Positions 1 to 64,000 of a stretch of 64,000 nucleotides of DNA are shown piece after piece. This stretch comes from Takakia lepidozioides (lineage: Eukaryota; Plantae; Bryophyta). The notes beneath the pieces are model-generated. The model did no database searches. It saw only the letters and a program-made list of their open reading frames with translations, and was not told the origin of the DNA. The position numbers and the translations under genes were made by a program. Location: contig CM060734.1 of assembly GCA_030704615.1 (NCBI GenBank), positions 23,002,001-23,066,000 of the forward strand, read 5' to 3'. Within the stretch, counting starts at the first letter, position 1; every line of letters begins with the position of its first letter.

Positions 1-562
1 GAACAGCTCCCCACACCTTGGTCGCTTTCCGGCTCGCACGCTTACTCACTAGTTTTTGGTCACCAACGGGCTTGCACCGTTCTCGGGGTTACTACTCCCT
101 ATATATACTTCTGTATGTGTCTGCGGGGGTTCCACAAGTAGCCAAGTCCAAATCTGGTGCACCACCACTTAGACCCTCGATCGTCCCTATGGTGAGCCGT
201 GGTGAGTCTTGGCCCACCCACCATGGCCCCAATGGACCATGGTGAGTCCCAAGACTCCCCACGACTCTCACCACAAGGCCTCAGCCTCATGGTGAGTCCT
301 ATGCCACCCCCGCTACGACTCCCTACGCTACCACCACCCCTCGTGGAGTCCCCACCACCGCCACCCAAATTGCGGGGCTCCACCTAGTAAGCGCCATCGC
401 CTCCTTGAGTGCCTTGGGCACTCAAGGGTGCTTCAGCCCCCTTTCCGATTTGTTGCCGCTGCCCCCACCACAGGGACAACCCCTCTTGTGTCCCGACCCC
501 CCGCCCTCAAGGCAAAGGGCCACGACAAAGTAATAACCATCGAGCAACCCTGCCATTAGCTA

Positions 563-612
563 CACTACAGCAAATGGGGGGGTTTGCGACAGCAGCCACG
601 CCCCCACGCCCC
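563..612 (+). mobile_element. CACTA (En/Spm-type) DNA transposon terminus, interrupted by Gypsy-1; subterminal part resumes at ~13899-14125
   Basis: CACTACAGCAAATGGGGGGGTTTGCGAC at 563; GCGAC/GTCGC-rich subterminal motifs continue after the LTR element; a related end CACTACTGCAAAAGGGGGGGATTAGCGA lies at 38520. Confidence 0.65.
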
Positions 613-1576
613 TGTTAGAGGACTGTCTGGGACTTAGACACTTATACGGGATCTGTAGGGTACCCTTAATTTTTGCACAGACTGAGATCAACAGGAGCCT
701 TAGGGGTGACAGCAGCGCACTGTAGAAGGGGGTTACACAGTCCATCACAGCCAACACAGCCCGTCACAGTCGTCACAACCGACACAGCCAACACAGCCCG
801 TCACAGTCGTCACAGCCGACACAGCCATCACAGCCAACACAGCCAAACACAGTCGCACGGCCAGTCACAGCCCGTCACAGTTTCACACAGCCAGTCACAT
901 CTTGACACAGCTGTCACGACCATAGGGAACGGAGAGCAGGACAGGGAACGACTGTGGGGAACAACACCTGCAAATGGAAAATGTTAGTTCACGGACGACG
1001 GTTAGTGAGGGAAACGGTTAGAGCCACGGGTAGGAAGATAAAGGGAGAAGCAAGGACTGAGAAGGGGATTATTATTCTTGGAAGCACGTCAGGGGGAGGA
1101 CTTCTTGGTCATGGATGAGAGGGGATCGGGCGGAGAGCAAGAATGGAAGCAAGCATGGAGAGCACGGTAAGGAGGAGAGATGATTAGTAGATGCTTGTTA
1201 TATACAAAGCTGTAGTGATATTGTAAAGCAGATTAGAGACACAATGGCTTCGGCCTGATACCTGATAAATCATAATCTGATACTTATACGATACAATCAC
1301 ACTGTGTAGAGAGATCTGAGTGAAGCTGTGGAATGAATGGATGAGTTGAAGGAATCCGATAGATTGATGAAGCAAACTGATACTTAATTATCAATGGTAA
1401 GGTAGCTAACATGAATGTGGAAAGGGAAACAAATAGGAAACACCCCCATGATACACTAGCTGTAGGTCATGACTGATTGTTCTGAGCGGGCTGAGTACTT
1501 AGAGATTTCCAACTCTTCTATCTTGGAGTTTCCGCCTCGGATAGCGAAGGGATGGGTGAGTAAAAGCCGCGCGACA
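613..1576 (+). repeat. 5' LTR of Gypsy-1
   Basis: TGTTAGAG...GCGCGACA, near-identical to 12944-13893; contains CACAGC-rich minisatellite at ~735-915. Confidence 0.95.
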
Positions 1577-2164
1577 TTTGGCGACCATACTGGGGAACTG
1601 AGTCATGAACAACCAGATGTGACAGACATCTGGTGGGATCATGGTGGTTGGACCATTAAAGAATTTGAAGTGAATCAAATTCCCTGTGGAACGAAGGAAG
1701 AAAGATTGTCCAAACAATTCTTTCAAAGGTTCTTGGAATTGCCAGACGGTTGTAAAGAAAATATTCTTAAGCGAGTGCATGATGCTGATCCGGAATGGGG
1801 TCTGGAGAAAGGAGTGATAAAGATTTATCAGGTAGCCTGTAGAGGAAGAGCACGTTGGTTACCAACGTTGGTTTATGTGATAGCATTGCTATCCATTAAG
1901 CGAGTAGAGTTTGAAGGCTGGGAAGAAAGAAAAGTGAATGTTTATACTCATATGCATGAAGAGCTTGTACTGGTAAAGAATTGGATTCCAAAGGATATTT
2001 TGTGGATCAAACTCACACCAAGAACAGCTTTCCAGACTTGTTTGCCATATGGTTATATGGTAACGGAGACTTCAAGTATAGCCAAGGGTGCATTGAAGCT
2101 TGAAAGAAACCCAGGCATATACGAGAGATATTACGGAAGAGAGTTTTGGTTATTGCCACATTAG
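1469..2164 (+). CDS. ORF0 of Gypsy-1, 231 aa, unknown function; starts inside the LTR and reads through the PBS
   Basis: ATG-initiated open frame; the homologous frame is present, with stops, at 21309-22004 in Gypsy-2. Confidence 0.55.
   Translation: MTDCSERAEYLEISNSSILEFPPRIAKGWVSKSRATFGDHTGELSHEQPDVTDIWWDHGGWTIKEFEVNQIPCGTKEERLSKQFFQRFLELPDGCKENILKRVHDADPEWGLEKGVIKIYQVACRGRARWLPTLVYVIALLSIKRVEFEGWEERKVNVYTHMHEELVLVKNWIPKDILWIKLTPRTAFQTCLPYGYMVTETSSIAKGALKLERNPGIYERYYGREFWLLPH
1579..1596 (+). promoter_or_regulatory. Primer-binding site, probably tRNA-Arg type
   Basis: TGGCGACCATACTGGGGA 2 nt after the LTR end; identical at 21419-21436; tRNA assignment from recalled plant tRNA-Arg 3' ends, not computed. 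Confidence 0.75.
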
Positions 2165-2186
2165 AACGAAATGAAAGACATGGGAC

Positions 2187-4476
2187 ATGAGTGATGAAAG
2201 AGAAGCTAGACGCCAAAGATATTCAGCAAAAAGAGAAAGCTATCTGAAAGCTAATTATCCATATCTTTGGGAGAGAGGAATAGACATAGGGGAATCATCT
2301 GGACCTCTCACACCATTAAGATCAAAGAGTACATCACCCATACCGGAAGAACTAGAGTTGGATGCCACTCCTTCTGTTTCTTTGCAAGAAAGATTAAGGG
2401 AATTGGTACAGGAAGAAGATCAATCACGAGGTGAAAGATTTGAGGTACATCCCTGGATAAAAGATTTGACAGAAATCGTTGATAAGAGTTGGCATGGAAC
2501 ACCAAAAGCAGGAACTCCAGTTTCTGAAGCGGAAGGTGAAGAAGGAGAAGAGGATGTGGCAGAGCAAACGGAGAGTTCAGACTCTCCAACACCATTACAG
2601 TTGAGTTACATGAGTGAAGAAGAAACCCAAGGGCAGAACTTGGAGGATAAAAACAGAGAGAAGAAATTGGAAGAGGAAGAATATGAAGAAGTAGACCCAA
2701 CAGCTGAGGTTGAGACTACAACCAGGACATCCCAACCCGTTGGACCTGGATCAAGTGGAGCACTTGGATCACAGGCCAACGAAGGTGTCGGCTCAGGGGG
2801 ATCAGGCGGGCGGCCTGGATCTGGCTCTGGGGGGACAGGGAGTGTGGGAAGTAGTGCAACTGAAGCTGGGAATACTGTGAATATCGTGGGGCCAGAAGCA
2901 GGGAGTGCTCAAGGGCCACCACTTGGTGGAAGATCCACCACAAAAACAACAAGTCCAGAAGGACCAGCACAAGCAAGGGTGCCAGCACCTGTCAGTGGGC
3001 AGAAGGTAGGGCCACAGATGGCGTTACAACCAACACGGGCAAAACCACCATTTCCAATATATTCAGGAAAAGGGGATCCCGATGTACACATTAGCCAATT
3101 TGAGCACATGTGTATAGTGAACAATGAGAATGGCGATGATGCCAAGATGAGATTGTTTCCTTGTTCACTTATCAAGAAAGCAAGTGAATGGTATGCAAGA
3201 TTCCCTGATAATCATTTCCTAACCTGGAATGGCTTGAATACAGCATTCCGAAATAGGTTCAGGACAAGTAAAACTGAGGATGAAGTGTATGGAAGTTTAC
3301 AACAGTTAAAGCAAAAGAAGCATGAAATTGTTGAGGAGTATATGGAAAAGATGGAATTGATGATGAAAAAACTGGCTGCAGTACCAGCACCAGGTTTACA
3401 GAAGACTTGGTTTGTGAGTGGACTAAGACCAAGTTGCAAAAGAAAGTGGATATGTTACCCCATAATACAGTGGAGGAGGCATTTGAAACTGCAAACAGAA
3501 TTGAGCAATTGGGAATGCTCAGGAGAGAGAAAAAGGATGATGAGGACTCTGAGGATGAGTCAGATGAAGAAGAAGAGCAGGAACTAAAAAGGAAGAGTAA
3601 GAGAAAGGAGAAGCTGAAGAGGGATAACTATGAAAAAAGATTGGAAGAAATCTTGAAGAAGTATGCCACAGAGGCTGCAACACATTGGAGGAAGGGTGTT
3701 TGGTGTGCAAAATGCCAGAATGAAGGCCACACCACTACTGAATGCCACATGAAGAGAAACACTGTACTATCTGTAAAATGGATAACCATTCTACTGAGAA
3801 TTGTTACTACAACAGAAGGACAGCTGCAAGAGAACCTAGGCAAGTAAGGGTGCATCAGGTGCAGCCCCAGCCAAGAAGAAACAATGATCAGGACCACTAT
3901 GGTAGGTCTGGTGGTTATAACAATGGCATGGAAGGGAGAGGTAATTCAAGAGGGAATTACCAAGGAAATTCCAGAGGCAACTATCAGGGTAATCCAAGGG
4001 GGAATTACCAGCCCGGGAATCAGGATTATAGAAATAATCCAAGAACAGACCAAGGGCGAGGACCCAATGGTGAAGAACTATGTTACTATTGTAATCAGCC
4101 AGGACATCGCAGGGCAGCCTGTTCATTCTGGATAAGACACCAGAATGAGATGAGAGCTCCTGTGAATGAGGGCCCAGTGGTGGCAGCTCACATGGTTAGG
4201 CCATGTGTTGTACCAGAAGTAAGTACAATGATAGTAACAAGAAGCAAAGCCAAACTAATACCCCCAGTAGTTGAGAAAGATGATGATAATGAAGATGGCA
4301 GTGATGTACCTGAAGATGATGAGGCTTGGAGAGATGAGAAAGGAACTGCACAAAGAAGTGGCAGATACCATAAGGGAAATGCAGAAGAGTACTGATATTC
4401 CTGTGACAGATTCCTCTGATTCTGATGGAGAAGAAGAAGGGAGTGAGGATGAAAGAAGAAGAAAGAAGATGCAGAC
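2187..4476 (+). pseudogene. gag: gag of Gypsy-1 (retrotransposon capsid plus CCHC zinc knuckles), split by single-base frameshifts
   Basis: YSGKGDPDVHISQF...LFPCSL...ASEWY; knuckles CAKCQNEGHTTTEC, CTICKMDNHSTENC, CYYCNQPGHRRAAC; contiguous in Gypsy-2 ORF 22696-25026. Confidence 0.9.
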
Positions 4477-7400
4477 ATGCAAAGTAATGAAGAGACTTTG
4501 GCTGAAGTAATATGCCAGACCAAAGCAGAAATTACCATTGGACAGCTATTGGCTGTGGCACCTTATTGTAGGCACAGGCTGTATCAAGCAATCAATCGAA
4601 TTGCCCAGGAGACAGGAAACACAGACCTGAACAGCAAGGTGACCAGTTATAATGTGAAGCCGGAAGGGCGAGAAACAGTCATGGACTTTGATGATTCTAT
4701 GCCAGTAATCCAATTGAGAATTGGAAGCACAGAACTAACTGATGTACTGATAGATGGAGGCTCTGGAGTAAATATCATGACAGACCAATTAAGGAAGAAG
4801 CTTGGTCTAAGTAACATGAAACCAGCCCCATTTACAGTAACAATGGCAGATCAAAAAAGTGTACAGCCATTGGGATTGATAAGAGGAGTTAAGATACAGA
4901 TACAGAAGATGATCTTTATGATCACAGTAACTGTGTTGAAGATGGATGAAGTCATGGAGGCTTACTCCTTATTATTGGGACGTCCGTGGCTGAAACAGGC
5001 CAGGGTATTCCATGACTGGAATTCTCAGTTACTAACCGTGCATAATGGGATACACGAGATACAAATTACCACAAAGAAATCTAGTAGATTACCTGCTACA
5101 AGAAGACCTCGAGGAGTCAGAGAGTATGACTGGAGAGGAGGACTGGATGAGGAGCAGGAAGCTACCCTATTTGCTGCACACCCAGAGTGGGAGCAGGTTG
5201 CAGAGATGCGGCTGAAAAGCCTAAGTTGTTTAAGAGGTATCTGCTGTGGTGTAGTGACAGCAACACCAACTGAAGAGGAAACCAGCACTTACCCATCACA
5301 TTTCTATGAAGAAAGAGAAGAAGAAGAAATGGAAATCCTAGAGGAACCAGCCACTGTGAGCTTACAGGATGAAGTGGTGACTGGTTGGACAATCACAGCT
5401 GATGAGCAGGTGAGGGAAGTGAATGTGGGAACTAAAGAGGAACCGAGGATGGTGAAAGTAGGAGCTGATTTGGAGCCGGAATTCTTTGAAGAAGCTAAAA
5501 GCTTGTTCATCAAATACAGAGATGTATTTGCTTGGAGCTATGAGGATTTAAAAGGGATACCACCTGAAGTCTGTCAGCATAAGATTGAACTGGAACCAGG
5601 GTCAGTACCAATCAAGCAGGCGAGGTACAGAATGAATCCCAACTACGCACAGAAGGTTGGAGAAGAGATCAAGAAGTTGGCTGAGGCTAAGTTTATATAT
5701 CCAATAGAGTATACAACTTGGTTGTCACCCATTGTGATAGTTCCCAAAAGAATGGTAAACTAAGAGTTTGTGTGAACTACAAGAAGCTGAATGCTTGTAC
5801 GAAGAAAGATCCTTTCCCTTTGCCATTCACAGAAGCAGTATTAGACACTGTGGCAGGCCATGAGATGTACTCATTCATGGATGGCTTCAGTGGTTATAAT
5901 CAAGTGCAAGTGGCAGAAGAAGACCAAGGAAAAACAGCTTTCATCACAGACTGGGGGGCTTATGCATACAAAGTCATGCCCTTTGGACTTTGTAATGCAC
6001 CAGCGACCTTTCAGAGAGTGATAAGTGAATCTTTTCATGAGTATCTGGATGATTTCATGCAGGTGTTCTTGGATGATTTCAGTGTGTACAGCTCTAAGAA
6101 TGAGCACTTACATAAATTGGAGTTATGTCTGGCCAGATGCAGGATGAGAGGTCTGGGCCTGAATCCAGAGAAGTGTACTTTCTGTGTGAACTCAGGGGTG
6201 CTTCTGGGACACATTGTGTGTAAGAAGGGACTTCTTGTGGATCCCAGAAAGACAGAGTCCATTAAAGCCTCTCCACCACCAGTGAATGTTAAAAGTCTAA
6301 GGAGATTCCTTGGGCAAACCAGTTATTACAGAAGATTTGTCAAAAGGTATGCACAAATAGCAGCACCATTGAGCAAGCTTCTGAAGAAAGATGCAGTGTT
6401 TGCCTGGACAGCTGAATGTCAACAGGCGTTTGAGGAACTTACCCTGTCAGTAACAACTACACCTGTGCTGATTAACCCTCACTGGCATGTAGTATTTCAT
6501 GTTCACTGCGATGCATCAGGAGAAGCGTTGGGAGCGGTGTTAGCCCAGAATGTTACAGGAAATATAGATTCACCTGTGTACTATGCTAGCAGGTTGATGA
6601 ACAGTGCTGAAAGGAACTATAGCACAACGGAAAGAGAAGCATTGGCAATGATCTATGCAGTGAAGAAATTCAGGCATTACCTGTTGGACAAGAAGTTTAT
6701 GTTCTATGTGGATCACCAGGCTCTGATATACCTGGTAAACAAACCTCTGATAAGCGGAAGAATAGCAAGATGGTTGATAATCTTGCACGAGTTTGAGTTC
6801 GAGGTTGTTTACAAGCCTGGGAGACTGCATCTTGTGGCGGATCACTTGTCACGGTTATCAACAGGAGAACCAGCCACAGGAATAGATGATCAATTACCAG
6901 ATGCGAGTCTATTTGCAGTGGAGGTGCAGGGAAGTGCAGATGACTGGTTAGATTGGCAGTGGCCAATCAGATACTACCTTGCTCATGGTCAGTGCCCACC
7001 TAGTTATGGTAAGGAGCAGAGGAAGAGAATCGCTATCAAAGCTTTACCTTATACTATGGTAGGAAGCAGAATGTATAAGCTAGGACCTGATGGAGTACTA
7101 AAACGATGCTTGTACCACCATGAAGTAAATAAAGTTTTGGAGGAAGTTCATAAAGGAGTGGCTGGAGGTCATTTTGGAGAAGAGACTACCAGTAGGAAGA
7201 TACTACTCGCAGGTTACTGGTGGCCTACTTTGTTCAAAGATGTACACGAGTATTGTCAGAGTTGTGATGAATGTCAGAGGCTAGGACCTTTGCAGAGATC
7301 TGGAAGGATGGCCTTGCATCCTACAATGCCTACGGAACCATTTCAGAAATGGGGACTAGACTTTGTTGGACCGATTAACCCACCAGCCAAGAATACACGG

Positions 7401-8673
7401 AACAGGTACATAATTACAGCCACTGATTATACTACGAAGTGGGTGGAAGCTAAAGCTTTGAGGGACAACTCAGCCAAGTCCACAGCAAGGTTCCTGTATG
7501 AGAACATACTTACACGATTTGGCTGTCCCTTAGAATTTATCAGTGATCAGGGAAGTCACTTCATGAATGAGACCATTGAGTTGTTGACTAAAGAGTTCAT
7601 GATTGTGCATAGAAAGAGTACAACATATTACCCACAGGGTAATGGGCAGGCAGAGGCTACCAACAAAATACTATGTACTATCTTGGCTAAGATAGTCAAT
7701 GCAAACAGAACGGATTGGGATACAAAGCTGCTGACAGCTTTGTGGTCATACAGGACTTCATATAAAGTCACCACTAAGTATACACCATTCCAATTAGTTT
7801 ATGGTATGGAAGCCTTACTTCCAGTGGAATTCCTGTTACCTACCATGAAACGGAGTGGGGAAAGAGAATGGAATTGCAAGATTCCATAAGGTCAGGAAAC
7901 ATGAATTATACCATGTGGAAGAAGTACGTGCTGATGCAGCTGATAATATGACCAGAATTCAGATGAAGAGAAAGGAACAGTTTGATGAAGGCAAGTTAAA
8001 GACTTTTAAGACGGGGGATTTGGTTCTATGGTTGCAGAAGAAAGGAAAGATTAAAGCTTCTAAGCTTAAATCACCCTGGAAAGGACCTTATGTCATACAA
8101 AAGATGTATGATAACAACACCGCCATGTTACAAACCATTAACAAAGAGCTGATGGGAAGAGTCAATGCCAATAAGTTGAAGGGATACAGTGGTATCCATG
8201 ACAAACCATTGCAGCATGATTTGCATGTTGAAACGCAAGAGCAGTCACGGGCTGCGCCAGTGTTACCAACGGAGTATGGAGCACTTGTCGCTAGGCCAAG
8301 CATATATGACCAGGGTGGACATAACAAGCGTGACACAGCCTATCACAGCCCATCACGACGCGACACAGTCTATCACAGCCTATCAAGGCGAAACACAGCC
8401 TATCACAGCCCATCAAGGCGAAACACAGCCTATCACAGCCCATCACGATGTGACACAGCCTATCACAGCCTATCAAGGCGAAACACAGCCTATCACAGCC
8501 CATCACAACGTGACACAGCCTATCACAGCCCAGCACGGCGCAACACAGCCTATCACAACCTACCACCGCGTGTCACAGCCTATCACAGCTTACCACAGTG
8601 CATCACATCGTACCACAATATGACACAGCCTGTCTCAGCTCAACACAGCCTACTAGGATTACACGATCCATAG
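4477..8673 (+). pseudogene. pol: pol of Gypsy-1: aspartic protease, RT, RNase H, integrase (frameshifts near 5750 and 7850)
   Basis: VLIDGGSGVN (PR); FMDGFSGYNQ and VFLDDF (RT); HCDASG...NYSTTEREAL (RH); H..GHF..CQSCDEC, GLDFVGP, SDQGSHF, GQAE and WKGPY (INT). Confidence 0.95.
8332..8650 (+). repeat. 30-bp minisatellite (ACACAGCCTATCACAGCCCATCA...) at the integrase 3' end
   Basis: About 10 copies, translating as TAYHSPSRRN repeats; only ~3 copies at 28129-28220 in Gypsy-2. Confidence 0.9.
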
Positions 8674-9147
8674 AATCAGTGACAGGTGGGCGCACAATAA
8701 CTTCAGGAAAATGGCTGACGGAAGAAAGGACGGAAACCAGTTAAAAAATGGACACGTGGAAGTCAGGGCGTGACACACAGCTGAGAAGGAAGTGCAAGAA
8801 CAGGTGTCATCAAGAAAGAAGACAAGAATGGCCGTCAAAATACCTAATCAGTGCGTCAAATTGGATGAAAGGCGGGCCCATTAATGAATACGGTAAAAAG
8901 GGGAACGGAACAAACGGCAAGTACAGAAAAGCGAAATTCTTGTCACATGTGTGATCCTAGTGGACTATCCAGCAGGGAAAGTCCACTAAAGAAAATGAAA
9001 TCTAAAATCCAGTCACAGCGGTTACAGCCAATAGAAAGCCAGAGAAAGGATCAAGAAATTGGAGGGAAATTAAGCGCAAGAGGCGGCGTCGTTCTGAGTA
9101 ACGGGCGTCTCGACGGGACAGACCATCAATGCTATAGCTTGGAAACT

Positions 9148-12100
9148 ATGGAGGAACTAACAGACTATACTCTCGCAATATTACTTACGCAGTGGCATAG
9201 ACACGAAAGAACAGAGCGGAGCTTTTCTCTTGAGCGATGCTTGCAAGCCCCGCAGGCTTACAAGAAATTACCCATAGCTTTTTGTGGCAACCATACGTTT
9301 ATGCTTTGTGCACTACAGCATTTCTGCAGTTGTTACAGCCAAAATATTTCTGTGGGTCTAAAATGAAGAGAGTGAGAGGAATGGAGGAAATCAGGGTGAA
9401 GAGCACCACAATTCTGCAGAAACAAACGATTGCTACCCCACAGGCGATACAGATACTGAAGGAGCTGAGATTGCAAGGATTGCAAAGCATAGATTAGACA
9501 TTGCACCATAGACAGTACATGTTACAATTCTTGCAGAACTTTGAGCCAAGGACAAGAACAACAACGGTGAAGGGAGTTGAATTAGTAATTACTCCCCTAT
9601 ACCTCCAGCAATTGTTTCGATTGCCAGCAGGTCAGGTGCATGTGGAGGAGCACAGGGCAAGACTGCAAATAGGGGACTTATTTCAAGAAGGGAGTTCTTT
9701 AAAACTCAGATTATGCTTGTACCAAGGTCGTGTACCCAGGGATAAAGGAGGTAGGCCAGGTATTGAACGTTCTGATTGCCATGAAACAGAACCAACAATA
9801 TTTGAGCAGATCCTTCACGGAGGAAATACTCAAAGCCCTGAAAGGACAAGAGGTAGAATGGGCGGACATAATGTACAACGCACTGGTAGAGGAGATGAAA
9901 AGATTACAAGGTACTACCGCAAAGTCTCCTGTCATAGTGTCTGGCCCAATCATTGCTCAAATAATTCTTGATTCTGGCATACTTGATGCGCAAGAAAGAA
10001 AAGAGATGGGAGTGTTTGAGCCAGAAACCACTGCAATGGAAGAGCAAGGCTCTTCACACAGTGAGGGTGGACTAGCAGGGCAACCTGAGACTAAAAGGCA
10101 GAGACGGGGAAAGACTGTAGTGGCGGATCCATTGGCTTCACGGATTCTGCATGATAATGTTTCCCAAGCTCATGTGCAGGAAGGGGCAAGCAGCACAGAG
10201 AACTGCTATTACTGGAAGCAGGACCTTCAGAGAGGGAGGAGGAAGTTACTTCAGTATCACAACCATCACAGCCAGCTGATCGGCTTGTCACAAGGTTACA
10301 AGTTGTCCATGTAGCTCAACCAGAAATAATTGATTTGGAAAAAGAAGGGTTAGATATTCCAACTACAGAACAGATAGTGGCAGAAATTGAGAAGGGGGAC
10401 CTTCTCTATGAATATTCTGGTCTGGTCAAAGAGACAGAGATTCCAGAGGTGCAACAGTTGCCCAAGGGAAATCTTGAGGTACATATAATACACACACCTG
10501 TGTCGGAGGTACCACAGGTAGAATGTCGAGACACTCCAGCACCGGTGATGGATGAAGTGGTTCAGGAAGAAAATCCGGTGGGACAATGGCCTGAGTGGTT
10601 CGTGAGACATCACACGGTTGAGGATCAGGAGGAACAGCAGCAACCTCACCATGATGACCCTCAACAGGCAATGCTGATGAGTTCCATAGGCATGACACTT
10701 AATTTGTTGGGGACTTATGTCAAATCCCATGTTCCAACTACCCAATTGACAACCTTGAGAGAGGAACTCAGGAAGGAGTTTGAGGCTCAACTAGCCACTG
10801 AGTGTGCAAACAAGGTCGATGAGGAGGTCACTCTCAAGATGCAGCAGGACTTGCAAAATACAGAAGCAGCTTTGCAATTGGCCAAGGAACAATTGATTGA
10901 GGCAGGCCTCGCGCAAGACCAGTTGCACGAAGCACATAAGCAACAGCTATACCAAATGCAGGTGCAGCATGAAAGCAAGTTGCAAGAAGTGAATGCACTA
11001 CATACGGAGTTGCAGACAGTGCATGACAGGATGGCGATACAATGTGCTACATTCACAACTATGCTTGACCAATCTACAAAAGAAATAAACAGTCAAGCGG
11101 AAAAATGTACGAAGGCAGAACAAGAGAATGTTGAGCAAATGAAACTCATTGTCGATATGAAGAATACAATCTGTCGCAATGAGGATACTTTCAAGCAATA
11201 CAGGCAGGTTGAAGCTGACCAAGAGAAGTACATCATGGAGTTGCAACAAACACTCGTGGCCAATAGAAATGAAATCTCGGTCACTAACAAGGCTTGGAGG
11301 GAAGCTAATAATCTACTTGCTGCCTATGCGAATTTGGTTGAACCTCATGCGAAGCGCATGGAGGCTTTACAACAGCAGTTAGAAGTGTACAAACTCAGAG
11401 AGGAGCACACTCTCAGAGGAACCACAAGCAATTGGTGGATAACAGCCTTATGCAGGTCTGGTTAGCACAAGGGCCAGTGGAGGGTAAAGCACCACGAAAG
11501 CTCACCCAAAGCGAGATGAATGAGCTCAGACTGCAAGTGCAGAACATTGCCACAACTACTATAGACAATGTCTATAGTAGATAGCAGAGTTACAGGAGGA
11601 TGTAACGGACTGCAGACTCAAGTGGAGGACCTCACTTCAAATATCGACAAAAGAGTCTATATCCCTCAGGAACAGCTAATGGCTTCTTATTTACAAGCCA
11701 GAACTTTGGCTTTTCAGTCTTCACAGGAGGTGCAGGAGATGCCAATGATACAAGAGCCAGTACCACCAGCACCACAACAAGTCACTGTACCAGTAGCTGA
11801 ACCTGTTGTTACTACAACCACACCACAGCCACCACAGCCTGAGGTATGGGGCAATGCTGTTTTTAACCCACCTAAAACTCCAGCTGCAAGGGAGTACAGT
11901 AGGGCTATGATTATGCCCTTCAACCAAATTCCCATCATGTTGGATTTGGCTTGGAAAGAATTTAGTCCTCCGCAGTCATTCGCACATTACTACCAAATCA
12001 TGCGTATTTGGCTGCCAGTGGCAACTAGGACTAAAGTTCTTCCGAACAATCGACATATTGAGGATCATCACTTTGCACAATACTGGCATGAGGCAAGTAC

Positions 12101-12912
12101 AATGTTGAAGGAATTAATTGCCTTCCAAGTTGTACATGGACTCATTTATACCAAGACCAAGGTAGCAAGTATTGTCATGGGATGCAGGTTATACTACGCT
12201 ACTTGTTTTCTGGTACGTTATCACATTGAGCAGCATAAGATGCAATCGCGCTTTCTGAGTTATTCCAGTGGAGATCATTGGGTCTTACCTTCAGTACCAC
12301 CTCATATGTACCTATATGAGGCAAAAGTTATGATGCAAAAGGATTCTCAAATTCGTTCATGGTTTCAAGCGGCCTGGAACAATTTGTCAACACAGAAATT
12401 CGGCATTGATGATATTTTCTATAAGGGACATGTGGCATGGAAATACTTGCACGGTGCACAAGTAATTGGTACCCCACTCACCTGGACAGACAAGGAGCTC
12501 AAGTGTCTTCACCAATTTTGCTGTTCAGCATTTACAGCAAGTTGTAAAATATAAACTTCCAGACATGGTAGGACAACATTGTATGCCCCAGAGGATTCCA
12601 CAAAAAGTTCGACAATTAAAACACCTGAGAGGCGATGAGGATTCTGATACAACTGTTTCTTCAGCGGATTCTTTTGACATGGGATAAGACTATGCAATAC
12701 AGATGGCAGAGAAGAAGCGACGGGGATCTCCTATGCCTGAAAGGTTACCTCGATATCAGCCTCCAGAGGGCCTCACTTATCCGGGTAGTGTTCAAACATC
12801 TCCGTCAACCAGTGACAGACCTCGGGCTCGTACACACAGTCCGCCACGAAACTCTCAACGTCAGAAAGGTGCTCACTCACAAGGTTTGCTAATCGCAATC
12901 AGTAAACCGTGA
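9148..12912 (+). pseudogene. Extra sense ORF3 of Gypsy-1 (~1,250 codons once frameshifts are bridged): Athila env-like/plant-transposon-protein-like N-terminus, long coiled coil, unknown C-terminal domain
   Basis: ORF pieces 9237-10314, 10335-11465, 11568-12912 are colinear with Gypsy-2 28736-32477; motif QFLQNF..T.V(K/R)GV...ITP.YLQQLF.LP; heptad E/Q/L-rich segment. Confidence 0.7.
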
Positions 12913-12926
12913 GGACACGACTTTTT

Positions 12927-12940
12927 GAGAGGGGAAGGGG
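12927..12940 (+). promoter_or_regulatory. Polypurine tract of Gypsy-1
   Basis: GAGAGGGGAAGGGG 3 nt before the 3' LTR. Confidence 0.9.
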
Positions 12941-12943
12941 TAA

Positions 12944-13893
12944 TGTTAGAGGATTGTCTGGGACTTAGACACTTATACGGGATCTGTAGGGTACCCTTAA
13001 TTTTTGCACAGACTGAGATCAACAGGAGCCTTAGGGGTGACAGCAGCGCACTGTAGAAGGGGGTTACACAGTCCATCACAGCCAACACAGCCCGTCACAG
13101 TCCTCACAGCCGACACAGCCAACACAGCCCGTCACAGTCGTCACAGCCGACACAGCCATCACAGCCAACACAGCCAGTCACAGCCCGTCACAGTTTCACA
13201 CAGCCAGTCACAGCTTGACACAACTGTCACGACCATAGGGAACGGAGAGCAGGACAGGGAACGACTGTGGGGAACAACACCTGCAAATGGAACATGTTAG
13301 TTCACGGACGACGGTTAGTGAGGGAAACGGTTAGAGCCACGGGTAGGAAGATAAAGGGAGAAGCAAGGACTGAGAAGGGGATTATTATTCTTGGAAGCAC
13401 GTCAGGGGGAGGACTTCTTGGTCGTGGATAGAGGGGATCGGGCGGAGGAGAGCAAGAATGGAAGCAAGCATGGAGAGCACGGTGAAGGAGGAGAGATGAT
13501 TAGTAGATGCTTGTTATATGCAAAGCTGTAGTGATATTGTAAAGCAGATTAGAGACACAATGGCTTCGGCCTGATACCTGATAAATCATAATCTGATACT
13601 TATACGATATAATCACACTGTGTAGAGAGATCTGAGTGAAGCTGTGGAATGAATGGATGAGTTGAAGGAATCCGATAGATTGATGAAGCAAACTGATACT
13701 TAATTATCAATGGTAAGGTAGCTAACATGAATATGGAAAGGGAAAACAAATAGGAAACACCCCCATGATACACTAGCTGTAGGTCATGACTGATTGTTCT
13801 GAGCGGGTTGAGTACTTAGAGATTTCCAACTCTTCTATCTTGGAGTTTCCGCCTCGGATAGCGAAGGGATGGGTGAGTAAAAGCCGCGCGACA
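12944..13893 (+). repeat. 3' LTR of Gypsy-1
   Basis: Direct repeat of 613-1576, followed by TSD GCCCC. Confidence 0.95.
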
Positions 13894-14127
13894 GCCCCGC
13901 ACGGCGCCGAGCCCGCGACATTTTTTTGCAACGTCCCGGCATCGCAATCCCCCGCTGCGACATCATTAGGACGCCCAGCCGTCATAAGGTGGCATGAAGG
14001 GGGAAAGAGGGCCCTCGTTGCGACGGATTTTTTTTTCTTGCGGACGCCCCGGCGTCGGAAATCCAATTTAGTTTTTTTTTGATTTTATTTTTAGACGTTG
14101 CGACGCCGGCGTCGCAAAAAGTGTCAC

Positions 14128-15338
14128 TAAGGAACTGGAAAATGGCAGGTGAGAGAGAGAGAGAGAGAGAGTGTACAGAAACCACTAAGTACACTGGTCA
14201 AGAATAGAGAGGGAAGATACTATGTCTTGTCGGGACATGGACAAGACCAAACAAGGTCTTTGTCAAATTAACGACAAATCAGCCTCAAACAAGGCACTAT
14301 CTAACTTCACTTCCATAGGCAGTATCTTAACTGATAAAAAACTCATGTCATCTCCTGAAAAACACATGAATAATTGGGTGGGAGGGTGGGATTTCCAAGA
14401 CAACCATCACCCTAGATTCAGAATATGTCATTCATCATTGAAGGAGTCTTGTTTTCTTATAAAACAATCGGGACCAACACCACCTTGGTACATACCACAT
14501 CAGCATAAACACTTGAGCCTTTAAGAATGAGTTGCAGGTGTTGCAATTCCAAGAGCCCAGCCTGATAATGTAGACCAGCCAGCATGCTATGTCTATGTTC
14601 CATGAATGCACAAAGGTCTGGATCTGGTTTTCCAATCATCTCTCCAAAACTCAATCAGAGTGGAGTGCTACAATGAGCATAATCAGAACTTTATAGACAA
14701 CACCAACTCCAAAGGGTATTCCAAAAGGCTAGTTTGATAAGTTAAACCAGCCCATGTGTATTTTGAAAAAGCCCACAAGACCACTGCTTGGTATTCTTCC
14801 AAGTCAAGTACTGATTGGTACTTTCCAAGTCAAACATAGTAAAATTGAACCTGTTTCAAATTCAAAGGATGGTTCCAATGGCATCGCTTGGCAACCTTAA
14901 AACAGGTGTTATGTAATCTGAAAAGCCCATCATCACGCCAGCTGCTTGGTAATCTCTAAGTTAAAACAGTGTAACCAGGGCTGTTTTAATTTAGAACTCT
15001 GACCTCAATGTTCAAAAACTACCGCTTGGTACTTACCGTGTTAAATCAGCATAAGAAGGCCTATCTTAAGCATCATTGGATAGCTTATAAGGTCTGGAGA
15101 TGGTACTCCAGCACCATATCAAAATGTAGCCGAAGCTCAGACTGGTATCATGCCAGAAAACTGATTTACAATCGGGTCGAAAACCCCACTAATTGGTGCC
15201 AAAGTTCAGACTGGTATCTACAGAAAAAAACTGACTTATAATCAGGTTACAACCCATAAAAACCAAAAAGGATTAAGGTGAGAGGCCGAATCGTATCAGA
15301 TGCCCCACTGAAGCAGTATGTAGCGTCAATCGTCACCA
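14128..15338 (+). repeat. ~1.2-kb duplicated segment, copy 1 (copy 2 at 33938-35164), with a (GA)n microsatellite
   Basis: Near-identical sequence from AACTGGAAAATGGC to GTAGCGTCAATC.TCACCA in both places. Confidence 0.9.
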
Positions 15339-17306
15339 TCGCCAAGTCCTTTGATCATCTGCAAACTGAAAAAAATACACATCAAGTGAAGACCCTCACT
15401 GTGCCGTCCCAAAAACCACCACATCAAGATGTGTGTTAGTGAGGATGCACGAGGTGAGTAAGCAGGTCTTCACAGTTGCTATCCATGTTCCAACATGCAA
15501 TAAATTGATCAAAGTAAAACATGGATGCGACACCACAAAGAACTTTAATCGTTTGTGGAGTGGGACGTTGCGGCATTTCAACACCTGAATCTCAAGAGAT
15601 CACAGCAGAATGCAACAAATTGGGATACTTGAGGACAAATTGCATATTTACAAAGTGCACGATACTTCCCCCATCACCTTATGAGCGCTGCTGCTTCATG
15701 AATAAGAAAGATTGCATGCAAACACAGCAGTAGGTCATTTGCCAGTGCGGGAAACGGAAGGGCCTGCCGCCATCGCGCAAGAAAAAACAAAATGCACGCG
15801 GATCGTGATGCTCGAGCACTCAGCTCAGCCGCCATCGCGCAGGAAAAAACAAAATGCACGCGGATCGTGATGCTCGAGCACTTAGCTCAGCTGCCATCGC
15901 CATACCTCCAGAGAAAACAAGCACGAGTATCGTGCCGTGCTTAGGGTAGAGAGGCGGTTAGCAAACCATCCCGTGATTTCATGCATTGGGATGAAATTTT
16001 GCACTCTTCATTAGAGTACATCGTTAGGGTAACATCCAGGATGGATGTAATCCGTCATGGATGAAGATTGCAGCTACATCCTTAGGGTAAAGCTCAAGAC
16101 AACAATTCAACCAGTTAGGGATTATACCTGGCATATTTTTCATCCGGTATGGATGAAATTCAAAACATATTCCATCAGGGATTAGAAAGAAGGTATTTCC
16201 AAACCAGGTAGGCTTAGGAAAATTTTTGTTAATCCCAAACAGATAATTGGAGAGAGGAGAGAGGGGGGGCGCCCACCATCCAACCCCTGGCATGGCAGTC
16301 CCTTATGGAGTGAGTGTGGTGTGCACTCACCCCCGTAAGGGAGTGCATAACAGACCCATTCTCATAAGGCTCTCCCTCTACAATGTAGTTCTATCCTTGG
16401 ACTTGAATACCAAAAAGATAAAAGGTCTACATTCTCTCTGCCCTCAGATCACGAGTGAACATTGGCATAGCATAAATCAAACTTGGCAAGAATAGAGTCA
16501 TGCGTTTCCATGTTACCTCTTATCTTGTCAACGAGCTCTTGTAAAGAAGTAGAGACCAAGGAAGATCTCCGTGCGATGTAGTTTTATCTTTGGTTAAAAA
16601 GCTACAGTCTCTGCTTCCCAAGTCAAGAGAAAATATGGACAAAACATTCATATAGCTGGGCACGCAAGAGTTCAGAAATTACAGGTGTTCTTCAACCGAT
16701 GGCAGTAAATTACTGCACATTTTTCCACCATATCAGCCAACTTTATGGTTAGAACCGTTTTTCCAAAGGTATGAATAAGAACTTGTGTTCTTCAGCCAGT
16801 GGCATTAGTCTACTGCCCGTGATTCACAACATGAACATGTGAATAAGAACATTGGCAACAATCTGCTGCCCATCTTTTCACCATATCAGCCAGCTTTATG
16901 GTTTAAAACCAGATTTCCTTAAGGTATGGAAAAAGGACATATCACGTTACACCTGGGCATTTTTTAGTGGTGCTATAACGAGCAAACCCACATCCAGGAG
17001 AAGTATTAAAGCCCACGAGTAGGGAAGGCTTTTCATCATAAGGGATCTGATGCTGACATAAGGCATCAACTACAGGTTACCAGTTAACAGGAGTAATGTG
17101 CATTGATCGGATCATGTTAGAAGGTGTACACACATACTCTAACAGGCTGTTTTACCCGGGCCTAGCTCATAATATCAGTATGCAAGAACCCTTAGATGTT
17201 CTTCAAGTAATATCAGCGATGCCTTTCTCTCGTTGTCCAATCCGCCAACAAATTTTTGTTGGAGAGGATCATCATGCACGCGGATCGTGATGCTCGAGCA
17301 CTTAGC

Positions 17307-17700
17307 TCAGCCGCCATCGCCATCTTCCAGAGAAAACAAGCACGAGATCTTTACGGAGCTGGTAGTACCCGCCCACAATTCTCTGTTGGTTTCCAAATTG
17401 CAGCACTCTTTATAGAGGGCTCGTCTCTCAGCTATCTTGAGTTTAATCTCATTAGTCCACCAATTAACTGCTCTACCGCAGACAATTAGTTTCCTCCCAA
17501 TGATCTTGTCAGCCACGGAGGAAACGAAACTCTCGCAAGAGTCCACTGCTCTTTCGACTTCATTTCTTGCGTTAACAGAGCGTGACTGAAGTTCTTGGAG
17601 TGATTGGACAAAATGAGGGAGAGCCTCTTTCAAGGCCTGGACGTACTCAGCCTTGACCTCCTCATTGTGATATTTTCTATGCGCCACTTCCGAATGGAAC
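17307..17700 (-). pseudogene. Non-LTR retrotransposon (LINE) ORF2 fragment, endonuclease-RT linker region
   Basis: VSSVADKIIGRK...NWWTNEIKLKIAERRALYK...W, the typical WW..E.K..I..R...YK linker. Confidence 0.65.
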
Positions 17701-19119
17701 GTTCACAGATCTCTGGTGGTGGGAAAACACCTTTTGATCTCAGTATGCCGTGCTTAGGGTAGAGAGGCGGTTAGCAAACCATCCCGTGATTTCATGCATT
17801 GGGATGAAATTTTGCACTTCATTAGAGTTACATCCGTTAGGGTAACATCCAGGATGGATGTAATCCGTCATGGATGAAGAATTGCAGGCTACATCCTTAG
17901 TGGTAAAGCTCAAGACAACAATTCAACCAGTTAGGGATTATACCTGGCATATTTTTCATCCGGTATGGATGAAATTCAAAACATATTCCATCAGGGATTA
18001 GAAAGAAGGTATTTCCAAACCAGGTAGGCTTAGGAAAATTTTGTTAATCCCAAACAGATAATTGGAGAGAGGGAGAGAGGGGGCGCCCACCATCCAACCC
18101 CTGGCATGGCAGTCCCTTATGGAGTGAGTGTGGTGTGCACTCACCCCGTAAGGGAGTGCATAACAGACCCATTCTCATAAGGCTCTCCCTCTACAATGTA
18201 GTTCTATCCTTGGACTTGAATACCAAAAAGATAAAAGGTCTACATTCTCTCTGCCCTCAGATCACGAGTGAACATTGGCATAGCATAAATCAAACTTGGC
18301 AAGAATATAGAGTCATGCGTTTTCCATGTTACCTCTTATCTTGTCAACGAGCTCTTGTAAAGAAGTAGAGACCAAGGAAGGATCTCCGTGCGATGTAGTT
18401 TTATCTTTGGTTAAAAAGCTACAGTCTCTGCTTCCCAAGTCAAGAGAAAATATGGACAAAACATTCATATAGCTGGGCACGCAAGAGTTCAGAAATTACA
18501 GGTGTTCTTCAACCGATGGCAGTAAATTACTGCACATTTTTCCACCATATCAGCCAACTTTATGGTTAGAACCGTTTTTCCAAAGGTATGAATAAGAACT
18601 TGTGTTCTTCAGCCAGTGGCATTAGTCTACTGCCCGTGATCACAACATGAACATGTGAATAAGAACATTGGCAACAATCTGCTGCCCATCTTTTCACCAT
18701 ATCAGCCAGCTTTATGGTTTTAAAACCAGATTTCCTTAAGGTATGGAAAAAGGACATATCACGTTACACCTGGGCATTTTTTTAGTGGTGCTATAAAGAG
18801 CAAACCCACATCCAGGAGAAGTATTAAAGCCCACGAGTAGGGAAGGCTTTTCATCATAAGGGATCTGATGCTGACATAAGGCATCAACTACAGGTTACCA
18901 GTTAACAGGAGTAATGTGCATTGATCGGATCATGTAGAAGGTGTACACACATACTCTAACAGGCTGTTTTACCCGGGCCTAGCTCATAATATCAGTATGC
19001 AAGAAACCCTTAGATGTTCTTCAAGTAATATCAGCGATGCCTTTCTCTCGTTGTCCAATCCGCCAACAAATTTTTGTTGGAGAGGATCATCATGCACGCA
19101 GATCGTGATGCTCGAGCAC

Positions 19120-19527
19120 TTAGCTCAGCCGCCATCGCCATCTTCCAGAGAAAACAAGCACGAGATCTTTACGGAGCTGGTAGTACCTCGCCCACAATTC
19201 TCTGTTGGTTTCCAAATTGCAGCACTCTTTATAGAGGGCTCGTCTCTCAGCTATCTTGAGTTTAATCTCATTAGTCCACCAATTAACTGCTCTACCGCAG
19301 ACAATTAGTTTCCTCCCAATGATCTTGTCAGCCACGGAGGAAACGAAACTCTCGCAAGAGTCCACTGCTCTTTCGACTTCATTTCTTGCGTTAACAGAGC
19401 GTGACTGAAGTTCTTGGAGTGATTGGACAAAATGAGGGAGAGCCTCTTTCAAGGCCTGGACGTACTCAGCCTTGACCTCCTCATTGTGATATTTTTCTAT
19501 GCGCCACTTCCGAATGGAACGTTTCAC
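19120..19527 (-). pseudogene. LINE ORF2 fragment, second tandem copy
   Basis: Same peptide as 17307-17700 (NWWTNEIKLKIAERRALYKECC...WARYYQLRK). Confidence 0.65.
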
Positions 19528-20464
19528 AGATCTCTTGGTGGTGGGAAAACACCTTTTGATCTCAGTATCGTGCCGTGCTTAGGGGAGAGAGGCGGTTAGC
19601 AAACCATCCCGTGATTTCATGCATTGGGATGAAATTTTGCACTTCATTAGAGTTACATCCTCTTAGGTTTACATCCGTTAGGGTAACATCCAGGATGGAT
19701 GTAATCCGTCGTGGATGAAGAATTGCAGGCTACATCCTTAGTGGTAAAGCTCAAGACAACAATTCATCCAGTTAGGGATTATACCTGGCATATTTTTCAT
19801 CCGGTATGGATGAAATTCAAAACATATTCCATCAGGGATTAGAAAGAAGGTATTTCCAAACCAGGTAGGCTTAGGAAAATTTTTGTTAATCCCAAACAGA
19901 TAATTGGAGAGAGGGAGAGAGGGGGCGCCCACCATCCAACCCCTAGCATGGCAGTCCCTTATGGACTGAGTGTGGTATGCACTCACCCCGTAAGGGAGTG
20001 CATACCAGACCCATTCTCATAAGGCTCTCCCTCTACAATGTAGTTCTATCCTTGGACTTGAATACCAAAAAGATAAAAGATCTACATTCTTTCTGCCCTT
20101 AGATCACGAGTGAACATTGGCATAGCATAAATCAAACTTGGCAAGAATATAGAGTCATGCGTTTTCCATGTTACCTCTTATCTTGTCAACGAGCTCTTGT
20201 AAAGAAGTAGAGACCAAGGAAGGATCTCCGTGCGATGTAGTTTTATCTTTGGTTAAAAAGCTACAGTCTCTGCTTCCCAAGTCAAGAGAAAATATGGACA
20301 AAACATTCATATAGCTGGACACGCAAGAGTTCAGAAATTACAGGTGTTCTTCAACCGATGGCAGTAAATTACTGCACATTTTTCCACCATATCAGCCAAC
20401 TTTATGGTTAGAACCGTTTTTCCAAAGGTATGAATAAGACCTTGTGTTCTTCAGCCAGTGGCAG

Positions 20465-21416
20465 TGTTAGAGGGCTACTTGGGACTTAGACGCTTTTACG
20501 GGTTCTATGGGGTACCCTTAATTTTTGCGCAGACTGAGACCAACATGAGCCTTAGGGGTGACACAGCCCGACACAGCCACACAGCCCGACACAGCTTGAC
20601 ACAGCCCGCCACAGCTTCGCACAGCCAGTCACAACCAGTCACAACCAACACAGCCCGACACAGCTCGCCACAGCTTCGCACAGCCAGTCATAGCCAACAC
20701 AGCCCGACACAGCCCACCACAGCTTCGCACAGCCGACACAGCCCGACACAACCAGTCACAGCCCGACACAGCCTTACACAGCCAATCACAGCTCGACACA
20801 GCTTGATACAGCCTGTCACAGTACATAGAGAACAATTATCATTGGCAGGGAACGACTGTGAGGGATGACGGTTAATTAGTTAGGTGGTTAGAACAGCTTG
20901 GGGTAGATAAGGAGAGGGGCAACGGAAAGAAGGACACTTCACGGGGGAACGCTTCATGGTCATGGAGGAGAGGAGATTAGGCGGAGAGCAAGAATGAGAG
21001 CACGGAGTAGGAGGAGAGATGAACAGTAGATGCTTTACTTCATGCAGAGCTGTAGTGATACTATAGGGCGGATTAGAGTCACTTGACATTGGCCTAGTAC
21101 CTGATAAATCGTAATCTGATACTTATTGGATACAAGCACACTGTGTAGAGAGACATGAGTGAAGCTATGAAATGAATGCATGATTAACTGGAACTAAGAA
21201 GATACTGAAGCAAACTGATGCTTCAGTATCAGATAAGGTAAATTGATAACATGAAGGCAAGAAGGAATACAAAGGGGAAGCACAACCATGATTCACTAGC
21301 TGCAGGTCATGACTGATTGTACTGAGCGGGCTGAGTGCTTAGAGATATCCAACTCTTATATCTTAGAGTTTCCACCTCGGATAGCGAAGGGATGGGTGAG
21401 TAAAAGCCGCTCGACA
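20465..21416 (+). repeat. 5' LTR of Gypsy-2
   Basis: TGTTAGAG...CTCGACA, 952 bp. Confidence 0.95.
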
Positions 21417-22024
21417 TTTGGCGACCATACTGGGGAACTAAGTCTTGAACAACCAGATGTGACAGACATCTGGTGGGATCATGGTGGTTGGAGAATTAAA
21501 TAATTTGATGTGAATCAAATTCCGTGTGAAACTGAGAAGGAAAGATTGTCTAAACGATTCTTTTAGAGGTTCTTGGAATTGCCAGACGGTTGTAAAGAAA
21601 ACATTCTTAAAAGAGTGCATGATGCTGACCCTGAGTGGGGTCTGGAGAAGGGAGTGATAAAGATTTATCAGGTGGCCTGTAGAGGAAGAGCACGTTGGTT
21701 ACCAACACTGGTTTATGTGATAGCGTTGCTATCCATTAAGCGAGTAGAGTTTGAAGGCTGGGAGGAATGGAAGGTGAATGTTTATACTCATATGCATGAA
21801 GAGCTTGTACTGGTAAAGAATTGGATTCCAAAGGATATTCTGTGGATCAAACTCACACTAAGAACAGCTTTCCAGACTTGTTTGCCATATGGTTATATGG
21901 TAACGGAGACTTCTAGTATAGCCAAGGGTGCATTGAAGCTTGAAAGAAACCCATGCATATACAAGAGATACTACAGAAGAGAGTTTTGGTTATTGCCACA
22001 TTAAAGAAATGAAAGACATGGGAC

Positions 22025-25000
22025 ATGAGTGATGAAAGAGAAGCTAGACTCCAGAGATATTCAGCAAAAAGAGAAAGTTATCTTAAAGCTAATTATCCAT
22101 ATCTTTGGGAGAGATGAATAGACATAGGGGAATCATCTGGACCTCTCACACCATTAAGATCAGAGAGTACATCACCCATACCGGAAGAACTAGAGTTGGA
22201 TGCCACTCCTTCTTTTTCTTTGCAAGAAAGATTAAGGGAATTGGTACGGGAAGAAGATCAACCACGAGGTGAAAGATCTGAGGTACATCCCTAGATAAAA
22301 GATTTGACAGAAATCTTTGATAAGAGTTGGCATGGAACACCAAAAGCAGGAACTCCAGTTTCTGAAACGGAAGATGAAGAAGGAGGAGAGGATGTGGCAG
22401 AACCAACGGAGAGTTCAGACTCTCCAACACCATTGCAGTTGAGTTACATGAGTGAAGAAGAAACCCAAGGGCAGAACTTGGAGGATGAAAACAGAGAGAA
22501 GAAATTGGAAGAGGAAGAGTATGAAGAAGTAGACCCAACAGCTGAGGTTGAGACTACAACCAGGACATCCCAACCCGTTGCACTTGGATCACAGGCCAAC
22601 GAAGGTGTCGGCTCAGGGGGATCAGGCGGGCAGCCTGGATCTGGCTCTGGGGGGACAGGGAGTGTGGAAGTAGTGCAGCTGGAGCTGGGAATACTGTGAA
22701 TATCGTGGGGCCAGTAGCAGGGAGTGCTCAGGGGCTACCACTGGGTGGAAGATCCACCACAACTACAACAGGTCCTCAGGGACCAGCACCAGCTGTCAGT
22801 GGGCAGAAGGTAGGGCCACAGATGGCGTTACAACCAACACGGGCAAAACCACCTTTTCCAATATATTCAGGAAAAGGGGATCCCGATGTACACATTAGCC
22901 AATTTGAGCACATGTGTATATTGAACAATGAGAATGGCGATGATGCCAAGATGAGACTGTTTCCTTGTTCACTTATCAAGAAAGCAAGTGAATGGTATGC
23001 AAGATTCCCTGATAATCATTTCCTAACCTGGAATGGCTTGAATACAACATTCCGAAATAGGTTCAGGACAAGTAAAACTGAGGATGAAGTGTATGGAAGT
23101 TTACAACAGTTAAAGCAGAAGAAGCATGAAATTGTTGAGGAGTATATGGAAAAAATGGAATTGATGATGAAAAAGCTGGCTGCTGTACCAGCACCAGGTT
23201 TACAGAAGACTTGGTTTGTGAGTGGACTAAGACCAGAGTTGCAAAAGAAAGTGGATATGTTACCCCATAATACAATGGAGGAGGCATTTGAAACAGCGAA
23301 CAGAATTGAACAATTGGGAATGCTCAGGAGAGAGAAAAAGGATGATGAAGACTCTGAGGATGAGTCAGATGAGGAAGAAGAGCAAGAGCTGAAAAGGAAG
23401 AGTAAGAGAAAGGAGAGGTTGAAGAGGGATAACTATGAGAAAAGATTAGAAGAAATCTTGAAGAAGTATGCCACAGAGGCTACAACACATTGGAGGAAGG
23501 GTGTTTGGTGTGCAAAGTGCCAGAATGAAGGCCATACCACCAATGAATGCCACATGAAAGAGAAACACTGTACTATCTGTAAGATGGATAACCATTCTAC
23601 TGAGAATTGTTACTACAACAGAAGAACAACAACTAGAGAACCTAGGCAAGTAAGGGTGCATCAAGTGCAGCCCCAGCCAAGAAGAAACAGTGATCAGGAC
23701 CACTATGGTAGGCCTGGTGGTTATAACAATGGCATGGAAGGGAGAGGTAATCCAAGAGGGAATTACCAAGGAAATTCCAGGGGCAACTATCAGGGTAATC
23801 CAAGGGGGAATTACCAGCCAGGGAATCAGGATTACAGAAATAATCCAAGAGCAGACCAAGGGCGAGGACCCAATGGTGAAGAACTGTGTTACTATTGTAA
23901 TCAGCCAGGACATCGCAAGGCAGCCTGTTCATTTTGGATTAGACACCAGAATGAGATGAGAGCTCATGTGAATGAGGGCCCAGTGGTGGCAGCTCACATG
24001 GTTAGGCCATGTGTTGTACCAGAAGTAAGTACAATGATAGTAACGAGAAGCAAAGCCAAACTAATACCCCCAGTAGTTGAGGAAGATGATGATAATGAAG
24101 ATGGCAGTGATGTACCTGAAGATGATGAGGCTTGGAGAGATGAGAAAGAACTGCACAAAGAAGTGGCAGATACCATAAGGGAAATGCAGAAGAGTACTGA
24201 TATTCCTATGACAGATTCCTCTGATTCTGATGGAGAAGAAGAAGTGAGTGAGGATGAAAGGAAGAAAGAAGCTGCTGACATGCAGAGTAATGAAGGGACT
24301 TTGGCTGAAGTAATATGCCAGACCAAAGCGGAGATTACCATTGGACAGCTATTGGCTGTGGCACCTTATTGTAGACACAGGCTGTATCAAGCAATCAATC
24401 GAATTGCCCATGTGACAGGGAACACAGACCTGAACAGCAAGGTGACCAGTTATAATGTGAAGCCGGAAGGGCGAGAAACAGTCATGGACTTTGATGATTC
24501 TATGCCAGTAATCCAATTGAGAATTGGAAGCACAGAACTAACTGATGTACTGATAGATGGAGGCTCTGGAGTGAATATCATGACAGACCAATTAAGGCCA
24601 AAACTTGGTCTAAGTAACATGAAACCAGCCCCATTTACAGTAACAATGGCAGATCAAAGAAGTGTACAGCCATTGGGATTGATAAGAGGAGTTAAGATAC
24701 AGATTCAAAAGATGATCTTTATGATCACAGTAACTGTGTTGAAAATGGATGAAGTCATGGAGGCTTACTCCTTATTATTGGGACGTCCGTGGCTGAAACA
24801 GGCCAGGGTATTCCATGACTGGAATTCCCAGTTACTAACTGTGCATAATGGGATGCACAAGATACAAATTACCACTAAGAAATCTAGTAGATTACCTGCT
24901 ACGAGAAGACCTCGAGGGGTCAGGGAGTATGACTGGAGGGGAGGACTGGATGAGGAGCAGGAAGCTACCCTGTTCGTGCACACCCAGAGTGGGAGCAGGT

Positions 25001-28000
25001 TGCAGAGATGCAGCTGGAAGGCCTAAGTTGTTTAAAAGGTATCTGCTGTGGTGTAGTGACAGCAACACCAATTGAAGGTGAAATAAGCAGTTACCCACCA
25101 CATTTTTATGAAGAAAGAGAAGGAGAAATGAAAATCCTAGAGGAACCAGCCACTGTGAGTTTACAGGATGAAGTGGTGACTGGTTGGACAATCACAGCTG
25201 ATGAGCAGGTGAGAGAAGTGAATGTGGGAACTGAAGAGGAACCGAGGATGGTGAAGGTAGGGGCTGATTTGGAGCCAGAATTCTTTGAGGAAGCTAAGAG
25301 TTTGTTCATCAAATACAAGATGTATTTGCTTGGAGCTACGAGGATCTAAAAGGGATACCACCTGAGATCTGTCAGCATAAGATTGAACTGGAACCAGGGT
25401 CAGTACCAATCAAAGAGGCAAGGTACAGAATGAATCCCAACTATGCACAGAAGGTTGGAGAAGAGATCAAGAAGTTGGCTGAGGCTAAGTTTATATACCC
25501 GATAGAGTATACAACTTGGTTGTCACCCATTGTGATAGTTCCCAAGAAGAATGGTAAACTGAGAGTTTGTGTGAACTATAAGAAGTTGAATGCTTGCACG
25601 AAGAAAGATCATTTTCCTTTGCCATTCACAGAAGCGGTATTGGACACTGTGGCAGGCCATGAGATGTACTCATTCATGGATGGCTTCAGTGGTTATAATC
25701 AAGTGCAAGTGGCAGAAGAAGACCAGGGAAAGACGGCTTTCATCACAGACTGGGGTGCTTATGCATACAAAGTCATGCCTTTTGGACTTTGTAATGCACC
25801 AGCAACCTTTCAGAGAGTGATAAGTGAATCTTTTCATGAGTATCTGGATGATTTCATGCAGGTGTTCTTGGATGATTTCAGTGTGTACAGCTCTAAGAAT
25901 GAGCACTTGCATAAATTGGAGTTATGTTTGGCCAGATGCAGGATGAGAGGTCTGGGCCTGAATCCAGAAAGTGTACTTTCTGTGTGAACTCAGGGGTGCT
26001 TTTGGGACACATTGTGTGTAAGAGGGGACTTCTTGGGATCCCAGGAAGACAGAGGCCATTAAAGCCTCTCCACCACCAGTAAATGTTAAGAGTCTAAGGA
26101 GATTCCTTGGACAAACCAGTTATTACAGAAGATTTGTCAAAAGGTATGCACAGATAGCAGCACCATTGAGCAAGCTTCTGAAGAAAGATGCAATGTTTGC
26201 ATGGACAGCTGAATGTCAACAGGCTTTTGAGGAACTTACATTGTCAGTAACAACTACACCTGTGCTGATTAACCCTCACTGGCATGTAGTATTTCATGTT
26301 CACTGTGATGCCTCAGGAGAAGCGTTGGGAGCGGTGTTAGCCCAAAATGTTACAGGAAATATAGATTCACCTGTGTACTATGCTAGCAGGTTGATGAACA
26401 GTGCTGAAAGGAACTATAGCACAACTGAAAGAGAAGCACTGGCAATGATTTATGCAGTCAAGAAATTCAGGCATTACCTATTGGGAAGAAAGTTTATGTT
26501 TTATGTGGATCACCAGGCTTGATATATCTGGTGAACAAACCTTTGATAAGTGGAAGGATAGCGAGGTGGTTAATAATCTTGCACGAGTTTGAGTTCGAAG
26601 TTGTTTACAAGCCTGGCCGTTTGCATCTTGTGGCAGATCATTTGTCACGCCTAACAACAGGAGAGGCCGCCACAGGAGTAGACGACCAATTACCTGATGC
26701 GAGTTTATTTGCAATGGAGGTGCAAGGAAGTGCAGATGAATGGTTAGATTGGCAGTGGCCAATCAGATACTACCTTACTCATGGTCAGTGCCCACCTAGT
26801 TATGGTAAGGAGCAGAGGAAGAGAATCGCTATCAAGGCTTTACCTATACTATGGTAGGGGGCAGAATGTATAAGCTAGGACCTGATGGAGTACTTAAACG
26901 ATGCTTGTACCACCATGAAGTAAATAAAGTTTTGGAGGAAGTTCATAAAGGAGTGGCTGGAGGTCATTTTGGAGAAGAGACTACCAGTAGGAAGATACTA
27001 CTTGCAGGTTACTGGTGGCCTACTTTGTTCAAAGATGTACACAAGTATTGTCAGAGTTGTGATGAATGTCAGAGGCTAGGACCTTTGCAGAGATCTGGGA
27101 AGATGGCTTTGCATCCTACAATGCCTACTGAACCATTTCAGAAATGGGGACTAGACTTTGTTGGACCAATTAACCCACCGGCCAAGAATACACAGAACAA
27201 GTACATAATTACAGCCACTGATTATACTACGAAGTGGGTGGAAGCTAAAGCTTTGAGGGACAACACAGCCAAGTCCACAGCAAGGTTCCTGTATGAGAAC
27301 ATACTTACACGATTTGGCTGTCCCTTGGAATTTATCAGTGACCAGGGAAGTCACTTCATTAATGAGACCATTGAACTATTGACTAAAGAGTTCATGATTG
27401 TGCATAGGAAGAGTACAACGTATTACCCACAAGGTAATGGGCAGGCAGAGGCTACCAACAAAATACTATGTACTATCTTGGCTAAGATAGTCAATGCAAA
27501 CAGAACGGATTGGGATACAAAGCTGCTGACAGCTTTGTGGTCATACATGACTTCATATAAAGTCACCACTAAGTATACACCATTCCAATTAGTTTATGGT
27601 ATGGAAGCTTTACTTCCAGTGGAATTCTTGTTACCTACCATGAGAACGGAATGGGGAAAGAGAATGGAATTGGAAGATTCAATTAAGGTCAGGAAACATG
27701 AATTATACCATGTGGAAGAAGTACGTGCTGATGCAGCTGATAACATGACCAGAATTCAGATGAAGAGGAAGGAACAGTTTGATGAAGGCAAGTTAAAGAC
27801 TTTTAAGACGGGAGATTTGGTTCTCTGGTTGCAGAAGAAGGGGAAGATTAAAGCTTATAAGCTTAAATCACCATGGAAAGGACCTTATGTCATACAGAAG
27901 ATGTATGATAACAACACAGCCATATTACAAACCATTAACAAAGAGATGCTGGGAAGAGTCAATGCCAATAAGTTGAAGGGGTACATTGGTATTCATGACA

Positions 28001-28119
28001 AACCATTGCAGCACGATTTGCATGTTGAAACGCAAAAGCAGTCACGGGCTGCGCCAGTGATACCAACGGAGTATGGAGCACTTGTCGCTAAGCCGAGCGT
28101 ATATGACCAGGGCGGGTAG
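22025..28119 (+). pseudogene. pol: gag-pol of Gypsy-2 with stops and frameshifts
   Basis: ORFs 22696-25026 (gag+PR), 25430-25987 (RT), 26166-26857 (RH), 26851-28119 (INT); same motifs as Gypsy-1. Confidence 0.95.
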
Positions 28120-28735
28120 TACAAGCGTGACACAGCCTATCACAGCCTAACACAGCATGACACAGTCTATCACAGCCCATCACAGTGCCACACAACCTAT
28201 CACAACTCAACACAGCCTACCGGGGTTACACAGTCCCTAGGATCAATGACAGGTGGACGTGGGTTAACATCCGAAGAATGGCCGGCGGAAAAAGTGGATG
28301 GAGGCAGGTTTAGAAATGGACACGTGGACGCCAGGGCGAGACACACAGCCGGACATGAATTGCAAGAACGGGTGTCATCAAGAAAGAAGACAAAATTGGC
28401 CGTCAAAGTACCTACCCGGTACAGCAACTAATTGTGGGTCTATTAATGCATTCAGTGCCAGGGTAACGGAACCCTTTTCGAGTTCAGAAAAGGGAAACCA
28501 ATGCCACATGTGCTATCCTAGTGGACAGTCCAGGGGGGAAAATCCACGGAAGGGAATTAAATTACAAAACCAATCACAGAGCCAACAGCCAATCATGAGC
28601 CAGAATTACCTGCACAGGGTATTTTCCAAGAAGCAAAATCAAGAATTTAGAGGGATTCTGAGCGTAAGAGTCGGCGTCGTTCCAAGTAACGGGCGTCTCG
28701 ACGGGAGAGACAATCAAAGCTATAGCTTTGACGCT

Positions 28736-31700
28736 ATGGCGGAAATAACAGACTACACACTCGCATTACTACTTACGCAGTGGCACAAGGACGGACGAGC
28801 GGAGAGTACCTTTTCTCTAAATCGATACTTGCAAGCCCCACAGGCTTACAAGCACTTACCCATTTCATTCTGCGCCAACCATACTTTTATGCTTTGTACC
28901 CTGCAGGCGTTTCTTCAGTTGTTGCAACCAAAACCTTTCTGTTTGTCTAGAATAAAGAGAGTGAGAGGAATGGAGGATATCAGGGTGAAAAGCACCACAA
29001 TCTTACAGAAGCAAACGATTGCTACACCACAGGCGGTGCAGCTACTGAAGGAGCTGCGATTGGAGGGATTGCTACGCAAGGACTGGTCCTTGCATCATCG
29101 GCAGTTCATGATACAATTTCTTCAGAACTTTGAGCTTTGGACAGGAGTTACTCAGGTGAGGGGAGTAGATATAGAAATTACTCCCCAGTACCTGCAGCAA
29201 TTGTTTGATTTGCCATCAGGACATGTGGATGTGGATGAGCACAGGGCAAGATTGCAGATAGGGAATTTGTTCCAAGAAGGGAGTTTCTTTAAAACTCAAG
29301 GTTTTGCTTGTACCAAAGCCGAGTACCCAGGGCTTAGGGAAGTTGGCCAAATCTTGAACGTTCTGTTTGCCATGAAACAGAACCAACAGTATTTGAGCAA
29401 GTCCTTCACAGAGGAGATCCTGAAAGCTTTGAGGGGAGAGGATGTCGCTTGGGCGGAGTTAATGTACAATGGATTGGTGGACGAAATGAAGAGGTTACAG
29501 GGCACTGCTGCTAAGTTTCCCATCATTGTGTCCGGACCAGTCATTGCCCAAATAATTCTTGATTCTTGCATACTTGATACTCGGGAACGTAGGGAGATGT
29601 GAGTGTTTGAGGCAGAAACCACTGCAATTGAAGAGCAAGGCTCTTCACACAGTGAGGGTGGACTGACAGCGCAACACCAGTCTAAGAGACAGAGGCGGGG
29701 TAAGACTGTAGTGGCGGATCCACTGGCTTCACGGAAACCGCACGATAATGTTTCCCAAGCTCTTGTGCAGGAAGGGGCACAGCAACATAGAGAGCTGCTA
29801 TTATTGGAAGCAGGGCCTTCAGAGAGGGAAGAGGAAGTCACTTTGATACCACAGCCACAACAACCAATTGACTCTGTTGCATAGTTAGTATATGCTGTAG
29901 CATCACCCCCAATTGTTCTGGAAGGAGAAAGGTTGGACATTCCCACTACAGAGCAGGTCGTGGCCGAAATTGAGAAGGGAGACCTTTTCTATGAAAATTC
30001 TGGCTTGGTAAGGGAAACAGTGATTCCAGAGGTGCAGCGGTTGTCCAGGGGAAACCCGCTGTGCATGTAATATCCACACCTGTGACGGAGGTACCAGGGG
30101 TAGAATATCAAGACACTGCAGCACCTGTGGCGGATGAGGTGGTTCAGGAAGAAAATCTGGTGGGGCAATGGCCTGAATGGTTCGTGAGGCATCACACTGC
30201 TGAGGATCAGGGAGAACAGCAGCAAGCTCACCATGATGACCCTCAGCAGGCCATGCTTATGAGTTCCATAAGCAGGACACTTAATTTGTTGGGCACTTAT
30301 GTGAAATCCCATGTTCCATCTACCCAATTGGCAGCTTTGAGGGAGGAGCTCAGGAAGGAGTTTGAAGCTCACCTTGCCACTGAGTGTGCAAACAAGGTCA
30401 ATGAGGAGGTCACTCTCAAGTTACAGCAAGAGTTAGAGGATACAAAAGCTGCTTTGCAGTTGGCCAAGGAACATTTGATTGAAGCAGGCCTCGCACAGGA
30501 CCAGTTGCACAAAGCACATCAGGAACAGCTATACCAAATGCAGGTGAAGCATGAGAGCAAGTTGCAAGAAGTGAATGCACTACATACGGAGTTGCACACA
30601 GTACATGAGAGGATGGCTATACAATGTGCTACACTCACAACTACTCTTCAGCAAACTACATTAGAAATTAACAGACAAGGAGAGATATCAATGAAGGCAG
30701 AGGCAGAGAATGTCGAGCAGGCGAAACTCATTGTTGATATGAAGAATACAATCTGTCGCAATGAGAATACTTTCAAGCAATACAGACAGGTTGAAGCTGA
30801 CCAAGAGAGGTACATCCTGGAATTGCAACAAACGGTCATGGTAAATAGAAATGAACTCTCTGTGGCTAACAAGGCTCGGAAGGAAGCCAATAATCTGGCT
30901 GCTGCCTATGCGAGTTTGGTTGAACCTCATGCGAAGCGCATGGAGGCTTTACAGTAGCAGTTAGATGTGTACAGGCTCACAGAGGAGCAGACTCTCAGGG
31001 GTGCCACACACAACTTGGTGGATAACCACTTTATGCAGGTCTGGTTAGCACAAGGGCCGATGGAAGGCAAAGCACCACGGAAGCTCACCCAGGGCGAGAT
31101 GAATGAGCTCAGACTGCAGGTGCAGAACATTGCCACAACTACTATAGATAATGTCTATAATAGGATAGCGGAGCTACAAGAGGATGTAAAAGGACTGCAG
31201 ACTCATGTGGATGACCTGACTTCCAATATTGACAAGAGAGTCTTTGTACCTGAGGAGCAGCTGATGGCTACTTATTTACAGGCCAGAACTCTAATTTTTC
31301 AGTCTTCTTCGCAAGGGGTGCAGGAGATGCCAGTGGTGGAAGGGCCAGTGTTACCAATACCACAACAAGTGACTGTGCCAGTAGCTGACCCTGTTGTTAC
31401 AATAGCCACACCACAACCTGAGGTATGGGGGGATGCTGCTTTTAACCCACCTAAGACTCCTGTTGCACAAGAGTATAGTCGAGCTATGATTATGCCCTTC
31501 AACCAAATTCCCATTGTGTTGGATTTGGCTTGGAAGGAATTTAGTCCTCCGCAGTCGTTGGCACATTACTACCAGATTATGCGCATTTGGCTGCCAGTGG
31601 CAACTACGACTAAGGTTCTTCCGAACAATCGACCCATTGAGGATCATCACTTTGCGAGGTACTGGTTTGAAGCAAGTACCATGTTGAAGGAATTAAGTTG

Positions 31701-32477
31701 TACATGGGTACATTTATACCAAGACCAAAAGAGGTAGCAAGTATTGTCATGGGCTGTGGATTATACTATGCTGCTTGTTTTCTGGCACGTTATCACATTG
31801 AGCAGCAGAAGATGCAATCACGATTTCTGAGTTATTCCAGTGGGGATCATTGGGTCTTACCTTCGGTGCCATCTCCTATGTACCTATATGAAGCAAAGGT
31901 TATGATGCAAAAGGATTCCCAACTTCATTCATGGTTTCATTCGGCCTGGAACAATTTGACAACACAGAAATTCGGCCCTGACGATATTTTCTTTAAGGGA
32001 CATGAGGCATGGAAATACTTGCACTGTTCCCAAGTGATTGGCACACCTCTTACCTGCACAAATAAGGAGTTCAGAACGTTCCCTAATTTTGCGCGCCAAC
32101 GCTTGCAACAAGTTGTGCAATTTAAACTTCCAGACATGGTTGGACAACATTGTATGCCACAGAGGATTCCACTTAAAGTTTGGCCGTTAAAACACCTGAG
32201 GGGCGACGAAGACTCTTATACTACTATTTCTTCAGCGGACTCTTTTGACATTGCAAAAGACTACGCAATTCAGATGGCAGAGAAGAAACGATGGGGATCT
32301 CCTATGCCTGAGAGGTTACCACGATATCAGCCAAAGGAGGGGCTGACATTTCCAGGTAGTGCTCAATTATCTCCGTCAACTAGTGATAGGACTCGGGCTC
32401 GCACACGGAGTCCTTCACGAGACTCTCACCGTCAGAAGGGTGCTTGCTCACAAAGGTTTGCTAATCCCAAACAGTAA
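28736..32477 (+). pseudogene. Extra ORF3 of Gypsy-2
   Basis: MAEITDYTLALLLTQWH... colinear with Gypsy-1 ORF3; ends ~20 nt before the PPT. Confidence 0.7.
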
Positions 32478-32516
32478 ACCGTGAGGACACGGCTTTTTGA
32501 GAGGGGGAGGGGTAAA

Positions 32517-33371
32517 TGTTAGAGGGCTGCTTGGGACATAAACGCTTTTACGGGTTCTGTGGGGTACCCTTAATTTTTGCGCAGACTGAGACCAACAGGA
32601 GCCTTAGGGGTGACACGGCCCGACACAGCCACACAGCCCGACACAGCTTGACACAGCCCGCCACAGCTTCGCACAGCCAGTCACAGCCAACACAGCCCAA
32701 CACAGCCCGACACAGCCTTACACAGCCAGTAACGGTTCGACACAGCTCGACACAGCTTGACACAGCTTGTCACATTACATAGGGAACAGTTATCATTGGC
32801 AGGGAACGACTGTGAGGGATGACGGTTAATTAGTTACGTGGTTAGAACAGCTTGGGGGCAGATAAGGAGAGGGGCAACGGAAAGAAGGACACTTCACGGG
32901 GGGGCGCTTCATGGTCATGGAGGAGAGGAGATCAGGCGGAGAGCAAGAACGAGAGCACGGAGTAGGAGGAGAGATGAACAGTAGATGCTTTACTTCATGC
33001 AGAGCTGTAGTGATACTATAGGGCGGATTAGAGTCACTTGACATTGGCCTAGTACCTGATAAATCGTAATCGGATACATATTGGATACAAGCACACTGTG
33101 TAGAGAGACATGAGTGAAGCTATGAAATGAATGCATGATTAACTGGAACTAAGAAGATACTGAAGGAAACTGATGCTTCAGTATCAGATAAGGTAAACTG
33201 ATAACATGAAGGCAAGAAGGAATACAAAGGGGAAGCACAACCATGATTCACTAGCTGCAGGTCATGACTGATTGTACTGAGCGGGCTGAGTGCTTAGAGA
33301 TATCCAACTCTTATATCTTGGAGTTTCCACCTCGGATAACGAAGGGATGGGTGAGTAAACCCCGCTCCACA
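32517..33371 (+). repeat. 3' LTR of Gypsy-2
   Basis: 855 bp; shorter than the 5' LTR through loss of CACAGC repeat copies; followed by TSD GGCAG. Confidence 0.95.
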
Positions 33372-33937
33372 GGCAGTAGTCTACTGCCCGTGATTCACAA
33401 CATGAACATGTGAATAAGAACATTGGCAACAATCTGCTGCCCATCTTTTCACCATATCAGCCAGCTTTATGGTTTTAAAACCAGATTTCCTTAAGGTATG
33501 GAAAAATGACATATAACGTTACACCTGGGCGTTTTTTAGTGGTGCTAAAAAGTATTAAGGCCCACGAGTAGGGAAGGCTTTTCATCATAAGGGATCTGAT
33601 GCTGACATAAGGCATCAACTACAGGTTACCAGTTAACAGGAGTAATGTGCATTGACCGGATCATGTAGAAGGTGTACACACATACTCTAACAGGCTGTTT
33701 TACCCGGGCCTAGCTCATAATATCAGTATGCAAGGAACCCTTAGATGTTCTTCAAGTAATATCAGCGATGCCTTTCTCTCGTTGTCCAATCCGCCAACAA
33801 ATTTTTGTTGGAGAGGATCATCATACCTTATGAGGTATTTGTTGCTCCACACTATTGGTATGGAGGTATAGGGGGCTGATACCCCATGGCTTTCCTAGAC
33901 CCATGCAAAAGCCATTAAAGGTGTTAGTACATCATAG

Positions 33938-35164
33938 TAAGAAAACTGGAAAATGGCAAGTGAGAGAGAGAGAGAGAGAGAGTGTGTGTGTGTGTGTACA
34001 AAAACCACTAAGTACACTGGTCAAGAATAGAGAGGGAAGATACTATGTCTTGTCGGGACATGGACAAGACCAAACAAGGTCTTTGTCAAATTAACGACAA
34101 ATCAGCCTCATAACAAGGCACTATCTAACTTCACCTTCCATAGGCAGTATCTTACCTGATAAAAACTCATGTCATCTTCCTGAAAACACATGAATAATTA
34201 GGGTGGGAGGGTGGGATTTCCAAGACAACCATCACCCTAGATTCAGAATATGTCATTCATCATTGAAGGAGTCTTGTTTTTCTTATAAAACAATCGGGAC
34301 CAACACCACCTTTGGTACATACCACATCAGCATAAACACTTGAGCCTTTAAGAATGAGTTGCAGGTGTTGCAATTCCAAGAGCCCAGCCTGATAATGTAG
34401 ACCAGCCAGCATGCTATGTCTATGTTCCATGAATGCACAAAGGTTTGGATCTGGTTTTCCAATCATCTCTCCAAAACTCAATCAGAGTGGAGTGCTACAA
34501 TGAGCATAATCAGAACTTTATAGACAACACCAACTCAAAGGGTATTCCAAAAGGCTAGTTTGATAAGTTAAACCAGCCCATGTGTATTTTGAAAAAGCCC
34601 AACAAGACCACTGCTTGGTATTCTTCCAAGTCAAGTACTGATTGGTACTTTCCAAGTCAACATAGTAAAACTGAACCTGTTTCAAATTCAAAGGATGGTT
34701 CCAATGGCATCGCTTGGCAACCTTAAAACATGTGTTATGTAATCTGAAAAGCCCATCACGCCAGCTGCTTGGTAATCTCTAAGTTAAAACAGTGTAACCA
34801 GGGCTGTTTTAAATTTAGAACTCTGACCTCAATGTTCAAAAACTACCGCTTGGTACTTACCGTGTTAAATCAGCATAAGACGGCCTATCTTAAGCATCAT
34901 TGGATAGCCTTATAAGGTCTGGAGATAGTACTCCAGCACCATATCAAAATGCAGCCGAAGCTCATACTGGTATCATGCCAGAAAACTGATTTACAATCGG
35001 GTCGAAAACCCCACTAATATGGTGCCAAAGTTCAGACTGGTATCATACTAGAAAACTGACTTATAATCAGGTTACAACCCATAAAAACAAAAAATGATTA
35101 AGGTTGAGAGGCCGAATCATATCAGATGCCCCACTGTAGCAGTATGTAGCGTCAATCATCACCA
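33938..35164 (+). repeat. ~1.2-kb duplicated segment, copy 2
   Basis: Matches 14128-15338; microsatellite is (GA)n(GT)n here. Confidence 0.9.
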
Positions 35165-36210
35165 GAGCTTGCGAGAGGCCTACACTCGGATGAGGCGCTT
35201 GATAAGTATGACCCAAGGGGTCACTGAAGCTCAGGCAGTCCAATTCTGGTATTGAATTTTGGACAAGGAGCTTAGGAGAAGGGTGCGGGATGCAACCCTG
35301 TTACAAGCGGCCCAACCCACCTTAGCATATGTGTTTCTGCTGGCTAGCGGATTGAGTTCAACATGGTGGAAGAGCGTGTAGTGACCATTGGGTTTGGCAA
35401 GGACATGCCACGGGTGTGTCTGCCAACCAACAAACGCAGCACACTGTACCGCAGCATGGTAAGGGGGGCAAGGTTGCCCAACCCAAATTCCATGGAGCTT
35501 ATATGGGACCTCATGTGCAGAGGCCAGTAGCTTCTTTTGCAGGCCAACAGCACCCAAGGGTGGTGTGTTGGACATGTGGAGGACCCCATGTCAAGAAGAA
35601 TTGCCCAAAGAGCGGCAAAAGGCCGGCTCAAACACAGCCTGCACAGTTGAAGTGTGGGCATTGTGGCAAGTATGAGCAGGGAGAGGCCCAATGTTATGAC
35701 TTGCACCCTGAGTTGCGGTGAGGCGAGTTCCAAGGGAACAATGGTGGCCAAGGGCGAGGTGGAGCACCTCAGAGAGGACGAGGTGGTCAGGCACGAGGTA
35801 CAGGATGAGGGGCGCAAGCACAACATGGCCAAGGACGTGGAGGTCAGGGCGTTGACCAAGGCATGGCCAACCGGCTTCAGCAGCTAGAGCAACGGCTTGC
35901 TGCCATGGCCACAGCTCAGGTGGTACCGGCTCTAAGACTTCAGGGTCCACCTCCTATTCCTCCTTAGCAGTGTCATCCTGACGGAGGAGACATGGCAGAC
36001 ATGGGAGGCATGGAATTTATGTGTGGAGCAGCACTCGCAGGATCACTTGTACAGGTGGATTCTGTTGCAGCTGTAACTCGGGGAGCACCACGAGTTCATG
36101 AGCCACAAGACGCAAAGTGGAGTTGGATCCACATCGTGGGGAGGCAAGCCGTCAGGCCAGGCTGCCTCAATCATTCACATTGGCGGAGACAATGTCGACC
36201 CCATCCATGA
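35165..36210 (+). pseudogene. gag: gag fragment of the DNMT-carrying Gypsy family
   Basis: Homologous to ~44386-45350; CWTCGGPHVKKNC and CGHCGKY..GEAQC knuckles; several stops. Confidence 0.85.
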
Positions 36211-37283
36211 CACCTAGTTCTCGCCCGACGGATACTAAGGCGGAGGTTATTGCTCGATGATGAGAGTTGCCGCGTCATTGCTGATGCTGTTGTAAAATCT
36301 CGGGGGACAAATGTTCCTAGTAGTACTAGATGGGTGAGGACGCAACCCAAAGGATGACTTGATCGGCGATAGTAGCAACCCAAGTAAGCGACCTGCCAAA
36401 CAAGATGTGCTTCCAATGTGGATTGCACGTTAAGATACCCCAAAAATGGGGGTTGACAACAACCAGGCCAACGCGTGTTGAACGTGAAGAATGAAGAAAT
36501 GGGTGTCGTGAGGGATTTCTTCCCCAATGGACCAACTCTGGCCGAGATCCAATACCCTCTATACTCCTCGACGATGTCAAGGATGCGCCTTTGCATCAAC
36601 CTGCAAATGACAATCGAGTCCTCCGTCGAGACTTCGCCGGATCGAGTTCCCGAAATGCCTCAAATGACAAATAGAAGCGGTGAGCGTCAATCTGAGTAGT
36701 CATACTGCATCTCCATAAATGCCCTGACGTTAGCACTCTCAGAGGAATCTCAACAATAGTCTACAATACGGGGACTTCAATCCTCATTGATATGTGGTTC
36801 TTCAATAACAACACAATTGATCAAACATATGTTTGCAATATAAGGCAAGGTATAAGCGGCCACAAGGATGAGTATAATTACCGTTACTTCATCCATGAAA
36901 ATGGCGGAGAGATCCCTGACTACTTACTCACCTCCCAGCATACGCACCATTTATATGACAAGCCTTGGACGCGGTCAGGGTGACGACATACTAGCTAGGA
37001 GGGGTCGAGGTGTGTAGCGGAATGGGTTGGGCTAAAAAACCACCCACCCGACTGTGGTTAGTGCAGGGGGTTCCGCGGTAAGCTAGTGGCGGTGTCTAAT
37101 CTATCGTAGAATTCTACCGGCAAAGAAGAGTTTTAACTTCTCATTCATAGGGCGAGCTTGCGTTCCTAAATCCTACGGTTTATTGGCTCCTCCCTAAAGA
37201 GGAGACTACCCATCAGTGTCAAAAAAATATCAACTCCCTGTTACACCTTCCCCAGATAACACCTTTCCTAAATGAACCTCTCC

Positions 37284-38307
37284 TCAAGACCGGACTTGAT
37301 GCACACTGGCCATCACCTTGGCCCGAGAATCACCCATCAATGACACATTCTCCAAGATATATGCCGGAGAATCTGCCTTCTGAAGCTGTAAATAGCGCAG
37401 GACCCTCAACATCTCCCAAAACAGGCGTGACCTCAAGTCTTGTAACCCATTGCCATGCCTGGCTGATGAATGCCTTGGCAGGGCCAACCCGCCGGTACCA
37501 AGTGAATAGGGCCAACCCGCTCCAAATCTTGCGCCCCCAACAAAGAGATGTCTGTTGGCAAGGCTTGCTGGTATCCACGAACTACAGACACTGACAACAA
37601 ATCAGGGTACTGTTGCACCAACTGAGCAACATGGCGTAGTGAGACGCGTCGTGCAGTCTTATCCTTCTCCACATACAGGTAACGCCGAACTCGTACACCT
37701 GTCTGCAACACTGCAGCCAATCCAGTGTTGATCCCGCCAAACAAGTCCAGAAAGCATATGCCTTCATCCGGGCATTGCCACACAATAGGTGTGGTGTCCA
37801 ATGGCGGCAACTGAGGTGGTCTTGGTGCAATCACCGCACTCTCCTCCTCTCATGATGGTACAAAGGCCTCGACCCAGGCTTCTTGTACCCGTCTATCAGC
37901 AACCTGCTGCAAATCCTTGCTCGTGCCCCACAATGGAGTGCGAGCAGCCATGGCTGGCAACTCCACCGTACCATGCATATCATCCTGCTCTGCTGGAGGT
38001 GACACATCCTCTGCATGAGCATTTCCTTCTAGCAACTCTCCAGGCCAACTCACTGCATCTGTGAAGGCTGCTAGTGTCGGCATCTTGCCCCGCTGGGCAG
38101 CTGCAACACCCCCAATGAATGTCACAAGGAGTTGCACACGACGTCCATCTCCTGATTGCCATCCATGCCTATACGAGGCCGACTCCTCCCAAAAATCCAG
38201 GGTGAAGCCCATGGGATAGAATACTGCCCCACCAACCAACACATCATATTAAACTGCGTCCGTCACAATGGCCTTTGGCTCGCATAACTGAGCCATCTGT
38301 AGGATGG
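37284..38307 (-). pseudogene. Inverted fragment of DNMT-Gypsy pol: protease C-terminus, linker and DNMT motifs I-VI
   Basis: FLDLFGGINTG, YVEKD, AGWPCQG, YILENV; reverse-complement homolog of ~45873-46870. Confidence 0.9.
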
Positions 38308-38519
38308 TTCCTTCCAATCATTCCATTAAGGGTAGTGCATTCACTTTCTTCTGCTAGTTGCTCTCCGTATACCTCCGTACCAGGATCACCTATTAATAGA
38401 GACAAGGAATTGACGGCAACAGTCTAGGTAAGTTGTTCTCGCAAGTTTGGAGAGATCTTGCAATTTCAATTGTGGTTTTCATTGTTTACTTTGCTAACTA
38501 AACAAGTGATGTAATGCTC

Positions 38520-39186
38520 CACTACTGCAAAAGGGGGGGATTAGCGATGCCCAACCCCCGCGCCCCATTTCCCATGCGGCGCCCGCGCCGCGGAAGTTTG
38601 CGCGTCGCAGACAATTTTTGTGACGGCTCAGTGGGCCAAGGGACTGCTAATTTGGCCAAGTCCCTAGTTAGTGCGACACCCGGAGCGTCGCATGGTCTGT
38701 CTTGGGGGGCAAAAGCGTCGCTATTATACAGCGACGCTGTTGCCGTCGCTTCAGAAACGACGCCTCAGGCGTCGCAGTGCGACCCAGGGACTGCCATTTT
38801 GGCCAAGTCCATAGCCCAAGCGTCGCAGGGTCAGTCTTTGGGGCCAGAAGCGTCGCTGTTACACTGCGACGCGCCTGCCGTCGCTATCGAGATGACGCCT
38901 CAGCCGTCACACTATGACCTAGCGACTGCCAGTTTGGCCAAGTCCCTGCTTGCGACGCCCTAGGCGTCGTAGGTTCAGTCTTGGGAGAAAAAACGTCGCT
39001 TTTATAAAGCGACTCTTTGGCTTTCGCTATGGAAGTTCCCTTCTGTTGCGACGTCGCAGTATGACCAGGGAAAAGCAGGGGAGTGCCAATTTGGCCAAGT
39101 CATTTTTTTCGACGCCCTAGGCGTCATGGATTTAGTCTTGGGGGTTAAAACGTCGCTTTTTACAAAGCGACACTTGTGATGTCGCA
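38520..39186 (+). mobile_element. CACTA transposon terminus with subterminal repeats
   Basis: CACTACTGCAAAAGGGGGGG start; four repeats anchored on TTTGGCCAAGTC with many GCGACG/CGTCGC motifs; no partner TAGTG end seen. Confidence 0.7.
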
Positions 39187-40206
39187 AAGATCAGTGCAAA
39201 AGATCTCGTGGCCCATTCACACATAATTGTACTTGAAATCCAGGGCTCTGTCCCCCATTGAAGTTTAAAAAAAATGATCGCACGTATTTAAAATTTTAAT
39301 AATTATCTGTGACCAGCAATATTTGGTGGTCGCATGGTATTTATTAAATTGATAAATGTAAGACTAAGTCCAGGTTTGTAGTCCACTTGAGCTGCCACCT
39401 CGTCACTTGGGATAAAAATAAGCTAGTAAAAGTTTTTTAAAAAAAACAATTACATGAGTTAACAATATCCGTTTTGGACGTGACGCGACGCATGTCTGGA
39501 CGTGACGATGACGTAAAAGCGCCACGTCACGTCCGTATGCGCAACTAGGCCGTAATACTAGACTGGTCGGGTTGCAGGCGCCCTTTTTCCAAACCCTAGT
39601 TTGTCTATATCTTGGTATGAACCCGAGTATCGGCCCATCGAAGACCAGGTTGATCTAGTCCCTAACACCAGTATTGGTACCAGGGTCGATACCAAAGCAC
39701 TTTCCAATACCAGATCAACACTGGTTATAAGTCGTTGACTAGTGTTTGAATAATTGTATCATCAACACATGATCAAAATAGCGTTTGATGTAAGTATTAC
39801 AGGGAATTTTTGGTGAAATCGTAGATTTGAGCCAATACTGGATGATCTCATGAAACCTCCAACTATCAACCATGGCGCCATAAGTGTAAAAACGTGGATT
39901 CACATAGAACAAGTTTATCATGTGGAGGTTAAATCTCTTAAAAATTACTGATTATAATACTCGCTCAAACTACAACATAACAAATAAGCTATGAAGAATC
40001 TCTCTAGTACTGAAATGTATGCCTATCAGCCTACAGACAATATATAATGCTAATTGCTGTGACGTACCCCTACGAAGAAGGGACCAAAAATTTTAACTGC
40101 CTGCCTAGTGAGGACTGTGAAGAGCGTTATGGAGAGCCCGGGAAGAGAGGCGATATGATCAGTGATCAAAGTTGAGCTTCAGCAAAGTCTTGCCCTTGAT
40201 GTGCCT

Positions 40207-40641
40207 TGTCAAGTTAAATAAACACAGTGTGAAATTAACTAGAATAAAGCTAGTTATTTGTATTTAACACTTGGATTTAGTTCAAGTGTTAAGTCAGGTG
40301 TGAAGTTTAGGTTGACACCTAAACCATCTTATCTTCACGAGAGCGTCAGTCGTGCGGCTCATCTCTCTCGAGATGAGCCTGCACGACCGAGCTCCTTCAC
40401 TGCTTAGAATCTGAGTGTGCTTATGAAGGGAGAATAGGATATTGTGGGGTGGAGTCCCCATAGCTTGGGATGCCCCTGGCTCGACTCTTAGTTTAACGAG
40501 TGATGGTGATGTATTTCATGTTCTTGTGTCAACAGTGTGATTTTAGTTTTCAATCACTCGAGAGAGATCACGCTATCTAGTTTTCTAGTGCTAAGCTAGA
40601 TATGATGTTTGTTTTAGCACTATTATAATATAACTTGGTAT
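40207..40641 (+). mobile_element. LTR-like repeat (LTR-A) ending in a truncated tRNA-iMet-type PBS
   Basis: Starts TGTCAAG; first ~340 bp repeated at 53394-53734; ends ...ATATAAC-T-TGGTAT. Confidence 0.55.
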
Positions 40642-41405
40642 TATACAGGTCTGTGAATAATTCAGCTGAGTGTTTAACCATTCCGGAGCGGCAGAAAGCT
40701 ATTAAGCTTGCGGCGGATACTTCACTTGCAGTTACTGCTAGCGGATCTTGCTGGACTCACGCGTTTAGTAGAGAGCTTGCTCAGGCTACTGGGGATGAAT
40801 GCTGCCTGATTGATTCGTCAAGTAACGACGGGTTAGAGGTTAGCTCTTTTTCGTGCCTAGATTCTTCTGCAGCGATCCTGTCATCGTCTCAGGGCTGCCC
40901 GTGTGGAGTGGAGACGAAGGGCTTTGCCGTGGGTGACTCCAAGCCGGCCCGTTTTTTTGGATTCGGGAAAGGGGGTTATTGGCAAGTCACTAGAAAGCCT
41001 GTACTGGTGGCCAATTTTAAAAGGCTCGCAGGGAGATCTAGAAGGATTTTGTACAAGAATTCACGCCTCTATAAGGCATCAAACAGGAGACTCAGGGCAC
41101 TCCACAAATTTGTGGGGATCAAAACTGTAAGATCTTTGAAGAACTGCCACAGATTCGGATCTGATGCCGATCGTGGTGTGAACGCTCGGGTCAGTGATAC
41201 TCGCATCATGGATCTACAAAAGCTTATTCCTAGTGGAACAAGTATGGACACTCCCATTTTGCTGGAGGAGACCGCTGATTATTTGATGTTCCTGGAGCTT
41301 CAGGTGCAGGCCCTCCAATTGCTGGCTAACAAGATTGATTTACAAGCAAAACCTGTCGGGCAATCTGCCGAGAGCCTCATCTGCTTCTCGGAGGGGTTTC
41401 CGTAA
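40635..41405 (+). CDS. Atypical (non-DNA-binding) bHLH protein of the IBH1/AIF/UPBEAT-like group; 5' end missing or interrupted
   Basis: ERQKAIKLAADTSLAVTASGSCWTHAF motif and C-terminal RIMDLQKLIPSG..MD...LLEETADYLMFLELQVQALQ HLH; frame opens at TTG with no ATG before the motifs. Confidence 0.85.
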   Translation: MVLYRSVNNSAECLTIPERQKAIKLAADTSLAVTASGSCWTHAFSRELAQATGDECCLIDSSSNDGLEVSSFSCLDSSAAILSSSQGCPCGVETKGFAVGDSKPARFFGFGKGGYWQVTRKPVLVANFKRLAGRSRRILYKNSRLYKASNRRLRALHKFVGIKTVRSLKNCHRFGSDADRGVNARVSDTRIMDLQKLIPSGTSMDTPILLEETADYLMFLELQVQALQLLANKIDLQAKPVGQSAESLICFSEGFP

Positions 41406-41830
41406 ATGCCCAGCTTGCGCCCAGCCTTGTCTCAGTACGAAGGTGGCTATAGTGGTCAAGTCGCATGTTCTGAGTTGTGGCTCCAGGCATTAGTGAACCG
41501 TGAAATGAAGGTGGAGCCTAAGAATGTGAGCCCTGGAGCTGCAATGGTGTTACATTTCTAGTGGGAGGTATAGTCTGTAGATGTGGATCTCTAGTGAGGG
41601 TGAAAGCAGAGGAGACAGTGAACCACACCGCGAGCAGTGAATGGAGGTGTTTCGGATCATGCTTGAATGCACAGCTGCATCTCAGATTTACCCTCATGTG
41701 TTTCGGCTTCCATCTGGGACAAGGTAGTAGACAGGGGATCCATCTCATACAACAACGATAAGGTGGCCCATTGATCGCAGCAGCTTCAACAAGGTGTTAT
41801 TATTCTGACACTTGGAACTTGGCATACCAA

Positions 41831-41953
41831 TGAATCCAGAGAAGTGTACTTTCTGTGTGAACTCAGGGGTGCTTCTGGGACACATTGTGTGTAAGAAGGG
41901 ACTCCTTGTGGATCCCAGAAAGACAGAGTCCATTAAAGCCTCTCCACCACCAG
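41831..41953 (+). other. Isolated 123-bp copy of Gypsy-1 RT sequence (6160-6282)
   Basis: Identical except for one C/T difference; no flanking element sequence. Confidence 0.9.
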
Positions 41954-42396
41954 CACATTACCTTTATCATGGTAGTTCCAGTCTTGATTGAGTTGAAAAA
42001 TCTAAGATCGTCATATTTCAGATATGAGCCTGGCATGAGTCCAAGGAATTCTTAGGGAACCTGCAGTGAATGGCAAAAAACGTGGGAACAGGGAACGAAA
42101 GGAAACCAATTAAAAATAGTTTTTCCTTGTATTTGTTTCTATTTAAGGTCATATATTATATTTACAGAGCCTCTTTGGCCATATCTTTGTCATATGAGCC
42201 CCGTTTGATACAGTTTTTGAGGGGATAGCTGTAGAAAGGGGAAATCTACCTATCTAGTTCTGGTTTTAGTTTTTTGGACTCTGCTAAAAATCTATGGAAT
42301 TTTTTGAGTGTGAGTGTGCTATGAAAGATCCACAATTCTGTTTCTAGAACCTGTTGTGGTCTACATGAGAGACAAATCTGGGGATGTCCTCCTTGT

Positions 42397-43110
42397 ATGG
42401 CTGGGGGAAATGAGGAAGTAATTGAAGGGCAGGTCTCTTCTCTTAGCCTGTGCACACGAGGGGACAAGATTTATGTTTCTCAAAGGGCTCAGACTGATTT
42501 GAGTGGAGAGCAGTTGGACGAGTTGATTGCATACTGGGAGTCAGGCATTAGCAATAGACAACAAACTGCTGTAGTTGGCGTTGCGGGCCTCAATATTGCT
42601 TTGGACAGTCAGAACTCTGTTGGAGCGAGCAGTTCTGCAGCTGTAGGTGAAATACCAAAGTGGGTGGAAGCTAGGCTTGGAACACAGCCAAAGACAGCCC
42701 CGAGGACCAAGGTGTTCAGCCACAAGGCCGTGGTGTACTGGAGCAAAGGAACAGGAGCTACACAAGTTTTTGTAATCAGACATGGTTGCAGCCGGACACG
42801 CTCTGCACAAGGCAACCATGAGCGGGGGTTCATTAGCAATGACAAGTTTGTTCTGCTTGAAGGAGATGTAGTCATTTGCAATGAGGACACTCGCAACCGT
42901 CTCAAAGCTTTCGAGTTGAGAGACTGTCAGACCCTACCTTTATTTTCCTTAGTATTCAGTGAGCGGGAGATAGAGAAGTATTGCTTTGTCTCTACCTGGC
43001 AGAAAGAGGAGGAGGGTTGGTTAGAGCGAGCTACTATAGCTTGGGACAAGGTTAGTGGCAGGTTTCTGGACATAGATATACCTCCTACATCTTACCATCA
43101 TGCAGAGTGA
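42397..43110 (+). CDS. Hypothetical 237-aa protein, possibly an upstream ORF of the DNMT-Gypsy element
   Basis: ATG-initiated uninterrupted ORF with normal amino-acid composition; no recognised motif. Confidence 0.4.
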   Translation: MAGGNEEVIEGQVSSLSLCTRGDKIYVSQRAQTDLSGEQLDELIAYWESGISNRQQTAVVGVAGLNIALDSQNSVGASSSAAVGEIPKWVEARLGTQPKTAPRTKVFSHKAVVYWSKGTGATQVFVIRHGCSRTRSAQGNHERGFISNDKFVLLEGDVVICNEDTRNRLKAFELRDCQTLPLFSLVFSEREIEKYCFVSTWQKEEEGWLERATIAWDKVSGRFLDIDIPPTSYHHAE

Positions 43111-43717
43111 GGCACTTTGAGAGTCTGGCAGTTGATAGCATAGATCAGGATTAGATCTTGCTTGGTCGGGCCTCTATTCTTCCCCTCCCTCTTTTTACTA
43201 TTTTCATTACTTTGTACTTGTAGTTGCCAAAGCCTCTCTTGGTGGAGGCCAGTCAGTCCGGGGTTTTGGGTTGGGATATTCTGCAGGATCACAGATGGAT
43301 TTTGGTGTGGGGGTGTTGATGTTTTGATTTCTTGTGTTTGGATCCCCCCCAACACCTGCATGCTTGATTGTGCGCCATGTTGGTTTTGTGTGGGCGCTTG
43401 CTTTGATAGGGATTAGGCCGGATTTGATCACCGGTCAATCCTAGAGTATGCTGTCGGTAAAGAGGCTGGAGTGATGACTAGCAAGACCACCAGTGTTTCT
43501 TCTATGGTGAGACTGGGTTGATGACCAGCCAACCATAGGAGTTCTTGCGGTGGATGCAGGTGCAGGTGCCCTTAGCCACAGGGATATGACCCTTAATCCG
43601 AAACAGGTGCTCACCCGTGTCACTATTAGAATTAGTATTAGAGCCTTATAGTGTCACGTGGGGGAGGTGCGGGTTGTGAGTGTCATCACGGAGTTACCCA
43701 AGGGTTTTGAGGGGAGT

Positions 43718-45350
43718 ATGGCTACAGGCAGTAGCAATGAGAGTGGGTTCAGCAGACGAGGTGTTCGTTTCAGACCACCTTCACCTCCACCCTCAACTAG
43801 TGTAGAGTCAGACACAGACTCAGAGGCTTCATCAACAGGTGTGCAGTTTCATTCGCCATTGTTGTGGGACGACATGGAGGAGATGTATGGAGCTACCAAG
43901 TTGCCTCGTAGGTACTCTGGAGCTATGGGCACAATCGAGCTGGATGACTTTATCCAGGAGTTCGACAGCTGGTGTGATTTGCAGCAGATGCGCAATCCAC
44001 AGCTGTTCACCCCATTCATGGCGTGGAAAGGCCCGCCTATGGACGATTACCACGAGTTCAGGCAAGGACAAGAAGTAGAGATTGAGGAGTGGAGGATGTA
44101 TTGGTCACCTGACTACGTCTCCATTACTCGAGGCACGACGCGACCAGTAGCTGCATCAGCACCAATATCTCCCACTGCCAGCACTAGTAGTAGAACAAGT
44201 GGTGCTGGTACTTCTGCAGGTGGTACCAGTTCTAAAGGTGCTACCACTCCTCCTGCCACGACTACAACACATGTGCCTAGATTCATCCCGGTGGTGGAGT
44301 TATTCCAGGAGTTGCGGAGGAACTATCAAGGCATACGGACAGAGAAGCTGCGAAGTTTGCAAGACTTCCAGCGCAAATCCAGTGAGAGCTTCCGAGAGGC
44401 CTACACTCGTATGAGGCGCTTGATAAGTGTGACCCAAGGGGTTACTGAAGCTCATGCAATTATGGTATGGAATTTTGGAGAAAGAGCTCAGGAGAAGGGT
44501 GCGGGATGCAACCCTGTTACAAGCGGCCCAACCCACATTAGCAGATGTGTTTCTACTGGCTGAGCGGATTGAGCTCAACATGGTGGAGGAGCGAGTTGTT
44601 ACCATTGGATTTGGCAAGGACATGCATGCACGAGGCGCAGCTGCTAGCCAACAGGCACAAGGGACTGCCCAACAGCGTGGTCAGGGGGCAAGGTTGCCCA
44701 ACCCAAATTCCATGGAGTTTACAGGGGACCTCAGGTGCAGAGGCCAGTAGCTTCTTTTGCAGGCCAACAGCAACCAGGGGTGGTATGTTGGACATGTGGG
44801 AGACCGCATGTCAAGAAAGATTGCCCAGAGAGTGGCAAAGGGCCGGCACAAGCACATCCTGCACAGTTGCAGTGTGGGCATTGTGGCAAGTATGGGCATA
44901 GAGATGCCCAGTGTTATGACTTGCACCCTGAGTTGCGGCGAGGCCAGTTCCAAGCGAACAATGGTGGCCGAGGGCAAGGTGGAGCATCTCAAAGAGGACG
45001 AGGTGGTCAGGCACGAGGTGTAGGACGAGGGCAAGCATAGTATGGCCAAGGACGTGGAGGTCAGGGCGTTGATCAAGGTATGGCCAACCGGCTTCAACAG
45101 CTAGAGCAAAGGCTTGCTGCCATGGCCACAGCTCAGGTGGTACCAGCTCCAAGACCTGAGGGTCCACCTCCTGTTCCTCCTCAACAGTGTCATCCTGACG
45201 GAGGAGACATGGGAGGCATGGGATTTATGTGTGGGGCAGCACTACCACTAGTGCAGGTGGAGTCTGCTGCAGCCGTCACTCGAGGAGCAGCACGAGTTCC
45301 TGAGCCACGAGGTGCAGAGGTGGAGTTGGATCCACAGCGTGGGAAGCGGC
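43718..45350 (+). pseudogene. gag: gag of DNMT-Gypsy
   Basis: LDDFIQEFDSWCD...LQDFQRKSSESFREAYTRMRRL; CWTCGRPHVKKDC and CGHCGKYGHRDAQC knuckles; frameshifts. Confidence 0.85.
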
Positions 45351-45357
45351 CACCTCT

Positions 45358-46044
45358 GTGTGTGAGACCCCACTGTTCTCGGCAACCATGATTGCGACGC
45401 CAGGGGTAAGACCAGCTGCAGTGTTCAGACTAGCAGCAACATTCTGCGAGAGTGGGGAGATCACTTCATCTTCTGCGGAATTAGTGGAAGGTGTAGTGGC
45501 AGAGGGATCCTCGGATTTGAGGGTCAAGACTGCCATGGCTGCGCCATGGCAAGCTACAGCTGCCAGGTTGATGGAGCTGCCAGCTAGGCCAGCCTTTGAG
45601 CGCGCCATGGTGACACTTGGAGTTGTCTTGTTAGACAACCAGGATGACATTTTCTCTTTGAGTGGACCGGCAGGCAAGAGGTACCGGCCACTGCGGGTCT
45701 TGTTGGACTCGGGAGCTCAGCCACTGATGTTGGGCAGAGCTGTTATTGCACGTTTGGGCCTCATAGAGGCGGACATGGAGCCTTGTCCTTTCCAGATACA
45801 GACATCTCTGGGAGGATCAGAGCAGGCTCGGGGCATGACACGGCGTGAGTTGGCCATTAGACTACAGCCGGATCATCCTATAGATGGCTCAGTGATACGA
45901 GCCAAGGCCATTGTGACAGATGCGGTCTCTTACGATGTCCAGTGTTATATCCCATGGGCTTCACCCTGGATTTTTGGGAGGAGTCAGCATCCTACAGGCC
46001 TGGATGGCAGTCAGGGGATGGTTGTCGTGTACAGCTCCCTGTGA
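45358..46044 (+). pseudogene. Aspartic protease domain of DNMT-Gypsy
   Basis: RVLLDSGAQPLMLG (DSG at 45706-45714). Confidence 0.85.
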
Positions 46045-46344
46045 CATTCATTGGGGGTGTTGCTACTGCCAGCGGGGCAAGATGCCAACACTAGCAGCCT
46101 TCACAGCTGCAGTTAGTTGGCCTGGAGAGTTGCTGGAGGGCAATGCCCATGCAGAGGATGTGCCACTTCCAGCAGAGCAGGATGACATGCATGATACGGC
46201 GGAGTTGTCTGCCATGGTTGCTCACACTCCATTGTGGGGTACGAGCAAGCATTTGCAGCAGGCTGCTGATAGACGGGTGCAACAAGCCTGGGTAGAGGCC
46301 TTTGTACCGTCAGGAGAGGGGGAGAGTGCGGAGGACCATCTCAG

Positions 46345-47646
46345 TTGTCTTCATTGGACACCACACCTCTTGTGTGGCAATGCCCACATGAAGGCATATG
46401 CCTTCTGGACTTGTTTGGCGGGATCAGCACTGGATTGGCTGCAGTGCTGCAGGCAGGTGTACGAGTTCGACGTTACCTGTATGTGGAGAGGGATGAGACT
46501 GCACGACGCGTCTCACTGCGCCATGTTCCTCAGTTGGTACAGCAGTATCCTGATTTGTTGTCAGTGTCTGCAGTTCGTGGATACCAACAAGAATTGCTAG
46601 CAGACATCTCTTTGCTGGGGGCGCATGATTTGGAGCGGGTTGACCCTATTCACTTGGTAGTGGCAGGTTGGCCCTGCCAAGGACATTCATCAGCCGGGCA
46701 TGGCAATGGGTTACACGACTCAAGGTCACGCCTGTTTTGGGAAATATTGAGGGTCCTACGTTATTTACAACTTCAGCAGACAGACTCTCCAGCATATATC
46801 TTGGAGAATGTGCCATTGATGGGTGATTCTCGGGCCAAGGTGATGGCCAGTGTGCATCAAGTGCGGTCTTGGCTTGGGTTAGCAGTGTTGCTGGATGCAG
46901 CTGCAGTGGGGTCACGGGCTCATCGCCCACGACTATGGTGGACCAACTTGATGTCACCTGCACTGCTCAAGCGTGCATTTGATGGGGTGCAGCGGCCACC
47001 ACACCTGACGGTGGATAGCATTTTGGACATAGGGAGACAATCTCAGCGTGTGAGACACGATGACCGATCACCTTTGGCAGTGGTCAATAAGGTGGGTCAC
47101 CCACGAGCCGCATTGCCTACACTGCTCAGTTTTCCAGGATCCCATGCTTTTCGGGATGGTGGACCTGGCCTCTTGTGGGATAGCCAGTTGCACCAATAAG
47201 TGGAGCCCAATGCTGACGAGCGCGAGCGGGCGATGGGTTTTACCACTGGTACCATGGCGGTGCCATCTCTTTCTGAGGCATCACGTCGTCAGGTGTTGGG
47301 GCAAGCAATGGATCTCAATTGCTTGACCTGGATTATCAGCTTGGCTATGGCTAAGCAGCGCCGAATACGGAGTACAATTCCCTTGATGGTATCCCTGCCT
47401 ACCGAGACGGTACAGGCAGCAAGTGGGGGCGAACAGGTGAGGACCACAAGGTGCAAGCCGCATCCATGGCACACGTGGGAGGTGCTCGAGGTTCAAAAGG
47501 AGTTGGCAGCCAAGGCGGCCGTGATGGATGAGGTTGGGGATTTTTCTCGGGTTGAGGAGGTCCTCAAGGATGGGATGATGGGGCATGATGAGACATTGTC
47601 ACTGACAGAGGAGGCAGTGGTCACTGCTCAAGAGGTTGCAACATAA
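46345..47646 (+). pseudogene. DNMT3-like C5-cytosine DNA methyltransferase domain within Pol
   Basis: Motif I LLDLFGGISTG, II YVERD, IV AGWPCQGHS (46672-46680), VI YILENV, VIII AHRPRLWWTNL, IX ERERAMGF, X RRQVLGQAMD; one in-frame TAA at 47197. Confidence 0.93.
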
Positions 47647-47772
47647 CAACCACGGGACGCGTCTTCTACCTCTAAGCCTGCTGGACTCAAGGTTGCAGTC
47701 ACGGAGGACAACTGGGAGCCAGATGTTGGACCTATAGTCACCGGAGGAGAAAGATGACGTATACGGCGGTTC

Positions 47773-49218
47773 TTGAGGGCTTACAAGAACTGCTTTGCCT
47801 TCAGTTTGAAGGACTTAGGAGCACTGAAGGGTCAAGAGATTCGCATTGAATTGGCTACTAACACGCCAATCTTTCGGAGACCCTATAGATACAGTGACAT
47901 GGAGAGGTCCTTGATTCAGATGAGAACTCGGGACCTTAGGGAGGCTGGTTTGGTGGAGCTATATGGGGGAGAGTATGCTTCAGCCACAATGATGCCAGCC
48001 AAGAAGGATGTCGATGGCAATTGGACGGAGAGACGTATGTGCGATGATTACCGGCCTGTAAATCGTCAGACCAAGTCCGATAGGTATGCCATGCCGACAC
48101 CAGAGGAGATCTTTGATGCCATTGGGCATGCCAAGGTCTTTAGCACTTTGGATTTACGATCCGGATATCACGAGTTGCCGATCAAGGAGGCGAATAAGCA
48201 GAAGACGACATTCTGGGGGATTAATGAGCATGGGAAAGATTGCCTATACCAGTGGCGGTTCTTACCATTTGGGCTTAAGAACGCTCCGGCAGAGTTTCAG
48301 AGAGTCATGGACAGGATTCTAGCAGGGGTGGAGTTTGCTCGGTGGTGCTACATAGATGACATCATCATCTTTAGTGCTACGGTGGAGGAGCATGAGAGAC
48401 ATCTTCAGGTGATATTTGAGCACTTGAGGACGTACGGATTGAAGTTACATCCGGGGAAGTGCAAGTTTTTCCACAACCAAATTGAGTATCTGGGTCACAT
48501 GATATATCCTGGAGGATTGGGGGTACAGCAGACTAAGGTAGAGTCCATTGCACAGATTCCACGCCCCACGGATGTGAGCCGAGTTCGAGCTTTCATGGGG
48601 TTAGCAAACTATTATAGACGGTTTGTTAAGGGATTTAGTGCCATTGCAAAGGCTCTAACCAAACTGACCAAGGTGGACCAGGAGTGGCAGTGGGAAGATG
48701 AGCAAGAATAAGCTTTTCAAGAGCTCAAGGCGAGGTTGACCTCGGCGCCCATCTTGAGACGACCTATCAGGGGGCGTCTTTTTCAGCTGCATACAGATTG
48801 GAGCATGTTGGGGCTTGGAGCGGTGCTCACACATGTGGATGATGAGGGAAGAGAGCTCGTAGTGGCTTATGCTAGCCGCTCGAACAACGCTGCAGAGTCT
48901 AAGTACAGCTCATATGAGGGAGAATGCTTAGTTGAAGTATGGGCCGTGATATACTTCAGGTGCTATCTATACGACAATCTCTTCACCCTTGTCACGGATC
49001 ACCAACCACTCAAGTGGTTGATGGAGTCAGACAAGCTTACGGGGAAGCTTGCATGGTGGGCACTCATCCTTCAAGAGTATGACTTTCAGGTTGTGCATCG
49101 ACCGGGTTTGGTCAATCGGGATGCAGATGGGTTGAGTCGCAATCCATGCACGAGCCTGCAGGATGATACTGGAGCTCGGTGGCATGGTGAGACGGAGGAG
49201 GAGATGGTGCCCAGATAG
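47773..49218 (+). pseudogene. pol: Reverse transcriptase and RNase H of DNMT-Gypsy
   Basis: FSTLDLRSGYH, LPFGLKNAPAEFQR, YIDD (48349-48360); LHTDWS...YSSYEGECL...TDHQPL; in-frame stops. Confidence 0.95.
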
Positions 49219-49235
49219 CATGCATCTGCATTTCT

Positions 49236-50360
49236 GTGTATCTTGGCAGCGAAAGGCCAGGTTGGACCTACAACAAGGATGACTGTAAGGATCCTGAGGC
49301 CAACAATGAGCAAGGTGGCGCCAAAGATATACATGAGGATTCAGCTGTGTTGGACTACCTCCGCACTGGAGACACCGCAGCCACTGTGATTGCCAAGGAG
49401 AGGGATCGGATCCTACAACGAGCCAAGAGGTTCAAGTGGGAGGGGACATACCTGCTCCGAGTGTGGGAGGATGGTCGAGTGAGGATTGTGCCTCACCCAA
49501 CACAGCGGGCACGGTTAGTGCGGCATGCTCATGAAGAGTTGGGGCATTTTGGGGTGCGACGCACTCATAGTCTACTGCAGGGGCAGTATTGGTGGCGTGG
49601 TATGCACACAGAGGTGCAACAATTTGTGGCTAGGTGCATGGTGTGTGACAGGGTGCGTGCTTCATTCAACGCCCCTACTCCACAATTGCACCCTCTTCCG
49701 ATCATGGGATTGGGCTACAGGTGGAGTCTTGACTTTGCAGGGCCGTTGCCACTGACCATGCGCCACAACAAGTACGTGTTGGTGATGGTGGAGCACTTCT
49801 CCAAGTGGATCGAGTTGGTTCTATTGCCTGATATGGCTAGTGAGGGAGCTGCGTATGCATTCTTGGATTGTGTACTTAGCCAATTCGGTGCTCCAGCTGA
49901 GGTACTCACGGACCAAGGGAGAGAGTTCTTGGGGGAGTTTCAGGCGTTGTGTGACAAGGCCTTGGTAGACCACCGCACCACTTCTCGGGATCATCCTGAG
50001 GCCGATGGCTTGGCAGAGAGGGTTTTTCAGATAGTGAAGAGGGGTTTGCGCAAGTATGGCTTGTAAAAGGGACACCTAGGAGACTGGGACCTTCAGTTAC
50101 CTTGGTTAGCCATGGGCTACAGGTTCAGCAAGCAAGCATCACTTGCCTCCTTCTCACCATACTTTCTTCTCTTTGGCCGAGAGCCGGATTTGCCTGCATC
50201 CATTCGTAGAGAAGCTGCTACAGTTCTCAACCTTGACAATCCGGACATGTGGGCACGTGCATGTGATCAGCGTGCAGAGTTGTTCAAGAAAGTCATGCCC
50301 ATGGCTTTCGAGAACCTTGCCATTGTACAACATCGTGATACGTTGAGGTATGCTACCATA
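49236..50360 (+). pseudogene. Integrase of DNMT-Gypsy, C-terminus truncated
   Basis: HEELGHFG...CMVC zinc finger; WSLDFAGP, LTDQGREF, GLAER (DDE); SPYFLLFGREP. Confidence 0.93.
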
Positions 50361-50361
50361 G

Positions 50362-53097
50362 TCGTTCAATGGGCCGACGGATGGTTGCCCATCCAAATGA
50401 TTTTCGTTCGCTGTGAGACTTGGCCAGTGTGTTCAATGTACCCTCCGATAGGTCCCAGTGTAATATGAGATCAATCGAAATTCGTTCCATGGGCCGATGA
50501 GGCGTTCAGTTGTCATCTGGTTTTTGTTCATTGCGAAAAAAAAGAAATCCTGCAATGCGTGCACGGCTATTGCACCCATTGAACGGATGTGGTTGAAGCC
50601 CCTCTTTTGCCCGCATGTGCTTGAACATGCGTGCGACACAACAGACGAATAAATCATTTGCCTCCCCATCGACACCGAGCCATTCCATAATGTAATTGAA
50701 TTTAAATTAATTTTAAGCCAATAAATAGGTTTGCACTGCCTTTCATTGGGGGTTTCTGGCACGTATCGATTTTGTTTCTGGCTCCATTTTGTTCTGCGGC
50801 TTCCAGCATCCCACCACTACTCCCCCGCCAAAATTTGGGCCAATCAAAAATGCCCCCAAAAAAAAGTGTTCTCTTTTGCTCACTATTGCAGAACTCTCTA
50901 TGAAGAGTGCATGAAAGTTGAACACAAATCAAGTTTGGAGTGCAAAACGGGGAAGAAACTGTGGTTTTGGGTCCAAATGAATTATGTTCGCTCCCAAATT
51001 TGGCACGCACGTTGCATATGGCTACATTACACGCCCCATTCAAAAACCGAATGAAAAAACAGAATCGCGAGCACGCGAAACACAGTCCAACAGGTCCCAA
51101 AGCAATAGCAGATCCAGCGGAATACATTCAACGGGTGAACGGATGGTTGCCCATCCAAATCATTTTTGTTTGCTTCCAAACTTTGCCAATACGTTCGAGA
51201 CACCCTCTCACAGGTCCCGGACTAATATCAGATCAATCGAAATTCATTCGATGGCTCAACGGATGGTTGGCCATCGAGATGATTTTGGTTCGCTTTGAGA
51301 CTTGGCCAGTATGTTCAACGTGCCATGGAAGAGGCCCCAGAGTAATATGAGATCAATCGAAATTCGTTCAATGGGCCGACGGATGGTTGCCCATCCAAAT
51401 GATTTTCGTTCGCTGTGAGACTTGGCCAGTGTGTTCAATGTACCCTCCGATAGGTCCCAGTGTAATATGAGATCAATTGAAATTCGTTCCATGGGCCGAT
51501 GAGGCGTTCAGTTGTCATCTGGTTTTTGTTCATTGCGAAAAAAAATAAAATCCTGCAATGCGTGCACGGCTATTGCACCCATTGAACGGATGTGGTTGAA
51601 GCCCCTCTTTTGCCCGCATGTGCTTGAACATGCGTGCGACACAACAGACGAATAAATCATTTGCCTCCCCATCGACACCGAGCCATTCCATAATGTAATT
51701 GAATTTAAATTAATTTTAAGCCAATAAATAGGTTTGCACTGCCTTTCATTGGGGGTTTCTGGCACGTATCGATTTTGTTTCTGGCTCCATTTTGTTCTGC
51801 GGCTTCCAGCATCCCACCACTACTCCCCCGCCAAAATTTGGGCCAATCAAAAATGCCCCCAAAAAAAAGTGTTCTCTTTTGCTCACTATTGCAGAATTCT
51901 CTATGAAGAGTGCATGAAAGTTGAACACAAATCAAGTTTGGAGTGCAAAACAGGGAAGAAACTGTGGTTTTGGGTCCAAATGAATTATGTTCGCTCCCAA
52001 ATTTGGCACGCACGTTGCATATGGCTACATTACACGCCCCATTCAAAAAACCGAATGAAAAAACAGAATCGCGAGCACGCGAAACACAGTCCAACAGGTC
52101 CCAAAGCAATAGCAGATCCAGCGGAATACATTCAACGGGTGAACGGATGGTTGCCCATCCAAATCATTTTTGTTTGCTTCCAAACTTTGCCAATACGTTC
52201 GAGACACCCTCTCACAGGTCCCGGACTAATATCAGATCAATCGAAATTCATTCAATGGCTCAACGGATGGTTGGCCATCGAGATGATTTTGGTTCGCTTT
52301 GAGACTTGGCCAGTATGTTCAACGTGCCATGGAAGAGGCCCCAGAGTAATATGAGATCAATCGAAATTCGTTCAATGGGCCGACGGATGGTTGCCCATCC
52401 AAATGATTTTCGTTCGCTGTGAGACTTGGCCAGTGTGTTCAATGTACCCTCCGATAGGTCCCAGTGTAATATGAGATCAATCGAAATTCGTTCCATGGGC
52501 CGATGAGGCGTTCAGTTGTCATCTGGTTTTTGTTCATTGCGAAAAAAAAGAAATCCTGCAATGCGTGCACGGCTATTGCACCTATTGAACGGATGTGGTT
52601 GAAGCCCCTCTTTTGCTCGCATGTGCTTGAACATGCATGCGACACAACAGACGAATAAATCATTTGCCTCCCCATCGACACCGAGCCATTCCATAATGTA
52701 ATTGAATTTAAATTAATTTTAAGACCCAAAGCAATAGCAGCTCCAACAAAATACATTCAACGGGTGAACGGATGGTTGCCCATCCAAATCATTTTTGTTA
52801 GCTTCCAAACTTTGCCAGCACGTTCCAGACACCCTCTCACAGGTCCCGGACTAATATCAGATCAATCGAAATCTCATTCAATGGCTCAACGGATGGTTGG
52901 CCATCGAAATGATTTTGGTTCGCTTTGAGACTTGGCCACTATGTTCAATGTGCCATGTAAGAGGCCCCAGAGTAATATGAGATCAATCGAAATTCGTTCA
53001 ATGGGCCAACGGATGGTTGCCCATCCAAATGATTTTCGTTCGCTTTCAAACCTTGGCCAGTGTGTTCAATGTACACCCTCTGATACATCCCAGTATA
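50362..53097. repeat. Tandem repeat with ~1.0-kb unit (~2.7 copies) containing ~110-bp subrepeats
   Basis: TCGTTCAATGGGCCGACGGATGG at 50362, 51364, 52368; each subrepeat carries GGATGGTTGCCCATCC. Confidence 0.93.
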
Positions 53098-53306
53098 CTA
53101 GGAGACCTTGAACACACGAGATCCTGGCTCAAGTTCACAGATTGCAAGACGACGACTAATGATGGGGCTACTCTTGTACCCGGCCTCTTGGTCTATAGAG
53201 TTTGAGTACAATAGGGACAGTGATAGAGGACTTAGTACGGCTGTGGCTATTACATCTTGTAGCTATCTGGAGTTAGAGGGACCTATCCACCAGCTAGGGG
53301 GGCGAT

Positions 53307-54138
53307 TGTGGCAGACTACTTTATTGTCCATATATGTGTGGTATAGTTTGGACAGCAATGTAGTTGTGTAGCGATACGTATGCGCACAACAGCTGTCAAG
53401 TTAAATAAACACAGCGTGAAACTAACTAGAATAAAGCTAGTTATTTGTATTTAATACTTGGATTTAGTTCAAGTGTTAAGTCAGGTGTCAAGTTTAGCTT
53501 GACACCTGAACCATCTTATCTTCACGAGAGCGTCAGTTGTGCGGCTCATCTCTCTCGAGTTGAGCCTGCACGACCGAGCTCCTTCACTGCTTAGAATCTG
53601 AGTGTGCTTATGAAGGGAGAATAGGATATTGTGGGGTGGAGTCCCCATAGCTTGGGGTGCCCCTGGCTCGACTCTTAGTTTAACGAGTGATGGTGTTGTA
53701 TTTCATGTTCTTGTGTCAACAGTGTGATTTTAGTTGTGGCAGACTACTTTATTGTCCATAAATGTGTGGTGTAGTTTGGACAGCGATGTAGTTGTGTAGC
53801 GATACGTATGCGCACGATAGCCTCCAGTTGATGTCGTGGTCGAAGTCTGGCGATTCAGGGCAGGGGCGAGTTGCAATTTCTCTATTCTTGAGGGATTGAG
53901 CTCCAAATGCAGGTTGTTGGCGAAGGGCTTGTGCATATGATTCCATGCATTGCCCATGAGGTGATGAAGTCGTGGAGCTGATATTGAGCTTGCGAATGCT
54001 TGCTGATGTCTACACAAAGTTTGGCCCAGACTTTCCGAGCTTCAGTTTGGATGTCAAAGAAGATGTGTAGTGTTAGACTACACACTCGCAGCTCTCCAAG
54101 TTGTTCCATAATTTCAGAGTAATAAAGTTTTTGTAACA
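53307..54138 (+). mobile_element. Nested LTR-like pieces: PPT plus LTR-B start (53307-~53387), truncated LTR-A (53394-53734), LTR-B restart (53735-54138)
   Basis: AGGGGGG tract then TGTGGCAGACTACTTTATTG twice; ends AATAAAG...TGTAACA; LTR-A matches 40207-40547; no TSD found. Confidence 0.5.
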
Positions 54139-54981
54139 TATGTATACCTTACATTGGCACGTTTTTAGATATTGAGTCAGCCTCGAAAAAACCTAAGAAT
54201 TTGAATAATGTACATAATGAAGTAAGTCTTTTGCACTACCGAACGGTCTTTTCTACCCTTGTAGAGTATTGCTAACCCAGTCATATATCCCATCAAAATA
54301 ATCTAGAAAATGCACTCACTGCTCCCATGGATTTGAGTCTCAACACATTTGATTTAGGGGAAGTTCCTGCTTGGCTCTATGGATGTACTCACCTAGAGAC
54401 AATGTGAGTACACTTCTTCCCAAGCTCTCCCCTTGCAGCTCAGTTTTGGCATATTTATGAAATTGAAGATCCAGTCCGCCATTGCCATCTTGACCATGCC
54501 GATTATTTTGCCTTATCTATTTATGCCAACTCGGATGTTTGTTACAGTGACCTCTATCAATCCTAGTTGGCATCCTGTTCCACTATTACTGTTTGAACCA
54601 TGCGTTCTCGCCTGTAGTCGCTTTGTCTTCTTTGCTAATATTTAGTTTGTTGTTCTTCTTTGTTTACGTATGCTTGCTAAATTAATAGTTGTATGGTTGT
54701 AGTTCCATTTACATGAATGTGTTTGCACTTAGGCATCATTGAAATGCATGGAGTATGGCCGACTATGGGCGCCCGTCCTCTCAGCCCCGGACCCTTTTGG
54801 TCCTCGTCATGGCCGGTTCGGCGGTCTCTCTTGTTTATGTCTCGGGCTCGTCCCTCATCCCTTGGATGTGTATCATGCCTCATGGCATCAATGGGGTTAA
54901 TTTTTCCCCTAAAATTAATCAATTGGCCAACGCCTTAAAAAAAAACACTCGTGAATCCACAAAAACTACTCCAGATTTGTG

Positions 54982-55025
54982 TTAACCCCTAAAGGACGAC
55001 GCGACCCGAATCTTCGGGTCACGTC
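54982..55025 (+). mobile_element. Possible piggyBac-like terminus (TTAA + CCCC + subterminal palindrome)
   Basis: TTAA CCCCTAAAG GACGACGCGACCCGAA-TC-TTCGGGTCACGTC; no partner end or transposase in the window. Confidence 0.35.
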
Positions 55026-55853
55026 AGATTACTTGCCATGCTCCAGTTCCCATGGATGATATGGGATGGAAGTGAACCTTGAAGATGAATTGTAGATGTC
55101 AGAGAGGAGCACATGTGGGAATGTAGAGCGCCAAAAAATCATAAAAGCTCTGCTCCCTATTGCAAAGGGGGGTGCTATTCCGTGAGCCTGGAGGCGTGAG
55201 CCTGTGAGCCCAGGAAACCGTGAGCCCAGCACAGACTCACGCCACGTCAGCATACATACAGGGCCTATTTCCGCGGGTTGATCAGCCATTTCCCGGGAAT
55301 GCAGAGTGGATATGTTACATCCATTGTATCCATTGCATCCATGCAGACGTTATCAACATACCAAGCCCTCACAAGTTTATGTGGGTACGTCGTGAGGAGG
55401 TGCACACTAACATGATCTAAAGCGGAACCCTGCGAAATCTTTTCTTACTCACCACCATTGCGAACATGCCATGTATGTGCGGGAGCATCATGGATGCTCA
55501 TTAGATTTGAGAATGCCTCACAGCTCTTTGATGAGGTGGACTTCACCGTGATGGATTCACCAACCATTCTTCTAGCAGGAATGGTTTGGAGACCAACGAC
55601 CAAATGATGCGAGAATGCTTTACACGAACCAAAGTCGTTTGTTTGTTTTTGCAATGCACTCAAGTCTGTGAGGTCCAGAAAAAACTAACTAGATTGAAGG
55701 AACAATCCGGGTAGTCCATGCAACCCCCATCTCCAACAATAGTTTGTTCCCATTAATGTGCATTCCACGCACACATTGCAAACATGACAACAAGGACACA
55801 CAACCATCCCATTTCAAATTTGGCCCCGAATAAAACCAAAAGAAAACTTCATA

Positions 55854-58800
55854 TCAAGTGTCATAGTCATCAGAATCAGTCTTGACCTCCTGTGCTATGT
55901 CATCCACAAAGATTCTGGCCCCAACACCACGTCTTCTACCACGGCCGTCGATGGGTGGACTTCGAGTGCCATGAACGGTCATGCTTGTTGCGAGTGCCTC
56001 CGCATAGACAGGTAGCACGCAAGACCGAGGAGGACTGGAAAGAAGTCCAAATAGGTGTGATAGCCCTGGAGGGCAAGTGGAAGCACGCAGACTCCTGCAC
56101 ATGTCGACAAAAACCCATTCAGAACACAATATGCAATACACAAGTCCAACGAAGAGGATGTCTGCCATGTGAACTTTGCCTCAAGAAGAGTGATTCTCGA
56201 TATTGAAACAACAATGCAAGCATCCACAGGTTGAACTTACTCACAGGCAAAGTCGGAGTCCAACTCCTTGTCGGAAGTCTCCTCTGTATCAATATCAGCG
56301 GGACAGGGCTTCGGAAGGACTTGAGAAGTGTGTCCACCCAAACCCATCAGGAGGTTCTTGTAAATCTCAGCATCCCCTTCAATCCCAAAGAGATGTCGGG
56401 CACTGGCCTTGCAAGCGTGGTACGAAGCACCTGCAGTGGAATAGAATGAAGGAAGCAGACATTGAAGACACATATGGAACGGTGGGAAGTACTGAAAGTG
56501 CAAGCTCAATCAAACCTCATGAAATCCAAATGTTGCAGAGACGAACCTGTACCCATTGACAAATCCAGAACTCTGGCGTCTGTGTAGGTGCAGCACTCCA
56601 CAATCGTTTGAATGAAAGCCGGGCTCCTCTCCCTCGCCCCTCTCCAAGGAACCCCATTCCCCCTTCGCAAGCAGACGTTGCTGTCGACGTAGTTGTGGTG
56701 CATGTCATCCGTGGGAGGATCTATCCTGTCGTCTATGAACTTGCCCCCATGAGTGATGGCGAACTCCGAAATGCCGGCCGGAGTCGTTGGTGGATGCACT
56801 CGGACGAGACAAACAGCTTCAAACAAACGAGTCTGCGAACAACACATCTAGAAGGAACTAAGAAGCTTAAAAATCAGGCCCCTACATATGAGTTCGAGCG
56901 ACCTACACAACTCCATCCGAGAACCACCAAGAAGAGGAAGAAGAAGGCAAATTTACCATCTCTCCCGGACGATCCCCCTTCGTAAGGTACATGCTGTTCA
57001 CACAATTCCATGTCTTCAGGACTCTCATGCCCGAGGCTTTCAAATAGCTGGCAAGTGCACGACGACAACGAACGTCGGCGGACTGTATGAGCACCAAAAC
57101 ACCTGCATCGGACAGGAAAAAATTGCAAAAAGAGAAAACCCACCGCTAGTAGCGCTCATCAAAAGCATTCCAACCCGGACAAGCACCCGATGGAGGGACA
57201 TCCGGGACTGCCAACCCATCAGGGATGTCCAAGATTATGAGTTCGGCTGCATATTGCTTCTCCTTCCCGTTCACCCAGGATTTGGTCATTTTAGCCTGCA
57301 AACAAAATTACAATGGAATACTCAAGAGGATTGAAACGATCCATGCCCACTGCAGAGAAGAAGCAAAAGAGAACACGCACCGTGCCGAGGAACTCTACAA
57401 TCCTCTCCCACACTGGTGATGGCTCGCCCTTGTAATCAGATTTCTTGGACTCCATCATGGCAAGGAATCCGACGTTGGCCATCTCCAACCTGGTAGGGCA
57501 AATGACCCTCGTTGGATGTTCCACTGCATGGTACGGGTCCTTGGGATCAACCACCCCCTTGTTCTTTCTCATGGATCCCCTGCCATGCGGTGGAGTCTGC
57601 TGGACATGCACCACTGGGCCAATATCTGCAACACTTCCCTGCCCTTGTGCCACCTTCCCTCTACCCCTTCCTTTCCCCACAACACCAGCAACATCTTTTC
57701 CCTTTGCCTTTCTACCTCTACCCGGGGTATCCTGAGTGGGAGGCTCCTTCTCTGCAAGAGTCCTCAAATTTCGTTCATGAATGTCGAGGTCGGCTGCTGC
57801 GGCAGTGGCTGCAATTCGCTCATTCTCTCTCCTCAAAGACACCTCCGGAGCTGGGGTCTCAGAAGGAGGGCAATCCAAATACCAACCACAAGAAGAAAGA
57901 TGGTCTGGGCCCCAGTCATGCAAGATCCCAGTAGTAAACATGGTCTGATTGCCAGCAGGGACAAGCCAGAGGTCCACGAAATCTGGATGTTTGTCCAAGC
58001 AATTCTCTTCCATGAGAACAAACTTTATGTACCTGCAGGAACAGAGACAGCCTCATTATGCAATGCAATTATTGTCTCTCAGCTTTTCCATCACACCAGG
58101 AAGACCCCCTTAAACTGTATGCGTCACAGTACATTGCAACCACAGCACACTAAGTAGCCTGAACGGCCCAGGGTGTGCACCTGTAAAGGCATTGTTTCCA
58201 GGCTTCCTCTCCTTTTTCTTGCTGGTCAAGGTCATGTGTTCGACTGATGCCACCCTCCTTGCTGAACTCTCTAAAGAAACAAGAGTGCCACACTGTGGCT
58301 CTCCATTTCCTCATGTATGCTTCGAAGGAGACCTTCGGTGCTGTCATAGTGATGCCATAGTCAGCCAGCTGAGTATGCAGAACCGACCGTGCCCTTTCTT
58401 CCAACTGCAAAACAATTCAAATGCAAGAATGAACCCAAAAAAAATCACAGCGAATGTGAGAGGCAATGGAAAGAGAAGGACAGGAAAAGAGAAAAGAAAG
58501 TGACACAGGAAAGGACATCACACCTGGCTCCAGTAAGTGGCCTTGTGAAGCCATGTGTCTAGCACATTGTCACTGACAGGAATGACACGCCGGGTCTTCT
58601 TCTCTTTCTCCGGCCTGGGGAACATGTGGGTATCCCTAACTGTGGGATCGGAGTTCCATATCTGTAGCCACTTCACCTTTGTTCTGAAGACACAACGGCG
58701 GTAGACAACCTGTGTAACTTCTCCTGGGCCATCTCTGGCTTGCCTGGCTTGTTATAATGGTTTTTTTATCTCCAGGAGAAACTGCGATCCGAATGATGGG

Positions 58801-59960
58801 TCGGCAATTCTCAACTGCTTCACAAAAGCACTCATTATAGTCCTTCTTGTAGCGGTCATCTCTTTTTGGATGTGACTCTCAACCCCCTTTGCTGTCCTTC
58901 TCTCCTCAGGGGTTGACCTGTAGTATTCCAGTTTGCCACGCTCCCCTGCATCTGCAATGTCTTGCTGCAAGGGAATGCACGAGAGTTGCATCAACCCAAG
59001 GGCAAGGGAAACAAACAGAAACAAACATGTGGAAGCAGGAATATGGAAAGGGCAGATGAAGGAAGATGTATTTCACCGTGTACATGTACTCCATGAAAGC
59101 CTCACGTGTCAACGAGTACCACGTTTCCGATGTCTTGGAGCTTTCGCACTTCTTGTACGTCTCTGCTGAAAGGATGGTCTTGAAGTTGGTCAAGGGCATC
59201 TGCCTGATCCTTTGTATCCTATACACTGTGTGAACCAGACTCGTTTTGACATGCGATGTCTCCGTTCCTCTGCAGAATGATATCTGAAAGTCAGAATGAA
59301 ATTCAAGGACTTTAATCAAAGAACCACGGAACTACAAGTGGAACATGTAGAATGAGAAACCAACCTGTTCACATCATTCATTGCCGTTAGAAGACCCATC
59401 ATGTTCCCCTCACAATCCAGCACCATCGATCGAACAAAGTAATGCCACTCTTCCTCTTGTGAGTGCAGCCTCCCAATAACAGCCATCCATGCAAGCAACC
59501 GGTGGTTCCCATCCCAAACGTGAAACATCTTCCCCGAGAATGCCTGGGTGGAAGGTTTCCTGGAGAGAAGAAGTTCGAAGGATTCGTTCACCTGTCTCCA
59601 AATATGATCCCAGGAGTCCACGATTGACTCATCCACAAGGAGCTCATTGCCTGTGGAATCATTTGTACAAACGTAAAACACTTCGGATCCATCCAAATAC
59701 CCATGAACAAACTCGGCCTCTAGCTTGAGAATGTCCTTGATGAGGGGTGGTCGAACGACGGGCATGGAAACCATCCTACACAGGGGAATCTTCAACCTCC
59801 CACCCGGGGCAAGCATACTTTGCACCACAAGCTGAGAGTTTACCTTCTGACCCCCCAGCATCTCAGCGGCTTTGCTTTCATAGAACTCATCGTCAACATC
59901 AACAATGATCTCCTTCCCCAGCCCCGAAGGGATCTCCTCCGCCACACTTTGCATATTCTC
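55854..59960 (-). pseudogene. Spliced gene: ParB/Srx-like N-terminal domain fused to a beta-class N6-adenine/N4-cytosine DNA methyltransferase-like domain (~1,040 aa)
   Basis: Exons 59960-59365, 59269-59077, 58964-58524, 58404-58181, 58032-57381, 57295-56957, 56832-56547, 56430-56245, 56065-55854, all GT-AG and phase-matched; VWDGNHR; ELIILDIPDG; FLSDAGVLVL; ERSPAFIQTIVECCT...VLDLSMGTGASYHAC...RHLFGIEGD; one TAG (57148-57146) and two compensating frameshifts in exon 3. Confidence 0.8.
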
Positions 59961-60053
59961 CTGCAGGGTTGTTCATTCAAATTGATATAAGAGTGAGGCA
60001 TGAGACGATGGTGTTTGAGCATGGCAGACAGGCCATGTGCGGAAGAAAAGATG

Positions 60054-62274
60054 AGCTCAAACAGTGTGCGTTGACGCACACTGTTTGAGCTGCAAGGTAA
60101 GTGTTCATTGAACCTCAAAGACATGCCACGTAAGTGTTCATTGAACCTCAATGAGAAGCCCTTAGTGGCCGATTTTCAGATGAAAAAAAAAGAAAAGGTG
60201 AGCTCAAACAGTGAGCGTTGACGCACACTGTTTGGGCTGCAAGGTAAGTGTTCAGTGAACCTCAGAGACATGCCACGTAAGTGTTCATTGAACCTCAGAG
60301 ACATGCCAGGTAAGTGTTCATTGAACCTCAAAGAGAAGCCCTTAATGGCCGATTTTCAGATGACAAAGGCAATGACAAGGTGAGCTCAAACAGTGTGCGT
60401 TGACGCACACTATTTGAGCTGCCAGGTAAGTGTTCATTGAACCTCAGAGACATGCCCTGTATTGCCGAATTTCACAGAGGAAAAACAGTGACAAGGTGTG
60501 CTCAAACAGTGTGTGGCAATGCACACTATTTGAGCTCCTAGGTAAGTGATGATTGATCCTCAAATACAAACCCTATGTGGCCGATTTTCAGATGACAAAG
60601 GCAATGACAAGGTGAGCTCAAACAGTGTGCATTGACGCACACTGCTTGAGCTGCCAGGTAAGTGTTCATTGAACCTCCGAGACATGCCCTATATTGCCGA
60701 ATTTCACAGGGAAAAAACAGTGACAAGGTGTGCTCAAATAGTGTGCGGCAACGCACACTGTTTGAGCTGCCAGGTAAGTGATGATTGATCCTCAAATACA
60801 AACCCTATGTGGCCGATTTTCAGATGACAAAGGCAATGACAAGGTGAGCTCAAACAGTGTGCGTTGACGCACACTGCTTGAGCTGCCAGGTAAGTGTTCA
60901 TTGAACCTCCGAGACATGCCCTGTATTGCCGAATTTCACAGGGAAAAAACAGTGACAAGGTGTGCTCAATCAGTGTGCGGCAACGCACACTGTTTGAGCT
61001 CCTAGGTAAGTGATGATTGATCCTCAAATACAAACCCTATGTGGCCGATTTTCAGATGACAAAGGCAATGACAAGGTGAGCTCAGACAGTGTGCGTTGAC
61101 GCACACTGTTTGAGCTACCAGGTAAGTGTTCATTGAACCTCCGAGACATGCCCTGTATTGCCGAATTTCACAGGGAAAAAACAGTGACAAGGTGTGCTCA
61201 ATCAGTGTGCGGCAATGTACACTATTTGAGCTCCTAGGTAAGTGATGATTGATCCTCAAATACAAACCCTATGTGGCCGATTTTCAGATGACAAAGGCAA
61301 TGACAAGGTGAGCTCAGACAGTGTGCGTTGACGCACACTGTTTGAGCTGCCAGGTAAGTGTTCATTGAACCTCCGAGACATGCCCTGTATTGCCGAATTT
61401 CACAGGGAAAAAACAGTGACAAGGTGTGCTCAATTAGTGTGCGGCAACGCACACTGTTTGAGCTCCTAGGTAAGTGATGATTGATCCTCAAATACAAACC
61501 CTATGTGGCCGATTTTCAGATGACAAAGGCAATGACAAGGCGAGCTCAAACAGTGTGCGTTGACGCACACTGTTTGAGCTGCCAGGTGAGTGTTCATTGA
61601 ACCTCCGAGACATGCCCTGTATTGCCGAATTTCACAGGGAAAAAACAGTGACAAGGTGTGCTCAAACAGTGTGTGGCAACGCATGCTGTTTGAGCTGCCA
61701 AATAATTGTTCATCGATCCTCAGAGACATGCCCTATGTGGCCAATTCTCAAATGAAAAAGGCAATGATAAGGGTAGCTCAAACAGTGTGCGCCAACGCAC
61801 ACTGTTTGAGCTGCCAGGTAAGTGATGATTGATCCTCAAATTCATACCCTATGTGGCCGATTTTCAGATGACAAAGACAATTACAATGTGAGCTCAAACA
61901 GTGTGCGTTGACGCACACTGTTTGAACTGCCATGTAAGTGATGATTGATCCTCAAATATATGCCGTTTGTGGCCGTTTTTCAGATGAAAATACAATGACA
62001 AAGTGGGCTCAAACAGTGTGCGCCAACGCACACTGTTTGAGCTGTCAAATAGTGGAGAATTGAACCGGGCATAGTGGCCCTATCTGGCCGTTTTTCACAC
62101 CATCAACCAAGTAAAATGCGGGGCTCAAATAGTGTGCGTCAACGCACACTGTTTCAGCATCCAATTCGTGGTGGATTTAACCTACCGTAGTTCCCCTATT
62201 TGGTTGTTTCGCACATCAACAAGCCAGCAAAATGGAAGGCTCAAACAGTGTGCGTCAACGCACACTGTTTGAGC
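60054..62274. repeat. Array of 19 36-bp palindromes GCTCAAACAGTGTGCGT-NN-ACGCACACTGTTTGAGC with 116-bp period (232-bp higher-order A/B unit in the middle)
   Basis: Starts at 60055, 60202, 60384, then every 116 bp to 61892, then 62007, 62123, 62239. Confidence 0.95.
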
Positions 62275-62399
62275 TTCTTGTTCGCGGTTGATGCAACCTG
62301 GCAGAGATGTCGTGTGTAGACTATGTTCATATGGAAATAGAATCTCAACTTGGGTTCACATCAGCAATGAAGCACAAAGGTGGGTTTCAAAGATTGAAC

Positions 62400-62720
62400 C
62401 TTTTTTATGGCTGCTCCAGAAGACTCCCCAATCGTCGGGGACCCTTTGCGCTTCGGACTGCTCTCCACGCCTCGCATGTTCTAGAGCATCTCCCCCATCC
62501 TCTCTTCCACTATTAGGTTCTTCATGAGGCCAGCGTCAACATCATCTTCGGCGTCTGCCTCTCCCTCGGATGCAGTGTCCTCCTCATCTGTTCTTGGAAC
62601 TATGGCAGGCTGCTGTTCTCTCCGGATTCCTGCTCTTCCATCGCCGAACTTTGCTCTTTGCCCTCTTCTTCCGCCTTTTCCTCTTCGGCCACTCTTTCCA
62701 TCCTCATTCTATATCTGGCT
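62400..62720 (-). other. Possible acidic low-complexity first exon of the ParB-MTase gene
   Basis: GA-rich, E/D/G/R-rich coding potential (TDEEDTASEGEADAEDDVD; EEPNSGREDGGDALEH...AAIKK|gt) needing at least one frameshift; the exon at 59960 has a CTGCAG acceptor. Confidence 0.3.
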
Positions 62721-63672
62721 CTATTCCTGTTTCTAGAGCTCGTGAAGTATAATGACTTCCTTCTCTTCCTCCTCCGCTAGAAACAAGGGCTCCCCACGAT
62801 GCCTCTAGAGTTCTCCAGTTTGACGTTTGCAACAAGGGTTGCTATTGCATGTAACCAAAATCAAAATTGGACATTGTCAACCGTATTTGGATGCGGGTGT
62901 TGTTATTGTGTGCGAACGGAATTCATCCATTTCGGCGTCTTTGTATTATTCAAGAAATAAAGTGCTAGAAAATATGTACATCCGTTGCATGTACTTGTGA
63001 TATATGTCAGATGTACTTCGCCGCCTGCCAATATATGACGGCCTTCTTGCATGGTTTCAAATTCGGAAGTGCCGTAGAAATCTAATGCTAGTTCAATTTG
63101 GAGCAGTTCTTGCAGATTCGCCATAAATGTTGTGCTTCACATATGCATCCACGTGTGTCGTACTGCCTGCCCTGTGCTTTGCATTTTGCCGTCATCGTCG
63201 CCATGGGGTCATTCGGTATAAAGGGTTGTGTCGGAAATGATCTTGTGTTGCACACATCCATGCGAGGTGACTCTTGGAGTGTCAGTGTTTGTGCTGTGCT
63301 TTTCTGGCACGGCACAACCTCATTACATTCGGGGTCTTCCTGTTTACTGCTCTCCAGGGTTGTTGCCGTCTTTCCATAAAGGATGGTTTCATGTCATGTT
63401 CAGGGTTTGTTTTTCATCCAAAAACAACACGGCTTCTTGTGGCTTCCTGTATTTGAAAACAGTTTTTCTAGTTGGTGTCTCTCAGCGTGGTTGTCTGCGA
63501 AGTTCAGTGCATGTTATTCCTGCATCCTTTTGATGCATCGCCCGCAGCCTTTGGGTTAGTGCTACCCTTGTTGACCTCAATTTTTTTTGTGGTGGATCCC
63601 CTTTCGAGAATTGCGGGCTATCAGTTCGGGGATTCCGTTGTGGATCGAAAGTTTCGGTCAGCGTAGGAAAAC

Positions 63673-64000
63673 ATGTCCAGGGAGAGAGATAGATTAGCCC
63701 GATTTCATTCCAATGCAGGTAGTCTTCCACTGACTGCCACTGCAGACGACGATGGGTTTGCAGTTGTTCATGAGGATGAGCTGGTTACAGTGTTCCCACT
63801 GGAATTGGGTTCTCTGCTTGTTCAAAAAGAGGTGTATGACGAGGATGGGAATTTGGATTATGGACATTTGGAGAAACCATTGGTTGGCGAGTGTGGAAGG
63901 AAGTGGAGAGTCCTTCCAGGCACATACCGTGTCCTTGGAAAAGAGAGAAGACAATCAGCAGGATCAGTCATTACCCCTGGAACTACAGCATCGGTCGTGT
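63673..64000 (+). CDS. 5' part of an unknown ORF, divergent from the ParB-MTase gene, running off the window
   Basis: ATG at 63673 and 109 codons without a stop (MSRERDRLARFHSNAGSLPLTATADDDGFAVVHEDELVTVFPL...). Confidence 0.4.
   Translation, partial: MSRERDRLARFHSNAGSLPLTATADDDGFAVVHEDELVTVFPLELGSLLVQKEVYDEDGNLDYGHLEKPLVGECGRKWRVLPGTYRVLGKERRQSAGSVITPGTTASVV

Follow-up and report, generated by a model that had tools for sequence, protein, structure and literature searches.

The window (the whole stretch of 64,000 nucleotides analysed here, to which all coordinates refer) holds a dead member of a high-copy Ty3/Gypsy family of bryophytes, in which a first open reading frame joins Gag, protease and a DNMT3-like cytosine methyltransferase, and in which reverse transcriptase (RT), RNase H, integrase and a PHD finger follow behind a conserved, likely leaky stop. 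DNMT-carrying retrotransposons are known from Symbiodinium and Klebsormidium nitens (de Mendoza et al. 2018, PMC5890265). The kind of element is already known from an alga, and what is new here, within the searchable literature, is the land-plant range and the conserved stop. We give slightly better than even weight to a reading in which a leaky UAG-CAR-YY stop places the enzyme in the particle at coat-protein levels and the cDNA is likely pre-methylated.

The first-pass annotation had placed a C5 methyltransferase between protease and RT, and a Pfam search recovered it there (PF00145 at 46273-47196, E = 1e-11, 45.3 bits against a cut-off of 22), with the motifs it had named at 46405 (I), 46474 (II), 46663-46680 (IV, PCQ), 46798 (VI, ENV), 46915 (VIII), 47203 (IX) and 47284 (X), and a further motif at 46888 (VII). 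The DNMT3-like character claimed for motifs VIII-X was borne out by their alignment with DNMT3A, as was the common frame of DNMT, RT and RNase H, which contains in-frame stops at 47197, 47644, 47755, 48709 and 49216; the stop at 47197 falls in the domain of the window's copy, and relatives are open there. Catalytic residues are kept across the family (Cys in 145/147 rows with a residue at the position, Glu in 148/150, the two arginines of RxR in 146/149 and 145/148), and the PC-motif proline is substituted in 72/148 rows. We found motifs I-X, with the catalytic Cys (IV), Glu (VI) and RxR (VIII), on a C5-methyltransferase fold: the AlphaFold model of the domain (pLDDT 90) matched DNMT3B best (Z = 28.0, rmsd 2.6 over 276), followed by M.MpeI (Z = 24.2), HhaI (22.6) and DNMT1 (18.8).

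Sequence comparisons pointed the same way, with phmmer E-values of 2e-11 for DNMT3A/B versus 3e-4 for HhaI and 0.013 for DRM2. Family-profile scores were 78.7 bits for DNMT3A, 58.4-72.9 for five phage enzymes, 30-41 for DRM and 24-25 for DNMT2, and the domain may nest either within eukaryotic DNMT3 or beside the phage enzymes. DNMT3-like phage enzymes score almost like DNMT3A, phage clusters hold Atlas ranks 2-3, and the catalytic loop PCQGHS is nearer to prokaryotic enzymes than to the PCNDLS of DNMT3; a scan of IMG/VR gave only 13 weak phage methylases. The host plant enzymes DNMT3 (PpDNMT3a/b) and DRM share the DNMT3-type catalytic domain with the family, which differs from the former in lacking DUF3444 and from the latter in being unpermuted (PMC6453930). 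DUF3444, the C-terminus of host plant DNMT3, was absent from Pfam scans of 26 relatives and of ORF1 of locus L068, and DRM was excluded by the unpermuted order I-X and by the alignment of DRM2 to model residues 1-146 only. Purifying selection acts on the domain (dN/dS = 0.11-0.15 among L068, L072 and L073, versus 0.94 between two dead sister copies), which shows that it has some function, not which.

The annotated extent of the element, 45358..49218, was far too short, since the real span is 40207-53819, a dead Ty3/Gypsy copy of 13.6 kb (Table 1). An empty-site joint (40203->53822) was present in three contigs in each of runs X1 and X2, and a 4-bp target-site duplication (TSD) marks the window's copy and 8/11 loci with both ends (the misses being L031, with 3 of 4 bases, L038 and L078). 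The right end reads TA; the element agreed with the Ty3/Gypsy pattern of TG...CA ends and a 4-6-bp TSD, and with the order Gag-PR-RT-RH-IN with a DDE integrase. Instead of two identical full LTRs, none of which was found, the window, L019, L067, L077 and L078 share a split layout A...B-A-B, with A copies 332/342 identical in the window (K2P 0.030) and a B1/A2 junction reading CA-GC-TG. No TGG of a tRNA-type primer site lies behind repeat A. The candidate priming stretch there is complementary to 40361-40372 inside A, a length equalled in 0/300 shuffles, which suggests Tf1-like self-priming; the corresponding stretch is 17 nt in L067 and 12 nt in L078 (A2), but shrinks to 6-8 nt in L019 and L077. 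A G-run before B1 is common to L017, L019, L067, L077 and L078. A DIRS/Ngaro tyrosine-recombinase element was excluded by the rve integrase and the 4-bp TSD, and no tyrosine recombinase was matched in Pfam scans of 26 relatives and the L068 ORFs.

Table 1 Features of the element and of a second copy in the window
Feature	Position	Strand	Remark
Second-copy Gag fragment	35164..36143	+	86% identical
Second-copy fragment, linker and DNMT motifs I-VI	37285..38306	-	88% identical
4-bp target-site duplication	left 40203..40206, right 53820-53823	+	empty-site joint
Repeat A, 5' copy	40207..40548	+	begins TG
Candidate self-priming (Tf1-like) primer-binding site	40557..40568	+	12 nt, behind repeat A
Open frame, 258 codons	40629..41405	+	no upstream ATG; bHLH-like C-terminal part
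Extra ORF upstream of gag	42325..43110	+	Met at 42397; part of repeated family
Gag with zinc knuckles	43718..45346	+	broken: frameshifts and deletion near 45346
Aspartic protease	45580..45939	+	LLDSG at 45700; weak match
DNMT3-like C5 cytosine methyltransferase domain	46345..47370	+	canonical motif order I-X
Conserved in-frame stop with CAA-CCA (CAR-YYA), predicted readthrough site	47644..47652	+	
Possible long-range RNA stem 3' of stop	47653..47766	+	~47653-47673 with 47742-47766; lead only
Reverse transcriptase and RNase H	47758..49170	+	YIDD at 48349; stops 47755, 48709
Integrase, H2C2 finger and rve core	49320..50360	+	cut off at 50360
Tandem array	50362..53105	+	about 1003-bp units, 120-bp subunits
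Candidate PPT, short purine tract before B1	53296..53302	+	
3' end	53307..53819	+	B1 53307-53391, GC, A2 53394-53735, B2 53735-53819

The proposal that the lineage extends into embryophytes was supported by close relatives in Marchantia, Calypogeia, Riccia and Sphagnum, all on named, chromosome-scale records; more distant relatives occur in Closterium and Haematococcus. Marchantia holds many related gene models, and unbroken Gag-PR-DNMT models occur in Marchantia polymorpha (Mp4g09160, Mp5g06330, Mp5g06860, MpVg00370 and MpVg00540). In both the RT and the DNMT tree (FastTree, without reference lineages; the RT tree omits the spliced or chimeric models P0105, P0108, P0111, P0135 and P0139), the window groups with Marchantia and Sphagnum-like rows. 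A second architecture, with the domain directly before integrase-PHD, was found in 64 complete RT-RH-DNMT-IN rows; because the search profile held integrase and PHD columns, the list of relatives is biased to this order, and the counts are not frequencies. No sequence named K. nitens was among the matches of the homolog searches, one of which spanned only proteins of 3360-5000 aa (6 matches) and did not reach Klebsormidium. The literature search, with subscription papers, theses, Repbase/REXdb and the 2018 Supplementary Information outside its reach, found no description of a bryophyte placement or of the stop.

Among published elements, the family resembles KnitGypsy-Dnmt3, which likewise has Gypsy domains, a non-permuted intronless DNMT3-related domain under purifying selection and A-coding-B-A-B repeats, but is a K. 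nitens element in which a single ORF spans DNMT, RT and RNase H, where the bryophyte clade (liverworts and Sphagnum) has a conserved stop between them (PMC5890265). More distant relatives, such as P0157, P0161 (Closterium) and P0238, follow the KnitGypsy-Dnmt3 arrangement. SymbioDIRS-Dnmt3 and SymbioLINE-Dnmt also carry a C5 methyltransferase, and the former shares the split-repeat layout and the occurrence of two domain orders, but the Symbiodinium elements use tyrosine recombinase or LINE machinery rather than a DDE integrase with a 4-bp TSD (PMC5890265). EpiLTRs/DAM-LTRs are similarly Ty3/Gypsy elements with DNA methyltransferases and a chromatin reader, but theirs are a DNMT4-related enzyme, an adenine methylase and a chromodomain; the same source treats 'streptophyte Gypsy-DNMT3' as a separate acquisition, and its main text makes no mention of Marchantia or a land plant (bioRxiv 10.64898/2026.05.21.726589). 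Gypsy-7a_cRei of Chlamydomonas resembles the family in being a Gypsy element of the green lineage whose LTR ends are unequal and which carries a PHD finger, but its domain listing includes no methyltransferase (PMC9940879).

Two statements of the first-pass annotation had to be revised, namely that the domain lies inside Pol and that it is separated from RT only by point stops. The domain is the C-terminal end of the Gag-protease-DNMT ORF, and the stop closing it, at 47644, is a conserved family feature rather than decay, as a stop followed by YAR-YY occurs in 61/64 loci reaching the site, across about five independent subfamilies (most of the 64 being near-copies from a few metagenomes). L068 contains exactly two long ORFs, of 1369 aa (Gag-PR-DNMT) and 1047 aa (RT-RH-IN-PHD), parted by a single TAG CAG TTA, and the Marchantia gene models (~1281 aa) end 72 residues past the domain. 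In run X1, 99% of the depth reads TAG, and the next six bases have no variant at 5% or above. The second codon behind the stop varies (Pro, Leu or Ser) with YY kept; strict CAR-YYA, a tested TMV-type readthrough signal (PMC2754532, PMC5397192), was found in the window family and 5/64 loci (L004, L031, L068, L072 and L073), and the commonest context, CAA-CCC (50/64 loci), is one base off. Of the 59 rows with both DNMT and RT (58 loci and the window), 46 have the two in one frame. P0043 ends early, and the shared frame was considered as an accident of decay; this was rejected, as a single contig carries that indel and the family conserves the frame. A lone in-frame stop between ORFs, with CAR-YY context and a possible 3' stem, likens the family to TMV-type UAG-CAR-YYA, SIRE1, MuLV and Tca2 (PMC2754532, PMC5397192, PMC3159437, PMC2194720), but where those stops mark gag/pro or pol/env, the family's stop lies farther on than protease and methyltransferase, ahead of RT. 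Regarding a stem, RNAalifold gave no consensus pairs behind the stop, single folds had z-scores of -0.4 to -2.8, and no more than 3/9 duplexes beat their dinucleotide shuffles (5% level).

On this sequence evidence, RT-integrase-PHD is likely reached by readthrough. Spliced pol is known from Ogre elements and foamy viruses. We judge it unlikely that Pol is made here by re-initiation, or from an RNA that is spliced or sub-genomic; such routes would fit a TAG that could act as a 3' splice acceptor (YAG), an ATG two codons behind the stop in the Sphagnum-like family, and the case of Tca2, which shows that readthrough of a gag-pol stop is not obligatory (PMC2194720). Against such routes, the frame is maintained across one stop, the conserved bases (C-A-R-Y-Y) sit on its 3' side, where readthrough signals have theirs, and the first ATG behind it is unconserved (codon 3, 14, 48, 85 or 117), falling within conserved RT sequence in both L068 and the window. 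Even under spliced or re-initiated Pol, the methyltransferase would still be made at Gag level.

Because the domain precedes the likely leaky stop, the enzyme would be synthesised, and taken into the particle, as plentifully as coat protein, a capsid stoichiometry unusual among accessory domains. The element's protease would then free the domain, and the packaged enzyme would likely methylate freshly made cDNA of the element itself ahead of insertion, so that new copies would land pre-methylated in H3K4-unmethylated chromatin. The chromatin preference is our guess from the resemblance of the PHD finger to those of CHD4, PHF21A and KDM5-PHD1, whose ligand is unmethylated H3K4. The domain probably methylates DNA, and we lean modestly towards cDNA in the particle as the substrate. 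That the enzyme instead mainly targets chromatin, of the host or of the insertion site, or else silences sibling copies in a self-limiting way, appears fairly unlikely: high expression with Gag would also yield free enzyme, and the second architecture points to action at integration, but the Gag fusion favours packaging. Retention for nucleic-acid binding or RNA methylation, rather than DNA C5 methylation, seems quite unlikely. It draws on the missing extra CpG loss and on KnitGypsy-Dnmt3, the only Gypsy-DNMT3 assayed, which gave no methylation in yeast, a result its authors call inconclusive; the SymbioDIRS-Dnmt3 domains gave de novo CG methylation there (PMC5890265). Against it, the DNA-C5 catalytic residues are all nearly invariant in 150 diverse rows, and DNMT2 scores far below DNMT3 (24-25 versus 79 bits). 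The CpG-depletion test for self-methylation showed no extra loss, as CpG was 0.35-0.44 in the element versus 0.10-0.21 in an adjoining non-DNMT Ty3 (the element being less depleted). C-to-T differences between copies follow CG>CHG>CHH, a pattern that is uninformative because the neighbouring non-DNMT element shows the same order. A one-off passive capture, assembly artefact or algal contaminant is extremely improbable and already refuted for the family: as anticipated, other copies retain the domain, in the same order in dozens of loci and on named bryophyte chromosomes, the empty site, TSD and second copy in the window argue likewise, and purifying selection speaks against passive capture.

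De Mendoza et al. left open the role of retrotransposon DNMTs, their sole Gypsy example being algal and inactive in yeast (PMC5890265). The self-methylation idea is directly testable because many unbroken Gag-PR-DNMT gene models occur in Marchantia polymorpha, a model that can be transformed and for which methylation mutants exist; mobile DNMT3-like genes may also be overlooked or miscounted in inventories of bryophyte DNMTs. A wider reading remains tentative and on balance doubtful, namely that an old Ty3 clade of the green lineage, ranging from chlorophytes up to peat mosses and liverworts, packs a working DNMT3-like enzyme, raised to capsid level by the leaky stop in land plants, and that each self-primed, end-joined cDNA is methylated before PHD-guided insertion. 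On that reading, new copies would be born with their own epigenetic state, and Marchantia would harbour numerous de novo methyltransferase genes that have gone unrecognised and could affect its methylome.

The remaining coding parts of the window's copy are recognisable to varying degrees. No RNA data set was listed as containing the element, and Rfam had no match within the window. RT, RNase H and integrase gave strong Pfam matches (RVT_1, 7e-32; RNase H, 2e-30; rve, 8e-14), and Gag (PF03732, E = 0.002) and protease (E = 0.004) fell under the cut-off. Gag is 44% identical to residues 1-466 of Mp4g09160, and the protease shares the DNMT/RT frame, with frameshifts that cancel out in the protease-DNMT linker. 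The extra ORF upstream of gag had no known family and no match in 80 related loci. The 258-codon frame matched PF23176 (bHLH_LHW) at E = 0.013-0.06, under the cut-off, and its bHLH-like part presumably resembles IBH1/AIF; with a depth far below that of the rest of the element, it is a minority variant of the 5' region and possibly a captured host gene piece. The stop at 47755 is absent from nearly all matching contigs. The integrase lies in a different frame from DNMT, RT and RNase H and is missing the C-terminal PHD finger present in relatives; the tandem array occupies the place of ~470 nt of integrase tail in a related contig (X8 record 26). The second-copy methyltransferase fragment is frameshifted after PCQ.

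The first-pass annotation had placed a DNMT3-like cytosine methyltransferase (DNMT) inside the Pol region of an LTR retrotransposon, and a PF00145 match at 46273-47196 (E 1e-11) confirmed it, with the protease lying 5' and RT, RNase H and integrase 3'. Between 46405 and 47313, motifs I, II, IV, VI, VII, VIII, IX and X follow the canonical order. As had been claimed, a common frame runs through DNMT, RT and RNase H, interrupted by five stops in this copy; however, the claim that only point stops separate them did not hold, since the stop between DNMT and RT (47644) is conserved across the family. Gag is frameshifted, as are the protease-DNMT linker and the junction between RNase H and integrase; the copy is dead.

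Features of the element and its family in the window
Feature	Position	Strand	Remarks
Ty3/Gypsy element	40207-53819	+	repeats A...B-GC-A-B
bHLH-like open frame	40629-41405	+	no start codon; lies in the 5' part of the element
237-aa ORF	42325-43110	+	unbroken, no known family; upstream of gag; belongs to repeated family
Tandem array	50362-53105		~1003-bp units with 120-bp subunits, 99% identical; in place of integrase tail
Fragments of another family copy	35164-36143, 37285-38306		

The predicted fold of the domain (pLDDT 90, with the single internal stop entered as X) matched DNMT3A/B best in both Foldseek (E 1.5e-18) and VIA-align (Z 28.0 versus 24.2 for M.MpeI and 22.6 for HhaI), which justifies the label DNMT3-like. 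We use it rather than DNMT3 proper because, on the element's profile, the best of five phage enzymes reached 72.9 bits against 78.7 for DNMT3A. The catalytic residues, whose conservation the annotation had singled out, are nearly invariant across 150 DNMT domains, and the dN/dS comparison it had proposed gave 0.11-0.15 for DNMT and 0.04-0.17 for RT (three unsaturated between-lineage pairs), versus 0.94 between two dead sister copies. A DRM was ruled out because the motif order, unlike that of DRM, is not permuted, and the host plant DNMT3 because the DUF3444 that it carries is missing here. Phage C5 methyltransferases at L094-L098 have DNMT3-like motifs I and VIII and score near DNMT3A on this profile; they are relevant to the origin of DNMT3.

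Unbroken ORFs of relatives end 50-140 residues past the DNMT domain. TAG or TAA followed by YAR-YY was found in 61 of the 64 loci reaching the stop site, which are mostly near-copies from few metagenomes, and spans about five independent subfamilies; the host's other copies read TAG CAA CCA, and in locus L068 nothing but TAG CAG TTA separates two long ORFs. The surrounding amino acids have diverged (the second codon after the stop encodes Pro, Leu or Ser), and no conserved downstream ATG was detected in the relatives compared. According to PMC2754532 and PMC5397192, CAR-YYA is a tested plant-virus readthrough signal in which +4C matters most; CAA-CCC, found behind the stop in 50 of 64 loci, counts against a match. 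A candidate 3' stem (+10..+27 with +80..+115), resembling structures in PMC3159437, had 70% of cells paired in the L073-derived structure, above every slid control (39-55%), and two-sided changes in 6 of 12 pairs. Since RNAalifold returned no consensus structure behind the stop, this stem is a lead only. The stop is absent from more distant relatives, Closterium included, and KnitGypsy-Dnmt3, the Klebsormidium nitens element, is uninterrupted there (PMC5890265), in contrast to the window's clade.

Retroelements require Gag in large excess over Pol. Most ribosomes would produce Gag-PR-DNMT, while a minority reading through the stop would continue into RT-RH-IN-PHD; particles would then take up DNMT in large amounts, and it would act on the nearest DNA, the new cDNA. 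The relatives' integrase tail, for which the 2.7-kb array stands in here, carries a PHD finger similar to those of CHD4, PHF21A and KDM5-PHD1, which read unmethylated H3K4. This PHD is a candidate reader of the same mark, resembling by analogy the ADD domain that reads it for animal DNMT3. CpG depletion in the element does not exceed that of a non-DNMT neighbour in the window, so base composition gives no sign of self-methylation. In yeast, the K. nitens domain produced no methylation (PMC5890265).

Word-limited searches returned 96 and 44 homologs, with about a quarter of matches named. Named close homologs (≤73% identity, whole query) came from Marchantia polymorpha, M. paleacea, Calypogeia fissa, Riccia sorocarpa and three Sphagnum species, and remote ones (36-43%) from Closterium and Haematococcus; vascular plants, Physcomitrium and Klebsormidium were absent among the named matches. 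Because relatives sit on named liverwort and Sphagnum chromosomes, the family ranges into land plants, as the annotation had suspected. In one Marchantia cluster of 18 members, several are Gag-PR-DNMT models of 1278-1281 aa. MpVg00370 and MpVg00540, on the male V chromosome of Marchantia, are unbroken Gag-PR-DNMT copies annotated as hypothetical or CCHC proteins. DNMT3-bearing Gypsy elements were reported from K. nitens in 2018 (PMC5890265), and papers of 2025-2026 continue to treat them as a streptophyte or algal case. The kind of element is already known; no report of bryophyte occurrence and no description of the DNMT-RT stop was found in the literature searched.

In the FastTree tree of RT the window falls among Marchantia and Sphagnum-like rows (support 96); in that of DNMT its group comprises Marchantia, Calypogeia and Sphagnum (100). 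The host is very probably a plant of bryophyte grade. Haematococcus is among those with an alternative architecture, RT-RH-DNMT-IN(-PHD). The DNMT tree has one change of domain position, and the rows concerned share one RT branch (99), which is consistent with a single old capture followed by a single relocation; DNMT may instead have been captured twice, from related donors. The large clade of P0129, P0137, P0159 and kin, in which DNMT follows RNase H and precedes integrase plus PHD and to which the chlorophyte Haematococcus belongs, has Glu in place of the PC-motif Pro in many members.

The element starts with A (342 bp) and is flanked by a 4-bp duplication, the empty site being spanned by contigs from two runs of one sample; its A copies are 97% and its B copies 94% identical. 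The split-repeat layout, complete in four related loci, is that described for KnitGypsy-Dnmt3 by de Mendoza et al. (PMC5890265), and 8 of 11 loci having both ends carry a 4-bp target-site duplication (TSD). The internal B/A junction is CA-GC-TG or a decayed version in the loci examined. At the A2/B2 junction, L017, L067, L077 and L078 show an exact join, L019, L045 and L048 have additional bases (with primer-site sequence kept in L045 and L048), and the window's copy is seemingly shortened. These junction sequences are consistent with a proposed origin of the split repeats from end-joined cDNA reopened at CA-GC-TG. In the window and at loci L067 and L078 (two families, differing sequences), 12-17 nt lying 3' of A are complementary to a stretch within A, with no significant pairing in L019 and L077; such pairing suggests candidate self-priming like that of Tf1. 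Six loci (L031, L035, L038, L047, L053, L062) are A-internal-B copies with a single terminal B, four with a perfect 4-bp TSD, and probably arose by B-B recombination, a counterpart of solo-LTR formation.

The family is highly repeated in the organism of run X1, since about 100,000 short contigs match a 14-kb stretch, a depth not equivalent to copy number; the tandem array is highly repeated in the host in its own right. Low contig depth and common loose ends at 41831 indicate that most family copies differ across the bHLH-like frame, which may be IBH1/AIF-like and is possibly a captured piece of a host gene. The 237-aa ORF had no counterpart in 80 related loci.

Two kindred non-DNMT Ty3 elements (613-13894 and 20465-33372, +; 80-92% identical, ~1-kb LTRs) have long additional ORFs 3' of integrase with no Pfam match and show strong CpG depletion. 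A ~1.8-kb unit with a minus-strand ORF forms 2.5 tandem repeats (15926-20463, 33372-33824; 95-98% identity), and a 116-bp satellite at 60304-62274 has a higher-order period of 232 bp and an internal palindrome.

Follow-up and report, generated by a model that had tools for sequence, protein, structure and literature searches.

Giant Plavaka (EnSpm/CACTA) transposons of red algae carry accessory genes in which a ParB-like N-terminus is joined to a 2OG oxygenase (PAG3) and a PF01555 DNA methylase to a SET domain (PAG2); tandem inverted repeats flank the ParB-like accessory gene, whose ParB-like domain has 7BNR as its best HHpred match (bioRxiv 10.1101/2025.02.11.637652). Compared by description, these ParB-like and PF01555 accessory genes are the closest published parallel to the locus reported here. 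Fusions of a ParB fold to an N6_N4 methyltransferase are also enriched in phages (PMC12704722).

We analyzed a 64,000-nucleotide stretch of DNA from Takakia lepidozioides (hereafter the window, to which all coordinates refer). The gene of interest lies on the minus strand from 59954 to 55854 and has nine exons and eight introns, with coordinates that match those first proposed. The joined exons total 3,156 nt, or 1,051 codons plus TGA, where about 1,040 codons had first been counted. The features are as follows.

55854 to 59954, minus strand: whole gene, from the exon model and colinear homologues; a pseudogene copy, with its TGA at 55856-55854
59365 to 59954, minus strand: exon 1, codons 1-196, with the ParB/sulfiredoxin-like domain at about codons 48-196
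59499 to 59513, minus strand: DGNHR motif, codons 148-152, of the G-x-x-R type of the ParB/Srx fold
59077 to 59269, minus strand: exon 2, codons 197-261, where the conserved middle region begins
58524 to 58964, minus strand: exon 3, codons 262-408, middle region
58752 to 58754, minus strand: in-frame TAA, codon 332, in an aligned block where contig L007 has sense codons
58181 to 58404, minus strand: exon 4, codons 409-482, middle region
57381 to 58032, minus strand: exon 5, codons 483-700, carrying a Gly/Arg/Lys-rich low-complexity stretch
56957 to 57295, minus strand: exon 6, codons 701-813, where the methyltransferase-like domain begins; contains the motif IV position and FLSDAGVLVLIQ
57215 to 57229, minus strand: D-I-P-D-G at the catalytic motif IV position (DPPY in canonical enzymes, D-[LMIVC]-P-x-G in the family)
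57146 to 57148, minus strand: in-frame TAG, codon 750, in a conserved block with no interruption in L007
56547 to 56832, minus strand: exon 7, codons 814-908 and one base, with WRGARERSP and the first half of the SAM loop (VLDLSMGT-G)
56241 to 56430, minus strand: exon 8, completing the SAM loop (G-ASY) and carrying the FGIE strand; acidic E926 at 56380-56378
55854 to 56094, minus strand: exon 9, coding for a C-terminal tail that contains FVDDIAQE (55910-55887) and has an acidic end; closes with the TGA
60055 to 62274, no strand assigned: 18 copies of a 36-bp palindrome with 16-nt arms and a 4-nt centre, spaced mostly at 116 bp

As predicted, all eight introns run from GT to AG; they are 85-148 nt long, richer in T than the exons (40% vs. 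23%) and lower in GC (0.43 vs. 0.51). Intron 7 falls within the last glycine codon of the SAM loop, in agreement with the intron-split loop described earlier, and the motifs quoted at that time (VWDGNHR, ELIILDIPD(G), FLSDAGVL, ERSP, VLDLSMGTG, and RHLFGIE) were each found in the window translation. The junction between exons 8 and 9 has a GTAAGT donor and leads in frame into the conserved FVDDIAQE tail; tails resembling exon 9 are present in the Riccia proteins P0143 and P0175. The gene model is not a product of chance, since other contigs carry colinear copies to which every exon can be aligned (tblastn, E = 1e-9 to 1e-62). No frameshift was seen in the window copy. A single TAG had been claimed, but there are two in-frame stops, TAA at codon 332 and TAG at codon 750. 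We considered a short intron around each of them and ruled it out, because the alignment block runs through the TAG and, likewise, through the TAA. With two nonsense codons, the full protein cannot be made from the window copy.

The ParB-like domain had been proposed from motifs, and its fold was recovered by structure, with weak scores. The exon-1 domain has 547 relatives in the sequence library and was modeled with a pLDDT of 90.7 (AlphaFold2). In a Foldseek search of PDB with this model, ranks 1-47 were all of ParB, Noc, KorB, PadC, sulfiredoxin, SerK, SbnI, or Atu1540 type, with probability up to 0.99 and weak scores (best E = 0.004-0.02, TM = 0.3-0.5), and ParB/Srx proteins dominated the Foldseek matches in the viral structure library. 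The G-x-x-R motif with its phosphate-binding arginine is present in the window as DGNHR, in which G149, H151, and R152 are conserved at 90% or more and N150 is invariant (alignment A1); among stored sequences matching the motif pattern, DGNHR accounts for 77 of 95 and EGNHR for 13. Sequence searches, by contrast, saw nothing of the domain: no ParB match was returned for exon 1 or P0001 by Pfam, PHROGs, NCBIfam, or PADLOC, and the N-terminal family profile gave only a spurious eL24 match among PDB sequences. The suggestion that searches would recover a ParB domain thus held for structure and failed for sequence profiles. Between this domain and the methyltransferase-like part lie about 500 residues that are conserved and unrecognized, a Gly/Arg-rich linker included, for which we obtained no Pfam match and, with a profile built on this region, no PDB match. 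In canonical ParB, the parS-binding CTP clamp, a helix-turn-helix DNA-binding domain follows the N-terminal domain and a dimerization domain forms the C-terminus.

The C-terminal part is predicted to have a beta-class amino-methyltransferase fold of PF01555 (N6_N4_Mtase) type, for which the evidence is strong at the family level. Two Riccia proteins exceeded the curated PF01555 cut-off of 26.7 bits (P0169, 31.7 bits; P0175, 27.0 bits) and further members fell slightly below it, the match spanning positions 16-217 of the 221 in the profile. An uninterrupted related ORF on contig L004 matched PF01555 (E = 1.3e-4) and a phage DNA-methyltransferase PHROG (E = 4.4e-6). The family profile matched M1.HpyAVI (1.4e-6) and CcrM (5e-5) among PDB sequences, and methyltransferase matches in PHROGs, NCBIfam, and PADLOC were limited to the C-terminal part. 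A model of Riccia P0169 (pLDDT 71.8), which stands in for the window domain split by introns and a stop, matched CcrM best in Foldseek (E = 2.6e-12), followed by M1.HpyAVI, M.BceJIV, MboIIA, RsrI, N4CMT, and PvuII. These searches recover, at the family level, the N6/N4 methyltransferase fold of the original prediction. Pfam returned nothing for the window exons, each searched alone (E up to 1), and nothing for ten long homologues; the Riccia relative is 20-28% identical to the window exon pieces (alignment A2). In the same alignment the motif order is permuted: the motif IV strand comes first, and motif I, the SAM-binding one, follows close to the C-terminus. Both the window and Riccia retain the SAM loop and the acidic residue that follows strand 2 (D-L-S-M-G-T-G-A-S and F-G-I-E in the window; D-F-A-G-G-W-G and V-A-E in Riccia), and in several lineages the loop is reduced to S-T-G, with loss of the first glycine.

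At motif IV, D-[LMIVC]-P-x-G stands in almost every copy examined, and the few exceptions are D-h-S-S or degenerate forms. None of the copies examined has the canonical (D/S/N)PP(Y/F/W), whether as DPPY or SPPY, and the aromatic residue is missing from all of them, so that the caution first voiced over DIPD was justified once paralogs had been collected. In known enzymes of this class, absence of the motif IV aromatic goes with loss of activity, as in METTL14. Because D-h-P-x-G replaces the canonical motif, any chemistry would be non-canonical. The loop D-h-P-x-G-L ... P-x-W-N is nevertheless kept between lineages that are only about 25% identical and was lost in two stop-carrying copies, and for these reasons we lean slightly toward a predicted active site that is still in use rather than a pure scaffold. 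This conserved D-h-P-x-G sequence represents a naturally occurring variant of the catalytic motif.

Named members of the family occur in the liverwort Riccia sorocarpa, with tens of gene models, and in two species of the fern Adiantum, and many further relatives lie on metagenome contigs. The full-length architecture is the same in Riccia proteins and on contigs L002, L003/4, L007, L011, L013, and L047. The family is multi-copy and many copies carry stops. A metagenome scan with the family alignment yielded 43 loci, the closest with an identity of at most 47%, and the same scan of a viral contig collection yielded 48 pattern matches, none of which was confirmed. Horizontal acquisition, as first inferred, is a putative origin of the family, for which no close relative in prokaryotes or viruses came to light. 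Some members are annotated "Trimethylguanosine synthase", an annotation that is probably wrong.

Where related loci have enough flanking sequence, about half of them, Riccia copies included, have a gene for a Cys/His-rich protein within 10 kb of the family gene. Eight distinct loci have it in divergent orientation some 2-6 kb upstream, and a further two have it downstream on the same strand. In about ten other loci that offer 5 kb or more of upstream sequence, the search did not detect it. The window extends only 4 kb upstream of the family gene, and a search of it for a homologue of the neighbor was negative. This neighbor belongs to a family that is itself very multi-copy and has no Pfam, PDB, or profile match, nor any profile similarity to the Transposase_21 ORF of a Riccia CACTA element; a reading of its motifs makes a DDE transposase possible. 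In Riccia, a unit of 10.8 kb with sharp ends is duplicated at 97% identity. Searches around the Riccia unit and between the window flanks revealed neither terminal inverted repeats nor target-site duplications. The window copy is embedded between Ty3 elements, whose Ty3/gypsy polyprotein is nearest to those of land plants (best named full-length matches in liverworts, 49-51% identity).

The palindrome array begins 100 bp upstream of the ATG of the window gene, and its 18 matches (0 expected) have no counterpart elsewhere in the window. Palindrome arrays also precede the gene in L012 and in four Riccia loci. At 23 loci on metagenome contigs, namely 20 that came from the metagenome scan and those on L002, L003, and L011, the region upstream of the gene has no repeated palindromes, and we therefore rejected the idea that such arrays are a constant companion of the gene.

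We interpret the window gene as a decayed copy of a repeated plant gene that is accessory to a DNA-transposon-like element, a reading to which we give a probability of about 0.6. Copy number, decayed copies, the recurrent neighbor, and the 97%-identical 10.8-kb duplication in Riccia support the earlier view that the gene is probably TE-borne, and the recurrent neighbor gene indicates that the family is probably carried by transposons. The protein would consist, in order, of the ParB/Srx module with DGNHR, the middle region, the PF01555-type fold, and a short acidic tail. In intact relatives, the N-terminal module and the region that follows it may bring the protein to the DNA of its own element, and palindrome arrays beside the gene, as in the window, are the prime candidates for its binding sites; the methyltransferase-like module would bind S-adenosylmethionine and act on element DNA. 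A fuller proposal is that intact members form a self-marking system of the transposon, in which the ParB-like module would load in a nucleotide-dependent manner at a lineage-specific, parS-like palindrome array between two divergent element genes, and the fused non-canonical methyltransferase would place 6mA, 4mC, or another methyl mark on element DNA and so alter host silencing or transcription. We regard this extended scheme as speculative and unlikely in its entirety.

What the methyltransferase-like module does can be read in two other ways. It could actively deposit N6-methyladenine or N4-methylcytosine, in the manner of CcrM or M1.HpyAVI, as a plant counterpart of the 4mC enzymes of rotifers and Marchantia: active beta-class DNA methyltransferases are its top structural and profile matches, both the SAM loop (window, G-x-G; Riccia, GGWG) and the acidic residue that follows strand 2 are retained, and the motif IV loop conserves its D and P. 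The uniform absence of the canonical motif and its aromatic makes such an activity doubtful, as do the broken window copy and the TSPPY of MpDN4MT1a/b, which marks these as a different kind of enzyme. The same missing aromatic, together with the S-T-G loops that have lost the first glycine, argues for a pseudo-enzyme, a dead scaffold or a sensor of SAM in a protein that would serve only as a DNA-binding or regulatory accessory factor. METTL14, a conserved inactive partner within the methyltransferase fold class, is a precedent. We take this as a real possibility that falls well short of an even chance, the conservation of D-h-P-x-G-L ... P-x-W-N at about 25% identity seeming to exceed what a scaffold needs.

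The mobile nature of the gene can also be disputed. In an expanded or domesticated host gene family that does not move, the neighbor gene and the palindromes would be coincidental; the introns are of an ordinary plant-like kind, the neighbor is missing at about half of the flanked loci, and no terminal repeats or target-site duplications were found. A host family is nonetheless quite improbable given tens of gene models in one liverwort genome with many stop-carrying copies, a neighbor whose orientation and distance are constant in eight distinct loci of different lineages, the sharp-ended duplicated unit, and a window copy that is dead and lies among Ty3 elements. Eight spliceosomal-type introns, a position between plant Ty3 elements, homologues on chromosome-scale liverwort and fern assemblies, and the lack of any confirmed relative in the viral contig collection make it scarcely credible that the gene is no plant gene but the remnant of viral or bacterial DNA that had inserted, or a contaminant, even though the domain pair is typical of phages (PMC12704722) and the named structural relatives are prokaryotic or viral.

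With CcrM, M1.HpyAVI, M.BceJIV, M.MboIIA, and M.RsrI the family shares the fold and the permuted motif order, and its SAM-binding region matches bacterial beta-class enzymes at E = 1e-6 to 5e-5 (Foldseek, E = 1e-12 to 1e-9). It differs from them in the replacement of DPPY, in having no recognizable common target-recognition region, and in being a large multidomain eukaryotic protein. N4CMT of bdelloid rotifers (Foldseek, E = 5e-9) and MpDN4MT1a/b of Marchantia are likewise bacterial-type PF01555 folds in eukaryotes; however, they are host genes that keep SPPY or TSPPY and have shown activity, whereas the window family is multi-copy and decaying and does not keep the motif, and the portions of their published accounts on which we drew report no ParB-like domain. 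Kinship with MpDN4MT1 was rejected on these motif grounds. To our knowledge, land plants mark their DNA almost only with 5-methylcytosine, and the only plant 4mC writer that we know of is a canonical host enzyme. Members of the present family are candidates on which transposon-encoded DNA modification or chromatin targeting could be tested in plants.

Phage and prophage fusions (PMC12704722; PMC4738411) resemble the family in their ParB-like N-terminal and beta-class methyltransferase C-terminal domains and, probably, in an association with mobile elements. In the family, unlike in them, some 500 additional residues separate the two domains, the introns are spliceosomal, the genome context is eukaryotic, and D-h-P-x-G stands in place of DPPY; the viral contig scan detected no close phage relative. 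The family would place this bacterial or phage type of domain pair in the mobile DNA of liverworts, ferns, and T. lepidozioides, the source of the window. Similar to PAG2 and PAG3 of Plavaka, it is eukaryotic, multi-copy, and probably transposon-associated and has a PF01555-type domain; as in PAG3, the ParB-like domain is visible only to remote methods, with 7BNR among the top Foldseek matches, and tandem inverted-repeat arrays adjoin the ParB-like gene (in the window, L012, and four Riccia loci). In contrast to PAG2 and PAG3, the two domains are fused here in one protein, the hosts are land plants, Pfam detected no oxygenase or SET domain, and the neighbor gene is without profile similarity to a CACTA transposase. 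Taken with the red-algal Plavaka genes, the family suggests that eukaryotic DNA transposons have repeatedly acquired ParB-like and amino-methyltransferase modules.

We rebuilt the window gene from its open frames and splice signals, and its location, its eight GT-AG introns and every motif quoted in the original prediction were borne out. The introns (8/8 GT-AG) are 85-148 nt long and T-rich (40% T vs 23% in exons), with a GC content below that of the exons, and intron 7 splits the glycine codon that ends the SAM loop, as had been claimed. The earlier count of a single stop, a TAG, was too low, and the model reads as follows:

59954 to 55854, minus strand: ParB-like and N6_N4 methyltransferase-like gene, nine exons, 3,156 coding bases (1,051 codons plus TGA)
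58754-58752, minus strand: in-frame TAA, facing sense codons in the aligned block of the colinear L007 copy
57148-57146, minus strand: in-frame TAG, likewise facing sense codons in the aligned block of the L007 copy

Because both stops lie in blocks that align to L007 sense codons, neither is concealed within an intron. No frameshift was seen across the model. The window copy is a dead copy, and the interest lies in the family rather than in this copy itself.

The ParB-like domain that had been proposed for the N-terminus stands at the level of fold but not of sequence profiles, since exon 1 (196 aa) had no match in Pfam, PHROGs, NCBIfam or PADLOC. A complete HMMER search of 1.84 billion representatives returned 547 relatives of exon 1 (175 at E <=1e-10), the majority being short first-exon fragments and the long ones coming from Riccia sorocarpa, Adiantum nelumboides and A. 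capillus-veneris. G-N-H-R is nearly invariant in an alignment of 51 of these relatives, and of 95 sequences fitting the motif pattern, 77 carry DGNHR and 13 EGNHR. An AlphaFold2 model built on the 51-relative alignment (pLDDT 90.7) was compared with PDB structures by Foldseek, and ranks 1 to 47 were ParB/sulfiredoxin-fold proteins only, including Noc, ParB, PadC, KorB, sulfiredoxin, SerK, SbnI and Atu1540 (probability up to 0.99; E weak, 0.02 at best; TM-scores 0.3-0.5). A viral structure library agrees, its matches including a mycobacteriophage "DNA methylase". The modeled structure thus points, with moderate strength, to a ParB/sulfiredoxin fold, an assignment that applies to the fold only and stops short of a canonical parS-binding ParB.

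The N6/N4 methyltransferase fold that had been predicted for the C-terminus is upheld by other members of the family, exons 6 to 8 of the window gene being too short alone to score in Pfam. Riccia members reach PF01555 with 31.7 and 27.0 bits (cut-off 26.7), the latter match covering profile positions 16-217 of 221. An uninterrupted ORF on contig L004, 47% identical to window exons 7-8, matches PF01555 (E = 1.3e-4) and a phage DNA-methyltransferase PHROG (E = 4.4e-6). The profile of the family alignment, which takes in exon pieces of the window gene, finds M1.HpyAVI (1.4e-6) and CcrM (5e-5) among PDB sequences, and a model of the Riccia protein P0169 (pLDDT 71.8) has CcrM as its best Foldseek match (E = 2.6e-12), followed by M1.HpyAVI, M.BceJIV, MboIIA, RsrI, rotifer N4CMT and PvuII. 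The motif order in the same alignment is the beta-class one, with the motif IV strand first and the SAM loop last.

The altered catalytic loop noticed in the window copy proved to be a property of the family. Across the family the motif IV position, DPPY in canonical amino-methyltransferases, is D-[LMIVC]-P-x-G; it is degenerate in two stop-carrying copies, and no family copy examined has DPPY, SPPY or NPPY there. The family retains the SAM loop, as well as the acidic residue that follows strand 2. The Marchantia 4mC enzymes, to which the original prediction had referred, have their own motif, TSPPY, instead of D-[LMIVC]-P-x-G, and are of a different kind. Overall, the observation made in the original prediction is confirmed and its interpretation supported for the two folds and the probable transposon link; horizontal origin and enzymatic activity stand as hypotheses.

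Homology to Riccia proteins extends over residues 55 to 536 of the window gene model, so the middle region belongs to the family, and it has no match in Pfam or among PDB sequences. Exon 9 closes with FVDDIAQE and then an acidic stretch, with comparable tails in Riccia P0143 and P0175; the (F/Y)VDD(I)AQE motif with its acidic tail lies at the extreme C-terminus of the window gene (55887-55910) and of P0143, and P0175 has a looser FVDDEANE. Antisense to exon 5, over a Gly/Arg-rich low-complexity stretch, there is a 213-aa ORF (57516-58157, plus strand), which we take for a chance ORF.

Riccia sorocarpa has tens of family gene models, and a metagenome scan added 43 further loci with identity to the window of <=47%. 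Many copies carry stop codons, and intron positions vary among them: intron 1 is missing from L003, L004 and L007, and introns 5 and 6 from L002; intron 7 is common to the window, L002, L007, L013 and L047 and missing from L003, L004 and L011. The presence or absence of introns 1, 5, 6 and 7 could serve to time when introns were gained or lost in a mobile gene. Several Riccia members (P0163, P0165, P0166, P0170-P0172 and others) bear the UniRef name "Trimethylguanosine synthase", which looks like a mis-annotation, since N6_N4 DNA methylase is the sole profile support found.

Directly upstream of the window gene lies an array of palindromes:

60055-62274: array of 36-bp palindromes, 18 perfect or near-perfect copies, starting 100 bp upstream of the ATG

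The copies, mostly 116 bp apart (a 116/232-bp tandem array), number 18 against 0 expected, and none occurs elsewhere in the window. Repeated palindromes of different sequence are found at the equivalent place in L012 (seven copies) and in Riccia L001/L010, L008 and L009; in 23 metagenome-contig loci, none was found upstream of the family gene. Array and gene are genuinely associated in certain lineages, though not as a rule. The 5' end of the gene is locally duplicated in L012, where a pair of family first-exon ORFs, each of 211 aa, stands 2.4 kb apart (7018-7653 and 9385-10020), both flanked and separated by palindromes. A second tandem array in L001 (14652-15166), with a short, different palindrome of CCAGCGG-N-CCGCTGG type, lies downstream of the Riccia gene within a 10.8-kb duplicated unit.

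When four Riccia loci were compared, a further conserved block emerged upstream of the family gene; it codes for a protein of ~860-920 aa whose N-terminal part is rich in Cys and His. This neighbour gene lies upstream on the opposite strand, at ~2-6 kb, in L001, L008, L009, L010, L011, L012, L017/L036, L043 and L054, whereas in L038 and L040/L041 it lies downstream and shares the strand of the family gene; it was not found in ~10 other loci with 5 kb or more of sequence upstream. At the window locus its expected place is beyond base 64000, outside the window. Located copies are:

L001, 5772-7683, minus strand: neighbour gene
L008, 5783-7588, minus strand: neighbour gene
L009, 1365-3379, minus strand: neighbour gene
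L011, 2984-4759, minus strand: neighbour gene
L012, 2446-5077, minus strand: neighbour gene

The neighbour protein belongs to a very multi-copy family of its own, comprising 329 proteins, none of them named and none with a Pfam domain. Its conserved core blocks (W..FD, HVYD, CDMQSED, GFMADS, C..HW and N.AE) form what we take to be the D, D, E plus C-x-x-H pattern of cut-and-paste transposases. As profile and PDB searches returned no support for a transposase, we infer this from the core blocks, and the protein may be an unclassified DDE transposase. Both genes lie inside the 10.8-kb unit, which is common to two Riccia loci at 97% identity and has sharp ends; no terminal inverted repeats or target-site duplications were found for it.

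The remainder of the window is full of Ty3/gypsy elements, one bracketed by a direct repeat:

40207-40548 and 53394-53735: direct repeat pair, 342 bp, 97% identical, probably two LTRs, bracketing Ty3/gypsy ORFs at 40.6-50.5 kb

An internal duplication of ~1 kb lies at 50.7-53.1 kb, together with 120-bp tandem arrays. In another element, the polyprotein (ORF 5718-7889) is nearest to land-plant elements, its best named full-length matches being from liverworts (49-51% identity). The window is of plant and not of human character. Besides the bracketed element, two Ty3/gypsy-type elements (1469-12554 and 22696-32477) have gag, RT, RNase H and integrase, and long extra ORFs without a Pfam match (10335-11465 and 28298-29602).

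Taken together, the family, found in non-seed plants, joins a ParB-like part and a non-canonical amino-methyltransferase part in one protein and is probably transposon-borne; we found no description of it in the literature. Fusions of a ParB fold to an N6_N4 methyltransferase are a hallmark of phages and prophages (PMC12704722; PMC4738411). The closest eukaryotic parallel found is in the red alga Bostrychia, where giant Plavaka transposons carry both PAG3, a ParB-like N-terminus plus 2OG oxygenase with tandem inverted repeats at its flanks, and PAG2, which joins PF01555 to SET (preprint, 10.1101/2025.02.11.637652). The best HHpred match of PAG3 is 7BNR (E = 0.29; 10.1101/2025.02.11.637652), which is also among the Foldseek matches of the window N-terminal domain. 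Unlike the red-algal PAG2 and PAG3, however, the plant family occurs in land plants, has both modules fused in one protein, has neither an oxygenase nor a SET domain, and carries an altered catalytic loop.
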